A DNA stretch of 57,933 bases from Candidatus Moraniibacteriota bacterium (GTDB lineage Bacteria > Patescibacteriota > Minisyncoccia > Moranbacterales > GWC2-37-73). The notes beneath the pieces were generated by a model. The model saw only the letters and a program-made list of their open reading frames with translations, ran no database searches and was not told the origin of the DNA. Where the stretch lies: the NCBI GenBank assembly GCA_035390125.1, contig DAOOTD010000001.1:182003-239935 (forward strand). Reading direction: 5' to 3'. The translations under genes were made by a program, and so were the position numbers. This document shows positions 1 to 57,933 of this stretch, piece after piece (position 1 is the first letter of the stretch; the number at the start of each line of letters is the position of its first letter).

Positions 1-77
1 ATAAAGAGCGAGGATAAGGAAAATCCAATCATTGATATTATTCCCAATATCGTAATGATAATCCAGATTATCCGCAT
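1..77 (-). CDS. 5' end of a membrane or secreted protein gene running off the left edge (partial)
   Basis: ATG at 77 (minus) opens the frame MRIIWIIITILGIISMIGFSLSSLF..., a hydrophobic N-terminal helix. The frame is still open at position 1 and lies directly downstream of lepA. No clear SD. Confidence 0.3.
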   Translation of the reverse strand, partial: MRIIWIIITILGIISMIGFSLSSLF

Positions 78-186
78 TCTTTTGTTTCTTTTTTTATGGC
101 TCATAACAGTAGTATTTTAACAAATATAAAACCTTATTACAAGTTTGATAGTTCTAACACAAAACGGAAAATTATTTCATGTATTT

Positions 187-1983
187 TTATCTTTTCAATA
201 CAGCCAAATAGGCTTCGGACGGAATTTGGACCTTGCCAATGTTTTTCATTTTCTTTTTACCCTTTTTCTGTTTTTCTAAAAGTTTATTTTTACGTGTTAC
301 ATCTCCTCCATAAAGCTTAGCAATAACATCTTTGCGGAACGGTCTGATTGTTTCCCTGGCAATAATTTTTCCTCCAATTGCTGCCTGAACTGGAATTGCA
401 AAATTTTGACGCGGGATGGCGTCTTTAAGTTTTTCAACTATTCTCTTCCCTTCTCTATGAGCATTTTCCTTGGGAACTATCCTAGAAAGTGATTCAACCG
501 TATCACCGGCTAAAAGAACATCAAGTTTTACAAGATTTGAATGTCGATAACCAATGAGATCATAACTCATAGAAGCATAGCCCGATGACACACTTTTTAG
601 ATCATCATGAAAATTAACAATAATATCAGTCAATGGGACTTCAAAACTGAGAACTATTCTTTCCGTATCAATATATTCCGTATTTAAATAAATTGATCTT
701 AAAGAACTCATTAAATCCATGATAGCACCTAAATATTTGGCGGGTGTTATGATATCAATTTTCACATAGGGCTCTGAAATTTCTTCAATCATTGAGGGAT
801 CAGGCATTTGTGAAGCTGAATATATTTTTTTATTTTCCTGTTCACCTTTTAATTTTATTTCATAAACTACGCTGGGCGTAGTAATAGTTGGTGAAAAATT
901 AAATTCCCTTTCCAGTCTTTCTTTAATAATTTCTAAATGCAATAATCCCAGGAATCCGCAACGAAAACCCTTACCTAATGCTGCATTGCTTTCAGGTTCA
1001 AAAACAAACGCCGCATCATTTAGTTTTAATTTTTCCAGAGCATCACGCATAAAATTATAAGCATCTCCTTCAAGTGGATACAGTCCGGCATATACCATTG
1101 GCTTAACCTCCTTGTAGCCTGGTAGGCTTTTAACTAAGACCCTGTCATCTTCAACAGTGATCGTATCACCTACACGACAATGATCAACGCTTTTAAGTCC
1201 TGTGGCGATATATCCGATGTCTCCGGCTGTTAAAATTTCTGTTGCGACTAATCCTGGTTTGAAATAGCCAACTTCCACCACACCACTTTCCTTGTGATTT
1301 TCCATCATGCGAATTTCATTATCACGTTTTACATGCCCATCGACAATTCTTACGTAAGCCAGCACTCCTTTATACGTGTCGTATTTTGAGTCAAAAATAA
1401 GAGCACGTAGAGGTTTTTCAGTATCTCCTTTAGGCTCAGGGACTTTTTCCACAATTGCGTGCAAAATTTTATCAATTCCCTGTCCTGTCTTACCTGAAGC
1501 TTGTAAAATTTCTTCTTCCTTGCATCCTAAGATGTGTATGATTTCTTTTTTTGTCTTTTCAGTATTCGCGTTTGGAAGATCAATTTTATTTATGACTGGA
1601 ATGATTTCCAAACCTTGTTCAATTGCTAAATATAAATTAGAAAGTGTCTGTGCTTGCACGCCTTTTGTCGCATCAACTAAAAGCAAAGCACCTTCCACAG
1701 CAGCTAATGAACGAGAAACTTCATAACCGAAATCAACATGTCCCGGAGTATCTATAAGATTCAAAACATATTCCTGATTATCATAGGAATAATTCATTCT
1801 TACAGGCTGAAGTTTTATTGTTATTCCGCGTTCGCGTTCAAGATCCATTTGATCAAGTAATTGCTCTTTCATTTTTCTTTTTTCGATAGTTCCAGTAAAT
1901 TCCAAAATGCGGTCAGCTAGAGTTGACTTTCCGTGATCAATATGAGCAATTATACAAAAATTTCGAACTTTATTTTGGTTCAT
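187..1983 (-). CDS. lepA: Elongation factor 4 (LepA), translational GTPase
   Basis: 598 aa. G1 motif AHIDHGKST, DTPGHVDF and NKID, plus a LepA-type C-terminal region through to the KK-rich tail. Confidence 0.97.
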   Translation of the reverse strand: MNQNKVRNFCIIAHIDHGKSTLADRILEFTGTIEKRKMKEQLLDQMDLERERGITIKLQPVRMNYSYDNQEYVLNLIDTPGHVDFGYEVSRSLAAVEGALLLVDATKGVQAQTLSNLYLAIEQGLEIIPVINKIDLPNANTEKTKKEIIHILGCKEEEILQASGKTGQGIDKILHAIVEKVPEPKGDTEKPLRALIFDSKYDTYKGVLAYVRIVDGHVKRDNEIRMMENHKESGVVEVGYFKPGLVATEILTAGDIGYIATGLKSVDHCRVGDTITVEDDRVLVKSLPGYKEVKPMVYAGLYPLEGDAYNFMRDALEKLKLNDAAFVFEPESNAALGKGFRCGFLGLLHLEIIKERLEREFNFSPTITTPSVVYEIKLKGEQENKKIYSASQMPDPSMIEEISEPYVKIDIITPAKYLGAIMDLMSSLRSIYLNTEYIDTERIVLSFEVPLTDIIVNFHDDLKSVSSGYASMSYDLIGYRHSNLVKLDVLLAGDTVESLSRIVPKENAHREGKRIVEKLKDAIPRQNFAIPVQAAIGGKIIARETIRPFRKDVIAKLYGGDVTRKNKLLEKQKKGKKKMKNIGKVQIPSEAYLAVLKR

Positions 1984-2076
1984 ATAAAGTTTATTTTATA
2001 TTAAAAAAACCTTAAAATCAAGAAAAACGGACAAAAAAATATATGCCCGTCCTTCATTTATATATAAAGCAGCTAA

Positions 2077-3720
2077 TTAAATTCCTGTTACTTCCCCTGT
2101 ATCTTCTTCGATAACCTTTTTAACTCCGAAAATTTTCCTGGTTATCGAATCTTTAAATTGGAAAAATTCTTTTATTTTTAAATAATAACTGGCAAATAAA
2201 AATGCGCCTAAACCAAATATACCGGCAATAAAAAATTGCCTAAAGACGGCAAAAAAAGTGTCCAGTTCTCCCTGTGTTCCTACGACATATTTCATAACCT
2301 GTGCAACTCCGCCTCCGATTAATGAAGCTGCTAAAATCCTCAGGGTAGAATCTAAAATATTTTTTCCATCAATACTAGAGAGTTTTTTACGCAAAAAGAA
2401 CATTAAAAGAAACATATTTACAAAACTAGAAAATGAGAATGCGATTGCCAATCCGAAAATGCTGTATTTTTTAATAAGCAAGGCCACCATAAACAAATTA
2501 ACTGCTTCACTTATAAAAGCTATATAAAGGGGAGTTTTAGTATTTTGTAAGGCATAGAAAGCCCTTGTTAAAAGTGGCAATAGAGCCTGAGCAAGCAAAC
2601 TTATCGATAATAAACCTAAAACCTGAAATGTTGCAATGGTGTCATTCCAGTCAAATTTTCCAGAACCTAACGCTAAACGCACTGTCTGTGCACGCAGGAC
2701 ATAAATAAAAATACTGGCTGGAATAATGAAAAATAATATTTGTCTAAAAGTGTGGGAAAAAGCGCTTATAAACTCTTCCTTTTTCTTATTGGCAGCATAT
2801 GAACTTAATGTTGGAAAAACAGCAATTGCAAATGAAATTCCAAAGAGTCCAAGAGGCGCACTCTGTATATTATTAGCGAAATTAAAAACTGCCAAACTTC
2901 CAGCCGTAAGCGTTGAAGCAAAGATAGTTATGATCATAAAGTTTATCTGACTGACTGCAATTGTCATTGTTCTAGGTAACATAAGTTTTAAAACTCTTCG
3001 TATACCGGGATTATTAAAAACATCTATAAACATTGGTCGAAAATGAAAGCCAGAAAATTTTACAGAAGGATATTGAATTAACATATGAAGTGTTGCTCCC
3101 AACACAACCCCCCACGCCAATCCCATGGGCCCTGCCCATTTCACAAAATAAACAGCGCCAATAATAATACCTATATTGTAAAAAACAGGAGCCAGGGAAT
3201 ATATTAAAAATTTTTTAAAAGACATAAGTATTCCTCCGAATATGCCACTTATTCCTAATAAAAAAGGACTGAACAACATTACGCGGGTAAGATTGACCGT
3301 TAAATCCATTTTATCTCCAGCGTATCCGGGTGCAACTAAATGCATAAATTGAGGAGCAAAAATAACCAATAAAAGCAGGATAGCTCCAGTTATATAAATC
3401 TGTAAACTCATTATTCCTGAAGAAAGTTTCCAGGCATCTTCCTCTTTTTTTTCTTCAATGAATTGGGTAAAAATAGGAATAAAAGCAGCACTGAGTGCGC
3501 CTACTATTATTAAATTATAAATAAGATCAGGAATACGGAAAGCAGCATAATAAGCATCAAGTGTATCTCCTGCTCCAAATTGACTGGCTAAAATGCGGTC
3601 TCTGAATAAACCTAAAATACGGCTAGCAACACCAGCTAGAGATATAATAAAAGCCGCAGCTGCAATAGATTCGGTCGGTTTTTCGTTTAAAAAATTGTTT
3701 TTTATAAGCTTTTTTATCAC
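2077..3720 (-). CDS. murJ: Lipid II flippase MurJ/MviN
   Basis: 547 aa polytopic membrane protein. The N-terminal block SRILGLFRDRILASQFGAGDTLDAYYAAFRIPD is typical of MurJ. Confidence 0.9.
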   Translation of the reverse strand: MIKKLIKNNFLNEKPTESIAAAAFIISLAGVASRILGLFRDRILASQFGAGDTLDAYYAAFRIPDLIYNLIIVGALSAAFIPIFTQFIEEKKEEDAWKLSSGIMSLQIYITGAILLLLVIFAPQFMHLVAPGYAGDKMDLTVNLTRVMLFSPFLLGISGIFGGILMSFKKFLIYSLAPVFYNIGIIIGAVYFVKWAGPMGLAWGVVLGATLHMLIQYPSVKFSGFHFRPMFIDVFNNPGIRRVLKLMLPRTMTIAVSQINFMIITIFASTLTAGSLAVFNFANNIQSAPLGLFGISFAIAVFPTLSSYAANKKKEEFISAFSHTFRQILFFIIPASIFIYVLRAQTVRLALGSGKFDWNDTIATFQVLGLLSISLLAQALLPLLTRAFYALQNTKTPLYIAFISEAVNLFMVALLIKKYSIFGLAIAFSFSSFVNMFLLMFFLRKKLSSIDGKNILDSTLRILAASLIGGGVAQVMKYVVGTQGELDTFFAVFRQFFIAGIFGLGAFLFASYYLKIKEFFQFKDSITRKIFGVKKVIEEDTGEVTGI

Positions 3721-3753
3721 AAGAATATTTCGAAATTTAAACTAATTGTATTT

Positions 3754-6441
3754 TTATTCATTTTTTTCAAACACAATTGCTTCAAAACGATCAATTGTTA
3801 AATTTGTTTCATTTTTTAAATTATTGCCATAGTCCTTATTATAATCGGGAAAACTCCATTTGACTTTATAATTTTCAGGATAGGAAATATTTGACAAAAA
3901 AGAGCTTCCTATACTGCCTGATTGTTTCTGCGCAACTAATGAGTAAGAATCTATGTGCTGAGAATCTTTCACGGCAACTTTGAAAAGTGAGAATGGCAAT
4001 AAATATTTATAAGTGATGGTAACTGTTTCTTGGGGACTTACGTATACCCAATTTGCAAAAACTGTTTTATCGCGGTCTTTATATATACGAGTACCTGAAA
4101 TAGGGTCAATTTCTGTATTATTTTCCTCATTTTGTACGTCGATATCACGTTTAAATCCAAGAGCCTGATAATCCAACGGTTCCTTATTAATTTCACGAGT
4201 TTGTCCGCTAGTCTCTAACAGTTTAGATCCTTCCGGAACATAAACTCTCATATAATCAGCATTAACTTTATTCAACCAGTCATGTTTATAATTGCCACCA
4301 TTATGTTTTCGTGTAATAGTAACCGTATCAATAATTGAGCCATCTTCTTTTATTTCTGCATCATGTTGGATACTTTCATTTATAACAGCATCTGTTTTAA
4401 ATCCGTTTATATTGGTATTTACAACACTCAAATAATCACTTTTTGTTGATATAATTTCTCCAGACCAGCCTTGTTCGGATATTATATTCTGCAAATTATT
4501 GTCCTGAAAATAAAGCAATATCTGTTTTTCTTTTAATCCATTAATAAAAACATTGATAACTTTTGATGCCGTTTCTATATTTTTGCTAGATGAAAGTTTT
4601 TCAAATACGATCGGAGCTAAATCTGACAGAATTTTCTTTGGTTTATTTTCTTCTTTATCGTAATCAGCTTCTACTTCATATTGAGTGACTTCCGTAAAAT
4701 TTTCAGAATCAAGAGTAACATCATATTCAGGCATTTCTATAGGTCCTGTTATTTCGAGTAGTTTTTGCATAATTATTGGTGTAAATGTAATTATGCCGTC
4801 AGCAGTGGGTCCACCCGTTTTCTCATAAAAATAAATCGCTTTTCTGGCCGAGGTTGGAAAATCTGGAAACCAATTACTATCATGTAAACTCCAAGCAGCA
4901 CTGATTTTTTGGATTGGCATAGGAGGCACAACCTTTTCTTTCAATTGCCCATCAGGATTGAAGATTCCGTCAATAAAAAATTTCTTTATATTGCCATTCG
5001 AGATATCCAAAAGACCATAACTGCCTATAAATCCTCCCGTAGCCCTTATTTCTGAATTATTTTGAAATAAGAACAAATATTTTCTTGGCCCATTACCACC
5101 TAATAAATCAACAAAAATATGACTGTTGTTCAAGAAGGAGTCTATTGATTTACGTATTTCAGGCAATTTTTGTTTAAGTAATATGAATTTATCCCGCTTA
5201 TCTTCAGGAAAATCATCTGCAGATATTTTATCTATATTTTTTTGTGAAGCGTCAAGTTCTTTTTTTGCATAATTAACATTCTCTTCGACTGATTTAAAAA
5301 TATCCAGCAATGAAAGCTCGTTCTGACTTGAATTATCAATAGGATTTTTTAGCTCAGTTAATATTTTTGCTAAATTATTAAGCGCTTGTCCTGCAGCTGA
5401 AAAATGCTTACCAGCTTCAACAGCATTTTTTCCAGAAGAAACCTCGGAAGCAAAGGGAATAAAACGCGCAGTTTCTATAATTACCCCGCCCATAGCATTG
5501 ATATCCTCAGAAGCCTTGGAAAAATTAGTATAAGCTTTAGAAAATTGTTTCGCTGAACCTTCAAAATTTCGAGCTTTCATTTCCTCTATTGCCGAAGATA
5601 AATTATTAAATCCATCTTGGCTAATACCGAGAACACGCTCTTTTATGCCAAAACCTCTACTGGCATATGATCCGCCACCTATAGTAAGCAGCATTGTTAA
5701 AGCAACTGCTGCAAATACAGTAAGGGATTTTCTTATATCAAACTGGAATAAAAATTGCGATGGTAAAAAAAATTTACTCCAAGAAAAATTCTGTGGGTAA
5801 GTTTCGTCTTTATTATTAAAAATAGGCTTGCTTATTGATGGAAATACTTCTTCTCTTTCGATGAATTCCGTATTATTTTTTAGTTCTTCTTCTATCCATA
5901 AAGCTTTTTGTTTTTCAAGTTCCTTTTTTTGCTTTATTATAGTTGCTTCTCTTTCATTCTCTAACTTGTGATTATATTCATTTATTTTTTTTATATTTTC
6001 TTGTTGTCTATAAGATTTTATAGGCAATATTTTTTCATATTGAATTTGTTTCTCTGTTTTTTTTGCAATTACTTCGGCTTCCTTTTCCTTGTTGCTGTTT
6101 TTGATTTTTTCTAGGATTAATTTAGATTCATTTGTAGAATTTTTATTATCGACTTCTGAAAAATATTTTGCTGTATCTTTTATTGCTTCATATTTTAAAA
6201 TTTCATCTAAATTAAATTCTGGATCATGAAAAATAGGAGCTTTTTCATTTTCAATGCCAACGCCCAAAATGTAAGCTTTTACAGGTTTTTTCAAGCATAT
6301 TTTTTTTAATCTGGTATTTTTTTCTACATTAAAATCCCGATTTGAAACTGACCTAATCTTTTTCCAATCCAAATCCCCAGTCTGATTAACCGGTTTTACA
6401 TCGAACATTTGTGGGATAATTTTGTTTTTATTTTTCACCAT
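3754..6441 (-). CDS. DUF4012-like envelope protein: K/E-rich N-terminus, one TM helix, large extracytoplasmic domain
   Basis: 895 aa. TM helix LTVFAAVALTMLLTIGGG, and the block NNSEIRATGGFIGSYGLLDISNGNI resembles the DUF4012 signature. The 3' end of the upstream GT gene overlaps its start by 14 nt. Confidence 0.75.
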   Translation of the reverse strand: MVKNKNKIIPQMFDVKPVNQTGDLDWKKIRSVSNRDFNVEKNTRLKKICLKKPVKAYILGVGIENEKAPIFHDPEFNLDEILKYEAIKDTAKYFSEVDNKNSTNESKLILEKIKNSNKEKEAEVIAKKTEKQIQYEKILPIKSYRQQENIKKINEYNHKLENEREATIIKQKKELEKQKALWIEEELKNNTEFIEREEVFPSISKPIFNNKDETYPQNFSWSKFFLPSQFLFQFDIRKSLTVFAAVALTMLLTIGGGSYASRGFGIKERVLGISQDGFNNLSSAIEEMKARNFEGSAKQFSKAYTNFSKASEDINAMGGVIIETARFIPFASEVSSGKNAVEAGKHFSAAGQALNNLAKILTELKNPIDNSSQNELSLLDIFKSVEENVNYAKKELDASQKNIDKISADDFPEDKRDKFILLKQKLPEIRKSIDSFLNNSHIFVDLLGGNGPRKYLFLFQNNSEIRATGGFIGSYGLLDISNGNIKKFFIDGIFNPDGQLKEKVVPPMPIQKISAAWSLHDSNWFPDFPTSARKAIYFYEKTGGPTADGIITFTPIIMQKLLEITGPIEMPEYDVTLDSENFTEVTQYEVEADYDKEENKPKKILSDLAPIVFEKLSSSKNIETASKVINVFINGLKEKQILLYFQDNNLQNIISEQGWSGEIISTKSDYLSVVNTNINGFKTDAVINESIQHDAEIKEDGSIIDTVTITRKHNGGNYKHDWLNKVNADYMRVYVPEGSKLLETSGQTREINKEPLDYQALGFKRDIDVQNEENNTEIDPISGTRIYKDRDKTVFANWVYVSPQETVTITYKYLLPFSLFKVAVKDSQHIDSYSLVAQKQSGSIGSSFLSNISYPENYKVKWSFPDYNKDYGNNLKNETNLTIDRFEAIVFEKNE

Positions 6442-7579
6442 TGTAAATTTTTAAAGTTTCAGTCGCCATTTTTTCCCAACTGTATTTTCCTATTTGATTT
6501 AAACCTTTTTTTATCAAGCTATTTATCAATACCTCATCCGTTGTTATTTTTTCCATTGCTTGGATAATTTCTCTTTTTTCTTGTCCGTTGAAGAAATAAG
6601 CGCTATCTCCTAATATTTCTTTCATGCATGGATGATCCGAAGAAATAACGGGAATATTCCAAGACATTGCTTCAAGCGGTGGGATGCCAAAACCTTCATA
6701 AAGAGAAGGGAAAACATATGCTCTGGATTGTTTATAAATAACATCTAAAATTTCATCTGAAACTTGCCCCAAAAAAAGCACATTTTTAATATTCTTTTTT
6801 TCAATCAGCTTCTTTAAACGTTTATAAAAATAATCCATTTTCCCAACTAGTGCTAGTTGGTATTTTTGAGCTTTATTCATGCTTGAAAAAGCCAAAACCA
6901 TCCGTTCTAAATTCTTGTGCGGATAGGCGTTCCCCACATAAAGCATGTACGGTTTAATTATACCATATTTTTTCAATATTTCTACATCCGAAACTTGTTT
7001 ATTTTTGTCTTTTTTTTCTAAATCATTTCCTGCTTCGTAAGTTACGATTATTTTCTCCTCTCTAAGATCTTTTTTATAATATTTTAGCAATTCTTTTTTG
7101 GTGAAATTGGAAACTGTTATAACTTTTTTAGCTTTTTTAATAGCTGACCATATAACAAATTTATAACACCAGAATTTTATTTTATAAAAAATAGGGTTAA
7201 GAGCCGTGCCTCTGAAGGTTGGAAATTGAAGCAGGATTAAGTCATGTATTGTTACAACAAATTTTTTTCTATATAAAAATGGCACATTAAAATGAGGAAA
7301 ATGCACCAAATCAAGATTGAATTTGTTGAGAAGTAGTGGCATTTTTATCTGCTCAGTAAAGGTATACCACTGATAATCCGCCAAAATTTTCCGGAAGTTT
7401 TCATTTTTAGGCTGATATTCATCAAAATTTTCTTTACGCAAAAAAACAATATATTGATTTTCCTGATCAATCTTTTCCAAATTTTCAATAAGTTTTTGGG
7501 TATAACGCCCTAGTCCTTTGCCGATTGAGCCAAAAAACCGCGCATCAATTCCAATTTTCATATGGCTCAATTTTAGCAT
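6428..7579 (-). CDS. Glycosyltransferase, GT4 (GT-B fold) family
   Basis: 383 aa. C-terminal EX7E-type block FPSLYEGFGIPPLEAM. Confidence 0.85.
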   Translation of the reverse strand: MLKLSHMKIGIDARFFGSIGKGLGRYTQKLIENLEKIDQENQYIVFLRKENFDEYQPKNENFRKILADYQWYTFTEQIKMPLLLNKFNLDLVHFPHFNVPFLYRKKFVVTIHDLILLQFPTFRGTALNPIFYKIKFWCYKFVIWSAIKKAKKVITVSNFTKKELLKYYKKDLREEKIIVTYEAGNDLEKKDKNKQVSDVEILKKYGIIKPYMLYVGNAYPHKNLERMVLAFSSMNKAQKYQLALVGKMDYFYKRLKKLIEKKNIKNVLFLGQVSDEILDVIYKQSRAYVFPSLYEGFGIPPLEAMSWNIPVISSDHPCMKEILGDSAYFFNGQEKREIIQAMEKITTDEVLINSLIKKGLNQIGKYSWEKMATETLKIYNGEK

Positions 7580-7630
7580 TTTTCAAGTGTTTAAAAAAGC
7601 ATTTAAAAAATACTTCTTAAGATTTAATTT

Positions 7631-8779
7631 TTATTCGAAAAACTTTAGCAATTCCCTGGCTGAAGCTTTCCAATTGAATCTAATTGCCTGTTTCAGGGCC
7701 TTTTGATGCATAGTTGCATGAAAATCACGATTTAGCAGAACCTCTTTCATAGCAAGATAAAGTTCATCCGGCTTGTCTGGATCAACCATAATAGCTCCGC
7801 TGTCAGAAACTTCTGGCAAAGAAGAAGTATTAGAGGTAATCACAGGCACACCACAGCGCATGGCTTCTAAAACAGGGATGCCAAATCCTTCAAAAAATGA
7901 CGGATAAACAAAAAGCGAAGCCATTGTATAAACAGCAGTTTTATCTTTGTTAATAATATTGTTTATAAAAATTATATCATCAGTAAATTTAGAGTTCTGC
8001 ATAATAGAAATAATATTTTTTGTCTTCCAACCCTTGCTTCCAGCTATTACTAATTTATATTTGTCTAATCTAAAATCTTTGATTTCACGCAAACGATCAT
8101 AAGCTTTTATGACAGCTGGAATATTTTTTCTTGGCTCAACGGTTCCCAGATAAAAAATAAAATTAAAAGGCAATTTATATCTTTCTTTAATTTCTATAAT
8201 TTCTGGGCTATTACGATCTAATTGTTCGAAATTAGCCGGTATGCCGTTGTAAATAACTTTCACCCTTTTTTCCGATATTTTCCACCTCGAAATAAGGTCA
8301 TTTTTTGTAGATTCAGATACGGCAATTATTTTACTAGCAAGTTGGCAAAGCTTGCGTGGATTTATTATTTGATGCCAAAGTTGACGTTTAATGGAAAAAG
8401 TTTCTTGAAAAATTTCGTATGATAAGTCGTGTATAGTTAAAATAAGTTTCGTATTTTTTGAAAGAGCAATAAAACCGATGTTGGGCATGAAAAAAATATC
8501 AACTCCGCCAAGCATCTTATCAACGTATGGCCAACGTAAATACCAAAAGCATAAGTTAAGCAGCTTATTAGGATAATTAAATTTTTTTATCTTTACATTT
8601 TTAAACCTAGAAAACACCGATAAATCAAAGTTATAATTGCGGAAAGAATTTAAAAAGAGTATATATTCATTTTGTTTATCAAGCTCAAAAAGCTGTTCAA
8701 GAATATTCATCGTATACTCTTCAACTCCAGTATTTCTGCCGTCAGAAAGGCACCTAATGTCAATTCCTATTTTTGCCAT
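7631..8779 (-). CDS. Glycosyltransferase, GT4 family
   Basis: 382 aa. YPSFFEGFGIPVLEAMRCGVPVITS block. Confidence 0.85.
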   Translation of the reverse strand: MAKIGIDIRCLSDGRNTGVEEYTMNILEQLFELDKQNEYILFLNSFRNYNFDLSVFSRFKNVKIKKFNYPNKLLNLCFWYLRWPYVDKMLGGVDIFFMPNIGFIALSKNTKLILTIHDLSYEIFQETFSIKRQLWHQIINPRKLCQLASKIIAVSESTKNDLISRWKISEKRVKVIYNGIPANFEQLDRNSPEIIEIKERYKLPFNFIFYLGTVEPRKNIPAVIKAYDRLREIKDFRLDKYKLVIAGSKGWKTKNIISIMQNSKFTDDIIFINNIINKDKTAVYTMASLFVYPSFFEGFGIPVLEAMRCGVPVITSNTSSLPEVSDSGAIMVDPDKPDELYLAMKEVLLNRDFHATMHQKALKQAIRFNWKASARELLKFFE

Positions 8780-8846
8780 TTTTGTCTATTAGATAAACGA
8801 TTTTAACGTCATTTCATAATAACTTAATATCAGAAATTATCAAATA

Positions 8847-8875
8847 TTGACTTTTTAAATACTTTTAAGTATAAC
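8847..8875 (+). promoter_or_regulatory. Sigma-70-like promoter for the small zinc-ribbon gene
   Basis: TTGACT-N17-TATAAC read directly. An AAGGAGG SD follows 8 nt before the ATG at 8973. Confidence 0.5.
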
Positions 8876-8972
8876 TTTTAAAGCTTCTGGACAAAAATAA
8901 TGGTTTAATTTATTATTAGATTTCCCAAGTATTAGTACTTGAGTAGTATTTTAAAAGAAGGAGGATTGGACA

Positions 8973-9206
8973 ATGTTTTACTGTGATTATTGCAATAAAC
9001 TGATAGAAATTGATGATTTGATTAAAATGGAAAAAGATGAAATTTCTGAGAGCGACAAAGAATGGCAAGTAAGTGAAAAAACGTGCATGGAATGTAGAGA
9101 AGAAATAAGAAATGCAAGGGAGGAATTTAGCAGTGACAACTCACCACTGCATCCTGACGAAACAGTGGAAGAATTTGAGGATCATGAAGATCACGACCTC
9201 AAATAA
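8973..9206 (+). CDS. Small zinc-ribbon-like protein with an acidic tail
   Basis: 77 aa. CDYC...CMEC (two CxxC pairs) and an E/D/H-rich C-terminus. Strong SD (GAAGGAGGA), own promoter and own terminator. Confidence 0.6.
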   Translation: MFYCDYCNKLIEIDDLIKMEKDEISESDKEWQVSEKTCMECREEIRNAREEFSSDNSPLHPDETVEEFEDHEDHDLK

Positions 9207-9231
9207 AAAAGATAGTAAAGCTATCCAAAAA

Positions 9232-9270
9232 AAGAATCATTTTCGTAAAATTACAAGTGATTCTTTTTTA
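9232..9270 (+). terminator. Intrinsic terminator after the 77-aa gene
   Basis: Stem AAGAATCA / TGATTCTT followed by TTTTATTTT. Confidence 0.5.
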
Positions 9271-10386
9271 TTTTCTCTGCTTATGTTTTCCTACTTCTCT
9301 TTGAATGATTTCTTTTATTTTCTCCTTAAAAATTTCCCGATCGAATTTTAAAACCCTTGATCTTATATATTTCTGATCAAAGGACATATTATCGAATTTT
9401 TTTACAGCTTCTATAATTGCTTCAGGATTTTGCTCTTCAAAAAATACTCCCATTTTTTCTTCTTCCATATGTTCCGGAATATCTCCGCCACGATAAGCGA
9501 TCAGAGGTTTTCCCGAAGCTAAGGCTTCGATAGCGACAATACCAAAGTCTTCCTCTTGAGGAAAAATAAAAGCTTGGCAATCAGAATAATATTTTTTTAA
9601 ATCTTCATCATTAACTCTGCTTAAGAATTCAATGTTTGATTTAGATATTTTTTTCAAGCGTTCCATTTCTGGTCCCCTGCCGATTATTTTTAGTTTTAAT
9701 CCAAGCTTATTGAAAGCTTCAATGGCTATATCATGTCTTTTATAGGTGATCAGTCTTCCTACCATCAAGAAGTATTTTTCAGTTTTTTCTTTAGTCAAGT
9801 TATCAGTAATTGAGAATTTTTTTGTATCTACGGGTGGATTTATGACTATGGAATCTTTGTGGTAATATTTTTTTATTCTTCGAGCAACAAAATTAGAGTT
9901 AGCAATGAAAATATCAACTCTATCTGCACTTGTTTTATCCCATAAGCGTATGTAATTCATTGCAAAAGGAATAAGTTTCTTTATTATTTTTGGAAAATAA
10001 AAGTCGCGCGTATATTTTTGACAGTCATCCCAAGCATACCTCATTGGAGTATGCATATAACATATATGCAATGTATCTGGTCCGGTAATTATGCCTTTAG
10101 CATAACTCGAGGAATCCGAAATAACGATATCATACATTGAAAAATCAAACTGTTCTATCGCTGGTGGCATAAGCAACGGGAAAATCCTATGACGTTTGCG
10201 TGCAAAAGGAAAATTTTGCAGATAGGAAGTATATATGCGCTTATCTTCAAAAACTCCATGCATGGCTTCCTTATTATATATAATGGTATAAATTGGTGCA
10301 TATGGATAAAGTTCACAAAGACACTCTAAAACACGTTCTGCTCCTCCGTATTGCACTAAATAATCATGAACAATGGCTATTTTCAT
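9268..10386 (-). CDS. Glycosyltransferase, GT4 family
   Basis: 372 aa. FPQEEDFGIVAIEALASGKPLIA block. Confidence 0.85.
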   Translation of the reverse strand: MKIAIVHDYLVQYGGAERVLECLCELYPYAPIYTIIYNKEAMHGVFEDKRIYTSYLQNFPFARKRHRIFPLLMPPAIEQFDFSMYDIVISDSSSYAKGIITGPDTLHICYMHTPMRYAWDDCQKYTRDFYFPKIIKKLIPFAMNYIRLWDKTSADRVDIFIANSNFVARRIKKYYHKDSIVINPPVDTKKFSITDNLTKEKTEKYFLMVGRLITYKRHDIAIEAFNKLGLKLKIIGRGPEMERLKKISKSNIEFLSRVNDEDLKKYYSDCQAFIFPQEEDFGIVAIEALASGKPLIAYRGGDIPEHMEEEKMGVFFEEQNPEAIIEAVKKFDNMSFDQKYIRSRVLKFDREIFKEKIKEIIQREVGKHKQRK

Positions 10387-10392
10387 TGTTTT

Positions 10393-12099
10393 TTATTTTA
10401 TAATCTTCATGTCTACGAGGGATAGTTGAATTTTTTTATTCCCATTCCACTCATCTTTCTGTATATTGCAAAGAATATCAACATTACTTCCTTCGTTTAT
10501 ATCTATAAACTTTTCATAACCATTGAAGCAAATAGACTCAAAAATATTCGAAGATCCGTTAGTTGTTAAAAATAGCTTTATATGTTTATTACCATTACCG
10601 ACTATTTTCTTTTCTTTAATATTTAAATTTTTTATAAGAAACACAGGTTCTCTGTTTCCTTCTCCAAAAGGCTTAAGTTTTTCAAGATCTTCTACTAAGT
10701 CATAATTTATATTTTCCGCTAAAGCTTCTCCGTCAATTTCTATTTCTTTTGAAAGGTCTATATCTTTCAATTTTTTATTTATAATTCTGTCTATTTTTGT
10801 GTAGAATTTTTCAACATTTTCTTTTTTAACACTAACCCCGGCTGCTTGAGCGTGGCCGCCAAATTTAACCAGCAAATCTTTGCATTCTTCGATTGTTTCT
10901 ATAATATTCAATTTAGGAATACTACGGAAAGATCCCATGCAAATATCTTCGCTTTCTTGAAAAATAGCCGTAGGTTTATTGAATTTTTGGGCAATTTTTC
11001 CAGCCACTAATCCAAGAATTCCTACTGGAAAGTGTTCGCCTATTGCGAAAATAAATTTTTTATCTTTATATAAGCTTTGTGCTAATAGTTTAATTTCATC
11101 AGTTATTTTATCAGTCATTTTTTGTCTTTGACTGTTTTGGTCTTCAATTTCTAAGGCTAATTCCCGTGCCTTAGCAATATTTTTTTCGAAAACAAGATCA
11201 AATGCCAAATTAGCATGCTTTATTCTTCCAGCTGCATTTATTCGCGGTGCTACATAAAATGAAACTTTTCTAGTATCTGGCAAAACATTTTCATTAATTA
11301 TTATGCGCCCGACCTTAAAAAGTTCCTTAAGTCCTACTCTTCTGGTTTTTGTCAAAACTAAAAGTCCAAATTTTGTAAAAAGACGGTTTTCTCCTGTAAG
11401 AGGAACGCAATCGGCAATAGTACCAATAGCTACTAAATCAAGCATCCATTTAGTTTGTTCTGTTTTTTCTTTTATTAATTTTTGATAAATGGCCTGTACA
11501 ACTTTAAAAGCTACACCAACCCCAGCTAAATCTCTAAATGGATATTTTGAGTCACTAGAATGAGGGTTGATAATAGCATAAGCTGGTGGTACATTTTTAG
11601 GAACATGATGATGATCAGTGATAATTACATCTATACCTAATGAGTTTGCTTTTTTAATTTCTGTAATGTTTGTAATACCACAATCAACAGTTACAATTAA
11701 AGATACTTTTTTTTCTTTGAATGTATCTACAGCAGTAACATTAATGCCATAACCTTCTATGTGCTTATCGGGAATATATACATAAGAATCAATTCCCAGT
11801 TTATCAAATGCTTCTTTCATTATTATAGAAGCAGTAATTCCATCTGCGTCATAATCTCCATAAATTACGACTTTTTCATTTTTATCGCAAGCTTGTTTCA
11901 GTCTCTGAATAACCTTTTCCATATCTTTAAAGAGAAAAGGGTCATTTAGATCAGTTTCATAATTAGGATCGACAAATTCCCTTACTTCTTTTTCTGTCGC
12001 GATACCACGAGAAAACAAAAGCTGCACTATCAATGGATGCAACGGAAAAGAAAAAGAAGAAGGTATCTCCTGCGGTTTATTTATCAGCCATTTTGTCAT
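10393..12099 (-). CDS. recJ: Single-stranded-DNA-specific exonuclease RecJ
   Basis: 568 aa. DHH-family motifs IYGDYDADGITA, VTVDCG, ITDHH and a DHHA1 GGHAQAAG block. Confidence 0.9.
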   Translation of the reverse strand: MTKWLINKPQEIPSSFSFPLHPLIVQLLFSRGIATEKEVREFVDPNYETDLNDPFLFKDMEKVIQRLKQACDKNEKVVIYGDYDADGITASIIMKEAFDKLGIDSYVYIPDKHIEGYGINVTAVDTFKEKKVSLIVTVDCGITNITEIKKANSLGIDVIITDHHHVPKNVPPAYAIINPHSSDSKYPFRDLAGVGVAFKVVQAIYQKLIKEKTEQTKWMLDLVAIGTIADCVPLTGENRLFTKFGLLVLTKTRRVGLKELFKVGRIIINENVLPDTRKVSFYVAPRINAAGRIKHANLAFDLVFEKNIAKARELALEIEDQNSQRQKMTDKITDEIKLLAQSLYKDKKFIFAIGEHFPVGILGLVAGKIAQKFNKPTAIFQESEDICMGSFRSIPKLNIIETIEECKDLLVKFGGHAQAAGVSVKKENVEKFYTKIDRIINKKLKDIDLSKEIEIDGEALAENINYDLVEDLEKLKPFGEGNREPVFLIKNLNIKEKKIVGNGNKHIKLFLTTNGSSNIFESICFNGYEKFIDINEGSNVDILCNIQKDEWNGNKKIQLSLVDMKIIK

Positions 12100-12141
12100 A
12101 ATACTTTTTTATATCTAATTCTTTAAACAATAAAACATTTT

Positions 12142-14214
12142 TTAAATAATTATTTTTACATCAACCGCAAAAGCTTTGCGCCCGTCATTATAAATTAATA
12201 ACGGGTTTATGTCGAACTCTTTAATCTGTTTGTTTTCTAATGAGAAATCCATAAGGGATTTTACAATTTCAGAAAATTCATCAATATTATAAACAGCTTT
12301 TCCGCGAGCACCTTTGAATAAAAAGCTTATCTTTCCTTGTAGAAGCTTTTCTTTTATTTTATTTTTATCCATAGGTGGCACAAGGAAATCAACCATTTTA
12401 AAAATTTCTGTGTATATTCCACCTAAACCATATATAATAATTGGGCCAAAGATTAGATCTTTTTTGATACCTAATATAATTTCTATTTGTTTTTCTTTCA
12501 TGGGTTGGATGATAAGCCTTTCACCTGGAAAATTGTCCTGTAATTTTTTAATGGATAAATTTAAACTGTCCCTGTTTCCTATATTCAATATCAGCGCTTG
12601 CTTGTCTGATTTATGTAATATTTTATCACTATCAACTTTTAAAGCTATTGGATAGTTGATATTTTTAGGAAAATCATTATAATTTGAAATTTCATAAAAT
12701 TCTGAGCATTTTATGCCATATCTTTTCATAACATTTGCTGATTCACTGAAAAAAAGAGAACCCCTTTTTTGTTTATAAGCTTGTGCTATTATTTCAGCGA
12801 CTTGATTTCTTCTTTCTGCTAATTTTTTTATTCTTTTTCTTGATAATTTGTTTTTCCTAAAAAAGTCCCATTTGTAATATTGATCCAATGCCCGCACCGC
12901 ATCTTCAGGATTGGAAAAATTAGGAATATTTTTTTCTTCAAGATATGAAATAGCTTTTTTTACTCTTTTTCCACCTATAAAAACAGCTACTATTGGCAAT
13001 TTTATTGATTTTTTTGATTTAATAATTATTTTACTTATATTTTCAACCGGTGTTTGTTCTTGTGGAGTAAGTAAACAAAGTATAGAACCCGTGTCGCTTC
13101 CTTTTATAAGATTAATAACATTTTCATATCTATCTTCTTTTGCATCACCCAAGAGATCTATAGGATTTTGTATGGCTGATTCTTCTGGAAGATTTTTTCT
13201 TATTTCAGTCTTTATTTTTTCATTTAATTCTGCTAAAAATATATCTTTGCCTTTAAAAGCGTCTGTTGTAAGAACACCAGCTCCTCCTGCATTAGTGACT
13301 ACTGTGGCAGTATTATTTCTTGGTGCATTTGTGAATGAAATGAGCTTTAATAAATCAAAAAAATTATTTAAATCATATGCTCTTATTATGCCTGCGCTTT
13401 CAAATACAGCGTTAACTACATCATCACTGCCCGCTAACGCTCCAGTATGTGAAGAAATTGCTTGCTGTGACTTTTCTGTTTTCCCTGCTTTTAATATAAC
13501 AATAGGTTTCTTAACTGAAACTTCTCTGGCTTTTTCCAAAAATTTTATTCCATCTTTTATGCCCTCTAAATACATTCCAATAACTTTCGTTTCCCTGTCC
13601 TCAGCTAAATATTCTAACAGCTCTATCTCATTGATTTGCATTTGATTTCCCACTGAAATTATGTTTGAAAATCCTAGATTTTCTTCTGAAGATTTATCCA
13701 TAAGAGCAACTGCTAATGCTCCAGACTGCGAAACAAAGGATATGTTTCCATTTTTAGGCATTCCACTGGCAAAAGAAGCATTGATTTTTAATTTAGGTAC
13801 AATAAAACCAAGGCAATTTGGGCCTAAAATGTTTATTTTATATTTTTTTGCTAAGACTAAGAGATCTTTTTCTCTTTTTACTCCTTCTGGACCACTTTCT
13901 GAAAAACCAGCAGAAATAATAACAAAATTTCTAACATTTTTTGATCCATTATTTACTACATCTAATACGAACTTTGCTGGTACGCATACTATAGCCAGAT
14001 CAATTTTATCTTTAATCTCTCCTAAAGAAGCATAGCAACGTCTCATTTTTAAAATTTTATATGCAGGATTAACAAAATATGTTTTCCCCTCATATCCTAA
14101 TTTTAAAATATTTTCAGTTATAATATTTCCTATCTTACCTTTCTTATTTGAAGCGCCTACAATTGCTATAGATTTAGGGCTGAACAACGATTTGTATTTT
14201 TTTATTTTTTTCAT
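12142..14214 (-). CDS. ADP-forming acetyl-CoA synthetase (acetate--CoA ligase; fused CoA-binding/ligase and ATP-grasp domains)
   Basis: 690 aa. N-terminal CoA-binding block SIAIVGASNKKGKIG, LGPNCLG, and a C-terminal ATP-grasp-like half. Confidence 0.85.
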   Translation of the reverse strand: MKKIKKYKSLFSPKSIAIVGASNKKGKIGNIITENILKLGYEGKTYFVNPAYKILKMRRCYASLGEIKDKIDLAIVCVPAKFVLDVVNNGSKNVRNFVIISAGFSESGPEGVKREKDLLVLAKKYKINILGPNCLGFIVPKLKINASFASGMPKNGNISFVSQSGALAVALMDKSSEENLGFSNIISVGNQMQINEIELLEYLAEDRETKVIGMYLEGIKDGIKFLEKAREVSVKKPIVILKAGKTEKSQQAISSHTGALAGSDDVVNAVFESAGIIRAYDLNNFFDLLKLISFTNAPRNNTATVVTNAGGAGVLTTDAFKGKDIFLAELNEKIKTEIRKNLPEESAIQNPIDLLGDAKEDRYENVINLIKGSDTGSILCLLTPQEQTPVENISKIIIKSKKSIKLPIVAVFIGGKRVKKAISYLEEKNIPNFSNPEDAVRALDQYYKWDFFRKNKLSRKRIKKLAERRNQVAEIIAQAYKQKRGSLFFSESANVMKRYGIKCSEFYEISNYNDFPKNINYPIALKVDSDKILHKSDKQALILNIGNRDSLNLSIKKLQDNFPGERLIIQPMKEKQIEIILGIKKDLIFGPIIIYGLGGIYTEIFKMVDFLVPPMDKNKIKEKLLQGKISFLFKGARGKAVYNIDEFSEIVKSLMDFSLENKQIKEFDINPLLIYNDGRKAFAVDVKIII

Positions 14215-14299
14215 ATATACCCATTATAATAGCTTTTAAATAAAAAAGCGAGTAGTAAAAACAACTCGTTTTTTATTTTAATACATTATATTAATTACC

Positions 14300-15409
14300 T
14301 TAAATTCCGTATTTTTTCAAATCTTCAATAGCCCTTTTCTGCTCTTTTGTGGTAGCTTTTGGAATGTCTACAATAATGGTAACCATATGATCACCTTTAA
14401 TGTAGTCACGACCTAATTGAGGCACTCCTTGTCCTTTTATGCGGAAAATTTCACCTGATTGGGTTCCACTTGGTATTTTAATAGTAACCGGGCCTTTAAT
14501 AGTTTTAACGTTTATCTTATCTCCAAGAACTGCCTGTGAAAATAATATATGCTCAGTTGAAAATATATTACTACCTTTGCGTTGAAATTCATCATGTGGT
14601 TTTACATGAACAGTTACATAAAGATCTCCACTTCTAGCACCTCTTTCTCCAGCCTCACCATATCCTTGTAATGAGATTGTTTGCCCATCGGCAATTCCGG
14701 CTGGAATTTCTATGCTAATATTCTGTTTTTCTCGGACTCTTCCGTCGCCACCACATTTATGACATTTCTTTGAATATATCTTGCCTGCTCCTTCACAAGT
14801 AGGACAGGTGGAAACTTGCTGGAATGATCCAAAAAAACTACGAGTAACTTTCTTGACTTGCCCGCTGCCTTTGCATGTCGGGCAGGTTTCTTCTTTTATT
14901 CCTGGTTCACCTCCAGTGCCGCGACAAACGTCGCAAACCACATTTCTCAGCAAAGAAACTTCCCTTTTTGCTCCGGTTACAATTTCTTCAAATTTTATTT
15001 CCACATCAATCTGGATATCCCTGCCCGTCTTATGAGAAGATTGTCTACGACTCCTGCTAAAATTATCGCCAAAAATATCAGAAAATATATCTTCGAACCC
15101 CCCATTAAATTCAAAGCCTTGTCCGTTAAATCCTTGCTGAAATCCAGAAAAATCAAAGCCTTCGAAGCCACTGAATCCTCCCTGCCCTGCACGCCTACTT
15201 TGATCAAAAGTTTGACCAAATTGATCATATTGCTGGCGTTTAGTTTTGTCGGAAAGTACCTGATAGGCCTCGTTTACCTCTTTAAATTTATCAGCATCAC
15301 CACCCTGTTTGTCAGGATGATATTTATGAGCCAGCCTTCGATATGCTTTCTTTATTTCATCATCAGAAGCACTCTTGTTGACACCTAGAATTTCATAATA
15401 GTTAGCCAT
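14300..15409 (-). CDS. dnaJ: Molecular chaperone DnaJ
   Basis: 369 aa. J domain with HPD, a G/F-rich linker and four CxxCxGxG repeats. Confidence 0.97.
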
Positions 15410-15432
15410 ATTGATAATATTTTTACTAGTAT

Positions 15433-15461
15433 ATTTTACACCTAAATAAAAAAATTAGCAA
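15433..15461 (-). promoter_or_regulatory. Putative dnaJ promoter overlapping CIRCE
   Basis: On the minus strand TTGCTA-N17-TAAAAT. The -35 hexamer lies inside the CIRCE arm. Confidence 0.45.
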
Positions 15462-15481
15462 TCCCATATTAAGAGTGCTAA
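15455..15481. promoter_or_regulatory. CIRCE operator (HrcA binding site) upstream of dnaJ
   Basis: TTAGCAATC-N9-GAGTGCTAA compared with the consensus TTAGCACTC-N9-GAGTGCTAA. Lies 46 nt upstream of the dnaJ ATG. Confidence 0.85.
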
Positions 15482-15493
15482 TTCATAAAATTT

Positions 15494-16465
15494 TTATATT
15501 ATTATTTCTTTCTGCACGGTAACTTTTTTTATTTCTACTAAGCTAAAATAAACAAATATTTTAAATATAAAAATAATTATCAGGAACCATAAAATAGTCA
15601 GGATTGAACTTAATGGCCAAATTGTAATGAATAAAATAATTGCAACAGCATAAGAATAAAAAGAAAAACTTGAATCATCATTTATTTTTGGCTGGAAAAA
15701 ATCATTTATTTTTTTATTAATAAGTTCGGCAAATATATCAGACATTTTTTCATTCCCTCCTACAACACGGCCGACCATCTGAGAAAGTTGTCTTCGTCCT
15801 TCTTGGACTATCATTTCATTATTTTTTTGCAAAAACTGGATTCGAGAGCTATTTATTTCTTCAGATGAGTTAGTTTTATCGATGTTTTGTTGCGAGTGTA
15901 TTATAAATTCATCAACAGTCAACTCTCCTTTTGGTATTGATTTAAAACTTGGATTAACAAAAGATAAAACAGGCTCAACAACTTTTGAGGTGATTAAACT
16001 GAAATCTAATTTTGGAATAACTTTTTGCCCGTTTGGATTATTTGTTATGAAAAAATACTGACTTGAGATAAGCAAGGATAAAGCCAACACTATTTTGAAT
16101 TTTCCCATATAAAGAGATTTCCATATATCTATTTTAATATTGAGATCCAGATCTTTTCTTATTTCTCTCAAACCTGAAATTACTAAAAGAATAGCTAATA
16201 AAAGAATTGGCAAATACCACAAAAAAGGACTGAAAATAAGGCTAAAAATAAAAGATATTACAACTATAATTTCTACGATAATTCTTTGGCTAATTAAAAT
16301 AGTTGTTAAGCACATGAAAATAATAAGTAAAGAAAAAAACAAAATCAAAAGAAACCAAGCGTTCAGGTTAGGCATTTTAGATAAATAAAAAATTAAAAAC
16401 CAAGAAAAAAATCCAAAGACAATGATCAAGCTTAGCAAAGCATACTTTAATATATTTTTTTTCAT
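15494..16465 (-). CDS. Polytopic membrane protein, unknown function
   Basis: 323 aa. Several N-terminal TM helices, a soluble middle section and a C-terminal TM pair. No motif recognised. Confidence 0.6.
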   Translation of the reverse strand: MKKNILKYALLSLIIVFGFFSWFLIFYLSKMPNLNAWFLLILFFSLLIIFMCLTTILISQRIIVEIIVVISFIFSLIFSPFLWYLPILLLAILLVISGLREIRKDLDLNIKIDIWKSLYMGKFKIVLALSLLISSQYFFITNNPNGQKVIPKLDFSLITSKVVEPVLSFVNPSFKSIPKGELTVDEFIIHSQQNIDKTNSSEEINSSRIQFLQKNNEMIVQEGRRQLSQMVGRVVGGNEKMSDIFAELINKKINDFFQPKINDDSSFSFYSYAVAIILFITIWPLSSILTILWFLIIIFIFKIFVYFSLVEIKKVTVQKEIII

Positions 16466-16504
16466 ATTTTTTTATTTATTAAAGTATATCATAAAAAATA
16501 AAAA

Positions 16505-16533
16505 TTGTAGCTTTTTTAATTTTAGAGTATAAT
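16505..16533 (+). promoter_or_regulatory. Sigma-70-like promoter
   Basis: TTGTAG-N17-TATAAT. The -10 ends 1 nt before the first ATG of the track ORF, so that ATG is unlikely to be the start codon. Confidence 0.5.
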
Positions 16534-16567
16534 AATGAAAAATACTAATAAAGGAGGTACTTTAAAA

Positions 16568-16960
16568 ATGGAAATTCTCATGATGTTTATAAGAGCTTAT
16601 TTATTGAAAATAATAGCCTCCTTTATTATGTGGTTCATACTAAAGAGGGTTTATAAAATAAGCAAAGAAGAAAACTATTACAAATTAGGCAGGCCACTTA
16701 TTGAAGTATGTGCATTGAGCATAGCTTCTTTTCTGACAGTTTTTTTATTAATTTACATGATCAACTCAAACGTTACCTCACTTGATTTTTTACAGCCAAT
16801 AAATTTTTTCTTTGCTACAGTAATATCATTATCTTTATTGATTGCAACAATAAAGTTGGGAACCAGGACCCGCACTGGTTATGCTAAAATAATTTTGCAT
16901 AAAAGTCCCATATCGAATTTTAAACTCTTGAAGTTATTTGCTTCCATTATAGAAAATTAA
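16568..16960 (+). CDS. Membrane protein, unknown function (start moved to the internal ATG)
   Basis: The track ORF is 16535..16960. The ATG at 16568 (MEILMMF...) follows AAAGGAGGT by about 8 nt, whereas 16535 abuts the -10 box. Three or four TM helices. Confidence 0.55.
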   Translation: MEILMMFIRAYLLKIIASFIMWFILKRVYKISKEENYYKLGRPLIEVCALSIASFLTVFLLIYMINSNVTSLDFLQPINFFFATVISLSLLIATIKLGTRTRTGYAKIILHKSPISNFKLLKLFASIIEN

Positions 16961-16978
16961 ACAAAACAACCAAAAAAG

Positions 16979-17010
16979 GGCAGGCCTTATTTAAGACCTG
17001 CCTTTATTTT
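16979..17010. terminator. Bidirectional intrinsic terminator between convergent genes
   Basis: Stem GGCAGG / CCTGCC flanked by an A-run upstream and TTTATTTT downstream. Confidence 0.55.
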
Positions 17011-17159
17011 ACTACTATTATTATTTCATTTTCTTCTTCTTCCTTATTTTTATAATAAGGACGGGCATCGATAAGAATAATTTCCCTAAGAGGATCGTAG
17101 GGATTTTTTCCCTTTGAAAATTTTTCTTCCCTTTTTTCTTCCAGCGGCTTATCTTCCAT
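17004..17159 (-). CDS. Small charged protein (51 aa), unknown function
   Basis: Internal ATG at 17159 preceded by AGGGGG and 5 nt. Its promoter (17207-17235) lies inside the longer track ORF, so the 74-aa version is unlikely. Sequence MEDKPLEEKREEKFSKGKNPYDPLREIILIDARPYYKNKEEEENEIIIVVK. Confidence 0.5.
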   Translation of the reverse strand: MEDKPLEEKREEKFSKGKNPYDPLREIILIDARPYYKNKEEEENEIIIVVK

Positions 17160-17206
17160 TAAAACCCCCTTTTTTGTAAAATGTTTTACAAAACCTATGA
17201 TTATTA

Positions 17207-17235
17207 ATTTAATCACTTTTAGCTCCAACTGTCAA
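17207..17235 (-). promoter_or_regulatory. Sigma-70-like promoter for the 51-aa gene
   Basis: Minus strand TTGACA-N17-TTAAAT. Confidence 0.5.
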
Positions 17236-17267
17236 CATTAAAAGCACCTACTCAAAGAAAGTTTTAA

Positions 17268-17867
17268 CTATCGCACAGGAACGTTTGGAATATTTGGACT
17301 ATTTGCTCCAGATGGAATTTTTATATCTTTAGCCATATTCATCATCCCTTTCATCATTTCACACATATCTTGAAACTGAATATTGTCTGGTATGCTAATA
17401 TCAACTGAAGCTATAGGAGCACAAACAACATTAGTAGCAGCGTCAAAAGCTTTTTCTGGTTCTTGAAATGAAGGAGCTGATTCTTGTCCTTCCATTTTTG
17501 GCAAATCTTTTATACAGCTCATTGCTAATTTGCTGGACATTGGCATCCCTTCGCCCCAAGTATAAGACACTTCATCTTTCATCACGGAATACATTTTTCT
17601 TCCATCAATTTCTGATGTAGATTTAAAATTCTTTCCATCTGTCTGCATAACAGCTTTTATCTCCTTGCCGTTAATTTTAGTCGTGTAAGTACATTCCATT
17701 TTTTTACCCAAACCCATAGCTTCCTTGATTGAAGTAATCGCAGAACTCTTTGATGAATTATCCTGTTGATTCTGTGCTGTACTTTGATCAACAGCACCTG
17801 GCTTGGCACAACCAGAAAGAAAAATCACTGCTACAACAACAAAAACACTTAAAAGCATTTTTTTCAT
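17268..17867 (-). CDS. Lipoprotein with a Met-rich C-terminal segment
   Basis: 199 aa. Signal peptide plus lipobox (VIFLSGC), and a C-terminal CEMMKGMMNMAKD. Confidence 0.7.
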   Translation of the reverse strand: MKKMLLSVFVVVAVIFLSGCAKPGAVDQSTAQNQQDNSSKSSAITSIKEAMGLGKKMECTYTTKINGKEIKAVMQTDGKNFKSTSEIDGRKMYSVMKDEVSYTWGEGMPMSSKLAMSCIKDLPKMEGQESAPSFQEPEKAFDAATNVVCAPIASVDISIPDNIQFQDMCEMMKGMMNMAKDIKIPSGANSPNIPNVPVR

Positions 17868-17897
17868 ATTTGTTTTTTATTAATTATTAACAATTTA

Positions 17898-17926
17898 ATT
17901 ATACAACACTTTTTAAAAATTGTCAG
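17898..17926 (-). promoter_or_regulatory. Promoter for the lipoprotein gene
   Basis: Minus strand CTGACA-N17-TATAAT, about 30 nt upstream of the ATG at 17867. Confidence 0.5.
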
Positions 17927-17929
17927 AAA

Positions 17930-17969
17930 AATTTTAAAAGCGTTGCTTCCAAATTGAAACAACGCTTTT
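17930..17969. terminator. Perfect 10-bp hairpin terminator
   Basis: AAAAGCGTTG / CAACGCTTTT with T-runs on both sides. Likely ends the 18777->18077 transcript. Confidence 0.55.
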
Positions 17970-18076
17970 AATTTTTTTTTAGGCTTTTTCTTTTTTCTCA
18001 TTTTTCTAAAAAGAAAGAGATTTCCTTTAATTGGCTGGCCTTTTTTAGGCTCACACCATATAGCTGCGCCCATGGT

Positions 18077-18211
18077 TCACCTCATCATTTTATGCAATAG
18101 ACTGGGATAAAAATAATAAATTCCTACAGCAAGTATTAAAATAGCTATTAAACAAGGGACTATTATCCTATCCCATATCTTCTGCCATGTTTCCTTGAGA
18201 GAATTTTTCAA
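18077..18211 (-). CDS. Possible 44-aa single-TM peptide (TTG start)
   Basis: The TTG overlaps the stop of the upstream gene (TTGA). Reads KNSLKETWQKIWDRIIVPCLIAILILAVGIYYFYPSLLHKMMR. No independent SD, so coupling is only inferred. Confidence 0.3.
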   Translation of the reverse strand: MKNSLKETWQKIWDRIIVPCLIAILILAVGIYYFYPSLLHKMMR

Positions 18212-18777
18212 ATTTCCGGCACCCCCTTTCTTAAAACTTCTTTTTCAAATTCTCTTTGAATCTCTTTATTGCAAAAATTGATTATCTTTCCGACTTCTTC
18301 AATATATTTCAGGCATTTTTCTCTTGCTCGTGCGGGAAAATTCACAGGAAAATCTTTTTCCGATATTCCATATCCCACACTTTGCAATTCGTGCTGTAAA
18401 GCTATGCAATGAGCTATAAAAATGCCACCCTCGCTGCATTTACAAAGGAGCGCAAAAATGCAGGCTTTAATTTGCTCACATTTCTCCTTGTTTTCCTCTC
18501 TACCATTGAAAATTTTATACGGAATTATGCCTAATCCTGTACTATTTAAAAGAAGTCCTGCAAAAAAAGAAATTCTTGCTTCTGTTTTGGATCCTGCCCT
18601 TAAAGCTAATGACTCTGCCATTAAAGCCAATTTTTCAGAACATTCCCTTGCTTCATCGTCAAAACTGGCTGCGCAAAGTTGTCTGAAAGTGGCTAGATCG
18701 AGTTTGTGAAACAAACAATACCTTTCTATCTTTTCTATTATTTCTTTACTGAATAAAGACATACTCCTAAAACCCAT
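18208..18777 (-). CDS. Cys-rich cytoplasmic protein, unknown function
   Basis: 189 aa. AAGGAGG SD 8 nt upstream of the ATG and about 10 Cys, including CIFALLCKCSEGGIFIAHC. Visibly more G+C-rich than its neighbours. Confidence 0.65.
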   Translation of the reverse strand: MGFRSMSLFSKEIIEKIERYCLFHKLDLATFRQLCAASFDDEARECSEKLALMAESLALRAGSKTEARISFFAGLLLNSTGLGIIPYKIFNGREENKEKCEQIKACIFALLCKCSEGGIFIAHCIALQHELQSVGYGISEKDFPVNFPARAREKCLKYIEEVGKIINFCNKEIQREFEKEVLRKGVPEI

Positions 18778-18861
18778 AGATCTCGCCTCCTTTCTTTTAA
18801 TTTAATGATATTGTTAAGATAACTGCTTAAAAATTAAGCAAAAAAAAGAAAAAAGTCAAAT

Positions 18862-18896
18862 CATAAAATAAAGGCGCTATCTTTTATAACGCCTTT
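18862..18896 (-). terminator. Intrinsic terminator after the 39-aa peptide gene
   Basis: Stem AAGGCG / CGCCTT, followed on the minus strand by TTATTTTAT. Confidence 0.45.
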
Positions 18897-18923
18897 AAAA
18901 CTAATGATTTTTTAAATTATTGA

Positions 18924-19043
18924 CTATCTTATTCTGTCTTCAATTTCACATTGAAGACCCCTAAGGGCAACTGAGATAAATAATAACAATATTAAAATAC
19001 AGATAGATAGTGCAAAGCCAAAATCTTTAATCTTTTCTATCAT
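18924..19043 (-). CDS. Possible 39-aa single-TM peptide
   Basis: Not in the ORF track (under 60 aa). AAAGGAG SD 7 nt before the ATG. Sequence MIEKIKDFGFALSICILILLLFISVALRGLQCEIEDRIR, followed by a terminator. Confidence 0.45.
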   Translation of the reverse strand: MIEKIKDFGFALSICILILLLFISVALRGLQCEIEDRIR

Positions 19044-19109
19044 AATAAAACTCCTTTCCGGTAATTTTTTGAACTTTTTAAAATAACTATTGCTAAAGCC
19101 ATTTAAGCA

Positions 19110-19757
19110 TCACCGATTTACAATGTCAACTAATTCTTTCGCGCTGGATAAAATTATATCTGCCTGTGAAAAATCATGGTTTTTTGTGAATTCATTTGGG
19201 ATAGCTATGCACTTTAACCCGGCATTTTTAGCTGCTTCAATGCCTGTTTGCGAGTCTTCAATGGCTATGCATTCTTCCTTGGAGCGCTCTAATTTTTCCA
19301 AAGCTTTCGAATAAACATCCGGAAAAGGTTTTATTTTTTCAACATCTTCTCCTGTAATAACAACTTCAAAATATTTCCTTACATTAAACTTATCAAGCAC
19401 ATGTTCGACTGACGCCTTAACGCCCGAAGAAACTATTGCCAGGTCGTATTTTTTAGAAAAATTTTGCAATATCTCCAAAATCTCTGGCATCAACTCTCCT
19501 TTTTTATCTAATATTTCCCAGTAGGCTTGTTTTTTTCTCTGTGATATTTCACTTTTATTTATTGGCATGCCGAATTTTTCAGACATTTTTTCATAGAGAA
19601 TATTGTCTCCCTTTGCGACACCAAAACGCATATAATCTTCCAGAGATAATTTGATTTTATACTTTTCTAAAACTTTTTTATGCGCCTCAAAATGCAGCGG
19701 TTCGCTGTCTATAATTACTCCATCTAGATCAAATAAGATTGCCCTGATATTGTGCAT
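19110..19757 (-). CDS. HAD-superfamily hydrolase (beta-phosphoglucomutase/phosphatase-like)
   Basis: 215 aa. Motif I FDLDGVIIDSE and motif IV-like IEDSQTGIEAAKNAG. Confidence 0.85.
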   Translation of the reverse strand: MHNIRAILFDLDGVIIDSEPLHFEAHKKVLEKYKIKLSLEDYMRFGVAKGDNILYEKMSEKFGMPINKSEISQRKKQAYWEILDKKGELMPEILEILQNFSKKYDLAIVSSGVKASVEHVLDKFNVRKYFEVVITGEDVEKIKPFPDVYSKALEKLERSKEECIAIEDSQTGIEAAKNAGLKCIAIPNEFTKNHDFSQADIILSSAKELVDIVNR

Positions 19758-19808
19758 AGACTTGTTTTATTTTTTATTATTAATCTATATTTAATTATAA
19801 CACACGAC

Positions 19809-19837
19809 TTGATTTTATTTTTTATATATGTTTAATT
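19809..19837 (+). promoter_or_regulatory. Putative promoter for the candidate ncRNA
   Basis: TTGATT-N17-TTAATT preceded by TGT (extended -10-like). The predicted start, about 7 nt downstream, coincides with the first base of the long closing stem (19844). Confidence 0.4.
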
Positions 19838-19843
19838 TTAACC

Positions 19844-19979
19844 AGGACTAGGAGAAAAAGTGGACGTTTGTTATCGATGGATTTACGACCCAATCGGTAG
19901 GCGTAAGCGCTATCTTAAAAGGCTGGATTTATATCCAGGGGTTCTTAAACCCTAGAGCACAACTTTTTCTCCAAGTCCT
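19844..19979 (+). ncRNA. Candidate structured RNA of unknown class (~136 nt, multi-hairpin closed by a ~20-bp stem)
   Basis: The intergenic segment is clearly more G+C-rich than the surrounding spacer. 5' AGGACUAGGAGAAAAAGUGG pairs with 3' CACAACUUUUUCUCCAAGUCCU. Internal hairpins are CGAUGG..CCAAUCG, GGCG-UAAG-CGCU, CUGGAU-UUAU-AUCCAG and GGGUU-CUUA-AACCC. A U-tract follows. Strand is assigned from the promoter and one G-U pair only. Confidence 0.5.
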
Positions 19980-20034
19980 TTTATATTTCCCTAAATATTT
20001 CTTGGATACACTTTCAAAAACCCTTTTATACAAC

Positions 20035-20066
20035 AAAAAAGCAAGGTTTTTACACCTTGCTTTTTT
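20035..20066. terminator. Bidirectional terminator downstream of dnaK
   Basis: AAAAAA-GCAAGG-loop-CCTTGC-TTTTTT, 14 nt after the dnaK stop. Confidence 0.7.
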
Positions 20067-20079
20067 ATCTTAAAAAGGC

Positions 20080-21996
20080 TTATTTTTTCTCTGTCTCATC
20101 TTTTTTATCAGACTCCACTTCGGCGTCTTTTACATTATCATCTTTCTTTTCGCCTTCTGGACTTGCCTGTCCACCCTGGGCAGCCTGCGCCTCTTGCGCG
20201 GCTTTGTATAATTTCTCCCCAATCTTCTGTGCGGTTTGGGAAAGCGCTTCGGTTTTGGCCTTAATGGCATCCAGATCATCGCCGTTCTTTACTTTATCCA
20301 ATTCTGCAATAGCATCTTCAACCGGCTTCTTTTCATCGGCTGTGATTTTGTCGCCGGCATCAGCCAAAGCTTTTTTGGTTGTATAAACAAGTGTGTCGGC
20401 CAGATTGCGGGCTTCAACCAATTCTTTTTTCTTCTTGTCTTCTTCCGCATGCATCTCGGCATCTTTCTTCATTTTTTCAATTTCATCTTTGGAAAGTCCA
20501 CTTGAAGCTTCAATTTTGATTGATTGTGATTTGCCAGTAGCCTTGTCTTTGGCGGTTACATTCAAAATTCCATTGGCATCAATATCAAATGTCACTTCAA
20601 TCTGCGGAATGCCTCTTGGAGCTGGTGGAATACCATCCAGAATAAATCTGCCCAGAGTTTTGTTGCCAGAAGCTACTTCGCGTTCGCCTTGCAAGACATG
20701 GATTTCAACACTTGGCTGATTGTCAGCGGCAGTTGAAAATACTTGTGATTTGGCTGTTGGGACGGTTGTGTTGCGGTCTATAAGCGGAGTTGAAATGCCT
20801 CCCATAGTCTCAATTCCAAGCGTCAGAGGCGTCACATCAAGGAGTAGCACATCTTTGACTGAACCTTCCAAAACGCCTCCCTGTATCGCAGCACCGAGCG
20901 CCACAACTTCATCAGGGTTCACTGTTATGTTTGGTTTCTTGCCAAAGAATTTTTCTACAGTCTGAAGAACTAATGGCATCCTGGTCATTCCTCCGACCAA
21001 AACAACTTCATTGATATCCTTGGCGGAAAGTTTTGCATCTTCCAAGGCTTTCTTGACCGGACCTAAGGTTTTTTCAACTAAATCCCCAACCAATTCTTCC
21101 AGTTTCGCTCTGGTCATTTTCATAACCAAATGTTTCGGACCGGATGAATCGGATGTAATGAAAGGCTGATTGATTTCGGTTTCCATGGAAGTTGAAAGTT
21201 CAATCTTGGCTTTTTCTCCGGCTTCCTTGATTCTTTGAAGAGCTAAAGGATCCTTGGAAAGATCAATGCCTTCCTGTTTTTTGAATTCATTTATAATCCA
21301 TTCAATTATTCTCTGATCAAAATCGTCTCCCCCAAGATGGGTGTCGCCGTTGGTTGATTTCACTTCCACTGTGTCGCCGCCTACTTCCAGAACTGAAATA
21401 TCAAAAGTCCCGCCTCCAAGATCATAAACAGCAATTTTTTCGTCAGCTTTTTTGTCAAAACCATAAGCCAAAGCTGCCGCTGTCGGTTCATTGATAATTC
21501 GGCGCACATTGAAGCCTGCGATTTCTCCAGCTTCTTTGGTGGCTTTTCTTTGTGAGTCGTCAAAATAGGCAGGAACTGTGATGACCGCGTCAGTAATTTT
21601 CTCGCCCAGTTTTTCTTCTGCATCCTGTTTAAGTTTCTGCAGAATCATGGCAGAAATTTCCTGAGGAGTATAGTCTTTATCTCCCATGGTAATTTTCACA
21701 GTTTCTCCCGCATGCACAATTTTATATGGCATGAGCTTCACATCGCGCTGAACCTCAGCGTCATTATATGAACGCCCAATGAGCCTTTTAATTGAAAACA
21801 AAGTGTTTCCCGGATTGGTTACGCCTTGGCGTTTAGCCAAAAGCCCGACCAATCTTTCATTAGCCTTAGAAATTGCAACCATGGAAGGAGTTGTTCTGTT
21901 ACCCTCCTTGTTTTCAATAATTTCCGGCTTGCCGCCCATGACGACAGCCATGGCGCTGTTGGTTGTGCCTAAATCGATTCCCAATATCTTACTCAT
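20080..21996 (-). CDS. dnaK: Molecular chaperone DnaK (Hsp70)
   Basis: 638 aa. [17 protein letters not shown] and a full substrate-binding domain and lid. Confidence 0.98.
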
Positions 21997-22068
21997 ATGT
22001 TTTGTTTTGCCGCTTGATTATTAAATAAAATAATAACCAGCAGTTTAAATTAATTTATTACTTATTTA

Positions 22069-22950
22069 TTATTCAACTATTACTTTTACTGCCCTCAAAA
22101 CTTTCCCGTTTAATTTATATCCTTTAAATGTGATTTTTTTAATTATTCCCTTAATTTCTTCTTGTTTTCTCTCCCCTTTTTCCTGACTGCTGTCTTGTAT
22201 TGCTTCATGTATTGCTGGATCAAATTTATCTCCTTCTTTGGTCAGAATTTCTTCAACCCCGTTTTCTATCAGAACATTTTCCAGTTGTTTCTGAATATGC
22301 ATTATGCCAACTACCCAGGCGTTATCTTTCTGATCTTCCGGAATATGATCGGTAGACATATGAAAATTGTCCAATACTGGAATAATCTGCATAACAATAT
22401 TCTGTCCGACATATTTCATAAATTCTTTCTGCGATTCTGCCTGCATTTTCTTGTAATTCTCAAAATCTGCCTGACAACGCTTCCAGCCGTCTAAAAAACT
22501 TTTTTGTTCTTTATATTTTGAATATTTTTCAATTGCTTGCTCAGTTCCCACTGCTAAATTCATTTTTTTTGCTTCTTCAATGGTTAGCCATTTGTATCCA
22601 TCTTTTTTAAATTCTCCATTAACTTTAACCTTTTCATCTCCTTCATATCTACATACATAGTCAAGGAAAATAAAATGTTTTTCTTCATGAAAATCCTTAT
22701 CAAAAATACTTTCTGAAAAATCCAGCTGGGCTTCAACTTTTACATCCAACCCTGTTTCTTCTTTTATCTCCCTTGCTATTGCTTCTTCCGTTTTTTCTCC
22801 TAATTCCACATGTCCGCCAAAAACAGTCCATTTTCCTTTCCATTTCTTACTTTCTCCTAAAAGTATTTCTTCTTTACTGTTTATTATCAATGCGCCAACA
22901 ATAGCTTCGGGATATTTTTTTTCATTGCTTTTTTGTTTTTTATCTGTCAT
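22069..22950 (-). CDS. grpE: Nudix hydrolase domain fused to nucleotide exchange factor GrpE
   Basis: 293 aa. Residues ~1-145 carry a complete Nudix box, GHVELGEKTEEAIAREIKEETGL. Residues ~150-293 are GrpE-like (ADFENYKKM..., IIPVLDNF, FDPAIHEAI, GYKLNGKVLRAVKVIV). Sits between hrcA and dnaK. Confidence 0.9.
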   Translation of the reverse strand: MTDKKQKSNEKKYPEAIVGALIINSKEEILLGESKKWKGKWTVFGGHVELGEKTEEAIAREIKEETGLDVKVEAQLDFSESIFDKDFHEEKHFIFLDYVCRYEGDEKVKVNGEFKKDGYKWLTIEEAKKMNLAVGTEQAIEKYSKYKEQKSFLDGWKRCQADFENYKKMQAESQKEFMKYVGQNIVMQIIPVLDNFHMSTDHIPEDQKDNAWVVGIMHIQKQLENVLIENGVEEILTKEGDKFDPAIHEAIQDSSQEKGERKQEEIKGIIKKITFKGYKLNGKVLRAVKVIVE

Positions 22951-22954
22951 ATTT

Positions 22955-23698
22955 TTATATTATATTTACAAAAATTACTACAACCATTGAGGCTCCTAAT
23001 AACTTTTTCATATATTCCATCATTGATTTGTTTTTGGCATATTTCATTCTTTTTGGTCCAATCAGCGCCAAGATTCCTTTTTCTCCAGTTTTTAATTTAT
23101 ATGGCGAAACCATCATAGAACAATTATTAATTCCTTCGATCGGATTTTCCTTTCCGATAAAAATCTTAGTTTCTCCGTATTTTATGTTTTTCATCAATTT
23201 ATCAAATTTTTCGTCCACATAGTCCAAGGTTTCAACTAAACGGCACATATCATCTAAATCCTGAAATTCGGGCTCTTCCATTAATTCTCTCATTCCAAAA
23301 TCGGCAAATTCATCATTATCAATTAATCCACTAATAGCCAGATTGCCACTGAGATGAGAAAGCAGTTTGGCCGATGTTTTTGTCAGTCTAGTATTTTGAG
23401 CTTTCAGTTTTAAAAATTCACGCTGTAATTTGTGCTGTTCTTCTTTAGAAAGTTCTTTATCCTTCATTATTTCCTCGACAAAAAAACGATAGCCTTTGTC
23501 AGTCGGGATTCTGCCCGCGCTGATATGCGGCTGATAAAGATAACCTTCTTTTTCTAAAGACATCATATCATTTCTGAGTGTTGCCGGACTGACATTAAAA
23601 CGATATTTGCTTGCCAAAATTTGCGAACCGGCCGGCACAGCAGTTTTCGTATATTCTTCTATTACGGCTGATAATATTTTTTGTTGCCTGATATTCAT
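22955..23698 (-). CDS. hrcA: Heat-inducible transcription repressor HrcA (short form)
   Basis: 247 aa. N-terminal wHTH block ILSAVIEEYTKTAVPAGSQILASKY...SPATLRNDMMSLEKEGYLYQPHISAGRIPTDKGYRFFV. About 90 aa shorter than typical HrcA proteins. Confidence 0.9.
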   Translation of the reverse strand: MNIRQQKILSAVIEEYTKTAVPAGSQILASKYRFNVSPATLRNDMMSLEKEGYLYQPHISAGRIPTDKGYRFFVEEIMKDKELSKEEQHKLQREFLKLKAQNTRLTKTSAKLLSHLSGNLAISGLIDNDEFADFGMRELMEEPEFQDLDDMCRLVETLDYVDEKFDKLMKNIKYGETKIFIGKENPIEGINNCSMMVSPYKLKTGEKGILALIGPKRMKYAKNKSMMEYMKKLLGASMVVVIFVNII

Positions 23699-23707
23699 AA
23701 TAATTTA

Positions 23708-23736
23708 ATTATATAGGATACATTAGCAGTCGTCAA
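23708..23736 (-). promoter_or_regulatory. hrcA operon promoter overlapping CIRCE
   Basis: Minus strand TTGACG-N17-TATAAT. The -10 ends 9 nt before the ATG, implying a (near-)leaderless transcript. Confidence 0.55.
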
Positions 23737-23749
23737 GTCTGAGTGCTAA
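23723..23749. promoter_or_regulatory. CIRCE operator upstream of hrcA-grpE-dnaK
   Basis: TTAGCAGTC-N9-GAGTGCTAA. The spacer contains the -35 hexamer. Confidence 0.9.
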
Positions 23750-23772
23750 CTTTTATTTTTTTAAAATAAAAC

Positions 23773-23810
23773 AAGCCATCGCAGCATTTTTGCATACGAT
23801 GGCTTTTTTA
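23773..23810 (-). terminator. Terminator ending the yidD/small-ORF transcript
   Basis: Stem AAGCCATCG / CGATGGCTT with T-rich flanks. Separates that transcript from the hrcA promoter. Confidence 0.55.
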
Positions 23811-23842
23811 AATTATTTCAATATCAATTTATTTCAAATCTC

Positions 23843-23998
23843 CTAATTTACGGTTAACGCCGGAGATTGAATTTTTAAAATTTGCTTTGCCTTTAAATAA
23901 CTCATGTCTGGCCGTAACAAACAGCCAAGGCAAGCTTTTTTTGGGATTTGACAATCAGCTTTTTTAACTGACTTGCCACACTTCCCCTTAACTGGCAT
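23843..23998 (-). CDS. Unannotated 51-aa Cys-rich mini-protein (paralogue B)
   Basis: Translated by hand: MPVKGKCGKSVKKADCQIPKKACLGCLLRPDMSYLKAKQILKIQSPALTVN. AAAGGAGG SD 8 nt upstream of the ATG. Shares GKCGK...C...CxGC with the neighbouring ORF. Confidence 0.5.
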   Translation of the reverse strand: MPVKGKCGKSVKKADCQIPKKACLGCLLRPDMSYLKAKQILKIQSPALTVN

Positions 23999-24105
23999 AT
24001 TTTATACCTCCTTTTATTTTTTTAATACTAATAGATAAAAATCTTTTTTGGATAGCCTCCTTACCTATCCCTTAATTAAAAAATTTAAAAGAACCAATAA
24101 TATTT

Positions 24106-24270
24106 TTATTTTGCCTTTTTTCCCATGCATCCTTCGCAAATCTGATCTTGGGGATGTTCTGCCTGATACTTCTTACAGGCTTCTTGGCCTGATGGAATTA
24201 TCAAATATTTCCCACACTTGCCCTGACCAACTTGTACCACAGTTTCATTTTCCGATCTTTCTTTCTTCAT
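24106..24270 (-). CDS. Unannotated 54-aa Cys-rich mini-protein (paralogue A)
   Basis: Translated by hand: MKKERSENETVVQVGQGKCGKYLIIPSGQEACKKYQAEHPQDQICEGCMGKKAK. AAGGAAGGAG SD 8 nt upstream. Lies 40 nt after the yidD stop. Confidence 0.55.
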   Translation of the reverse strand: MKKERSENETVVQVGQGKCGKYLIIPSGQEACKKYQAEHPQDQICEGCMGKKAK

Positions 24271-24310
24271 TCGTAAAACTCCTTCCTTTATTTTTTTGTA
24301 TTATATTAAA

Positions 24311-24562
24311 TTAAATTTCTTTGCTTTCAACTGGATCAAATCCGCCTTCATTCCAAGGATGACACCTGGCAATTCTTTTAATTGCTAGCCAAGTTCCTTT
24401 TAAAATTCCAAATTTTTCAATTGCTTCATAAGCATATTGACTGCAAGTTGGATAAAATCTACAATATCTTCTATTCGAAACTTTAGATAAAATGCCATGA
24501 TCAAAAGAAAATACTTTTTGATAAACCCTTATAACAAACAATATGCTCTTTTTCATAGACAT
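24311..24562 (-). CDS. yidD: Membrane protein insertion efficiency factor YidD
   Basis: 83 aa. [15 protein letters not shown]...[13 protein letters not shown]. The promoter geometry suggests the real start is the second ATG (24556) on a leaderless mRNA. Confidence 0.9.
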
Positions 24563-24563
24563 G

Positions 24564-24592
24564 ATTATATTTTAATAACTATGCTTTGTCAA
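24564..24592 (-). promoter_or_regulatory. yidD promoter (consensus hexamers)
   Basis: Minus strand TTGACA-N17-TATAAT. The -10 ends 1 nt before the first ATG. Confidence 0.6.
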
Positions 24593-24613
24593 TAAGAAAA
24601 AATAGTGTATAAT
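24586..24613 (+). promoter_or_regulatory. Divergent promoter for the corA-like/cysS unit
   Basis: TTGTCA-N16-TATAAT. Its -35 overlaps the -35 of the yidD promoter on the other strand. Confidence 0.5.
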
Positions 24614-24701
24614 TTAAGCAAACCAATAAATTAACAAAAAATAAAATAAATAAAATAAAGGGTTTCTTTCGGGCATAGCTCGTAAGATTTCATTTTGATT
24701 A

Positions 24702-25610
24702 ATGAGGACTATTTCATTTAAAAATGTAACTTGGATAGATTTTGAAGATCCTAGCGCAGATGATGTTGTTTACATGCAGGAAAACTTCAATATACATCCA
24801 ACTGCAATCGAAGAATTTATCACCCCGACCTTTCGTCCAAAAGCCACACACTATGATAATTGCCTGTTTCTCACTATTCACATACCTCTCTTTGACACAA
24901 AGTCAAGAACAACTTATCCAGGAGAACTCGACATAGTGATTACTAAAGATCACATCATTACTGGTCATACGAAAAATATTTATAGATTAGATAGTTTTTT
25001 CAATTTATTGCAGGAAAGTGAAGGCAAACGCAGATTATATATGAGCAAAACTCCAGCTCACCTGTTATATAACATTATCGACACTCTTCTTGACTCTTTT
25101 TTCCCAAACCTTGACCATATTCATGAAAAACTATTAGATATTGAAGAAAAAGTTTTCAGTGGAAAAGAAAAAGAAATGGTCTTTGAAATTTCTGTTGTTA
25201 AGCGTGATATTCTTAATTTTCGTAGAACTCTCAAACCACAAAGGCATATCATAGAATCTATTACTCAGATGAAATCCGAATTTATTGATAAAGAACTTAT
25301 ACCCTATTTTCAAGATCTTGTCGGTACAAACATCCGCCTTTGGAATGCACTAGAAAGCAATAAGGAAACAATTGAATCTCTCGAAGAAACAAATAATTCA
25401 CTGCTTTCCAATAAATTGAATTTCACAATGAAAGTTCTTACTGTTTTTTCAGCTATAATGATGCCTATGACTGTATATTCTAATATTCTTGCAATGAGCG
25501 CCAACATACCTTTCGGCAATAGTCCACACGCTTTCGCAATACACGTTTCTATAATGCTTTTAATTTCTCTTTTTACTATTATTCTTTTTAAGATTAAGAA
25601 ATGGCTATAG
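24702..25610 (+). CDS. CorA-family divalent-cation channel with a non-canonical pore motif
   Basis: 302 aa. CorA-like cytoplasmic domain plus two C-terminal TM helices. Where YGMNF is expected the sequence reads ILAMSANIPF. Confidence 0.75.
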   Translation: MRTISFKNVTWIDFEDPSADDVVYMQENFNIHPTAIEEFITPTFRPKATHYDNCLFLTIHIPLFDTKSRTTYPGELDIVITKDHIITGHTKNIYRLDSFFNLLQESEGKRRLYMSKTPAHLLYNIIDTLLDSFFPNLDHIHEKLLDIEEKVFSGKEKEMVFEISVVKRDILNFRRTLKPQRHIIESITQMKSEFIDKELIPYFQDLVGTNIRLWNALESNKETIESLEETNNSLLSNKLNFTMKVLTVFSAIMMPMTVYSNILAMSANIPFGNSPHAFAIHVSIMLLISLFTIILFKIKKWL

Positions 25611-27037
25611 TTATGAAATTCTACAATACTTTATCAAAAACTAAAGAAGAATTTAAATCAATAAATCCCGGCAAAATCGGGATGTATACTTGCGGACCGA
25701 CTGTTTATGATTTTATCCATATCGGCAACATAAGAGCTTATTTGCTTTCTGACACTATCCGGCGCTATCTGGAATACAATGGATATGAGGTGCGATTAAT
25801 TAAAAATATTACAGATGTCGGCCATTTAACTGAAGATGATATCTCACAAGGAGATTCCGGAGAAGATAAAATGATGAAAGCTGCTGATAAAGAAAAGAAG
25901 AAGCCTGAGGATATAGCTAAATTTTACGAAGATTATTTTCGCCAAGTTGAAAAAGAAATGAACATTCTGCCGGCCCAGTATTTTCCCAAGGCTACTGCCC
26001 ATATTCCCCAAATGATTAAAATCATTAAAGGCCTTTTGGAAAAAGGGTTTGCTTATGAAAAAAATGGTAATGTTTTTTTTGATGTAACAAAATTTCCTGA
26101 TTATGGAAAGCTTTCTGGAAATACTTTAGAAAACCTAAAAGTTGGTGCACGTCTCGAGGAACATCCGGACAAGAAAAATCCCTGGGATTTCGCCCTTTGG
26201 CTTAAGGCCCCCAAAGAACACCTGCTCAAATGGGAATCTCCTTGGGGAGTTGGTTATCCAGGCTGGCACATTGAATGCACTGCTATGAGTACAGAGTATT
26301 TAGGAAATACTTTAGATATCCATACTGGAGGTGAAGACAATATTTTTCCCCACCATGAAGCTGAAATCGCACAAACTGAATGCTATACCGGGCAAAAATT
26401 CGTAAATTATTGGCTACATCTTCGTCACCTCATGGTTGACGGACAAAAAATGTCAAAATCAAAAGGTAATTTTTATAAGCTGGATGATATCAAAGAGAAA
26501 GGTTTTTCGCCTATGGATCTGCGCCTGCTGCTCCTTTCTGCCCATTATCGATCACAGGTCAATTTTACTTGGGATGTCATGGAGCAATCCCGCAAAAACC
26601 TGCAAAGAATAAATGATTTTGTTTTAAACATGGAAGTTGTTGTTGCTGGAAACATATTAGCTTCTGAAAGTTTCAACTTAAAATCTTTTCAGGAAAAATT
26701 TGAAGCTGCCATGAATGATGACCTGAACACGCCTTTGGCTTTGAGTGTTTTATATGAAATGATAAGTGAAATAAATAAATTAAGCGCTACTAATTCTCTC
26801 TCTTCCGATGATGCCAAAAAAATTCTGGCTTTCTGGAAAAAAATAAATTCCGTTTTTGGTTTAGTGCTTTCCGGTCAGGCAGAAATCCCTCAGGAAATAA
26901 AGGATTTAGTTCAGAAAAGAGAAGATGCCCGCAAAGGAAAAGATTTCAAAAAATCAGACGACCTCAGAGAGTTGATTGAAAAGAAAGGCTATATTTTGGA
27001 AGATACTAAGGATGGAACATCGATAAAGCAAAAATAA
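25601..27037 (+). CDS. cysS: Cysteine--tRNA ligase
   Basis: 478 aa. HIGN and KMSKS motifs. The true start may be the ATG at 25613 (MKFYNTL...), which removes the 10-nt overlap with the upstream gene. Confidence 0.95.
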
Positions 27038-27060
27038 CTATCTTTTTTACAAAAATAAAA

Positions 27061-27091
27061 GGCGAGGATAAAAACTTTATCTCGCCTTTTT
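27061..27091 (+). terminator. Intrinsic terminator after cysS
   Basis: GGCGAG(G)AT / ATCTCGCC stem followed by TTTTT. Confidence 0.7.
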
Positions 27092-27118
27092 AAAAACAAT
27101 TTATTTTTTTCATACTTT

Positions 27119-27211
27119 TTACATCAGTTTTATCACCATAATAAAAGAGATGATAAAGGCACCAAGAAGCAATGTTACTATAATCACCGCTGTTTTTTTA
27201 CTCGAAGACAT
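27119..27211 (-). CDS. Possible 30-aa single-TM peptide
   Basis: Not in the track. AAAGGAGG SD 8 nt before the ATG. Sequence MSSSKKTAVIIVTLLLGAFIISFIMVIKLM. Confidence 0.4.
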   Translation of the reverse strand: MSSSKKTAVIIVTLLLGAFIISFIMVIKLM

Positions 27212-27377
27212 ATAGATAACCTCCTTTTTCTGTTAAAATATCTTAACTTATTTACCTACCAATTTTAAACTATTCAATGCTCTTATATTTTTAAGTTACT
27301 TTTCAATGTTTTATATAATTTTTTTCAGCACTTGTCAATGTGTTATTAAATAGTGTATAAAAATGAAATTTTTATAG

Positions 27378-27405
27378 TTGCAGAGATAAGCAGGATTGGT
27401 ATAAT
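27378..27405 (+). promoter_or_regulatory. dnaB promoter with extended -10
   Basis: TTGCAG-N16-(TGg)TATAAT, 30 nt upstream of the ATG. Confidence 0.5.
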
Positions 27406-27434
27406 AAACTAGCTTTTAAAGCTTATTAAAATTT

Positions 27435-28805
27435 ATGGCAGCTATAGCTAAAAATACCAATAAAAATGATCTCCGTATTCCTCCGCATAATATTGAAGCT
27501 GAACAATCGGTTTTGGGTTCTTTGATGCTGGAAAGAGATGCTGTCATAAAAATCGCAGATCTTTTGAAAGTTGGAGATTTCTATAAGGATATACACAACA
27601 CCATTTATGAAGCGATGCTGGAATTATATGAACAGCGTGAACCTCTGGATGTTTTGAGTATTTCCAATAAACTTGATGAAAAAAAGCAACTGGAAAAAAT
27701 CGGCGGCAGTTCTTATTTAGCTTCTCTTGTTGCAACTGTGCCTTCAGCAGCGCATATTGTGCACTATGCAAAAGTTGTTCAGAAAAAAGCACTGCTGAGA
27801 CGCCTCATTGATGCTGCCACTGAAATTTTGGAAGCTGGATACAATGAGGGTGAAGATATTGAAAAAGTTCTTGATGAAGCCGAACAAAAACTTTTTGGTG
27901 TTTCGCAGAAATATATCAAGCAGGATTTTGTACCAATCAGATCAGTTCTGGAAGCAGCTTTCAATAGAATTGATGAACTTCACCGTGATGGCAGTAAATT
28001 TCGGGGCATTCCGACAGGTTTTGCAGATTTGGACAATATTATGGCTGGACTTCAAAAATCAGATCTTGTTATCCTAGCAGCACGCCCTTCTATTGGAAAA
28101 ACATCTTTAGCCCTGGATATTGCCCGCCACGTGGCAGTCAGAGAGAATGTTTCGGTTGGCATGTTTTCTTTGGAAATGTCCTCCGATCAATTAGTTGATC
28201 GTATGTTAGCAGCTGAAGCTAATGTTGATTTGTGGCGGCTTAGAACCGGAAGATTAAAAAGCGATGGAGAAAATAATGATTTTCAAAGAATCGGAGATGC
28301 TATGGGAGTGCTTTCTGAAGCTAAATTATTTATTGATGACACTGCCAGCGCAAATATAATGGAAATGAGAACTATGGCACGTAGGCTTCAGGCAGAGCAT
28401 AAGCTAGGATTGATTATTATAGATTATCTGCAACTCATGGAAGGACGCGGAGGAGACAATCGCGTCCAGGAAATTTCTGAAATATCTCGCGGACTTAAAA
28501 ATCTGGCGCGCGAACTTAATATACCTATTTTAGCTTTATCGCAGTTATCCCGTGCTGTTGAGTCCCGTTCTCCGCAAATTCCAAAACTTTCAGATCTCCG
28601 CGAATCCGGATCTATCGAACAAGATGCTGATGTGGTATTATTCTTGTATCGTGAGGATCGCGAAAAACCTGATACTCCGAATAAGGGTGTTGTAAAAGTT
28701 ATCATAGCCAAACACAGAAACGGACCGGTTGGCGAAATTAACACTTACTTCCAGGAAAATTGTGCTTCCTTCAGATCACTTGAAAAAGCAAGAACGCAAC
28801 AATAA
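27435..28805 (+). CDS. dnaB: Replicative DNA helicase DnaB
   Basis: 456 aa. PPHNIEAEQSVLGS N-terminus, Walker A ARPSIGKTS and IIIDYLQLM. Confidence 0.95.
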   Translation: MAAIAKNTNKNDLRIPPHNIEAEQSVLGSLMLERDAVIKIADLLKVGDFYKDIHNTIYEAMLELYEQREPLDVLSISNKLDEKKQLEKIGGSSYLASLVATVPSAAHIVHYAKVVQKKALLRRLIDAATEILEAGYNEGEDIEKVLDEAEQKLFGVSQKYIKQDFVPIRSVLEAAFNRIDELHRDGSKFRGIPTGFADLDNIMAGLQKSDLVILAARPSIGKTSLALDIARHVAVRENVSVGMFSLEMSSDQLVDRMLAAEANVDLWRLRTGRLKSDGENNDFQRIGDAMGVLSEAKLFIDDTASANIMEMRTMARRLQAEHKLGLIIIDYLQLMEGRGGDNRVQEISEISRGLKNLARELNIPILALSQLSRAVESRSPQIPKLSDLRESGSIEQDADVVLFLYREDREKPDTPNKGVVKVIIAKHRNGPVGEINTYFQENCASFRSLEKARTQQ

Positions 28806-28808
28806 AAT

Positions 28809-29396
28809 ATGTATCCTAAGGCTTTCCAAAAACTAATAAAAAATCTAGCTTCCCTTCCATCTGTCGGACCAAAAATGGCTGAACGGCTGGTTTTGTATTT
28901 ATTTAAACAAGATACTGAAAAAATAAAGGATTTTGCCGAAAATCTTCTAGAAATAAAAAGTATGAAAATTTGCCACAAGTGTTTTAATATAGCTGAGAGT
29001 GAACTGTGCGAATATTGCAAAGACTCAAAACGTGATCAGCATTTAATCTGTGTAGTTGAGGAACCATTGGATATTATTTCACTGGAACGCACTGGAGCTT
29101 ATCATGGCTTGTATCACGTTTTAGGAGGAGTTTTGCAGGTGGGAGACAATACTGGAAGTGAACTAAAAATTCCTCAGCTCTTAGACAGGATCAAAAAAGA
29201 CAAAATAAATGAAATTATTCTAGCTATGAACCCAACAACTGAAGGCGATGCTACTGCACTTTATCTTAAACATAAAATAGAACCATTACATATCAAGGTT
29301 ACGCGTCTTGGCCGCGGACTTTCAACCGGCGCCGATCTTGAATACGCCGACGAAATTACTCTTTCTGAGGCATTAACAAATAGGAAAGAATTATAA
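28809..29396 (+). CDS. recR: Recombination protein RecR
   Basis: 195 aa. LPSVGPKMAERL HhH, a C4 zinc finger (CHKC...CEYC) and a Toprim segment. Confidence 0.95.
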   Translation: MYPKAFQKLIKNLASLPSVGPKMAERLVLYLFKQDTEKIKDFAENLLEIKSMKICHKCFNIAESELCEYCKDSKRDQHLICVVEEPLDIISLERTGAYHGLYHVLGGVLQVGDNTGSELKIPQLLDRIKKDKINEIILAMNPTTEGDATALYLKHKIEPLHIKVTRLGRGLSTGADLEYADEITLSEALTNRKEL

Positions 29397-29410
29397 AAAA
29401 CAAATAAAAT

Positions 29411-29436
29411 AAAATCCCGATTGCTCGGGATTTTTT
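29411..29436. terminator. Bidirectional terminator between recR and rplU
   Basis: AAAA-ATCCCGA-TTGC-TCGGGAT-TTTTT. Confidence 0.75.
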
Positions 29437-29438
29437 AT

Positions 29439-29747
29439 TTATGCTATTTTTGTAATTTCTACCTCCGTAAAAAGCTGTTTGTGTCCAAACTTAACTTTAT
29501 ATCTTTTCTTAGGCTTATGCTTGATTCCCCATACTTTTTTATGTCTTCCCTGTCTTACGATTTTAGCTTCAACTTTGGCGCCTTTTACCAAGGGTTCTCC
29601 AATTTTTACATCTTTTTCATCTCCAATAAAAAGGATTTCATCAAATGCGATTTTTGCACCAACCTCTCCTTCAATTTTTTCAACCTTAATTTTATCGCCC
29701 TCTGCCACCTTATATTGCTTTCCGCCTGTTTTAATAATTGCCAACAT
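29439..29747 (-). CDS. rplU: 50S ribosomal protein L21
   Basis: 102 aa. MLAIIKTGGKQYKVAEGD... is typical of bL21. No rpmA follows it here. Confidence 0.95.
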   Translation of the reverse strand: MLAIIKTGGKQYKVAEGDKIKVEKIEGEVGAKIAFDEILFIGDEKDVKIGEPLVKGAKVEAKIVRQGRHKKVWGIKHKPKKRYKVKFGHKQLFTEVEITKIA

Positions 29748-29840
29748 GTCTTTAAGTTATATTAAGAAAATTAAATGCACGTACTTCAGTTTACTTTAAT
29801 ATAGTTTAAGTGTCAATCCCACACTAACTTAAACCAAAAT

Positions 29841-31637
29841 TTACTCAAGAATCGCTTTTATGCGCCTTACTCCAGCTGAAGACGATTCTTCTTTATTAAT
29901 CTTAAAATGGCCCAATTCTCCAGTATTTTTAACATGTGGACCGCCGCAGACTTCAATGCTGAAATCACCTATTTTATAAACTTTAACAATATCGCCATAT
30001 TTGGAAGCATCAAAGGATGTTTTAGCAATTTTCAAAGCTTCTTCTTTAGGCATTTCTGTCATTTCAACTGGAATATTTTCCTGTATTTTTTCATTTACCA
30101 AATCTTCAATTTTTTTTATTTGTTCCGGCGTAAGTTTTTGCGGATAATTAAAATCAAATCGCAAACGTTCCGCCGTAATATTGGCACCTTTTTGTATAAT
30201 ATCCTCGCCTAAAATTTTCCTAATCGCTGCCAGCATCAAATGAGCTGTGGTGTGATACCTTACAGTTTCTTCTGATGTGTCTGCCAATCCACCTTTGAAT
30301 ATTCCGGCAGAAGCAGTCTGGGAAAGTTTTTGATGTTTTTCGAATTCATCTTCGAACTCTTTCTTGTTGACTTCTACGCCCTTTTCTTTGGCTAATTCTT
30401 CTGTTATTTCCAAAGGAAATCCATAGGTCTGGTATAAATTAAATGCATCCGCTCCAGAAATAAAAGGTAATTTATTGAATTCTTTCAATCCTTGTTCTAA
30501 AGTTTTTCTGAATTTATTTTCTTCTTTTTCTAATTCTTCAAATATTTTTTCTTTATTGTTTTCTAATTCTTTGTAAAAATTTTTATACATTTCAATGACA
30601 ACTTCGGCAATTTCTTTTGTAAAATTATTTTCTCCACCTAATAATTTTCCATATCTTATCGCGCGACGGATAAGTCGGCGCAACACATATCCCCTGCCAA
30701 TATTTAAAGGTTCTACGCCTTCAGTAATGATGAAAGTTGCTGCTTTTATGTGGTCGGCAATAATCCTGAATTCTTTTTTATAATTTTCATATTTTTTTCC
30801 AGACAATTTTTCTATTTTTTCAAATATCAGCTGGAACAATTCTGTTTCAAAAACATTTTCTTTGCCATTCAGAACTGCTAGTGTTCTTTCGACTCCCATA
30901 CCAGTATCAACATTTTGCTGCTTCAGTTTTTCAAAAGTTCCATTTTCTTTTTTATTAAATTCCATAAAAACATTATTCCATATTTCAATCAACCGTCCTG
31001 AATCAACCAAATCAGAAAAATTTCCCTTTATTTTCCCTTCTTCTGGTCTCGTGTCATAAAATATTTCTGTGTCTGGACCACAAGGACCTGTTGAGCCAGC
31101 AATCCAAAAATTATCTTCCACTCCTAAGGGAATTATCCTTATGTCTTCTTCTATATTTTTGTTTTTTGCTATCTCCGCCTTTAAATTTGTTCTTTTAAAA
31201 ACATCCTGCCAAATAAAAATAGACCTTTCATCACGCGGAATATTACCGTCACCCTCGAAAACTGTGACATATAGCCTATTTTTATCTAATCCGAGCCATT
31301 TTTTGTCGGTTAAAAATTCAAAACTCCAAACAATCGCTTCTTTTTTAAAGTAGTCCCCAAAACTCCAATTCCCCATCATCTCAAAAAAAGTAAGGTGTCT
31401 ATTATCTCCAACTTCATTAATATCTCCCGTCCTGACGCATTTTTGGACGTTTACAACTCTTTTGCCTCCTGGATGATCATCTCCTAAAAGGTATGGGACT
31501 AAGGGATGCATTCCAGCTGTTGTAAAAAGCGTAGAAGTGTCGGTTTCGTGCGGAATCAAAGAAGCCGAAGGAATGATATTATGCCCTTTCGACTCAAAAA
31601 ATTTCAAATATTTTTCCCTTAATTCCTGCGTTGTCAT
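29841..31637 (-). CDS. alaS: Alanine--tRNA ligase, short form lacking the C-Ala domain
   Basis: 598 aa. N-terminal class II core (FFESKGH, FTTAGM, FFEMMGNWSFGDYFK) and editing-domain motifs HTTAHLM and CGGPHV. Ends right after the editing domain. Confidence 0.93.
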   Translation of the reverse strand: MTTQELREKYLKFFESKGHNIIPSASLIPHETDTSTLFTTAGMHPLVPYLLGDDHPGGKRVVNVQKCVRTGDINEVGDNRHLTFFEMMGNWSFGDYFKKEAIVWSFEFLTDKKWLGLDKNRLYVTVFEGDGNIPRDERSIFIWQDVFKRTNLKAEIAKNKNIEEDIRIIPLGVEDNFWIAGSTGPCGPDTEIFYDTRPEEGKIKGNFSDLVDSGRLIEIWNNVFMEFNKKENGTFEKLKQQNVDTGMGVERTLAVLNGKENVFETELFQLIFEKIEKLSGKKYENYKKEFRIIADHIKAATFIITEGVEPLNIGRGYVLRRLIRRAIRYGKLLGGENNFTKEIAEVVIEMYKNFYKELENNKEKIFEELEKEENKFRKTLEQGLKEFNKLPFISGADAFNLYQTYGFPLEITEELAKEKGVEVNKKEFEDEFEKHQKLSQTASAGIFKGGLADTSEETVRYHTTAHLMLAAIRKILGEDIIQKGANITAERLRFDFNYPQKLTPEQIKKIEDLVNEKIQENIPVEMTEMPKEEALKIAKTSFDASKYGDIVKVYKIGDFSIEVCGGPHVKNTGELGHFKINKEESSSAGVRRIKAILE

Positions 31638-31641
31638 AAAA

Positions 31642-31941
31642 TTATCTTTTTGATGCCTCTATTTCTTTTTTAATATCATGTTCGATTTTTCTCCAATTTT
31701 CATTTATCCAATTATAACCGAATATGTATCCTATTAATTCTTTGGCTCTTTTCAAAGCTTTATTTTCATTTGTATTTTCTTCATTTAAAATACTATCTAC
31801 CTCCACTTCTACAGTATGGAATTTGCCTTTTACGCTGTTCAATAATTTTTCATCTTTTATATTATTTTCTAAAACTTCTCCTATGTTTGAATGTATGGCC
31901 ATATTTTTATATTTTAAAAAATTAATCATGTGATAAAGCAC
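31642..31941 (-). CDS. Hypothetical protein
   Basis: 99-aa ORF. Start is uncertain: an internal ATG at 31902 would remove the 20-nt overlap. No motif recognised. Confidence 0.4.
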   Translation of the reverse strand: MLYHMINFLKYKNMAIHSNIGEVLENNIKDEKLLNSVKGKFHTVEVEVDSILNEENTNENKALKRAKELIGYIFGYNWINENWRKIEHDIKKEIEASKR

Positions 31942-32188
31942 TCATTTTGTGCTTCAGTTTTATAAGCTCGTTTTGCAGTTGAATAAATTCAGCTTCAAAT
32001 TTCTTTAATTCATTTTCTTTTGAATTGATTTCCATCTGGATTGAAACACTTTTTCGCTTGAGATCATGAAGAGTTGTTTCTACATCTATTTTGCTTCGCA
32101 TGTTTTTCTTTAAGTCAGACTCTTTGAGAATAATCTCTAATTGCATTTTTTTTCTTTCAGCAGCTACTTGCGGATCTTGATTTTGCAT
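31922..32188 (-). CDS. Hypothetical coiled-coil protein
   Basis: 88 aa, heptad-like and K/E/L-rich. No TM helix. Confidence 0.45.
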   Translation of the reverse strand: MQNQDPQVAAERKKMQLEIILKESDLKKNMRSKIDVETTLHDLKRKSVSIQMEINSKENELKKFEAEFIQLQNELIKLKHKMSALSHD

Positions 32189-32202
32189 ATGATTATTATA
32201 AA

Positions 32203-33291
32203 TTAAATTATAATTCCTCCTCCAATAACCTCTTTGTTTTTAGCATAAAACACAGCAGATTGTCCTGGTGTTATAGCTTTCTGCGGTTGTTTAAATTGTA
32301 TTTCATAAAGATTATTCTTGACTTTCTTTATTATACCATGCACTAATGGATGTCGATAGCGAATTTTTACACTTATTTTCAAGGGGAATTTAGTCTGTGG
32401 AATAATCCAGTTTTTTATTTCAACCATCATTGACTTATTATTTATACCAAGATCACTTTTTTTATCAGTAACAATAAGCTGTTTTTTCAGAAAATTTCTG
32501 CCAATAACATAATAGGGGCCCGTTCCACCTATTTTTATTCCTTTACGCTGACCGATAGTGTAAAGTTCTAGCCCCTCATGTTTTCCGATTTTCTTTCCAT
32601 TTGTTAAAACAATATCTCCCGGAGACAAAGAAATATTTCTTTTTATAAAATCCGACGGTGATTTTTCAGAAATAAAACAAATACCCTGAGAATCATCTTT
32701 ATTGAAAACAGGCAAACCTGCTTTTTCAGCAATTTTTCTTATTTTAGATTTCTTATATTTTCCAACAGGAAATAAAATGTGTTTTAATTGTTTCTGCGTT
32801 AATGAATAAAGAAAATATGTTTGGTCTTTTTCTTTATCCGATGGAATATACAGATGATATTTTCCTTTTATTTTCTTTATTTCCGCATAATGGCCTGTAG
32901 CCACATAATCCGCTCTCATCTCAATCATTTTTTTTAAAAGAAAATTAAATTTAATTTTTTCATTACAAACAACACAAGGGTTAGGAGTTTTCCCATCTTT
33001 AGTTTCTCTAATAAAATAATTTACCACTTCTTTTTTAAATTCTCTGGCAACATTTATTGTATAAAGAGGAATACCTAAAATTCGCGCAATTTTTCGAGCA
33101 TCCTGCTGGGATTCAATAGAGCAGCATTTATTTTCACGAAACACATCTTGACTAGGTTCTTTCCAGAAGTGCATAAAAACGCCTATAACATCATAACCTT
33201 GTTTTTTAAGCAAAACGGCCGCAGAAGAAGAATCAACTCCAGCAGACATGCCCAAAATTACTCTTTTTTTGTCTTCACTGATTATACTCAT
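32203..33291 (-). CDS. mnmA: tRNA 2-thiouridine(34) synthase MnmA
   Basis: 362 aa. PP-loop GMSAGVDSS, CNEKIKF and GHYA blocks. Confidence 0.93.
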   Translation of the reverse strand: MSIISEDKKRVILGMSAGVDSSSAAVLLKKQGYDVIGVFMHFWKEPSQDVFRENKCCSIESQQDARKIARILGIPLYTINVAREFKKEVVNYFIRETKDGKTPNPCVVCNEKIKFNFLLKKMIEMRADYVATGHYAEIKKIKGKYHLYIPSDKEKDQTYFLYSLTQKQLKHILFPVGKYKKSKIRKIAEKAGLPVFNKDDSQGICFISEKSPSDFIKRNISLSPGDIVLTNGKKIGKHEGLELYTIGQRKGIKIGGTGPYYVIGRNFLKKQLIVTDKKSDLGINNKSMMVEIKNWIIPQTKFPLKISVKIRYRHPLVHGIIKKVKNNLYEIQFKQPQKAITPGQSAVFYAKNKEVIGGGIII

Positions 33292-33293
33292 AA

Positions 33294-35255
33294 TTATCTG
33301 CCTATTTCCCTTTTGTCTAAATCATAATCCTCATCATCCTGAGTTTGAGTAATCTTACTTTTATTTTGAGCATTTTTAATTATAAGATTTCTCACTTCAT
33401 TTAAATTAATATTTGGCTTATGGCGTTGTGGTTTGAATTTTTTTGGGGCTATATATTGCATCTGGGAAAGAGCCATTGGTTTCTCATTTGGAATATATGC
33501 TTTATGCTCAAATTTATTTTCTTTTGGGTTTTCTTTTTCTCTTTTTACTTCATCTTCAAGAGATATGCTTTTTTTAAAATATTGATTTTTGATTGTCTTG
33601 GTATGTTCATTATTATTAAAATATTTATTTTCTTGTATTTCTTCAGTTTCTCTTTGTTTTTTTCTTTCTTGGGCAATCTTCTCCTTAGCTGTCATACGCT
33701 GGTAATCTTTAAGACATTCTTTGCAGAAAGTAGGCCTTTTACCATCAGGCTGAAAAGGTACCTGGATTTCACTGGCACACATATCACATACAGCACCGAA
33801 CATGGGTCTTTTATTCTCTGTGTCTTTTTGTGAATCTTGCTTGTTCTTTAAAAAATCTGTTTCAGTTTTTTTTGTCTGATTTTCTTGAGCAGGGCGTGCT
33901 TCTTGAGACTGTAAAAAAGAAACATCTTGATGAACTTGTTCAGGAGCCTTATTGACTGTTTTAAAGCCATCAGTCGGCATTATACCAGCCCATTTGGCTA
34001 TTTTTTCCTCAACTTCAATTTTACTTGAGGCATAACGTTCACGCGAAACAGTTATTATTTTTTCTTCATTTTCCAGGGTATCTTTAATATAAATAGGAGG
34101 AAGAACTGTTGCTGAAAAAGCATCACCAGCGATTCCATCTATCATCAGTTTTAAATAAATCTGATATTTAGGAATATTCACAAGGTCATTCTGCATAAAA
34201 ACTGGAGAAAATTCTTTTTCTAGAAACTCAGCATCTGTTGCACCCACACGGAATGAAACGATAGTTCCGGTATTTCCAAAAATAGCATCACGAACTTTTT
34301 CGTCTATTTGGGCTATATATTGATTGGCTAAAATAAGATTTAATCGATATTTTCTGGCTTCAGAAAGAATATTAGCAAATGATTCAGTAGCAAAATTTTG
34401 GAATTCATCAACATATAGATAAAAATCCTTACGGGTTTCTTCAGGAATATCAACTCTTTCCATGGCGGCTAATTGTATCTTGGTAATCATCATAGCTCCA
34501 AGCAATGCACTATTGTCTTCACCTATGCGACCCTTAGAAAGATTTAATATTAAAATCTTCTGGGAATCCATAACTTCACGTATATTAAAAGAAGATTTTG
34601 TTTGTCCAACTATATTTCTAATAAGAGAGCTGGATAGAAATTGTCCGACTTTATTTTGAATAGGAGAAATAACTTCCTGTAAAACCCTTTCATTCCATTT
34701 GCTAAATTCTTCAATCCAAAATTGCTTAACTACTGGATCGGATACATTATCAACAACTTTTTCTCTATATCTTTTATCAACAAGTATTCTAGTAACGCCA
34801 AGAAGTGTGCTTCCTGGATATTCAAGAAGCGCTAATATTGCATTACGAAGAATATATTCAAGGCGTGGTCCCCATGAATCTGCCCATATTTTTTTGAATA
34901 CTCCAATTAAGCCTGATGCCACAAGATGTCTGTATTCTGGGTCAACAGCTTCCATAACGTTGAAAGCTAGTGGAAAATTCTGATCTGCCGGATTAAGATA
35001 TATAACATCATTAATTCTACTAGAAGGCATTGCTTTTATCAGTTTTTCTGCAGTATCCCCATGAGGATCAATGAAACATACGCCCTTGCCACTGCGTATG
35101 TCCTGAACAGCCATATTTTCCAGAAGATTGGTCTTGCCCATACCAGTCTTACCAATGACATACATATGGCGTCTTCTGTCGTCTGTTTTTATGCCAAAAG
35201 CCCGTTCCTGATTGCGAAAATTAGTTTTAGCAAAGAAGTTGATTTCATTATCCAT
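33294..35255 (-). CDS. Soluble VirD4/TraD-like (type IV coupling protein-like) P-loop ATPase with a C-terminal CxxC-x17-CxxC zinc ribbon
   Basis: 653 aa. Walker A VIGKTGMGKTN, FIDPHGD, Walker B FYLYVDEF and a TraG-D_C-like block ARKYRLNLILANQYIAQI...GTIVSFRVG. No TM helix. CDMC-x17-CKEC at nt 33714-33788. Confidence 0.8.
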   Translation of the reverse strand: MDNEINFFAKTNFRNQERAFGIKTDDRRRHMYVIGKTGMGKTNLLENMAVQDIRSGKGVCFIDPHGDTAEKLIKAMPSSRINDVIYLNPADQNFPLAFNVMEAVDPEYRHLVASGLIGVFKKIWADSWGPRLEYILRNAILALLEYPGSTLLGVTRILVDKRYREKVVDNVSDPVVKQFWIEEFSKWNERVLQEVISPIQNKVGQFLSSSLIRNIVGQTKSSFNIREVMDSQKILILNLSKGRIGEDNSALLGAMMITKIQLAAMERVDIPEETRKDFYLYVDEFQNFATESFANILSEARKYRLNLILANQYIAQIDEKVRDAIFGNTGTIVSFRVGATDAEFLEKEFSPVFMQNDLVNIPKYQIYLKLMIDGIAGDAFSATVLPPIYIKDTLENEEKIITVSRERYASSKIEVEEKIAKWAGIMPTDGFKTVNKAPEQVHQDVSFLQSQEARPAQENQTKKTETDFLKNKQDSQKDTENKRPMFGAVCDMCASEIQVPFQPDGKRPTFCKECLKDYQRMTAKEKIAQERKKQRETEEIQENKYFNNNEHTKTIKNQYFKKSISLEDEVKREKENPKENKFEHKAYIPNEKPMALSQMQYIAPKKFKPQRHKPNINLNEVRNLIIKNAQNKSKITQTQDDEDYDLDKREIGR

Positions 35256-35307
35256 AATAACTATCGTTGTAGTTAATTTTTTATATATGCTTCCTTAATT
35301 TATTCTT

Positions 35308-36591
35308 CTATTCTACAGGCAAATTAGAAGGTGCCCCGCCATGTTTTGATTCTACTCTTGCCAATGAAGGCGCTAGTACATTCATGTCTGGCAAATGAAA
35401 TACTGTCGCAAGTTCTTCAGTGCTCATAACAAGCTTGCCTCCTTCTCCATCCATGCTTCTACCTCTGTATCTGCGTAACAATTTGCGTTGTAAATAACGT
35501 AAACGAGTTTCTATAAAAATATGATACGCAGTGGTCTTTGTAGTATTAGGTTTAAGTGAATTCAGATTATCATCAGAAAATTGCCTTATGGCACCAAAAA
35601 AAGAATTAATTCCAACTGCTTTATCATAGTTTTCGCGACGACCTATGTAAAGATAACGAGGTCTTACATAAAACTGTGGTTTTCCAAGATTATCTTCTAC
35701 GGCTTTTAGGACATCTTTTTCAACTGGAGATAAGCGGAACTCCAATGGTTCCTTTTCTTCCTTTTTGGCACTTTCAGCAAATTCTACTGGATTACTAAAA
35801 GCTTTTGGAATACTGCTTAAAATTTCAAATATGTCCTTCCATATTTCTTCAAATATGCTTTTTCTTTCTGTTTCCCTGCCCTTTAACTTATCTAGCGTTG
35901 GCTTGCCCTCCTTTGAAGACCAGCTTGTATCTGTTGGCTGAATTATCCATTGCAACCATAATTTTTGATTTAGTCCGAGTTTGCCCATTGTTTCTATAAG
36001 ACCAGACAAGGGATCTATCATTTTACCGGTTATAGATTCTTCAAATTTTGGATAAGTTTTAATAGGGTAAGCATTATTTTTTGTAAATCCAAGATCTGAA
36101 CCCCATAAATCCCACTGACTGTTTGGAATAATTTTAGGAACATCGTTTACATAATCAGGAACTTCAATAATTTCTACATCAGGATATTGTGCGTAAAGAT
36201 GAGCTTCCACCAAATGGCGATACTTTTGCATGACCCTGATATAAAAATGCACACTGCCAGAATCACCTACTATTTCCAAACTCATGTAATCAGTAAAAGC
36301 GCCGTCTATATAAATTTCCACTGGGTTAAGTGATTTTTGCACCCCGCAAAAACCATTATATAAAGCTTCCATAGGCTTTGGGCTTTTTTCGATATTTTTT
36401 GGAGGAATAATCTCAAGAACAACCCAGTCCGGCATAGCTGCAAATTTATCCTGAATGTGCTTCATCCAGATTAATTTGAAAAGGAAATAAAAAAGGGGCG
36501 GCAAAACAATGAACCATACATAACTCATCGCCTCTGATGCCGTTTTCAAAGAATCCCCTAATTGTTGAAATGATTCAAGAAGAATATTCAT
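35308..36591 (-). CDS. Membrane-anchored protein of unknown function, partner of the ATPase
   Basis: 427 aa. One N-terminal TM helix (YVWFIVLPPLFYFLFKLIW), then a large soluble domain (LEIIPPKNIEKSPKPMEALY...STEELATVFHLP). No family recognised with confidence. Confidence 0.7.
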   Translation of the reverse strand: MNILLESFQQLGDSLKTASEAMSYVWFIVLPPLFYFLFKLIWMKHIQDKFAAMPDWVVLEIIPPKNIEKSPKPMEALYNGFCGVQKSLNPVEIYIDGAFTDYMSLEIVGDSGSVHFYIRVMQKYRHLVEAHLYAQYPDVEIIEVPDYVNDVPKIIPNSQWDLWGSDLGFTKNNAYPIKTYPKFEESITGKMIDPLSGLIETMGKLGLNQKLWLQWIIQPTDTSWSSKEGKPTLDKLKGRETERKSIFEEIWKDIFEILSSIPKAFSNPVEFAESAKKEEKEPLEFRLSPVEKDVLKAVEDNLGKPQFYVRPRYLYIGRRENYDKAVGINSFFGAIRQFSDDNLNSLKPNTTKTTAYHIFIETRLRYLQRKLLRRYRGRSMDGEGGKLVMSTEELATVFHLPDMNVLAPSLARVESKHGGAPSNLPVE

Positions 36592-36636
36592 GGTATTTTT
36601 TGTTTTTTATAGAAACTAAATGGCTTTTATGTGCCA

Positions 36637-37692
36637 TCATTTAATTGAGTAAGTACCCTCTTTTGATTTAGAGAAATAATTATTCAAATTAATAACTATA
36701 GTTGATTCTTTAACCTGCCTTACAGCAAGAACTTTTTCAATAATTTCTTCCTTTTTTAGCGGTTTTGCGCTATTTTTTATAATTTCTTCAATAACATCCT
36801 TGACTGTGCCTCTTTTGTACCCCCATTCAACTAATGCATAAATTCCTCTACCAACTAGAACAAAATTACTGTCTTTTATAAGTTCATTATGCACTGTCTG
36901 TGGATGGGTTTTTTTCTTGTTTAAACGATTTTGATCTATTTTCTTGGCAATTTCTCTAAAATGAAGCGGTTTTCCGAACTCTTTTATGACAAGATAAGCT
37001 TTTTCACGTGTTCCTTTCGGAGAAATTTCTTTCCAATCTACAATACCCCATTTATCAAAAGCATTTTTACTTAATTCACCAGAAACTTGCAAAAAATGCT
37101 TTAACGTTTCTTTTGGTATGTCTAAATTTTTAGTTTTATTTATATGTTCAAATAATATATCAAATGGCAAGGGCTTTTTATGATTCTTTAAGGTTTCTAT
37201 AGCTGCATTTTTTACATTTTTCCAGTGATCAAATTTAAAATCTTTAAGAGCATAAGAGAATTTAAGCTCATTTTTAACTTCATTACCTAAAACATCTTCT
37301 AAACATTCCAAGAAAAAACGTGCAGCAGCTTCTTCATTTGTGTTGCCTTTTCCTAAGACAGATATAATGTGACTTTCTTCCATTATACCACTATTTGATT
37401 GCAAAGCCAAGGTTATTTTTTCCTGAATTTGTATAAAAACAGGGTGTTCTTTCTTGTCTCTTATTTTTTTTAAAACTTCACGTATAATCTGACGTACACG
37501 TTCGCGGGTGATGCGGTGTTTCTTGCCAATTTCTTCAAGAGTCATTTTATTAGGTAAAAATACCCCATACCTATTCAAAATAATCTCTTGAGATCTTTCG
37601 GGAAGGTCAAAAATTAGCTCTCTTAAGGAATCAGAAAAAAACAGATTTTCGTCTGCTGTGTATTTTCCGGCTTGTTTAAGTGATTTTTCCAT
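36637..37692 (-). CDS. Sigma-70 region-4-like HTH plus HARE-HTH DNA-binding protein
   Basis: 351 aa. LPERSQEIILNRYG...TLEEIGKKHRITRERVRQI (region 4-like). The C-terminal KPLHFREIAKKI...FVLVGRGIYALVEW is HARE-HTH-like. Confidence 0.7.
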   Translation of the reverse strand: MEKSLKQAGKYTADENLFFSDSLRELIFDLPERSQEIILNRYGVFLPNKMTLEEIGKKHRITRERVRQIIREVLKKIRDKKEHPVFIQIQEKITLALQSNSGIMEESHIISVLGKGNTNEEAAARFFLECLEDVLGNEVKNELKFSYALKDFKFDHWKNVKNAAIETLKNHKKPLPFDILFEHINKTKNLDIPKETLKHFLQVSGELSKNAFDKWGIVDWKEISPKGTREKAYLVIKEFGKPLHFREIAKKIDQNRLNKKKTHPQTVHNELIKDSNFVLVGRGIYALVEWGYKRGTVKDVIEEIIKNSAKPLKKEEIIEKVLAVRQVKESTIVINLNNYFSKSKEGTYSIK

Positions 37693-37873
37693 ATTTATAT
37701 TTTTAAATAAGATTTGAATTTTAAATAAAAAAACAAACCAACTTATTATAATGAAAAATTAACTTCCGATTATAATCTTGCTTTAAAAATGCACCAAATC
37801 TTTTATTTATTAAGCAAAATAAACTAATAGGGCGAATTTAAATTGCTTTATTGGCAATTTTAGAATTCAAGCT

Positions 37874-37902
37874 ATATTACCACATAATTAATTTTTTGTC
37901 AA
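37874..37902 (-). promoter_or_regulatory. Promoter of the 37.7->33.3 kb unit
   Basis: Minus strand TTGACA-N17-TAATAT. Implies a ~175-nt AT-rich leader. Confidence 0.5.
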
Positions 37903-37968
37903 CATCCCTTTTTAATTACAGAAAATGGTATGTAATAAAAGCATAAACTTAATTTTAAGTCAATATCC

Positions 37969-38005
37969 ATAAAAAAATCAGGCAATGTTTTGAAAATTCC
38001 TGATT
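37969..38005 (-). terminator. Terminator after pheS
   Basis: AATCAGG / CCTGATT stem followed on the minus strand by TTTTTTT. Confidence 0.65.
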
Positions 38006-38052
38006 TTGTATTGTGGTTATTTTTTATTTTTTCACCTTCACCCTTAATAAAT

Positions 38053-39195
38053 TTATCGCAGTACGGCTTTGAGATCCTGTTCGGTTTTCTTGCGGATTTC
38101 TTCCTGAATTTTATTTATTTCTTCATTAGTGAGTGTTCTTTCCATGGAGCGATATGTGATGCGGAAAGTATAGCTCTTCTTGTCCTTGCCGAATTTTTCT
38201 TCATTTTCATATTCATCCAAAAGTTTTACTTCTTCAATCAAATCATCAGCAAAATCGCGGACAATTTCGTAATAATTATTAAGATTAATATTCTTGTCAA
38301 TGATGAAAGAAATATCTCTTACTGTTTCCGGAAACTTACTGACTTCTTTAAACTTGCTGTTTATATCCTTGAATTGACTAGTGATTCTGGGATCATCTGA
38401 CCACAACACTCTGATGTCCTGTATATTCATTTTTACCATTGCCCATCTATCTATTCCAAAACCAAACGCCCAACCGTTATAAATTTCCGGATCCAATCCG
38501 AAATTTTTCAAACATTCTTTGTGCACCAATCCAGAGCCGGACAATTCCATCCATTTATCGCCGAATTTAACTTCAATCTGAGTTGAAGGATCGGTAAAAG
38601 GAAAAGTATCATCTAAAAAACGGTATTCACAATCTTCGCCAAAGACCGCTTTGGCTGCATCAGCTTGAATATCCTCTAGCTCTTTACGGGTTATTTCATG
38701 GTCCGATTTTTTACAAATATAAAGACCATCTATCTGATTAAATGCTGGATAATGACTTCGGTCAATTTCATCTTTTCTGAAAACGATACCCGGTCCCATA
38801 ATTCCAATTTTTCCTTCTTTTTCTAAAATTTCAATAATTCTTTCGTCGCGTAAACAATAGGGCCACATGGTTGTAGTCTGAGTGCGAAGAATATTTTTTT
38901 TATCCAAATAATATGTATCCGATTCCCTTCTGGAAGGATGATCCTGGGGAGTGTTTAAAACATCGAAGTTTTCTTCAACTGTAACAATTTTCGGAAAATC
39001 AACCACATAAAAATCTTTAAATCTTGGTAATTCCAATATAGCATCAACTAAAATTTTAACTGGCGAGTTTTCTTTTTTGGTAAGATCCGGCAATGCTAAA
39101 AGTTTTTTTATGCGCTCTGCCTTTATATCGCTTCTTTTGTTTAGTTCCTCTATTAAAATTTTTTCTTCTTTGTTCTCAATGACAATTTTTTGCAT
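38053..39195 (-). CDS. pheS: Phenylalanine--tRNA ligase, mitochondrial-type architecture (PheS catalytic core plus C-terminal FDX-ACB domain)
   Basis: 380 aa. Class II motifs (HPSRRESDTYY, FRKDEIDRSHYPAFNQ, GWAFGFGIDRWAM), then ~98 extra residues SKFPETVRDISFII...YTFRITYRSMERTLTNEEINKIQ (FDX-ACB-like, nt 38053-38349). Lacks the long N-terminal coiled coil. Confidence 0.9.
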   Translation of the reverse strand: MQKIVIENKEEKILIEELNKRSDIKAERIKKLLALPDLTKKENSPVKILVDAILELPRFKDFYVVDFPKIVTVEENFDVLNTPQDHPSRRESDTYYLDKKNILRTQTTTMWPYCLRDERIIEILEKEGKIGIMGPGIVFRKDEIDRSHYPAFNQIDGLYICKKSDHEITRKELEDIQADAAKAVFGEDCEYRFLDDTFPFTDPSTQIEVKFGDKWMELSGSGLVHKECLKNFGLDPEIYNGWAFGFGIDRWAMVKMNIQDIRVLWSDDPRITSQFKDINSKFKEVSKFPETVRDISFIIDKNINLNNYYEIVRDFADDLIEEVKLLDEYENEEKFGKDKKSYTFRITYRSMERTLTNEEINKIQEEIRKKTEQDLKAVLR

Positions 39196-39215
39196 ATGCT
39201 TATTTTATTGTGAAT

Positions 39216-39644
39216 TTATTTATTCAAGTTAGGATATTTTGCAAATTCCATTCCAATTTCGGCATTTTCATCTAAAATCATAATTCCCGTATGATCATCG
39301 CCTAAACCCAGTTCGTCCTTGGCACAAAGCATTCCACAAGATTTTACACCACGGATTTCAGCTTCTTTTATTTCAATTCCATTTGGCAATTTTGCACCCA
39401 AAAGTGCAACTGGCACTTTTTGTCCTGTTTCAATATTTGGCGCCCCGCAGACAACCTCTAATTTCTTGCTGCCTATATCAACCCTCACCAATCTTAACCT
39501 GTCCGCGTTAGGATGCTTATTTATTTCCAAAATTTTCCCCACTACAATATTTTCGAAAGAGCGCGTTATATGACTTTTTAAAGCTTCTTCAGCTGATTTT
39601 CCTGTATTGAATAATTTTTTGAGCCAATTATATAAAAATTCCAT
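39216..39644 (-). CDS. PheT N-terminal fragment / stand-alone tRNA-binding OB-fold protein
   Basis: 142 aa. Begins like PheT (MEFLYNWLKKL...) and carries the tRNA-binding-domain blocks HPNADRLRLVRVDIG, VCGAPN, GMLCAKDELGL and DHTGIMIL. Nothing corresponding to the B3/B4 editing, B5 or B6-B8 domains. Confidence 0.8.
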   Translation of the reverse strand: MEFLYNWLKKLFNTGKSAEEALKSHITRSFENIVVGKILEINKHPNADRLRLVRVDIGSKKLEVVCGAPNIETGQKVPVALLGAKLPNGIEIKEAEIRGVKSCGMLCAKDELGLGDDHTGIMILDENAEIGMEFAKYPNLNK

Positions 39645-39669
39645 AAAAATATTTTTACGGCATTAATTT

Positions 39670-40866
39670 TTAGAATATTATTTTTATAAATCCCAATTTT
39701 CCTATTTTTAAAACTTTTTTATTTTCTTTTTGCGTAATTATAGTCTGAATGTCTGTTATTTTTTCATCATCAATAGAAACACCGCCTTGTTCAATTTTTC
39801 GGCGAGCATCGCTCAGACTTTTCGCATTGCCTGATTCAACCAAAATTTCTGCCAATTTTTTTGATTCTTCATTTATCTTAAATTCCGCAATATCACTTGG
39901 AATTTCCTTTTTTGAAAAAGTATTTATAAAATAATCCTGTGCTGCTTTGGCTTTTTTTTCACCATAATTAATTTTAGTTATTTCATAGGCTAATTTCAGC
40001 TTAGCATCGCGTGGATTTTTTTTCGTATCAATTTCTTTTAATTCTTCTGCTGGAATGTTTGTGCAAAGTTCAAACCCCGGAATTATAAGTCCATCTGACC
40101 AAGCCATTACTTGTCCGAACATATTTTCAGCAGTTTCGTCTAAATTTACTACATTGCCTTCGGTTTTACCCATCTTTTTACCTGTCTCATCAGCCAAAAG
40201 TTTCATTGTTAAAACGAATTTTTCCTTATTTTTCACGGCTTTCATTAAATCCCTGCCGCACATCATGTTAAACATTTGGTCATTACCGCCAATTTCTAGG
40301 TCTACATTCAACTCAATACTGTCGTAAGCTTGAGCCAATGGATACAAAAATTCATGTAGGTATATAGGCTTCTCGTTTTTTATCCTTTCCTGAAACATGT
40401 CTCTTTGAAACATTTGCTGAGCGGTAAAATTCGAAGATATTTCTATTAAGTCTTTAAATGTGAGTTTATCATTCCATTCACTATTATATAGAATTTTAAC
40501 TGGATTTTCTCCATCAAATTTTAAATATCCTGAAGCTTGTTTTTTGTAGTTTTCGCTATTTTTTAGTGCTTCTTCTCTGGTTAATTTTTTTCGCACTGCA
40601 CTTTTATCAGTTGGATCGCCTATCATTCCCGTAAAATCACCCACAAGAAAAATGACTTCGTGTCCCAATTTTTGAAATTGGCCAAGCTTGTTTATGGAAA
40701 TTGCATTTCCAATATGAAGAGATTTGGCTGTAGGATCATAACCGCAATAAAGTTTTATCTTTTTCCCAGACATCAAGACCTCTTTGAGTGCTTCTTTGCT
40801 GGGATAAATATTTTCAACTCCCCGCGTCAAAATCTCATCTATTTGTTTTTCAATATTTTTATCCAT
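39670..40866 (-). CDS. tyrS: Tyrosine--tRNA ligase
   Basis: 398 aa. LHIGN (HIGH), KMGKT (KMSKS) and a C-terminal S4 domain. Confidence 0.95.
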   Translation of the reverse strand: MDKNIEKQIDEILTRGVENIYPSKEALKEVLMSGKKIKLYCGYDPTAKSLHIGNAISINKLGQFQKLGHEVIFLVGDFTGMIGDPTDKSAVRKKLTREEALKNSENYKKQASGYLKFDGENPVKILYNSEWNDKLTFKDLIEISSNFTAQQMFQRDMFQERIKNEKPIYLHEFLYPLAQAYDSIELNVDLEIGGNDQMFNMMCGRDLMKAVKNKEKFVLTMKLLADETGKKMGKTEGNVVNLDETAENMFGQVMAWSDGLIIPGFELCTNIPAEELKEIDTKKNPRDAKLKLAYEITKINYGEKKAKAAQDYFINTFSKKEIPSDIAEFKINEESKKLAEILVESGNAKSLSDARRKIEQGGVSIDDEKITDIQTIITQKENKKVLKIGKLGFIKIIF

Positions 40867-40966
40867 ATGAGCTTATAATACCAATTAAATTAACCCAATG
40901 CAATACTTGTTCTATTGTATTAAATATGGTAATTTTAGCCTATATTAAGGAACATAATTTAATTTT

Positions 40967-42115
40967 ATGGAAAAAATGTTTGAATCTCAAGCCCCCTTTA
41001 AAGAAGAAAGTGCATTGAAACCGCCAAAAGACAAGCGGGATATCATGGAACAAAAACTTTTTGAAAATGAACCGGATTTATCAAATTCAGCGCTCTGTTT
41101 CCGGGTATTTAAAATTGGAAAATTTGACGAAAAATCTTTAGAACAATTTCGAAAACAAGTCTCATCAATAAGCAATTTTAATCAACTTATTTCTAATAAA
41201 TTAGCAGAAAAAGCTCCTCAAACAACAATTATAACGAATTCTGACTTGGAGGAGGCAGGCAAAAAAGAACTTGATTTTTCCGGATTAAATATTTTGTACA
41301 CTGAGCAATCCAAAGCAAAAAGAAGGTCGGATCTGGGCAAAAAAATAGTTGGAGATAGAAGTTCAGCTAAAGGCGATTTTAGTTATGCTGATATGCTTAA
41401 CAAACCCATCAAGGATGAAGATTTTTCTGATTTTATTTTTGCAAGTTCTGATTTAGCAAATAAACCCAAGGAGTTGCTGATACAAATTTTAGCTATGAAA
41501 AAAACTAAAGATTTTTTTGAGGCATCTCGTCCAGAAAAACTAGCCATAATGGGGTCTGCTGTTAAGGGTGTACACGACATAGAATTAATAAATAAAATAA
41601 TTAAGGGAGAAGATGATATAGATATAAATAATTTGAGCCGTGTTTTACACAATAATACCCTTTCTTTAGCGGGAAAAAACGTAAAATTTTCAGGTATCAC
41701 AGATAACGCCCTTGCTGGAAAATTAGAAATAAACGGAAAACAAGAGCCTATTGGCGGAAATGAAGATTTCCTATATGGATTAAATCAGATGTTGTACCAC
41801 GACAAAGATTGTATATTATTGATAGAACCTAACATCATAGATGAACGCCAAGGTGAAGTTATGGGCGTTGATGCTAAATATTTAAGAAGAGTAGCTGTAT
41901 ATAAAATTTATGCAGAAAGAGCCATACGACAGGCTGGAAAACGTGGAAAAATTGATTTAGGCAATGAAGATAAATTAACAGAAGAAAAAATAAACACAAT
42001 CTTGGATGACTTAGTGGATAAGCATTTATTTTTTTCACGTATAAATACTGAGGGTAATCCTGAAATAGTTCTGACAAAAAGACAGCAAGAAAAAGGAATT
42101 TTATCTCCTATATAA
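40967..42115 (+). CDS. Hypothetical soluble protein
   Basis: 382 aa. No TM helix and no motif recognised. Abuts the EamA gene with a 6-nt gap. Confidence 0.6.
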   Translation: MEKMFESQAPFKEESALKPPKDKRDIMEQKLFENEPDLSNSALCFRVFKIGKFDEKSLEQFRKQVSSISNFNQLISNKLAEKAPQTTIITNSDLEEAGKKELDFSGLNILYTEQSKAKRRSDLGKKIVGDRSSAKGDFSYADMLNKPIKDEDFSDFIFASSDLANKPKELLIQILAMKKTKDFFEASRPEKLAIMGSAVKGVHDIELINKIIKGEDDIDINNLSRVLHNNTLSLAGKNVKFSGITDNALAGKLEINGKQEPIGGNEDFLYGLNQMLYHDKDCILLIEPNIIDERQGEVMGVDAKYLRRVAVYKIYAERAIRQAGKRGKIDLGNEDKLTEEKINTILDDLVDKHLFFSRINTEGNPEIVLTKRQQEKGILSPI

Positions 42116-42121
42116 AATAAG

Positions 42122-42988
42122 ATGTATTGGTTTATATTATCGCTGTGTTCAGCATTAAGTAAATCTTTTTCTGATGTAGCTAGTAAAAAAGTCATGCAGA
42201 CAATGGATGTCATTTCAGTTGGCTGTGTGGCTAGAGGCTTGGTTGCTTTCATAGCCTTTTTAATTGTTGCCTTTCAGGGTATTCCTAATATCGGTCCCGC
42301 ATTTATAAAAGCAGTCATTGTAAGTGGATTAATAAATGTTTTCACAACTTTTCTCAGCTTGAAAGCTCTAAAGGAAGGTGAATTGTCTTTAGTATCACCA
42401 ATTCTTGTCTTAAGTCCTGTTTTTCTTCTCATAACTTCCCCTCTAATTAACAACCAATTCCCTACAATTTTAGGAACAGTTGGAATTCTTTTTAGTATGG
42501 GCGGAATTTATCAAATGAAAATAAAAGAAAAAAAGCTTGGTTGGATAGAACCGATAAAAGCTATTTGGAGAAGTAAGGGAGTTAAATCAGCCCTAATAGT
42601 GGCTTTTTTATGGAGCATTTCTGCTAACTATGATTCCGTTGGCACAATAAATTCTTCTCCATTCTTTTTTATTCTAGTTGTTAATTTTTTTATCTTTGCC
42701 TGTTTTTTACCTTTTGCTTTAATTAAAAAAGATTTTTTTACATCAATTAAGAAAAATTTTAAAGGGCTAGCTGCCTTATCTGTTTTCATGACAAGTGAAG
42801 TTGGCTTCCAATTTGCTGCTTTTGAACTTGCAATTGTACCTTATGTAATTTCAATAAAAAGAACTAGCGCACTTTTTTCTGTTTTTTGGGGAAAACAAAT
42901 ATTCAAAGAAGAGAGCGAATTTAAAGATAGACTCAGTGGGGCTATTTTAGTTGTTATAGGTTTAGTTTTAATAAAATTATTCGGATAA
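42122..42988 (+). CDS. EamA/DMT-superfamily transporter
   Basis: 288 aa, ~10 TM helices with two EamA-like halves. Confidence 0.8.
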   Translation: MYWFILSLCSALSKSFSDVASKKVMQTMDVISVGCVARGLVAFIAFLIVAFQGIPNIGPAFIKAVIVSGLINVFTTFLSLKALKEGELSLVSPILVLSPVFLLITSPLINNQFPTILGTVGILFSMGGIYQMKIKEKKLGWIEPIKAIWRSKGVKSALIVAFLWSISANYDSVGTINSSPFFFILVVNFFIFACFLPFALIKKDFFTSIKKNFKGLAALSVFMTSEVGFQFAAFELAIVPYVISIKRTSALFSVFWGKQIFKEESEFKDRLSGAILVVIGLVLIKLFG

Positions 42989-42990
42989 AA

Positions 42991-43020
42991 AAAGACTGCA
43001 CAAAACATGCAGTCTTTTTT
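42991..43020. terminator. Bidirectional terminator
   Basis: Perfect 10-bp stem AAAGACTGCA / TGCAGTCTTT with A/T flanks, between convergent genes. Confidence 0.75.
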
Positions 43021-43032
43021 ATATATATTTTT

Positions 43033-43302
43033 TTACAATAAACCCATCCTCTTTTTAGCTTCAAAAACCTGATGTGAATTCATTTGCCCCGATTTTTCCA
43101 TCTGTTCAAGTGTTTTCAGAATATCCTTTTTATTCTTCTGTATATTCTCAGGAGTTACAACTTTCTTAATAAGTTTTTCCCTTTCTTCTGGACTCATTTT
43201 TTCCAGTTTTTTCATGGCCATGCGCTGCATGAAACCCATATTTTCAGGATCCATCGGATTGCTGGTTTTTTTCTTTTTTTTGAATACATCTAAGATTCCC
43301 AT
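43033..43302 (-). CDS. Small K/M-rich hypothetical protein downstream of secF
   Basis: 89 aa with no TM helix. Lies 4 nt after the secF stop. Confidence 0.5.
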   Translation of the reverse strand: MGILDVFKKKKKTSNPMDPENMGFMQRMAMKKLEKMSPEEREKLIKKVVTPENIQKNKKDILKTLEQMEKSGQMNSHQVFEAKKRMGLL

Positions 43303-43306
43303 AACT

Positions 43307-44206
43307 TTATTTATTTTTTAAGGTTAAATTGTAAAATGTTACCAAAAGTGAAGAAGCTATAAATATAGATGAATATGTTCCAAAAGTTATGCCAACTAGC
43401 AATGCGAGCGCGAAAAATTTTATAGATGCTCCACCAAAAATATAAATGGCTAACAGGGTAATTATAACTGTCAAAGAAGTATTGATTGAACGAACCAATG
43501 TTTCATTTAAGCTCTTATTAACTATATCTGGAAAAAGTTCTTTATTGGAGCTTTTTAAAAGATTTTCCCTGGTTCTATCATAAACCACAATTGTATCATG
43601 CACTGAAAAACCTAGAATCGTTAGCAAAGCTGCAATAAATGGTATTCCAACTTCAACGCCATAAAAATGTCCCAGCCCGGAAAATATTCCGGTTGTAATT
43701 ATAATATCATGAGCCAGAGCAATCACGGCCCCTAATCCGTATTTCCAGGATTCAACCGGGCGAGAAACCTTGCGGAATGCCCAGGCTATATAAGCCATAA
43801 TCATAACTATAGCAAATGCAATTGCCTGAAGAGATTTAGATTTTAATTCTTTAGAAACAGAAGAATTAGTAAAATCAACACTTACTTGTGTAGCTTCCGG
43901 GTATTTTTCTTTTATATTTTTCCAAACATTTTCATTTATTTGGTCATCTTCAACTGCATAACGGATAAACATGGTATTGTTTTCTGAGTTCTGCATAGTC
44001 AAGCTTCCCAAATTTAAATCCTTGAGTATATCTGCAATTTCATTTTTTTCCGGAATTTGATTGGTAAATTTTACGCCCATACGCGTACCCCCAGTGAAAT
44101 CTATATCATATTTAAGTCCCCACACAAATAAACTCACAACACTTAATATTGTAAGTATTATCGAGAATGCATAAGCATATTTCATTTTATCAATAATGTT
44201 ATACAT
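43307..44206 (-). CDS. secF: Protein translocase subunit SecF
   Basis: 299 aa. DIDFTGGT and 6 TM helices. Confidence 0.93.
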   Translation of the reverse strand: MYNIIDKMKYAYAFSIILTILSVVSLFVWGLKYDIDFTGGTRMGVKFTNQIPEKNEIADILKDLNLGSLTMQNSENNTMFIRYAVEDDQINENVWKNIKEKYPEATQVSVDFTNSSVSKELKSKSLQAIAFAIVMIMAYIAWAFRKVSRPVESWKYGLGAVIALAHDIIITTGIFSGLGHFYGVEVGIPFIAALLTILGFSVHDTIVVYDRTRENLLKSSNKELFPDIVNKSLNETLVRSINTSLTVIITLLAIYIFGGASIKFFALALLVGITFGTYSSIFIASSLLVTFYNLTLKNK

Positions 44207-44212
44207 AAACTT

Positions 44213-45889
44213 TTATTCTTTAATGCTTTTTTTATTTACTCCAACCATCCAGACTCTTTCATGTATCCATTCACCAATGATAAATTTCAGCATTGTCCGC
44301 GTAATTGTGATAGCTGTAAACATAGAAATTGCAACTCCTATAAATAATGAAGCGGCAAATCCCTTAACAAATCCTGTTCCCATAAAATAAAGTATGCCGG
44401 CAGTCAGGAGCGAAGAAATATTACCGTCACGAATTGATGTCCAAGCTCGTTTAAATCCCTCGTCCAGTGAATTAGGAATATTTCTGCCACTCCTTATTTC
44501 TTCTTTAGTGCGTTCAAAAATAAGAATATTAGCATCCACTGCCATACCAATAGAAAGTACAAAACCGGCAATTCCAGATAATGTTAATGTTATCCCTGTT
44601 AGTTTAAATATTGTTATCATTAAAACGGTATAAATAAGCAAAGACAATGAAGCTACAAATCCTAAAAATCTATAAAACACTAACATGAAAATAATTACTG
44701 CAGCCATTCCAATTGCACCGGCAATTAAAATACTTTTCAATGAATCTGCTCCGAGTGTTGCTTCCACGCTTTGCTGTCCAACTAATGTCAGCGGTACAGG
44801 AAGTGCTCCTTGGTTCAATCTATCGGCTATATCCTTAGCTTCTTTAAATGTATAATTTCCTGTAATTACAGCTTGCCCATTTGTAATTTCAGCCTGAACA
44901 GTTGGAGCTATTTGCAATTGCCCATCCAGGAAAATAGCTATTTTTTTGCCAAGATTTTTCTTTGTCAGTTCTGCAAATAATTTTGTCCCCTCATCATCAA
45001 ATTGTAAAGCTACTTCTGGTTCTCCCAAACCTTGGCCTTGTGAATATTGAGCTGTGGCATTTTTCAAGTTTTTCCCGGTAAGACCTGTGTCTTTATATTT
45101 GAATTCTTCATACTGCGCTGCATTCTGTTTGCCAAAAAGTATATGCTGGACATGAACTTCCTTTTCATCACCTTCGCCTCTGGATTCAATGAATTTTATG
45201 ATATGCCATCCAAACTGAGTTTCAACTAAACTTGAATATATTTCTCCGGGTTGCATATTGCCTTCAAAAATGACTTTGTCGAATTCTGGAACAAATGTGG
45301 ATTTTTTTACAAAACCTAAATCCCCTCCTTTTTCTTTTGATCCTGGATCCTGACTGTTATCCTTGGCTAATTGTTCGAAACTTATTTCTTTTTCCTTAGC
45401 CTGAGTAAGTATTTCCTCGGCTTTCTTTTTTGACTGTGCATTCATTTGCTCGAACATTTGTGTGATCTGAGAATCAGGTTCTCCTTCTTCCTTGAATTCA
45501 AGCAATGGTGCATCTTTTATTTTCTTTTTTGCTTCCTCAATATCAGTAACCCCAGGAAGCTCTATAATGACCCGATTATCATCCCCTTTTTTTGTAGTCT
45601 GGACTAAAGGTTCTCCGACGCCGAAAGCATTTACTCGACGCTCAATTACATCTTGTGCAGCCTGCATAGCATCAGAAATTTTGGAAGAATCTATTTTGGA
45701 AACATCGGCTTTATATTCCAGGTGAATTCCTCCCTGTAAATCAAGACCTAGCTTCATGTTTAATTTATTAATTTTATCATAAACAGACGGTATATTTTTT
45801 ACCGCCTGAGGATATGCCATAACTGCACAAACCACAAACAAAATCACGATTCCGGCAAATTTAAGTTGTAATTTCTGTTTTATATTCAT
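44213..45889 (-). CDS. secD: Protein translocase subunit SecD with an inserted parvulin-like PPIase domain
   Basis: 558 aa. LGLDLQGGIHL, a C-terminal 5-TM bundle and the LPVPL block. Residues ~136-262 (nt ~45104-45484) read KGGDLGFVKKSTFVPEFDKVIF...ETQFGWHIIKFIE...VHVQHILF. Confidence 0.93.
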   Translation of the reverse strand: MNIKQKLQLKFAGIVILFVVCAVMAYPQAVKNIPSVYDKINKLNMKLGLDLQGGIHLEYKADVSKIDSSKISDAMQAAQDVIERRVNAFGVGEPLVQTTKKGDDNRVIIELPGVTDIEEAKKKIKDAPLLEFKEEGEPDSQITQMFEQMNAQSKKKAEEILTQAKEKEISFEQLAKDNSQDPGSKEKGGDLGFVKKSTFVPEFDKVIFEGNMQPGEIYSSLVETQFGWHIIKFIESRGEGDEKEVHVQHILFGKQNAAQYEEFKYKDTGLTGKNLKNATAQYSQGQGLGEPEVALQFDDEGTKLFAELTKKNLGKKIAIFLDGQLQIAPTVQAEITNGQAVITGNYTFKEAKDIADRLNQGALPVPLTLVGQQSVEATLGADSLKSILIAGAIGMAAVIIFMLVFYRFLGFVASLSLLIYTVLMITIFKLTGITLTLSGIAGFVLSIGMAVDANILIFERTKEEIRSGRNIPNSLDEGFKRAWTSIRDGNISSLLTAGILYFMGTGFVKGFAASLFIGVAISMFTAITITRTMLKFIIGEWIHERVWMVGVNKKSIKE

Positions 45890-45947
45890 GTTTTATATTA
45901 TATTTCAGTAAAATAAAAACTGCAAGGTTAAACAATAAACTTAGTTT

Positions 45948-46409
45948 CTAAATATACTTTGATAAACTTTTTATAACATTACTAAACCCTGGTAATAACC
46001 TTAGTTTTTTTATATTTTTCATATAAATCCATTTGAAATTTTCTGCTTCCCAGTCAAGCTTTATTTCATTGGTTTTCACTTCAACTAAAACAGGGTGGAC
46101 TATCCAAGTTTTTTTATATTTTCTCTCTTCCTGATCGAAAATTTCTCCAATTTTTATGCTTTTTATTTTGTTTTTGGAAATTCCCAGCTCTTCCCCTATT
46201 TCATCGCAAACTTTTTCCTTTAGGCTTCTTTTATCATCTAAAAAACCTGAAATTCCATTCCAATAACCAGGATAAAAATTAAGATTTTTATTTCTTTGAA
46301 CTAATAAAATTCTATTGCCATATTTAAGCACACAATTTATCACTGGTGTCCATCTTGCATTAGTATAATCAATCTGCCCCTTTTTTGGTTTAAATTTTTT
46401 ATTTTTCAT
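45948..46409 (-). CDS. Nudix-family hydrolase (variant Nudix box)
   Basis: The track ORF starts at 46487, inside secA. An ATG at 46409 lies 1 nt after the secA stop (153 aa). Box GFLDDKRSLKEKVCDEIGEELGI. Confidence 0.75.
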   Translation of the reverse strand: MKNKKFKPKKGQIDYTNARWTPVINCVLKYGNRILLVQRNKNLNFYPGYWNGISGFLDDKRSLKEKVCDEIGEELGISKNKIKSIKIGEIFDQEERKYKKTWIVHPVLVEVKTNEIKLDWEAENFKWIYMKNIKKLRLLPGFSNVIKSLSKYI

Positions 46410-46410
46410 A

Positions 46411-49059
46411 TTATTTTCCGCAGCATTTTTTATACTTCTTACCTGATCCGCATGGACAAGGATCGTTTCGTCCAACTTTATTTTCATTTATGATTGGTTT
46501 TTGCTGAGCAGGAGCTTCGTTAGCGTCATTTTCTCTGGCTGCACCAAATTGTTCCTGGTTTTCTTCTGCTCCTTTATACTGTATATTTTTCGGTTGAGCT
46601 TGTGCTTGCATTTGATTTGGGACTAAAGAAATCCTGAAAATAGTCCTAACAGCCGTGGAACGCACATTTTCCATAAGATGAGAAAATAAATGGAAAGCCT
46701 CACGTTTATATTCAACCAATGGATCGCGCTGTCCGTATCCTCTAAGACCTATCCCCTGGCGTAAATAATCAATTTCATCCAGATGATTCATCCATAGAGT
46801 ATCGATTGTTTGCAGTATTATAGCCTTTTCAACTTGTTTAAAATTTTCTGCTCCTATTTCTTTTTCTTTCTGAATATAAGCTTCTTTAGCTTTGCCCATG
46901 ACATATTCAGTCATTAGTGAAATTTTTTCCGCTACATTTTTGGATTTATCATCGCGTATTTGTTCGATTTTCTTTTTATCTTGGTCTGAAAAAGGAAAGA
47001 TATTCTGGATTTCAGCTGAAATAATTTCTGTATTCCATTCATATTCTTCCCCCAAAGAGTGCATGGAAATATTTCTTTCGATTTCTTCGTTAATATAACT
47101 CATCATTTCATTTCTAACTTCTTCGGCTGCTAAAATTTCCTTGCGTTTTTTATAAACAACTTCTCTTTGTTTATTCATCACATCGTCATAATCCAAAACG
47201 TGTTTTCGAATATCAAAATTATAACCTTCAATTTTTGATTGTGCGCTCTCAATAGTCTTTGAAATAATTGAATTCTGAATCGGCTGATCTTCCGGAAGCC
47301 CAAGCGTATCCATCATATTTTTCAATTTATCGCCACCAAATCTGCGCATAAGCTCATCTTCAAGCGAAACATAGAATTGGCTGGTTCCAGGGTCACCTTG
47401 TCGTCCTGCGCGTCCCCGGAGCTGATTATCAATACGTCTGGCTTCATGACGTTCTGTACCGATTATACAAAGCCCGCCTACCTCCCTAACGCCTTCACCA
47501 AGTTTTATGTCAGTTCCTCGTCCTGCCATATTTGTGGCAATAGTTACAGCTCCCTTTTGTCCAGCATTTGCCACAATTAGAGCTTCTTTTTCATGATGCT
47601 TAGCATTTAAAACTTCATGTTTAATACCTTCTCGATCAAGGAGCGCGCTAAGATACTCAGATTTTTCAATGGCAATAGTACCAACCAAAATCGGTTGGCC
47701 TTTTTTATTAAGTTCTTTAATAAACTGAGTAATCGCATCGAATTTTCCTTTTTCAGTTTTATACACCACGTCCGGAAGATCCTGACGAATCATTTGCTTG
47801 TTGGTTGGAATCTCCAGTACATCTAACTTATATACTTTTGAAAATTCCTCCGCGCTGGTGGAAGCTGTTCCTGTCATGCCGGCTAATTTTTTATACATCC
47901 TAAAATAATTCTGAAATGTGATCGTTGCCAGCGTTCTTGATTCTTTTTGGACTTCCACTCTTTCTTTAGCTTCAATAGCTTGATGGAGACCATCGCTATA
48001 TCTCCTGCCCTCCATTAAGCGTCCGGTAAAATCATCAACAATTATTACTTGTCCTTCTTTTACAACGTAATCGCGATCGCGCTTAAAAATAACTTCAGCT
48101 TTAAGAGATTGCTCTAAATGATGGACATAATTTATTTTCCCCAGCTCATAAATATTTCCGACTCCTAGTTCTTTTTCCACCTTGGAAATGCCAGCTTCTG
48201 TCAGTGTAGCTGCTTTCATTTTTTCATCCACTTCATAATCCTCTCTTTCCTTGAGTCTTGGAACAATTTGGGCAAAACGCTGGTATAATTTTGTTGATTC
48301 ACTGTCGGGTGCAGAAATAATTAAAGGAGTTCTGGCTTCATCAATCAAAATTGAGTCAACTTCGTCAACAATGGCATAATTTAGTCCCCCATTTGAGTCC
48401 GGTCTTTGTGCCATTTGTTCAAAACTCTGCACCATATTGTCGCGCAGATAGTCAAATCCAAATTCATTGTTGGTTCCATAAGTTATATCAGCTGCATAAG
48501 CTTCACGCCGGGTAATTTCTTTGAGATTTTCCATTTCTACACTAACTTCCTCTTTATCAACAACTTTTGGTTCATATAAATAGGAGACATCATGCATTAT
48601 GCAAGCTGTTGAAAGTCCAAGAGCATAGTATACGCTACCCATCCAATTACAGTCGCGTTTCGCCAGATAATCATTAACTGTAACTACATGCACTCCTTTG
48701 CCTTCCAGCGCATTAAGGTATATTGCCAATGTTGAAGTTAAAGTTTTTCCTTCGCCAGTTTTCATTTCTGTTATTGTCCCTCTATGCAAAGCAATTCCGC
48801 CCATGAGTTGCACATCATAGTGGCGTTCACCGATAATTCTCTTTGCAACTTCCCGCACAACAGCAAAAGCTTCCGGAAGAATATCATCCAGAGTTTTACC
48901 TTTATCAAGCTTTTCTTTAAGTTCTTTTCTTTTATTTTTTAATTCTTCATCTGAAAGAGCGCTAATTGTTTTCTCAAGCGCGTTAATAGAATCTACAATG
49001 GGTTGCAGTTTTCTTATTTCCCTTTCATTTGATCCAAAGATTTTAGTTAAAAATTCCAT
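46411..49059 (-). CDS. secA: Preprotein translocase ATPase SecA
   Basis: 882 aa. MKTGEGKT, DEVDSILIDEARTPLIIS and a C-terminal zinc motif CPCGSGKKYKKCCG. Confidence 0.98.
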   Translation of the reverse strand: MEFLTKIFGSNEREIRKLQPIVDSINALEKTISALSDEELKNKRKELKEKLDKGKTLDDILPEAFAVVREVAKRIIGERHYDVQLMGGIALHRGTITEMKTGEGKTLTSTLAIYLNALEGKGVHVVTVNDYLAKRDCNWMGSVYYALGLSTACIMHDVSYLYEPKVVDKEEVSVEMENLKEITRREAYAADITYGTNNEFGFDYLRDNMVQSFEQMAQRPDSNGGLNYAIVDEVDSILIDEARTPLIISAPDSESTKLYQRFAQIVPRLKEREDYEVDEKMKAATLTEAGISKVEKELGVGNIYELGKINYVHHLEQSLKAEVIFKRDRDYVVKEGQVIIVDDFTGRLMEGRRYSDGLHQAIEAKERVEVQKESRTLATITFQNYFRMYKKLAGMTGTASTSAEEFSKVYKLDVLEIPTNKQMIRQDLPDVVYKTEKGKFDAITQFIKELNKKGQPILVGTIAIEKSEYLSALLDREGIKHEVLNAKHHEKEALIVANAGQKGAVTIATNMAGRGTDIKLGEGVREVGGLCIIGTERHEARRIDNQLRGRAGRQGDPGTSQFYVSLEDELMRRFGGDKLKNMMDTLGLPEDQPIQNSIISKTIESAQSKIEGYNFDIRKHVLDYDDVMNKQREVVYKKRKEILAAEEVRNEMMSYINEEIERNISMHSLGEEYEWNTEIISAEIQNIFPFSDQDKKKIEQIRDDKSKNVAEKISLMTEYVMGKAKEAYIQKEKEIGAENFKQVEKAIILQTIDTLWMNHLDEIDYLRQGIGLRGYGQRDPLVEYKREAFHLFSHLMENVRSTAVRTIFRISLVPNQMQAQAQPKNIQYKGAEENQEQFGAARENDANEAPAQQKPIINENKVGRNDPCPCGSGKKYKKCCGK

Positions 49060-49213
49060 AAAATAAACACAACATAACCCTATTTTAGGGTTATTTTAAA
49101 ACATCAATTTCTTTGTTTATTTTACATCAAAAAAACCCCTTGGTCAAAGGGATTTTACGTTTTTAATAAATTTCTTTTTTTATAATCATCATCCTTAATA
49201 TTTTTCAAAGTTA

Positions 49214-49930
49214 CTAAAATACTTCAAAAATAATCGAACCATCTGTTTCAATACCTGTGCATTGTCCCTTTAAAGCTACTATTTCTCCAGGAATAATTCT
49301 TTGTTTTATTTGATCCAAATTTTGAACATCAAGTTTTACTATAACATGCACAGGATAGACAGGATTGCTATTTAAAAAACCTTTCGCGTAATATCCTCCA
49401 AAAGAATTGGTATCAGAAATTTTAATATTCCAAGACAAAATTGTATCTGCAGTTATGGTTTTACTTTTGCATTGCTGCCACTGATTAATGCTTTGTGATT
49501 TTATCTGATTCGCATCCAATTTTTCAGTCTCGCATTCTTTCCTAAAATACGCCCATTCTTCGCATTCTGACCCATCGCTAAATTTACAGTATCCGGTTTG
49601 ACCTCCATCAAACGCGGTTCTGATTTCTAATTTGCCGCCATTCTGTTCGCAATAAACCGAAGCAGGATTTGCCATTTGCTGTTTACTGTCTGCTATATCC
49701 TGTTTACTGGCCACTGGGCACGGTGCAAATTCACAATTCGGTCCAGTCCGTCCGACATAAGATCCGTCATCGCAAAGTTTGGCTTCCATGGTACAAGCTT
49801 TTTGTTCTGGCTGTTTATTATCAACTTCTGATATCTTCTGGTTCTGCCAATAAAATATTCCTCCGACCACTATAGCTAAAAGCGAAATTATCCCAATTGA
49901 AACTTCACTGGCGATTTTTTTATTAAGCAT
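49214..49930 (-). CDS. Membrane-anchored DUF333-like protein
   Basis: 238 aa. N-terminal TM helix and the block NPASVYCEQNGGKLEIRT...GYCKFSDGSECEEWAYFRKEC, which resembles DUF333. Confidence 0.7.
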   Translation of the reverse strand: MLNKKIASEVSIGIISLLAIVVGGIFYWQNQKISEVDNKQPEQKACTMEAKLCDDGSYVGRTGPNCEFAPCPVASKQDIADSKQQMANPASVYCEQNGGKLEIRTAFDGGQTGYCKFSDGSECEEWAYFRKECETEKLDANQIKSQSINQWQQCKSKTITADTILSWNIKISDTNSFGGYYAKGFLNSNPVYPVHVIVKLDVQNLDQIKQRIIPGEIVALKGQCTGIETDGSIIFEVF

Positions 49931-49946
49931 TTCTTTATTTTAATTT

Positions 49947-50411
49947 TTATTTGATTGTCTTTTTCAAAAAATATGCAGACTTATTGCCATAAAGACTCCT
50001 GACCATTCCGCATTTTTTAAAACCAAGCTTTTGATAAAAAGCAATTGTTCCCCTGTCTTGAGTGCCAGTATCAAGAAAAATGCTTTCGCCTTTCTTGGTT
50101 TTGCCGAATATTTTTTGCAACAATGATTTGCCCACACCCTGTCTTCTGTATTTTTTTTCAACAATCAAATACCTTATCCAGTTTTTCACAATATCTTCAT
50201 AGACAAAAATAATTCCTCCAATTACTTTGTTTTCAGATTTTGCCACATAACTTGTGCCCGGCTGGACAAAGGAGGATTTTATATAATTTTTTGTAAGCCA
50301 ACTTTCATCCTTCCAGTGAGCCTTGCCCATTTCCAGTAAAGCATTGATATCTTTGGCTGACATTTTTGCAATTCTTATTTCCGGCTTCAATCTTCTTTTA
50401 TTGTTAATCAT
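49947..50411 (-). CDS. GNAT-family N-acetyltransferase
   Basis: 154 aa. RRQGVGKSLLQKI acetyl-CoA-binding motif. Confidence 0.85.
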   Translation of the reverse strand: MINNKRRLKPEIRIAKMSAKDINALLEMGKAHWKDESWLTKNYIKSSFVQPGTSYVAKSENKVIGGIIFVYEDIVKNWIRYLIVEKKYRRQGVGKSLLQKIFGKTKKGESIFLDTGTQDRGTIAFYQKLGFKKCGMVRSLYGNKSAYFLKKTIK

Positions 50412-50413
50412 AT

Positions 50414-50776
50414 TTAAAATCTGGCACCATTATCAACCACCATCTTCTTTTTCAGTGACCTAGCACCGCGTTTTTTGAGCGTTCTGAGCTTGTCTTTCAT
50501 GTGAGTCATCTGATCCTGGAGTTCGTCCACAACCATATCAGTTGAAGCTTCAATGCTGTCTGTTGTATTATCAGCCCTGAACAAATTACGCGAGGTGTGT
50601 ATCATTACCTCTACTCTAAATTTTCCTTTTTTATCTAAATCTATTTCCACCTCGGTTTTTAAAATATTATCAATGAACTTATCTAGAGTGCTTAGTCTTT
50701 TCTCTACATATTTTTTAGTGCGTTCATCAATTTCAACTCCCTTGTAAAAAAACTTCATGTTTTTTTCTGTGATCAT
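50414..50776 (-). CDS. hpf: Ribosome hibernation factor (short HPF/RaiA)
   Basis: 120 aa. Layout typical of HPF (VEKRLSTLDKF..., EVEID..., ASTDMVVDELQDQM). The start may be the ATG 18 nt downstream. Confidence 0.8.
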   Translation of the reverse strand: MITEKNMKFFYKGVEIDERTKKYVEKRLSTLDKFIDNILKTEVEIDLDKKGKFRVEVMIHTSRNLFRADNTTDSIEASTDMVVDELQDQMTHMKDKLRTLKKRGARSLKKKMVVDNGARF

Positions 50777-50801
50777 ATTTTTTATGTTAAAAAATTAATT
50801 T

Positions 50802-51743
50802 TTAAAATCCTAAAAGCTTTACCTCTTCAACCAGTTGTACCCCAAATTTAGTCCTGACTTTTTGCTTTATAATACTTGCTAACATTATAACATCTTCGGC
50901 TGTAGCATTTCCTATATTAACAATAAAATTGGCATGTTTTTCGCTGACGGCCGCTCCTCCAATTTGTTTTCCTGATAATCCGGCTTCCTGAATCAGCCAG
51001 CCAGCTGGGATTATATTATTTATATTTTTTTTTCCACTGTCTTTTTCGAATTCTTCCAATAATTTTTTATTGTTTATGACTGGATTTACAAAAAAAGATC
51101 CTGCATTTTTTGATTCCCTTGGATTTTTTTCTTTCCTTTGCAGTATAATATTCCTCATTTTATTATTAATTTCTTCTCTATTGCCTTCTTTTAGTTTAAA
51201 GATCACGGAAGCAATTATTAAATCTGGATTTTTTTTAAATAAACTATTCCTGTACGCAAATTGACATTCTTTAGCTGAAAAAATTTTCTTTTTTAAATTA
51301 TCATCAGTATAAATGCATTCGACTCTATCAACTATATTTTGCATGTCTCCACCAAAAGCTCCGGCATTTCCCCTAACAGCTCCCCCAACTGTTCCAGGAA
51401 TTCCAACGGCCCACTCCAGACCTGATAAAGAGTTATCTCTGGCAAAATTTACTATTTTTGCCAAACTTTCGCCCGCAAAACATTCTATTGAATTATTTTC
51501 ATTAACTTTTAACTTTAAATCTTCTGTTTTTAATTTTATGATTATTCCATCAAATCCATTATCGCTTATTAATATATTACTTCCACTACCCAGAACAAAA
51601 AAATCAATTTTATTTTCTAAAGCGTACTTTAAAGCTTCTTCGAGTTCATTTTCATTCACAACTTCTACAAAATATCGGGCCTCTCCGCCAATGTTAAAGC
51701 TTGTATGGATAGCCATTTTTATGTTTTTTTGGATATTCAACAT
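50802..51743 (-). CDS. murB: UDP-N-acetylenolpyruvoylglucosamine reductase MurB
   Basis: 313 aa. FAD-binding GGEARYF...LGSGSNIL and a C-terminal SAGSFFVNP block. Confidence 0.93.
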   Translation of the reverse strand: MLNIQKNIKMAIHTSFNIGGEARYFVEVVNENELEEALKYALENKIDFFVLGSGSNILISDNGFDGIIIKLKTEDLKLKVNENNSIECFAGESLAKIVNFARDNSLSGLEWAVGIPGTVGGAVRGNAGAFGGDMQNIVDRVECIYTDDNLKKKIFSAKECQFAYRNSLFKKNPDLIIASVIFKLKEGNREEINNKMRNIILQRKEKNPRESKNAGSFFVNPVINNKKLLEEFEKDSGKKNINNIIPAGWLIQEAGLSGKQIGGAAVSEKHANFIVNIGNATAEDVIMLASIIKQKVRTKFGVQLVEEVKLLGF

Positions 51744-51755
51744 AATCTTATAATT

Positions 51756-54482
51756 TTAATCTTTAATTTCCGCTTTCCTACCTTCTTCAAAAATAAACAC
51801 CACTATTACAGATATAATAACCGCCACCCAATCCTGCCAAGCTATCGGCAACATGTGCAGATATTTTTGGCAAAAAGGAATATACATAAAAGACAATAGT
51901 ATTCCGATAGAAACAAGTATTGATATTATAGCAAATTTATTTCTAAAAAAACCTATTTTAAAAACTGAAAGTGTTTCACTCCTTGCCTGCAATAGGTTTG
52001 CCATTTGTGTCATTGCAATTACAGCATAAGCAGCAGTTGTCGATCTGATATATAATACGCTATTAGCGTCTACTTTATCTCCAAAATCCCAGCCTCCTCT
52101 TTTCATGGAAAGAATAAAGGTTATTACTGCTCCAATTGCCATTATAAGACCAACCTTTATAAGTCGCCATATTCCTTGTTTATTTATTATTTTTTCCTTT
52201 ATATTAAAGGGTTTTCTCTTCATAACTCCCGGCTCTGAAGGTTCCAATCCTAAAGAAAAAGAAGGAAAAATATCGGTGCCTAAGTCTACAGCTAAAATCT
52301 GCACAGCAGCTATTGGTGGTGGGATTTGCAGTAAAACGCCGATAATCACTGTGAAAAATTCACTCACATTGGAAGTAAAAACATAATAGACAAATTTCTT
52401 AAGATTCTGATAAATAGTACGACCCTCTTTCACAACTCTTACAATTGATGCAAAATTATCATCCAATAGAATCATATCAGATGCCTCCTTGGAAACATCG
52501 GTTCCTATTACTCCCATAGCTACACCAATATCAGCTTTTTTAAGAGCTGGCGCATCATTAACGCCGTCTCCTGTCATAGCAATGACTGCATCATTATTTT
52601 TAAGAATCGTAGCAATGCGCAATTTCTGCTCAGGCGCAATTCTGGCAAAAACAACTTCTTTTTGGGAAATTTTCTCAAATAACTCTTCATCCGTCATCTG
52701 ATTCAGTGTTTTTCCATTTATAATTTCTGAATTTTTAGATTTTAAAAGTCCTATTTTTCTGGCAATAGCTTCGGCTGTAAGCTCATAATCTCCAGTAATC
52801 ATAATTACTTTTATGCCTGAGTTAATGCAATCTTCAATAGCCTTATGCACATCCAACCGTGGAGGATCTATCATTCCCATCATGCCAATCCAAGTCAAAT
52901 TTTTATCTGCTTCATTTGTAAAATTATTTTCTGCAACATTATTCATATTTCTCTCTGCAAAAGCCAAAACTCTCAAGGCTTGCTTGGACATTAAATTATA
53001 GCTGTCCCTGACTTTTTGTTTCTCTCCATCGGAAAGAGGAATCACATTTCCATTAATTTGTATTTGATTGCAGAGATCCAATAGCACATCTGGAGAACCT
53101 TTTACATATGAACTTATGCTTTCATTTTTTTCGTTCTTATAAACAACACTCATTCTCATTTTTTCTGAAGAAAAAGGAATCTCATTTATTTTTTTCTCGT
53201 CTTTTAATATCTTTTGAAAATTTTCATTATATTTTCTGGCAGCTACAATTAGGGCTCCTTCGGTTGGATCTCCTGTTATCTCAAATTTTTCACCATCTTT
53301 TATAAGTTCAGAACTATTGCAAAGACTAGCAATACGCATGATTTTTTCTAGAACAGGGATTTTTTTATGATCAACAATTCTGCCAAACTGATAAAAATTT
53401 CCTTTCGGTTCATATCCCTGACCATCAACAATAAATTCATCTTCGCCACCAGCAATAATATTAGTAACCATAAGTTCATTACGAGTTATGGTTCCCGTTT
53501 TATCGGTACATATTATATTAACTGAAGCTAAAGTTTCAACCGCATTGAGTTTTTTTGCTAATACATTATGCTTCAGTAATTTTTTCATTCCTAAAGAAAG
53601 AGTTACAGATACAGCTGCTGGCAATCCTTCGGGTACAACTGAAACAGCCAAGGCTAAAGCGAAAAGAAAATTATCATACCATGATTTTTCATAATAATAC
53701 CCGGCAATTAAAACAAGAATGCCTACACTTACTGCTAAAATGGTAACATCACGACCAAGAACTCTCATTTGTTTTTGAAGTGGAGTTTCATCTTCTTTAA
53801 CATTACTAACCAAATGGGCTATTTTTCCAAGTGCCGTGTCCATACCTGTTTGAGAAACAACTGCAACAGCTTCGCCACGCGTTAAAGTGCTGCCCATAAA
53901 AATCATGTTGGAAATATCGGCAACACTTAAATTTTCTCCCGAAATTGAACTAATTTGTTTTTTCTTGGGTTTTGATTCTCCAGTAAAAATAAATTCATTT
54001 GCATAAAGATCATATCCTTCCAGTAAATAGGCATCTGCTGGAACAGTATCGCCGGAAGAAAGACAAATAACATCTCCAGCAACCAAAAAGCGTGAATCAA
54101 TTTCTATTTTTTTACCATCGCGCATAACTATAGCTTTGTCGGTTGTGAGTTTGCGTATATTTTCCAATGTTTTTTCTGCTCTGAATTCCTGAAAAAAACC
54201 AATTATAGCATTAATAAAAACAATCAAAAGTATAATTGTAGTATCGCGATATTCTTCGAATAATAAAGCCAAAAAAGCAGCCACCAGCAAAATCCAGACC
54301 AAGGCATCATTAAACTGTCGAAACAGTAATGAAAACCAACTCCAAGCCTGTTTTTTGCGAACCATATTTGGCCCGTTTTTTTTCAGCCTCAAATTAGCCT
54401 CCTGTGAAGACAGTCCTTTTTTAGTCGCAGAAAATTTTTCTAAGATTTCATCAGCATTTAAATTGTATATTTGTTTTTCCAT
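51756..54482 (-). CDS. P-type (type II-like) cation-transporting ATPase
   Basis: 908 aa. TGES, CTDKTGTIT and MTGDGVNDAPALKKADIGVAMG, with ~10 TM helices. Confidence 0.93.
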   Translation of the reverse strand: MEKQIYNLNADEILEKFSATKKGLSSQEANLRLKKNGPNMVRKKQAWSWFSLLFRQFNDALVWILLVAAFLALLFEEYRDTTIILLIVFINAIIGFFQEFRAEKTLENIRKLTTDKAIVMRDGKKIEIDSRFLVAGDVICLSSGDTVPADAYLLEGYDLYANEFIFTGESKPKKKQISSISGENLSVADISNMIFMGSTLTRGEAVAVVSQTGMDTALGKIAHLVSNVKEDETPLQKQMRVLGRDVTILAVSVGILVLIAGYYYEKSWYDNFLFALALAVSVVPEGLPAAVSVTLSLGMKKLLKHNVLAKKLNAVETLASVNIICTDKTGTITRNELMVTNIIAGGEDEFIVDGQGYEPKGNFYQFGRIVDHKKIPVLEKIMRIASLCNSSELIKDGEKFEITGDPTEGALIVAARKYNENFQKILKDEKKINEIPFSSEKMRMSVVYKNEKNESISSYVKGSPDVLLDLCNQIQINGNVIPLSDGEKQKVRDSYNLMSKQALRVLAFAERNMNNVAENNFTNEADKNLTWIGMMGMIDPPRLDVHKAIEDCINSGIKVIMITGDYELTAEAIARKIGLLKSKNSEIINGKTLNQMTDEELFEKISQKEVVFARIAPEQKLRIATILKNNDAVIAMTGDGVNDAPALKKADIGVAMGVIGTDVSKEASDMILLDDNFASIVRVVKEGRTIYQNLKKFVYYVFTSNVSEFFTVIIGVLLQIPPPIAAVQILAVDLGTDIFPSFSLGLEPSEPGVMKRKPFNIKEKIINKQGIWRLIKVGLIMAIGAVITFILSMKRGGWDFGDKVDANSVLYIRSTTAAYAVIAMTQMANLLQARSETLSVFKIGFFRNKFAIISILVSIGILLSFMYIPFCQKYLHMLPIAWQDWVAVIISVIVVFIFEEGRKAEIKD

Positions 54483-54524
54483 TTTAAATTTATATGCTTA
54501 ATAATTTGAACTATTTTTTTATTT

Positions 54525-55508
54525 TTAAATCATTGGAACATAAACACCAATAATAGCTTCTTTTAAATCTACCTCATTGGCAACTCTGAGTTCTGTTACC
54601 TTCTCTGGGACATTTTTATGCCCGGGCAAAAATTGTCTATATAAATCCTTATCTTTTTCCCAAAATTGAGAAATAGCCTTTTTTATATTTTCTTTTCCTG
54701 TAATAGTGTGCGGCTCAACAACTTTTTCTTTCAATAATTTTATCAGTTTTATTCTCAGGTCTACTGGCATAATTTCCTCACCTAATATTGCATCCCTTTC
54801 TATCGTAAATTGATCGATAACTTCTTTTGCCGCGCTAATTCCATTAAATCCTTTGGCTTTTATAGCATTAAAAAAATCCTGGATCCTGTCCTGACTATGA
54901 TCACCAAAATATTTTTCATATATGCCATACCCCCCTTTAAAGGCATGTGCAACTCTTTTTTTAAAAATATTTTTCAATAAATCTCTTTTTTGATTTATGA
55001 CTTCCATCATTTCTTCCTTGTGTTTTTCAAGAAATTCTTCAACTATTTCTCCTTCCATATTCATCAAGTCTTCCTTTACAAAACTGGCGTCTGACATTTT
55101 AGCTAATTTTTCAGCACTAAAAACAAACCCACAGGTGTCTTTTCTCATATAACCCTTTCCTAAGGCAAAAAAAACATTTTCATCCATACCAATTAATTTA
55201 TCAATTTCATATGTCATAGCAGAAATACCTGATTTTTTAGAACTTTGCAATTCGCCAGCTTCTAATATTTTTACAAGTTTTGCAGGATCACTTATGATAG
55301 CGTGACTGAAATATGGCTCGTCGCCTAAAATTTCATCTATATTTTCTTCATTCAAAATAGGAATATTAAGATTTCCGGCTTTCTCAATTATATTTTCTCT
55401 ATTTTTTTCTGCTTCTAATTTTTCCGTAACTTTTTCAATTTCTTCCTGATCAACTTTCTCTATGCTTTTTACAGTAGGTTGTGGATTAAAAATATTGCTC
55501 TCATTCAT
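54525..55508 (-). CDS. Hypothetical protein (weak ADP-ribosyltransferase-like motif pattern)
   Basis: 327 aa with no TM helix. Contains YFSHAIISDPAKLVKILEAGEL, VFFALGKGYM and VTELRVANEVDLKEAIIGVYV. The interpretation is speculative. Confidence 0.6.
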   Translation of the reverse strand: MNESNIFNPQPTVKSIEKVDQEEIEKVTEKLEAEKNRENIIEKAGNLNIPILNEENIDEILGDEPYFSHAIISDPAKLVKILEAGELQSSKKSGISAMTYEIDKLIGMDENVFFALGKGYMRKDTCGFVFSAEKLAKMSDASFVKEDLMNMEGEIVEEFLEKHKEEMMEVINQKRDLLKNIFKKRVAHAFKGGYGIYEKYFGDHSQDRIQDFFNAIKAKGFNGISAAKEVIDQFTIERDAILGEEIMPVDLRIKLIKLLKEKVVEPHTITGKENIKKAISQFWEKDKDLYRQFLPGHKNVPEKVTELRVANEVDLKEAIIGVYVPMI

Positions 55509-55558
55509 ATTTAAAATTCAATATTAATTATCTTATTTCAATATACATAAACTATTTT

Positions 55559-56509
55559 TTAAAATTTGTTTTTTGCTTCTTTCATTTTTTCCAAAGAAGA
55601 TTCAAATTTTTTAAAATTTAACCTGAAAATTTCTGAGATATTTGATTGCTTGATGTTTTGTGCATAGATTCCCTTTTGTTCTTCAAGTGAATTTAATAAC
55701 TTTCCAAATATTATCTTTTCTATTTCAATTAGCGGTGCGTTAAAGTCTTTGGACATTTCTTTTAAAAGTCTTCTTAAATCATTTTCTTCTGCTGGCAAAA
55801 AAAATCTGGGAATATTTTTAAGTTCTTTTTTTACCAATTTTTTTTCTCCTGTTTTTTTATCTTTTTCCACTGTTATGCCAAAACGTAATTCCCCTCCCTG
55901 ACCTCCTCGCGCATCTTTTTTAAGTTGCTGTAACTTTTTTTCATACCTATCTCCTCCAGCTCTGTCATTAACCAAATCAATGGCACAAATAACTGCACCG
56001 CTTTCTTTGTCGACAATCACAGTGTCTGTTTTGTTTGTATAATCATCTAATTCTGATGATCTAAGTACGATAAAATCATTCCCCAAAACTCTGGATAATA
56101 AAACTGTTGATGCTTTTTCCCACCTAAAACTTAACTGACTTTCTTGTTCTCTTTCGCGATATTTAATAATCTGCTCATCTGAAACCTCTAAACCTTCTGA
56201 TGAATTGCTTTTCTCCCTAATTTCTGAAACATAAAAATTTTTTATAGATTCATTATTAATGCCAAAATTTTCATATTTTATATCTTTTATAAATTTTTCA
56301 TCTTTTTCCTGATCATAACTATCAAAAACCTCCATATTAATACGTCCGTCATTTAAAACCAGATTTTTTTCGCCTGGCTCACAATATTCATGATTAATTT
56401 TATCCGCTAAAGCTGAAAATAGTTTTTCAAATCCTTCTTCTGGATTTCTCTCAAAATCATTCCTCCTTTTCGGATTCTCAAATTTAAATTGTGGATCCAT
56501 ATTTTTCAT
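55559..56509 (-). CDS. Hypothetical protein
   Basis: 316 aa, soluble and K/E-rich. Central block FIVLRSSELDDYTNKTDTVIVDKESGAVICAIDLV. No family recognised. Confidence 0.6.
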   Translation of the reverse strand: MKNMDPQFKFENPKRRNDFERNPEEGFEKLFSALADKINHEYCEPGEKNLVLNDGRINMEVFDSYDQEKDEKFIKDIKYENFGINNESIKNFYVSEIREKSNSSEGLEVSDEQIIKYREREQESQLSFRWEKASTVLLSRVLGNDFIVLRSSELDDYTNKTDTVIVDKESGAVICAIDLVNDRAGGDRYEKKLQQLKKDARGGQGGELRFGITVEKDKKTGEKKLVKKELKNIPRFFLPAEENDLRRLLKEMSKDFNAPLIEIEKIIFGKLLNSLEEQKGIYAQNIKQSNISEIFRLNFKKFESSLEKMKEAKNKF

Positions 56510-56657
56510 TTTTATGAATTATTTTTAGTGCATTATATTCCAGGATTTATTTCGTGATTTTTTTATTTCTTCCAACTCGTCTTCAATAAATTCTCCTACT
56601 ATCCTTGGATTTTTGTAATACAGCTCACACAACCATTAAATCCTATAGTAAATAACT

Positions 56658-57933
56658 TTACCATCCGCCTCCGCCGCCTCCGCCGCCTCCGCCGCCAGAA
56701 CCGCCACTACCGCCCGAGCCTGAAGGCGCAGAGGTGTTAGAAGAAATATCTGAAGATAAATTATCCATAGCACTAACAAAACTATCAGTATTAAAAGAAG
56801 AAAGGCTTCCTGCATACCAAGCTGGGGCATAAGTGTTGTAAAAATCCTTTCCGTAGATTTCTTCCATCCTTTTTATCCATTCTTCGGTTATTCCGAAAAC
56901 AATCGCATACGGCAGAAATTTTTCAAAAATGTTTTCTTTTTCATAAAATTTTGCCCGATCCTTATCTACTGTCTCCATGAATAATTTAAATCCTTTTATT
57001 TCCCAGTTAAGGTTGGCTCCTGCTATGGTCCGCTTGGGCATAAAAATAGCAAAAATGAAAATTTCCAAAACAGATAACGCACAGCAATAAAAATATATAG
57101 AACTGAGATTAAAAATATTCCCCAAGATAACCCCTATAAATACAAAAATGATAACAATAATTCCAGTCAGATATCTTTGTATGCGTAAGCCTTTGGGATC
57201 AATTAGCTTCTTATCTCCTAAAATTTGCTGGGTTGCTAACTTGATTTCCTCAATATTTTTATAGAAAGAGTTCTTTAAACCTGATATTTTTTTATTTTTT
57301 TTATCCTCGAAAATAAAATTTAGAATTTCTTTTTGAGCTATATTTAGATTTTTTTCAGCTTCTGCACCTTCCTTTTTCTCCAACTCATAATCCTTACTTT
57401 CAAAAAACAATATTTTTTCCGAAATTTCCTTGATATTTATGATTCCTCGCGTTGCGAAATAAATTATTTCAGCCGTGATTAAATTATTGTTAAACATCCC
57501 GTTTTTCATCAGCATCCCGAGTTCAATTGGGCTTAAATTTCCTGGTGCATCATATTCTGGAATTATGGCTTTATCCACTTTCGGATCCTTGCCAAATTTC
57601 CACCATAAATAAAAACAGATGATAAATGTTATAATCGGAATAATTATAAAAATATATTTGCCATACAATTCCCAGAAGCTGAACTGATATGGTGTTAAAA
57701 TATTTTTAGGAAAAGTTATAGAAGCGGTAATTCCCTCTCTAACTAATAATGTTCTCTCAGAGGTAAATTCTAAAATATTCGGGCTACTCCAATAAAAATT
57801 CGCTAAGCCTTTGCTTTTTGAACCAAGTGCTCCTGTATAATAATCGACGGCGCTGTTTTCTCTGTTTATTTCTTCGGGAAAAATAAATTTAGCATGAAAT
57901 TTGTCCGTTTCAATATCCCAAAAGTTTCCATTC
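56658..57933 (-). CDS. DUF2207-like membrane protein with a poly-Gly tail (5' end beyond the window)
   Basis: The track start at 57668 is a TTG. By hand translation the frame stays open upstream to the window edge (...NGNFWDIETDKFHAKFIFPEE...ITFPKNILTPYQFSFWELYGKY...). TM helices, then SGSGGSGGSGGGGGGGGGGGW at the C-terminus. Confidence 0.8.
   Translation of the reverse strand, partial: NGNFWDIETDKFHAKFIFPEEINRENSAVDYYTGALGSKSKGLANFYWSSPNILEFTSERTLLVREGITASITFPKNILTPYQFSFWELYGKYIFIIIPIITFIICFYLWWKFGKDPKVDKAIIPEYDAPGNLSPIELGMLMKNGMFNNNLITAEIIYFATRGIINIKEISEKILFFESKDYELEKKEGAEAEKNLNIAQKEILNFIFEDKKNKKISGLKNSFYKNIEEIKLATQQILGDKKLIDPKGLRIQRYLTGIIVIIFVFIGVILGNIFNLSSIYFYCCALSVLEIFIFAIFMPKRTIAGANLNWEIKGFKLFMETVDKDRAKFYEKENIFEKFLPYAIVFGITEEWIKRMEEIYGKDFYNTYAPAWYAGSLSSFNTDSFVSAMDNLSSDISSNTSAPSGSGGSGGSGGGGGGGGGGGW
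56664..56696 (-). repeat. GGN-codon tandem run encoding the poly-Gly tail
   Basis: tccgcctccgccgcctccgccgcctccgccgcc on the plus strand. Coding low-complexity sequence, not an independent element. Confidence 0.9.

Follow-up and report, generated by a model that had tools for sequence, protein, structure and literature searches.

Type IV coupling proteins (T4CPs) such as VirD4, TrwB, TraD and DotL share a P-loop core, recognised by the families TrwB_AAD_bind and TraG-D_C, and have an N-terminal two-helix membrane domain in the same chain. Their homologues in Patescibacteria, a phylum from which relaxases are almost absent, have been surveyed in 3,035 genomes: T4CP homologues were found in 2,918 and VirB4 in 2,417, only 148 T4CP genes were near virB4, and in S. 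epibionticum the T4SS genes are essential and the T4CP homologue is not (PMC12102498). Quinonero-Coronel et al. (2025) had already catalogued unlinked patescibacterial T4CP homologues, and suggested exaptation (PMC12102498).

The locus we describe lies in a window of 57,933 nucleotides from Candidatus Moraniibacteriota bacterium (contig DAOOTD010000001.1, positions 182,003 to 239,935) and consists of three genes on the minus strand. By ORF coordinates, gene 1 encodes a 351-aa DNA-binding protein (37692..36637), gene 2 a 427-aa membrane protein (36591..35308) and gene 3 a 653-aa soluble T4CP-like P-loop ATPase (35255..33294), and every sequence feature listed in the first-pass annotation is present, on this strand, at the position given there. 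We consider the chances evenly balanced that the trio is a coupling-type motor, split in two and tethered to the membrane, which serves the relaxase-less chromosomal T4SS of the phylum and is accompanied by an HTH partner of Paceibacteria type.

The three-gene operon and its surroundings

Ahead of gene 1, a pattern scan and conservation together mark a sigma-70-type promoter at 37874..37902 (minus strand), with TTGACA, a 17-nt spacer and a TG-extended TAATAT. In DNA this AT-rich the pattern alone is no better than chance, as 26 promoter-like sites were counted vs 30.8 in shuffles. The promoter block GTTGACAAAA..TGTGGTAATATA is unchanged in four species (the window and loci L003, L030 and L002) while the remaining spacer around it varies among the same four in sequence and length, and because the block is invariant where its surroundings diverge, the site, originally put forward as a consensus promoter ahead of three co-directional genes, is very probably a real one.

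The order of the three genes is identical in all 80 species-level loci (where contigs are cut, the part present agrees) and the same in four more distant loci with different flanks, 84 related loci in all, with gene 1 directly upstream of the membrane-protein (DUF8128) gene in the 84. Of the 18 distant loci that are informative when approached from the HTH side, 17 have DUF8128 next, and four distant loci have HTH and DUF8128 genes without an adjoining ATPase gene. The three-gene operon is real and typical of its lineage, and its members are co-conserved, as their initial description as a trio had presupposed. The gene that follows, mnmA (BLAST name; 32203..33291, minus strand), starts 2 nt past the stop codon of the ATPase gene and, because of this short gap, is probably co-transcribed with the trio; it adjoins the ATPase gene in only some relatives and is no functional part of the three-gene module.

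The neighbours of the trio in the window are alaS/mnmA-like (BLAST names), pheS/tyrS and secDF/secA genes, and the locus is housekeeping chromosome and not a conjugative element, in keeping with the early opinion that conjugation is not its purpose. The 33 window ORFs scanned against Pfam include no VirB4, relaxase or VirB6 (about 11 further ORFs of 110 aa or more, not counting the trio, lie beyond that set), and no integrase, repeats or compositional anomaly was seen around the trio in the window. These surroundings bear on whether the trio could be a domesticated module, of mobile-element, phage or defence origin, that plays no part in secretion, a reading to which we give very little credence. 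It would account for the homologues in the Bacillus phages G, SPO1, CP-51 and JL, for the match (E 1e-18) of the ATPase to mad8, a PADLOC model from the MADS defence system, and for that of the region-4 part of gene 1 to MzaA of the MZA system. However, the defence-model matches reach no further than generic stretches of P-loop or region 4, nearly the whole phylum has the family, and the missing signs of mobility are joined by a fixed chromosomal position and strong conservation over more than 80 species.

Gene 1 was described from the outset as a sigma region-4 HTH combined with a HARE-HTH, and both domains score above the Pfam cut-offs: Sigma70_r4 at residues 29-78 (nt 37459-37608, minus strand; 48.5 bits, cut-off 24.1) and HARE-HTH at residues 230-290 (nt 36823-37005, minus strand; 62.5 bits, cut-off 25.9). 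Its region 4 is of the group-1 type, as in the primary sigma factors SigA/HrdB/RpoD (profile match to SigA/HrdB region 4, E 7e-20). The C-terminal part of the protein is conserved and the middle poorly so, and TLEEIG..ITRERVRQ and TVHNELIKD..VLVGRGIYAL.EWGY are near-invariant in the alignment (A3). Gene 1 is very probably not itself a sigma-70 family sigma factor because region 4 alone was found, regions 2 and 3 giving no match; against the sigma equivalog and subfamily models its scores all fall far under the cut-offs (for the ECF superfamily, 36.7 bits vs 42.9). The delta subunit of RNA polymerase (low-GC, TIGR04567), which the HARE-HTH matches, was also rejected as an identity, the 36.1 bits lying under the model cut-off of 42. 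The domain combination of gene 1 and its fixed place upstream of DUF8128 are specific to the three-gene module. It would be a companion of the split form in genomes of Paceibacteria/Parcubacteria type, and may either regulate the operon at the conserved TTGACA promoter or pass nucleic acid to the motor.

Genes 2 and 3 as halves of one protein

The ATPase core of gene 3 occupies residues 24-346 (nt 34218-35186), with Walker A GKTGMGKT at residues 35-42 (nt 35130-35153) and Walker B YLYVDE at residues 279-284 (nt 34404-34421), all on the minus strand, and alignment A2 shows no variation in its catalytic motifs. The protein had been characterised as TM-less, with an exact CxxC-x17-CxxC ribbon after a K/E/Q-rich linker, and so it proved: no TM segment was found (maximum 19-residue Kyte-Doolittle value 1.26), and the tail (residues 426-653; 15% K, 10.5% E, 9% Q) bears a CDMC-x17-CKEC zinc ribbon at residues 490-514 (nt 33714-33788, minus strand) and also a conserved C-terminal peptide. 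The ribbon has the exact spacing, reaches 40.3 bits with zf_Tbcl_2 (cut-off 27) and 42.8 with TIGR04272 (cut-off 36), and its motif recurs among the orthologues, in 73 of the 82 ATPase ORFs that are complete.

Pfam assigns gene 3 to TrwB_AAD_bind (49.2 bits, cut-off 20.5) and TraG-D_C (28.7, cut-off 22), and PDB searches gave TrwB (E 5e-7) and DotL as its only significant solved relatives; against the NCBIfam TraD equivalogs it scores far below the cut-offs (46 vs 366). A HerA/FtsK pumping ATPase was considered and rejected: DUF87 (23.1 bits, just short of its cut-off of 23.2) and HerA_C (13.2 bits) rank under the T4CP models, no FtsK model matched, and no HerA or FtsK chain appeared within E = 1 when the PDB was searched with the single sequence, or within E = 10 with the profile. 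The original preference for a coupling-protein-like ATPase is upheld.

Gene 2 has a TM helix near its N-terminus (residues ~25-43, nt 36463-36519, minus strand; Kyte-Doolittle 1.87), the only one in its 427 aa, as first reported. The large domain that could not then be placed is DUF8128 (Pfam PF26449; residues about 54-408, nt 35368-36432, minus strand), which is the precomputed Pfam assignment for the window protein and for 120 of 120 homologues among the matches listed. One profile, phrog_5156, spans both genes, with gene 2 at its positions 26-361 and gene 3 at 407-806 (E 4e-61). On a 937-aa fused protein from Berkelbacteria, gene 2 residues 56-427 align to 47-383 and gene 3 residues 2-423 to 388-807 (58% identical), leaving a junction of 4 residues, and fused PF26449+PF10412 proteins are numerous in Berkelbacteria, Falkowbacteria, Saccharibacteria and Gottesmanbacteria. 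Because genes 2 and 3 are collinear with single-chain fused orthologues they are two halves of one protein: on sequence comparison, they are the gene-fission form of a Patescibacteria-wide protein that joins DUF8128 to a VirD4/TrwB-type T4CP ATPase. The proposal of a split coupling protein with its anchor in trans is borne out by these orthologues, which cover both genes. To judge from 106 related loci the split is real and not an assembly error, since the DUF8128 and ATPase genes are separate and adjacent in 84 and fused in 1.

The nine best PDB matches (Foldseek) to the AF2 model of gene 2 (pLDDT 70) are all TrwK/VirB4 chains (probability 0.96-1.0, TM-score ~0.35), from the R388 T4SS. Among viral models the best were gp156 of Bacillus phage G (8e-16), to which gene 2 also aligns in hhalign with a probability of 95.6%, and the N-part of the VirB4-like gp155 (6e-7). 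Sequence similarity of gene 2 to TrsD, TrsE, the patescibacterial TraC-like protein or gp155 was not detectable. By this model the DUF8128 domain may have a fold like that of the VirB4 N-terminal domain. Gene 2 does supply an anchor in trans but, contrary to the first reading, is not an anchor only.

Could the N-domain and ATPase then be a divergent VirB4-type paralogue, a second ATPase for T4SS assembly or pilus biogenesis? We regard this as quite improbable. Besides the modelled fold, it can draw on patescibacterial VirB4 itself, which likewise has a separately coded N-domain-like TrsD/TraC-like protein, on the near miss of DUF87, and on hhalign of the gene 3 profile around Walker B, where pSK41 TrsE (VirB4) has a probability of 70%, locally, vs 8.6% for TrsK (VirD4). 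Against this, Pfam, NCBIfam and the PDB all put T4CP families first (TrwB_AAD_bind, TraG-D_C, TraD, TrwB, DotL), neither the VirB4 family models CagE_TrbE_VirB, AAA_10 and P-loop_TraG nor solved VirB4/TrwK matched the gene 3 ATPase, the T4CP profiles of the survey pick up these proteins (PMC12102498), and a canonical VirB4 is already in the genomes.

A possible link to the patescibacterial T4SS

The trio had been called an orphan, stand-alone module, a description that is overstated or lacks support. Fused orthologues are divergently adjacent to PrgI(VirB3)-TraC/TrsD-like-VirB4 in 4/4 Microgenomatia-type loci checked, gene 3 clusters with these T4SS-adjacent proteins (54-58% identical), and VirB3-TrsD-VirB4 occurs elsewhere in trio-bearing relatives. 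Of five trio-bearing Moranbacteria/Parcubacteria genomes in the 2025 survey, four were scored for VirB4 elsewhere and one was negative; one of the positive genomes carries VirB4-TrsD-VirB3 together with two T4CP hits unlinked to it (PMC12102498). Judged by these genome comparisons the trio is not truly orphan, its T4SS link being by orthology and by neighbourhood in another class, not within the Moranbacteria lineage. The T4SS-adjacent Microgenomatia orthologues may work differently from the trio because they have neither TM helix nor zinc ribbon.

If the trio is a coupling-type motor of the T4SS, the 427-aa half would sit in the membrane by way of its single helix and use its cytoplasmic domain, the one likened to the VirB4 N-domain, to recruit the soluble 653-aa ATPase, which would assemble there into an NTP-driven ring (AF2 model pLDDT 48). 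That motor would, on roughly equal chances, be the substrate-engaging "coupling" ATPase of a chromosomal relaxase-less T4SS coded elsewhere in Patescibacteria genomes, docking on it via the VirB4-like domain, and the ribbon near the end of gene 3 may offer a further means of binding nucleic acid or a partner.

A serious rival, possible though clearly less probable, is the reading of the first-pass annotation, a stand-alone, T4SS-independent DUF8128/T4CP-like translocase which, with its HTH protein, would take up or export nucleic acids, or handle the chromosome as an FtsK-like or DNA pump, in a reduced genome. The trio brings its own membrane anchor along with a DNA-binding partner dedicated to it, and lies in a housekeeping context; across nearly the whole phylum T4CP homologues lie away from virB4 and are, by the survey counts above, commoner than VirB4; the S. 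epibionticum essentiality data also set the T4CP homologue apart from the T4SS; one trio-bearing genome is without detected VirB4; and some phages have homologues but no full T4SS. The ATPase is, moreover, very strongly conserved, at 54-58% identity between classes, and such strong conservation is unusual for conjugative coupling proteins. Set against all this are the T4SS core genes adjoining the closest fused orthologues (4/4), the modelled VirB4-like N-domain of gene 2, which would be a T4SS-docking domain, and the presence of VirB4 in most trio-bearing genomes, those that are VirB4-negative perhaps being incomplete drafts.

A further reading, which we think unlikely, keeps the T4SS motor and has it run inward: the DUF8128-tethered ring would draw host RNA or DNA in through the T4SS channel or pilus, with the zinc ribbon and the sigma-r4/HARE-HTH protein keeping hold of the polynucleotide. 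Host RNA acquisition has recently been reported for one cultivated member of the phylum (bioRxiv 10.64898/2026.06.21.733656), and an inward motor, if true, would provide a molecular basis for it.

Comparison with described systems

With the T4CPs, gene 3 has in common the P-loop core and its two Pfam families and a long low-complexity C-terminal tail. Residues ~106-231, from Walker A to Walker B and spanned by the Pfam match, are predicted to be all-helical (AF2 pLDDT 48) and may correspond to the all-alpha domain that T4CPs carry within the nucleotide-binding domain. Gene 3 differs from them in having no membrane domain in its own chain, the anchor being a separate one-helix DUF8128 protein or, in fused orthologues, the DUF8128 part, in the CxxC-x17-CxxC ribbon of its tail, and in its setting, where no relaxase and no adjoining T4SS genes were found among the 33 window ORFs scanned. 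The stand-alone TrsD/TraC-like proteins resemble gene 2 in that an N-domain is coded apart from its own ATPase, although, unlike in the VirB4/TrsD pair, the ATPase partner of gene 2 is T4CP-like and not VirB4-like.

Homologues in Bacillus phages (phage G gp156, SPO1 gp27.4 and those of CP-51/JL; phrog_5156) have the same two-part layout in one chain. The N-domain of gp156 is the one it shares with gene 2, and its ATPase is 31% identical to that of gene 3 (E 8e-45); gp156 adjoins a VirB4-like gene and SPO1 gp27.4 a Replic_Relax nickase. These homologues are viral and have neither zinc ribbon nor HTH partner.

The fused Patescibacteria proteins (Berkelbacteria, 937 aa; Gottesmanbacteria, 726 aa) differ from the trio in the zinc ribbon, present in 0/4 of those checked, and in the HTH gene, which is missing from their listed contexts, the Berkelbacteria locus included; the exception is L109, where a fused protein has the HTH gene upstream. 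The Microgenomatia forms are also without a TM helix and adjoin PrgI-TrsD-like-VirB4. The survey counted these single chains among its T4CP homologues (PMC12102498). They are collinear with genes 2 and 3, sharing 54-58% identity with the trio over the ATPase and 28-29% over the N-domain, and an ATPase tree built by neighbour-joining without bootstrap support groups them in one clade with gene 3.

A coupling-protein-like ATPase and its detached membrane domain

The three genes of the trio lie on the minus strand, gene 1 at 37692..36637 (351 aa), gene 2 at 36591..35308 (427 aa) and gene 3 at 35255..33294 (653 aa), with gaps of 45 and 52 nt between them, and mnmA (named by BLAST only, with no Pfam scan) begins 2 nt downstream of the gene 3 stop codon. 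The motifs that the first-pass annotation had read in genes 2 and 3 all proved exact: gene 3 has its Walker A at residues 35-42, its Walker B at 279-284, the CDMC-x17-CKEC ribbon at 490-514, a K/E/Q-rich tail and no hydrophobic segment, and gene 2 has one TM helix at about residues 25-43.

Gene 3 scored above the cut-offs of TrwB_AAD_bind (49.2 bits), TraG-D_C (28.7), zf_Tbcl_2 (40.3) and TIGR04272 (42.8), and reached 23.1 bits against DUF87, for which the cut-off is 23.2. When the PDB was searched, either with the single sequence or with a 25-sequence profile, the only significant solved relatives were the coupling proteins TrwB and DotL, and no VirB4, HerA or FtsK chains were among the matches. 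These scores and searches rule out a HerA/FtsK identity, and the earlier reading of the ATPase as coupling-protein-like stands. A comparison by hhalign of the gene 3 profile with single pSK41 VirB4 and VirD4 sequences did not discriminate between the two. The catalytic residues are invariant in the gene 3 family. The all-alpha domain appears only as helices predicted to lie between Walker A and Walker B, the AF2 model being poor (pLDDT 48, pTM 0.27), and we infer ring formation from the superfamily. Residues 21-366 of gene 3 (33294-35255, minus strand) also match mad8, a PADLOC model of the MADS anti-phage system (E 1e-18).

Gene 2 had no match in local Pfam and NCBIfam, and its homologues carry the precomputed annotation PF26449, which is named DUF8128; a whole-library profile search started from gene 2 returned 2,660 cluster representatives, of which 881 reached E <= 1e-30. 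Its AlphaFold2 model (pLDDT 70, pTM 0.64) had as its nine best PDB matches only TrwK/VirB4 chains of the R388 T4SS (probability 0.96-1.0, E 6e-4 to 5e-3, with TM-scores of only about 0.35), and the matches ranking after these were unrelated folds. Against viral models the best matches were gp156 of Bacillus phage G (8e-16), proteins of phages JL and Slash, and phage G gp155 (6e-7), which is VirB4-like by Pfam (P-loop_TraG, AAA_10, DUF87). The gene 2 profile showed no VirB4-N-domain similarity among PDB sequences, and hhalign found none between DUF8128 and pSK41 TrsD, pSK41 TrsE, a Patescibacteria TraC-like protein or phage G gp155. Because every sequence-level comparison failed, we describe the DUF8128 domain as VirB4-N-domain-like in its predicted structure and claim no family membership for it. 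We consider it improbable that the module is a VirB4-type assembly paralogue, and rank this below a translocase that works independently of a T4SS.

How, then, are the two proteins related to one another? Both fall on a single PHROG profile of 824 positions, phrog_5156, with gene 2 at positions 26-361 (E 3e-12) and gene 3 at 407-806 (E 4e-61). In phage G gp156 (825 aa) the two are joined in one chain, with an ATPase part that shares 31% identity with gene 3 (E 8e-45) and an N-terminal part that hhalign aligns to the DUF8128 profile at 95.6% probability. Searching from gp156 brought up many proteins of 730-990 aa with PF26449 plus PF10412, in Berkelbacteria, Falkowbacteria, Saccharibacteria, Gottesmanbacteria and other Patescibacteria. 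In a 937-aa Berkelbacteria protein, residues 56-427 of gene 2 align to 47-383 and residues 2-423 of gene 3 to 388-807 (58% identity), and the fission point is therefore the 4-residue junction. Genes 2 and 3 are, judging by these alignments, the halves of one protein. The split is neither a frameshift nor an assembly artefact, as it is kept in 84 of 106 related loci, where the two genes are separate and adjacent; they are fused in one. That the anchor is supplied in trans, as proposed from the sequence, was correct in view of the collinear fused orthologues, but a whole domain is provided, more than a helix. Among complete ORFs of orthologous ATPases, 73 of 82 encode the zinc ribbon; the fused proteins checked lack it. 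The ribbon may have added nucleic-acid or partner binding following fission.

Among phages, tblastn with the 427-aa protein gave no match in phage genomes, the link being seen only by profiles. In phage G the VirB4-like gp155 lies just before gp156 (L001:3196-7338), and in Bacillus phage SPO1 the gene after gp27.4 is gp27.3, which encodes a Replic_Relax (PF13814) nickase with the annotation 'replication initiation by nicking' (L086:3747-7284). Such neighbours suggest that large Bacillus phages carry a DNA-handling module derived from conjugation.

The HTH partner, its promoter and its conservation

Gene 1 has a Sigma70_r4 domain at residues 29-78 and a HARE-HTH domain at 230-290, both above Pfam cut-offs. 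Its N-terminal domain is very near region 4 of primary sigma factors (E 7e-20), and it also matches MzaA of the MZA system. Because no match to sigma region 2 or region 3 was found in it, the product is very probably not a sigma factor. A literature search for HARE-HTH plus sigma gave nothing useful.

A pattern scan placed TTGACA-17-TAATAT at 37902..37874 (minus strand), upstream of the three co-directional genes as had been claimed. By itself such a pattern is at chance level in the AT-rich DNA of the window. In the window and three relatives, however, the block GTTGACAAAA..TGTGGTAATATA is identical, while the remaining spacer varies in sequence and length, and because of this invariance in four species, which rules out a chance match, we take it to be a genuine promoter. 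The gene 1 leader (37693-37873, minus strand) spans about 180 nt from promoter to start codon and is much shorter in the three relatives, the extra stretch being an AT-rich insertion; an Rfam search of it gave no family matches.

The trio is conserved as a unit in relatives, as the first-pass annotation had asked to see. All 80 species-level GTDB genomes of Moraniibacteriota and allies keep the genes in the order HTH, DUF8128, ATPase (at loci cut by a contig end only the part present was compared, and it agrees), and the flanks vary among the more distant of them. Four more divergent Parcubacteria-type loci have the same trio with secDF upstream and pentose-phosphate genes downstream. Many of the trio-bearing genomes (L003-L081) are titled 'uncultured Bdellovibrionales bacterium'; their proteins share 47-76% identity with those of Moranbacteria and the loci show Moranbacteria synteny; the titles look like mislabels.

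A scan of metagenome contigs with the HTH alignment added 22 full-length distant relatives (26-39% identity). DUF8128 directly follows the HTH gene in 17 of the 18 loci with room for it; the ATPase comes next in nine of these 17, one fused form included, and in four distant loci DUF8128 is followed by other genes. The HTH-DUF8128 link is, because of these counts, at least as tight as that between DUF8128 and the ATPase. In two of the distant loci (L099, L105) DUF8128 precedes a protein of ~320-330 aa with a hydrophobic N-terminal segment and then an mnmA-like ORF, in two (L106, L114) it precedes other ORFs with no ATPase gene, and in another (L107) the HTH gene is solitary, close to alaS and an mnmA-like ORF. 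In loci of these types the ATPase may have been relocated or lost. The HTH gene is absent from the fused-gene contexts examined in Falkowbacteria, Saccharibacteria, Berkelbacteria and Microgenomatia, and for this reason appears to be a partner specific to Paceibacteria/Parcubacteria-type lineages.

Chromosomal setting and the link to a T4SS

The Pfam scan of the window covered 33 ORFs, the trio included; seven had no family match and the rest are ordinary chromosomal genes. These comprise lepA, murJ, glycosyltransferases, recJ and an ADP-forming acyl-CoA ligase, with dnaJ, dnaK, grpE, hrcA, corA, cysS, dnaB and recR on one side and an EamA transporter, secDF, secA, murB and a P-type ATPase on the other. 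The nearest neighbours of the trio (alaS-like, mnmA, pheS, a tRNA-binding-domain ORF, tyrS) were named from translations or BLAST only. No VirB4, relaxase or VirB6 was among the 33 ORFs; beyond this set are some eleven non-trio ORFs of 110 aa or longer. The window has no tRNA or Rfam elements and an even base composition. The gene content of the scanned ORFs rules out an ordinary conjugative element as the home of the trio, in agreement with the earlier expectation; the locus is not a mobile element, and we regard a defence or mobile-element remnant as highly improbable, ranked well below a T4SS-independent translocase.

Several other ORFs of the window deserve mention. One within the hrcA-grpE-dnaK-dnaJ cluster (22069-22950, minus strand) joins a NUDIX hydrolase (residues 17-136) to GrpE (138-292), an unusual fusion for a chaperone co-factor. 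SecD (44213-45889, minus strand) has an inserted PPIC-type peptidyl-prolyl isomerase (Rotamase) domain, an architecture also found in two distant Parcubacteria-type loci (L082:1-1801, L085:1624-3684) where secDF is directly upstream of the trio. An 895-aa DUF4012 protein (3754-6441) lies beside three glycosyltransferase genes. ORFs of 189-382 aa without a Pfam match at the thresholds used lie at 40967-42115 (plus strand) and at 15494-16465, 54525-55508, 17268-17867 and 18208-18777 (minus strand).

DUF8128-T4CP proteins form two paralogous clades. Berkelbacteria have one copy of each in tandem (829 and 937 aa) next to secDF (L092:2432-8348). In a neighbour-joining tree of the ATPase domain, built without bootstrap, the window ATPase and other split forms cluster with the 937-aa Berkelbacteria copy and Microgenomatia proteins of 726-736 aa, and the other clade holds the Falkowbacteria and Saccharibacteria proteins; identities of 54-58% to its own clade versus 43-48% to the other agree. 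Each Berkelbacteria copy is preceded by a small ORF (106 and 173 aa) with no known domain, and in Falkowbacteria and Saccharibacteria, too, small unrelated ORFs come before the fused genes. Small ORFs that precede fused genes in other classes show no similarity to the HTH protein, which rules them out as its homologues; they may be unrecognised partners.

All four of the Microgenomatia-type clade-mates looked up divergently adjoin PrgI (VirB3), a TraC/TrsD-like protein and VirB4; the next gene is an M23 peptidase in the two loci where it is annotated, and one of the four loci lies near dnaN. It is the T4SS-linked clade that, in Paceibacteria/Parcubacteria-type genomes, is split in two and has the ribbon and the sigma-r4/HARE-HTH partner. 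A 2025 survey of 3,035 Patescibacteria genomes reports VirB4 in 2,417, T4CP homologues numbering 5,713 in 2,918 genomes (about 96%) with only 148 near virB4, and relaxases almost absent, and suggests that the t4cp genes were possibly exapted (PMC12102498). Its supplementary tables list five trio-bearing genomes, four VirB4-positive and one negative; one of these, from Moranbacteria, has VirB4-TrsD-VirB3 plus two T4CP hits far away (PMC12102498). Because VirB4 is present in four of the five listed genomes, a T4SS is very probably encoded somewhere else in the genome that the window comes from. Given these tables and the neighbourhood of the clade-mates, the description of the module as orphan and stand-alone was not borne out.

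The main rival is a translocase that acts independently of the T4SS, which we consider possible and somewhat unlikely. T4CP homologues are more widespread than VirB4, and that of S. epibionticum is reported to be non-essential (PMC12102498); the motor has its own anchor and a housekeeping context, and one listed trio-bearing genome has no detected VirB4.

A candidate motor

We give an even chance to the reading that we prefer, a membrane-tethered split motor that engages a T4SS substrate and is docked via its VirB4-like domain. Its observed basis is the operon and promoter, the anchored DUF8128 protein, the intact, TM-less and ribbon-bearing ATPase and the collinearity; the T4SS neighbourhood of the fused orthologues was observed in another class. 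In such a motor the DUF8128 and ATPase halves would associate and hold an ATPase ring at the membrane, the VirB4-like domain would dock the ATPase onto the T4SS inner-membrane complex, and the docked ATPase would be the substrate-engaging motor. The HTH protein would regulate the operon, perhaps by recognising the conserved TTGACA through its sigma-like region 4, or alternatively might present nucleic acid.

Patescibacteria account for a large part of bacterial diversity, are host-dependent and need a relaxase-less T4SS. The module matters because it bears on the cargo and energetics of this essential T4SS. What were an anonymous DUF and an "orphan" ATPase become a defined, testable candidate for a motor that selects or moves its substrate, which may be nucleic acid. 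A 2026 preprint describes host RNA uptake by a Patescibacterium, with the mechanism unresolved there (bioRxiv 10.64898/2026.06.21.733656), and the DUF8128-T4CP module is an obvious candidate to test.

Already on record are the unlinked Patescibacteria T4CP homologues, whose role the survey left open, the Pfam entry DUF8128 and the TIGR04272 ribbon (PMC12102498 for the homologues). A full-text literature search found no paper naming DUF8128 or PF26449. The passages of the survey drawn on here do not discuss the joining of DUF8128 to a T4CP domain or the VirB4-like N-domain, the division into two clades or the T4SS adjacency of one of them, the features of Paceibacteria-type genomes (fission, ribbon and HTH partner), or the phage relatives SPO1 gp27.4 and phage G gp156 (PMC12102498). 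Our analysis gives the surveyed T4CP genes an anatomy, in which the usual membrane domain of a coupling protein would be replaced by a DUF8128 domain with a predicted VirB4-N-domain-like fold.

Follow-up and report, generated by a model that had tools for sequence, protein, structure and literature searches.

A one-gene phenylalanyl-tRNA synthetase of mitochondrial architecture appears to have replaced the two-subunit enzyme in a group of CPR bacteria

A group of ultra-small CPR/Parcubacteria appears to have swapped its two-subunit phenylalanyl-tRNA synthetase (PheRS) for a one-gene enzyme of the mitochondrial kind. The 57,933-nucleotide stretch of DNA analyzed here (the window) encodes a 380-aa protein, pheS-FDX, that is most likely a working, tRNA-Phe(GAA)-specific single-chain PheRS; its gene would have been acquired horizontally and replaced pheS-pheT, with a stub of pheT kept. 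The case is carried by domain architecture, fold, residue conservation, and replacement within a single genomic slot. As in mitochondrial PheRS, a conserved hinge connects a PheS core with an FDX-ACB domain, and this domain would read G34 of the anticodon. We propose that the gene was gained by horizontal transfer in the Parcubacteria lineage of the window and that it physically took the place of the resident pheS-pheT operon. A pheT remnant, comprising the first strand/helix and the B2 OB fold, would then have been kept intact directly upstream under purifying selection. The standard view holds that prokaryotic PheRS is always (alpha-beta)2 and that the mitochondrial form is the sole monomeric class II synthetase of its kind (PMC3275996). 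Among openly licensed papers and bioRxiv, none turned up that describes a single-chain PheRS for CPR, other bacteria, or phages, and there was nothing on the SrmL and TapR families considered below.

The gene for pheS-FDX is the last of an apparent three-gene operon (Table 1), in which the intergenic gaps measure 25 nt (tyrS/OB) and 20 nt (OB/pheS-FDX). No terminator-like site was found on the coding strand of these gaps, and in a promoter scan, promoter-like sites were no commoner than in shuffled sequence. The OB gene is probably cotranscribed with pheS-FDX. The same trio occurs in L007, L008, and L009 and in 14 GTDB loci. NCBI annotates pheS-FDX genes, which would be essential, as "hypothetical protein."

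Table 1. Features of the pheS-FDX locus (positions in the window)
Feature	Position	Strand	Basis
pheS-FDX, single-chain (mitochondrial-type) phenylalanyl-tRNA synthetase	38053..39195	(-)	ORF; 380 aa + stop codon
N-terminal segment of pheS-FDX (aa 1-38), family-specific, in place of PheS coiled coil	39082..39195	(-)	
Class II PheS catalytic core of pheS-FDX (aa 39-275)	38371..39081	(-)	Pfam
FDX-ACB anticodon-binding domain of pheS-FDX (aa 286-380)	38056..38340	(-)	PF03147
OB-fold tRNA-binding protein gene, stand-alone, 142 aa	39216..39644	(-)	PF01588
PheT-like N terminus of OB protein (aa 1-32, MEFLYNWLKK...), without B1 hairpin	39549..39644	(-)	
tyrS, 398 aa, first gene of apparent tyrS-OB-pheS-FDX operon	39670..40866	(-)	TIGR00234, 362 bits
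Synteny anchors SecA - NUDIX-like - SecD - SecF - small ORF	43033..49059	(-)	Pfam of L001 genes

An earlier, sequence-only reading of this DNA had described the 380-aa protein as a PheS core fused to FDX-ACB and missing the long N-terminal coiled coil. Profile searches agree on both counts: PF01409 (tRNA-synt_2d) matched residues 39 to 275 (188 bits, E = 2.6e-55), PF03147 (FDX-ACB) matched residues 286 to 380 (91.9 bits, E = 3.6e-26), and PF02912 gave no match. The motifs quoted for the protein (GWAFGFGIDRWAM, SKFPETVRDISFII, and YTFRITYRSMERTLTNEEINKIQ) were also confirmed. Scores on curated family models all fell under their cutoffs: 254.8 bits on TIGR00469 (pheS_mito), just under 258.35; 261.9 bits on the NF051887 SrmL model (cutoff, 300); and 179.5 bits on TIGR00468, canonical PheS (cutoff, 237.45). 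The closest outlier, P0241, passes the TIGR00469 cutoff. In the AlphaFold model, residues 1 to 38 form one short strand and two helices. Within this segment, R21, D23, K25, A26, R28, I29, K30, and L33 are invariant in relatives (alignment A1), and D23, R28, K30, and L33 are invariant in the larger alignment A3.

The key residues of the catalytic core, namely, the motif-2 R140, the motif-3 R250, the Phe pocket F198-P199-F200, and A243 (which corresponds to A294 of E. coli), are kept in 119 to 120 of 120 relatives. Two active-site positions deviate: D156 versus Glu in E. coli, Thermus thermophilus, and human enzymes, and N153 versus His in most relatives. The hinge follows the motif D260-I-R-x-x-W265-S-x-D268-x-R270-x-x-x-Q274-F, whose D260, I261, R262, W265, D268, R270, and Q274 are invariant among CPR, phage-type, and other single-chain proteins. 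Human mitochondrial PheRS (mtPheRS) reads G34 with D364, F366, S375, and R414 (PMC7540514). Alignment to the human enzyme places D327, Y329, S341, and R380 of pheS-FDX at these positions, which are occupied in the 120 relatives by D (120/120), Y (n = 97) or F (n = 23), S (120/120), and R (120/120), respectively.

Among solved structures, the top match was human mtPheRS (188 bits, compared to 140 bits for E. coli PheS), with an alignment extending through the hinge into FDX-ACB. The AlphaFold2 model of the 380-aa protein (pLDDT, 91.2; pTM, 0.86) superposes full-length on human mtPheRS (3CMQ; Foldseek TM, 0.76; rmsd, 3.6 Å; 389 columns), and against bacterial PheS chains, the core alone superposes (TM, about 0.53). 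The mitochondrial PheRS architecture that had been claimed is thus upheld by both the sequence match and the predicted fold. The gene is present in a single copy per locus and evolves under an omega of 0.025 (L007 versus L008), with conservation on par with that of SecD and SecA. The pheS-FDX gene of L050, whose match length is not divisible by three, was left out of the omega estimates. A Rosetta-stone search found no OB or editing domain fused to a single-chain PheRS among its long matches. These long matches were eukaryote-style multidomain models.

Four PheT and three PheS queries were run by tblastn against the whole window and 10 kb beyond one end. They matched only the OB gene (PheT residues 1 to 176), the FDX-ACB domain (PheT residues ~693 to 845), and the PheS core of the 380-aa gene. 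The B3/4, B5, and B6/7 regions of PheT, previously noted as absent from the window, were found neither by tblastn in this span nor by Pfam searches of the large ORFs. On a wider scale, no PheT body or second PheS was present in 1.32 Mb around 89 pheS-FDX genes; applied to 80 control loci, this screen did pick up 76 full PheTs. Conversely, the 0.9 Mb surrounding 80 PheT genes contained no pheS-FDX, and an rplT-neighborhood test found no infC, rpmI, or rplT in any of the 89 pheS-FDX loci. P0369 proved to be from an ordinary Gram-negative, and the PheT of L134 represents an orphan lineage with relatives in Lentisphaerae, Omnitrophica, and Cloacimonadota.

The states before and after replacement can be compared directly in two closely related genomes, L144 and L047. 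Their ten flanking proteins are 74 to 94% identical in conserved order, their DNA is colinear (76 to 84% identity), and the difference is confined to one slot, which holds pheS (347 aa) and pheT (845 aa) in L144 and an OB gene (137 aa) and pheS-FDX in L047. The sole DNA shared within the slot is that of the OB gene and the B2 region of pheT (79.8% identical), with the L047 OB ortholog matching pheT codons ~51 to 170 of L144. The stub thus derives from the resident pheT, of which it represents the B1 N terminus and B2. Compared with the resident canonical counterparts, PheS-FDX of L047 shows 30% identity in its core (to PheS) and 29% in its FDX-ACB (to PheT B8); identities this low mark pheS-FDX as foreign. 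A metagenome scan with the OB query was the source of the sister loci, and the matches listed were all full-length PheTs.

Three further loci retain canonical genes in the same context. L140 reads SecA-NUDIX-SecD-SecF-small-pheS-pheT-aaRS, and its anchors are identical to those of the window at 66% (SecA), 58% (SecD), 71% (SecF), and 42% (small ORF). The L156 order, pheT-aaRS-Bac_transf-GT4-Wzz, matches L007 and L008, and L160 has pheS-pheT-gyrB...NusG-L11 where the OB-less clade has pheS-FDX-gyrB...NusG-L11. Together with L144/L047, these loci strongly back the view that canonical pheS-pheT and OB plus pheS-FDX are alternative occupants of one slot and, with it, the earlier suggestion that the enzyme stands in for (alpha-beta)2 PheRS. 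The same reading had remarked on a reversed gene order. That order is indeed seen, but it does not reflect a rearrangement of the operon. What persists as the stub is the 5' part of the pheT that was displaced, and the sequence after this part gave way to the foreign gene. Because the slot is the same and the stub comes from the resident pheT, the canonical genes were overwritten rather than supplemented; with pheS-pheT replaced, pheS-FDX is therefore most likely the only PheRS of the cell. The B3/B4 editing domain is missing from it, and it presumably needs no beta subunit. Its architecture and homology, along with the displacement of pheT, point to a monomeric, editing-free enzyme.

The 142-aa OB protein has PF01588 (tRNA_bind) as its sole Pfam domain (residues 33 to 132, 79.8 bits, E = 1.7e-22). 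The pheT_bact model TIGR00472 matches it over profile positions 38 to 157 of 798 (163 bits; cutoff, 402.65), and E. coli PheT residues 1 to 154 are 41% identical to it. Because E. coli PheT aligns from the first codon, the PheT-like start that had been pointed out (M-x-F-x-x-N-W-L-K) is real. The L144 PheT alignment to the OB N terminus begins at residue 4 to 7, and the start MKFL(Y/S)NW(L/F)K is moderately conserved in the OB family. A tRNA-binding OB fold had also been recognized correctly, but its description as B1 like does not hold, as the protein consists of PheT B2 plus the first strand/helix of B1. The earlier reading had also passed over tyrS, which lies directly upstream of the stub. 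In trees, the OB protein is nested among B2 domains from full-length, low-GC PheTs, and its best structural matches are E. coli PheT B2 (105 bits) and PDB entry 3BU2 (YtpR type; 103 bits). With an omega of about 0.07 to 0.19, the gene is under purifying selection, and its product has most likely kept the ability to bind tRNA. PheS-FDX does not strictly need it as a partner. The OB gene lies beside pheS-FDX in 16/79 informative GTDB loci and is not found within 10 kb in the other 63/79, which include two of the closest relatives of the window. The earlier idea of a trans-acting helper therefore fails as a general feature; because about 80% of the pheS-FDX loci have no OB gene, a helper role is unproven. 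Where the gene is present, its product may interact functionally with PheRS or TyrRS.

Several other explanations of the locus were weighed. There is a negligible chance that a frameshift or misassembly turned part of a full-length pheT into the 142-aa ORF. Its homology is restricted to the first ~150 PheT residues, as such an artifact would have it, but its best 120 database relatives are all stand-alone proteins of 125 to 191 aa with PF01588 only, and the stand-alone gene is present in >120 independent protein clusters from many assemblies. The ORF moreover ends 20 nt short of an intact, unrelated gene, no frame of the window has PheT-body homology, and the omega of the OB gene is well under 1; we therefore rejected this explanation. 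It is quite possible, in contrast, that the OB protein is no PheRS helper and instead serves TyrRS (as a TapR-like protein) or acts as a general chaperone of the Trbp111/YtpR type, its position being a leftover. The tyrS gene lies directly upstream of the OB gene in the window and in 14/16 OB-bearing GTDB loci, B2-TyrRS fusions are known in CPR, and there is a curated family named "TyrS-associated PheT N-terminal domain-related protein." The OB protein also exceeds the cutoff of the YtpR model NF045760 (134.8 versus 100 bits), and the large share of pheS-FDX loci without an OB gene fits this explanation as well. However, the YtpR match is limited to profile positions 68 to 185 of 185 (the C-terminal 118), leaving the YtpR N-terminal domain unmatched, and the score on the TapR model NF045867 is 71.4 bits, under the cutoff of 120. 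The OB gene always lies 4 to 71 nt upstream of pheS-FDX, while anywhere from 9 to 537 nt separate it from tyrS. Furthermore, OB and pheS-FDX occur without tyrS in L047 and L013, and tyrS and pheS-FDX occur without OB in L011 and L012.

That the 380-aa protein is an accessory paralog, i.e., a second PheRS (drug or stress resistant, phage derived, or nontranslational) in a cell that keeps canonical pheS-pheT elsewhere, is improbable. Other bacteria do carry a fused PheS-like protein next to a normal PheRS (the curated SrmL family), canonical PheRS is expected alongside the Oligoflexia-labeled homolog P0242, and Mukai et al. described many CPR bacteria with a (B2-less) PheRS-beta; our screens covered flanking DNA and the window only. 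Against this stand the slot shared by the canonical operon and pheS-FDX, the origin of the stub as a truncated resident pheT, and the mutually exclusive outcome of the flank screens (neither PheT nor a second PheS in 1.32 Mb of flanks and no pheS-FDX in the 0.9 Mb next to 80 PheT genes). Very strong purifying selection on a single-copy gene in streamlined genomes likewise argues against a paralog. Less probable still is a ligase akin to SrmL, in which a PheRS fold serves a different amino acid or RNA substrate. The NF051887 score is about equal to that on pheS_mito, with both under cutoff, but the true SrmL proteins are united on a branch of their own (100% bootstrap) and differ both at the Phe pocket (HPY rather than FPF, N/S at 86, and P/I at 152) and at the G34-reading positions (T/I at 329 and N at 341). 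The canonical or mitochondrial residues are kept in 120/120 members of the window family.

The origin of the fused form was examined in neighbor-joining trees, each of one domain only. All fused PheRSs fall in one clade (100% bootstrap) with three branches: a bacterial branch that holds the window family, SrmL, and a huge-phage/giant-virus/eukaryote branch. Grouping of fused PheRS with resident canonical PheS received 0% bootstrap. The window family sits on the bacterial branch (95%), apart from the phage, giant-virus, and eukaryote branch (96%), and SrmL, itself at 100%, groups as sister to the bacterial branch with 81%. Homolog P0242, from an Oligoflexia-labeled MAG, lies on the branch of the window family, and a one-gene PheRS of the fused type is found on 40 huge-phage/giant-virus contigs, which speaks for an architecture able to act on its own. 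The locus thus does bear on the source of the mitochondrial form, as first suggested, since the fused PheRSs are monophyletic and the window family lies on a bacterial branch outside the one containing eukaryotes. A more far-reaching proposal is that the PheS-B8 fusion is an older bacterial or viral invention, not a eukaryotic one, that was repeatedly reused and that, with the B2 protein, forms a two-component enzyme without editing; we regard this as conceivable but doubtful. If true, the same one-gene PheRS would be used by huge phages, giant viruses, mitochondria, and bacterial cells that overwrote pheST. The subclade of the window would have a new two-component PheRS, made of a catalytic/anticodon chain and a trans-acting tRNA-binding subunit, and having no editing site, its cells would tolerate Tyr/m-Tyr mischarging or control it otherwise.

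The locus contradicts the textbook picture in that the heterotetramer genes of a bacterial lineage appear overwritten by a single-chain enzyme, while sister genomes keep the "before" state. It raises the questions of whether a one-chain PheRS devoid of editing can sustain a bacterial cytoplasm and what then becomes of Tyr/m-Tyr discrimination; of where the mitochondrial form came from, given monophyletic fused proteins with three branches; and of what use an isolated PheT B2 domain is that is kept under selection after the loss of PheT. There are practical consequences as well. IMG labels the OB stub "PheRS beta chain"; therefore, KEGG-style reconstructions hide the replacement. Genomes with pheS-FDX will also be rated incomplete by marker sets built on TIGR00468 and TIGR00472.

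Compared with canonical (alpha-beta)2 PheRS (TIGR00468 plus TIGR00472), the window enzyme has a homologous core (35% identity to E. coli PheS), its FDX-ACB corresponds to B8 and the OB protein to the B1 N terminus plus B2, and relatives carry the canonical genes in the same genomic slot. Unlike the canonical enzyme, it has no N-terminal coiled coil, B3/4, B5, or B6/7, and its core splits from canonical PheS with 100% bootstrap, with 30% identity to the canonical PheS of close relatives. The OB protein shares PF01588, with its HPNAD, CGAPN, and GMLC..ELG motifs, with PheT B2 and with the stand-alone proteins Trbp111/CsaA/YgjH, YtpR, and TapR. It differs from the stand-alone proteins by its PheT-specific N terminus and its descent from a truncated resident pheT, from YtpR in having no YtpR N-terminal domain, and from TapR in its score under the TapR cutoff and an adjacency to tyrS that is not constant. 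CPR are also known for PheRS-beta without B2 and for B2-TyrRS fusions (Mukai 2017).

SrmL (NF051887) has the same length class and core/FDX-ACB layout and is sister to the branch of the window family. However, the SrmL model gives the window protein 262 bits (cutoff, 300), compared to 359 to 442 bits for true members. SrmL proteins have HPY, R at 265, T/I at 329, and N at 341, whereas the window family has FPF, W265, Y/F329, and S341; with pocket and anticodon residues altered, SrmL therefore presumably acts on another substrate. The PheRSs of huge phages and giant viruses (IMG/VR L093 to L132, LR745206.1, L091, and L092) have the fused architecture and the same pocket and G34 residues, and they reach or come near the pheS_mito cutoff. 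They offer a one-gene option for a replicon unable to afford an 1,100-residue heterodimer. They are, however, 32 to 41% identical to the window protein, belong to the other main branch with eukaryotes, and are viral auxiliary genes, not a host housekeeping enzyme.

The likeness to mitochondrial PheRS (human FARS2 and yeast MSF1; TIGR00469; PheRS-M; 3CMQ and 3TUP) extends over the full length (TM, 0.76): one chain with PheS module, hinge, and an FDX-ACB homologous to PheT B8, no coiled coil, no B3/4 editing domain, and the hinge motif and four G34 residues kept. In contrast to the mitochondrial enzyme, the window protein is bacterial and presumably cytoplasmic, is 35 to 70 residues shorter, and has neither a presequence nor an insertion of ~30 residues that would fall between its residues 166 and 183. 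It also scores under the TIGR00469 cutoff and falls outside the phage/giant-virus/eukaryote clade (95 to 96%), and a stand-alone PheT-B2 gene accompanies part of its clade.

Both open reading frames that the sequence-only reading had placed on the minus strand are present there, with tyrS directly upstream of the OB gene (see the table). The window has a GC content of 33%, and its genes and their relatives in databases mark the genome as CPR/Patescibacteria. Intergenic gaps within the tyrS, OB, and pheS-FDX trio are 25 and 20 nt, and no terminator-like site was found on the coding strand across it. The pheS-FDX product (380 aa) carries the anticipated class II PheS core (PF01409, residues 39-275, E = 2.6e-55) and a C-terminal extension that indeed scores as FDX-ACB (PF03147, residues 286-380, E = 3.6e-26); a Pfam search also bore out the absence of the N-terminal coiled-coil domain. 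The proposed mitochondrial architecture was recovered in an AlphaFold2 model (pLDDT 91.2, pTM 0.86) that superposes full-length on 3CMQ (TM 0.76, rmsd 3.6 Å, 389 columns); bacterial PheS chains superpose on its core only (TM about 0.53). The best solved-structure match is human mitochondrial PheRS (188 bits; E. coli PheS, 140 bits), with the alignment running through the hinge (WsdDpRitsQF versus WceDeRflkQF) into the anticodon-binding domain. Profile searches gave a divided answer: the protein scores higher against TIGR00469 (pheS_mito, 254.8 bits) than against TIGR00468 (pheS, 179.5 bits), but it reaches neither curated cutoff (258.35 and 237.45, respectively). Against NF051887, the "PheS-related mystery ligase" (SrmL), it scores 261.9 bits, below the cutoff of 300. 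Because no curated model claims the protein, NCBI labels its relatives "hypothetical protein"; IMG labels them "PheRS alpha chain."

Coordinates and sources of the features discussed (L-numbers are retrieved loci)
Feature	Source	Position	Strand
pheS-FDX	window	38053-39195	-
OB gene	window	39216-39644	-
tyrS	window	39670-40866	-
conserved downstream trio	window	33294-37692	-
AlaRS gene	window	29841-31637	-
NUDIX-GrpE gene	window	22069-22950	-
divergent tyrS	L007	8279-9463	
divergent tyrS	L008	8521-9726	
pheS-FDX, motif-3 variant	L007	10482-11621	
pheS-FDX, motif-3 variant	L008	10438-11577	
pheS-FDX, motif-3 variant	L009	10468-11607	
pheS-FDX, 1147 nt	L050	5329-6475	
slot homology, OB gene	L047	9608-9951	
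slot homology, pheT	L144	10136-10491	
PDDEXK_3 ORF	L140	6158-6547	
23S-rRNA-intervening-sequence-protein ORF	L140	9176-9535	
compact thrS-to-pheT cluster	L134	2444-8624	
viral single-chain PheRS	L091, Logan SRR32456865_22369 (160 kb)		
viral single-chain PheRS	L092, ENA ERZ19027398 scaffold_19 (341 kb)		
viral single-chain PheRS	L093-L132 (IMG/VR)		
viral single-chain PheRS	GenBank LR745206.1	613857-614888	

In human mitochondrial PheRS, G34 of tRNA-Phe is read by Asp364, Phe366 (Tyr-beta-731 in T. thermophilus), Ser375, and Arg414 (PMC7540514). These map to D327, Y329, S341, and R380 of pheS-FDX; among 120 family members, D, S, and R are each found in 120/120, and the second position is Y in 97 and F in 23. 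Equally invariant are the motif-2 and motif-3 Arg, the FPF pocket, and the Ala matching E. coli A294. Motif 3 otherwise varies, being GWAFGFGERLAM in L007 and L008, one residue shorter than GWAFGFGIDRWAM, and GYAGTFG in L009 and 11/120 relatives; all variants contain the invariant Ala and Arg. An SrmL identity was rejected, as true SrmL proteins (359-442 bits) have an HPY pocket, T/I at 329, and N at 341. That these positions are altered in SrmL and kept in the pheS-FDX family argues for the latter as a predicted Phe/tRNA-Phe-specific enzyme. Four true SrmL proteins (protein-search matches P0354, P0386, P0359, and P0276) retain the class II catalytic arginines; HPY replaces their FPF Phe pocket and the aromatic/Ser G34-reading residues are lost, pointing to another amino acid and to an anticodon readout that is altered or absent.

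Four PheT and three PheS queries, run by tblastn against the whole window plus 10 kb past one end, matched the OB and pheS-FDX genes alone, in agreement with the claim that the PheT editing region and the B5-B7 regions are absent from the window. More broadly, 1.32 Mb flanking 89 pheS-FDX genes yielded neither a PheT body nor a second PheS; the same screen recovered full PheT in 76/80 control loci, which are among the matches listed when metagenomes were scanned with the OB protein as seed. Several of these full-length PheT loci are syntenic with pheS-FDX loci. The clearest pair comes from the sister genomes L144 and L047, in which ten flanking proteins share their order and 74-94% identity, and the DNA is colinear at 76-84%. 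Within the slot, L144 has a small ORF, pheS (347 aa), pheT (845 aa), a 188-aa ORF, and a class I aaRS gene; L047 has a small ORF, OB (137 aa), pheS-FDX, and the class I aaRS gene. The sole homologous DNA inside the slot (79.8%) pairs the OB gene with pheT codons ∼51-170; relative to L144, L047 has lost canonical pheS and the first ∼50 pheT codons, and pheS-FDX stands in place of all post-B2 sequence. Comparable arrangements occur in L140 (SecA-NUDIX-SecD-SecF-small ORF-pheS-pheT-aaRS, anchors 58-71% identical to those of the window), in L156 (pheT followed by aaRS-Bac_transf-GT4-Wzz, the order found downstream of pheS-FDX in L007 and L008), and in L160, with pheS-pheT where an OB-less clade has pheS-FDX directly upstream of gyrB...NusG-L11. 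We conclude that the canonical operon was overwritten, not supplemented, which makes a second pheS-pheT copy surviving elsewhere in the genome unlikely. In L140, a PD-(D/E)XK nuclease gene lies between pheS and pheT, and a 23S-rRNA-intervening-sequence-protein gene follows pheT; these small, possibly selfish ORFs could have promoted recombination at the slot.

The PheS-FDX core is just 30% identical to the canonical PheS resident in L144; FDX-ACB and the resident B8 share just 29% identity. In a neighbor-joining (distance-based) tree of one domain (222 core columns, 200 bootstraps), all FDX-ACB-fused proteins separate from canonical PheS (100%), and grouping of the Patescibacteria (CPR) family with its relatives' resident PheS received 0%. 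The CPR family (99%) joins P0241, P0242 (Oligoflexia-labeled MAG), P0245, and P0249 in a branch (95%) separate from that of huge-phage, giant-virus, and eukaryotic sequences (96%); SrmL forms its own group (100%). The low identities and the tree together indicate that pheS-FDX is a xenolog derived from an ancient line of fused PheRSs; a local fusion and a recent capture from eukaryotes were both rejected.

The 142-aa product was correctly described as a tRNA-binding OB fold only (PF01588, residues 33-132), matching the bacterial PheT model at profile positions 38-157 of 798. Its PheT-like start also holds, as it aligns from the first codon with E. coli PheT 1-154 (41% identity); the window protein keeps this start (MEFLYNWLKK...) and lacks the B1 hairpin, and the L047 gene begins with a newly acquired start. 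In a comparison of B2 domains, stand-alone OB proteins fall among those of a group of low-GC full-length PheTs. The stub is the 5' end of the resident pheT. It shows no decay, with omega at about 0.07-0.19 (0.17 when compared with the sister's intact pheT; SecF control, 0.11); pheS-FDX is far more constrained (0.025, L007 versus L008). Among solved structures, E. coli PheT B2 (105 bits) and YtpR-type 3BU2 (103 bits) match the stub product best, and by analogy with B2, Trbp111, and YtpR domains the protein most likely still binds tRNA. It may assist PheS-FDX, TyrRS, or tRNAs in general, but it is not a required helper: among 79 informative loci (from the best 80 loci; 168 species), OB lies directly upstream of pheS-FDX in 16, 14 of which also have tyrS, and was not found within 10 kb in 63. 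L011 and L012, with PheS-FDX proteins 85-88% identical to the window's, are among the OB-less loci. Where present, OB is separated by 4-71 nt from pheS-FDX and by 9-537 nt from tyrS. Separately, L134 has a compact thrS-infC-rpmI-rplT-pheS-pheT cluster with a 705-aa PheT without B2; such PheTs (678-693 aa) are common in its distant relatives labeled Omnitrophica and Cloacimonadota (P0485, P0499-P0549), so B2 loss is not CPR specific.

Searching one genome per GTDB species for two family signatures revealed pheS-FDX in 168 species, the best 80 loci being mainly Staskawicz-, Nealson-, Moran-, and Wildermuthbacteria and other Parcubacteria/Paceibacteria, by a rough taxonomy from record titles. Many CPR-like contigs are titled "uncultured Bdellovibrionales," "Candidatus Saccharibacteria," "Gammaproteobacteria," or "Nanoarchaeota" (L012, L028, L031, L050, L064, L072, L077, L080, and others); given the genes they carry and their near-identical counterparts among Parcubacteria loci, such titles ("TPA_asm" among them) are unreliable placeholders. 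The L050 gene, closest to that of the window among the GTDB loci listed (95%), is not a multiple of three in length, which suggests a frameshift or assembly error in that MAG. Over one set of genome pairs, identity is 69-74% for PheS-FDX, the level of SecD/SecA, and 42-52% for TyrRS; for L007 versus L008, the values are 94% and 51%. This TyrRS divergence fits the CPR TyrRS replacements described by Mukai et al.

Elsewhere in the window, the trio directly downstream of pheS-FDX, also conserved in L009, encodes a sigma70_r4/HARE-HTH protein, a DUF8128 protein, and a TrwB/TraG-like coupling ATPase whose C terminus bears a zinc finger, possibly part of a Patescibacteria type IV secretion/conjugation-like machinery. 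AlaRS is another trimmed synthetase: its 598 aa comprise the catalytic domain and tRNA_SAD, and C-Ala is missing, as the ORF stops right after the editing-domain signature. Within the hrcA-grpE-dnaK-dnaJ cluster, GrpE is a 293-aa ORF with an N-terminal NUDIX hydrolase domain (residues 17-136).

The pheST slot thus holds a one-chain enzyme whose active site, Phe pocket, hinge, and G34 readout are intact by sequence. By analogy with its mitochondrial homolog (PMC3275996; PMC7540514), it would act without a beta subunit, its FDX-ACB would swing from closed to open to bind tRNA-Phe, and, because B3/B4 are absent, it would lack post-transfer editing. Heterotetrameric PheRS is generally regarded as conserved throughout the prokaryotes, with mtPheRS the sole monomeric enzyme of the class (PMC3275996); in the literature that could be searched, we found no account of a single-chain PheRS from bacteria or phages. 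The curated TIGR00469 and NF051887 models indicate that database curators have already met related proteins; new here are the documented in situ displacement and the salvaged B2 gene. Full-length single-chain PheRSs are also encoded by viruses: by huge phages, on contigs of 200-536 kb and in a 635-kb GenBank phage, and in giant-virus (GVMAG) bins, one of which measures 1.47 Mb. Several exceed the pheS_mito cutoff, and they cluster with eukaryotic mitochondrial sequences, where eukaryote monophyly has a bootstrap of just 35%. The window's pheS-FDX belongs to the same fused superfamily as mitochondrial PheRS and would work alike, but both the curated cutoff and the clade place it outside the mitochondrial family proper, and the membership criteria for SrmL likewise exclude it.
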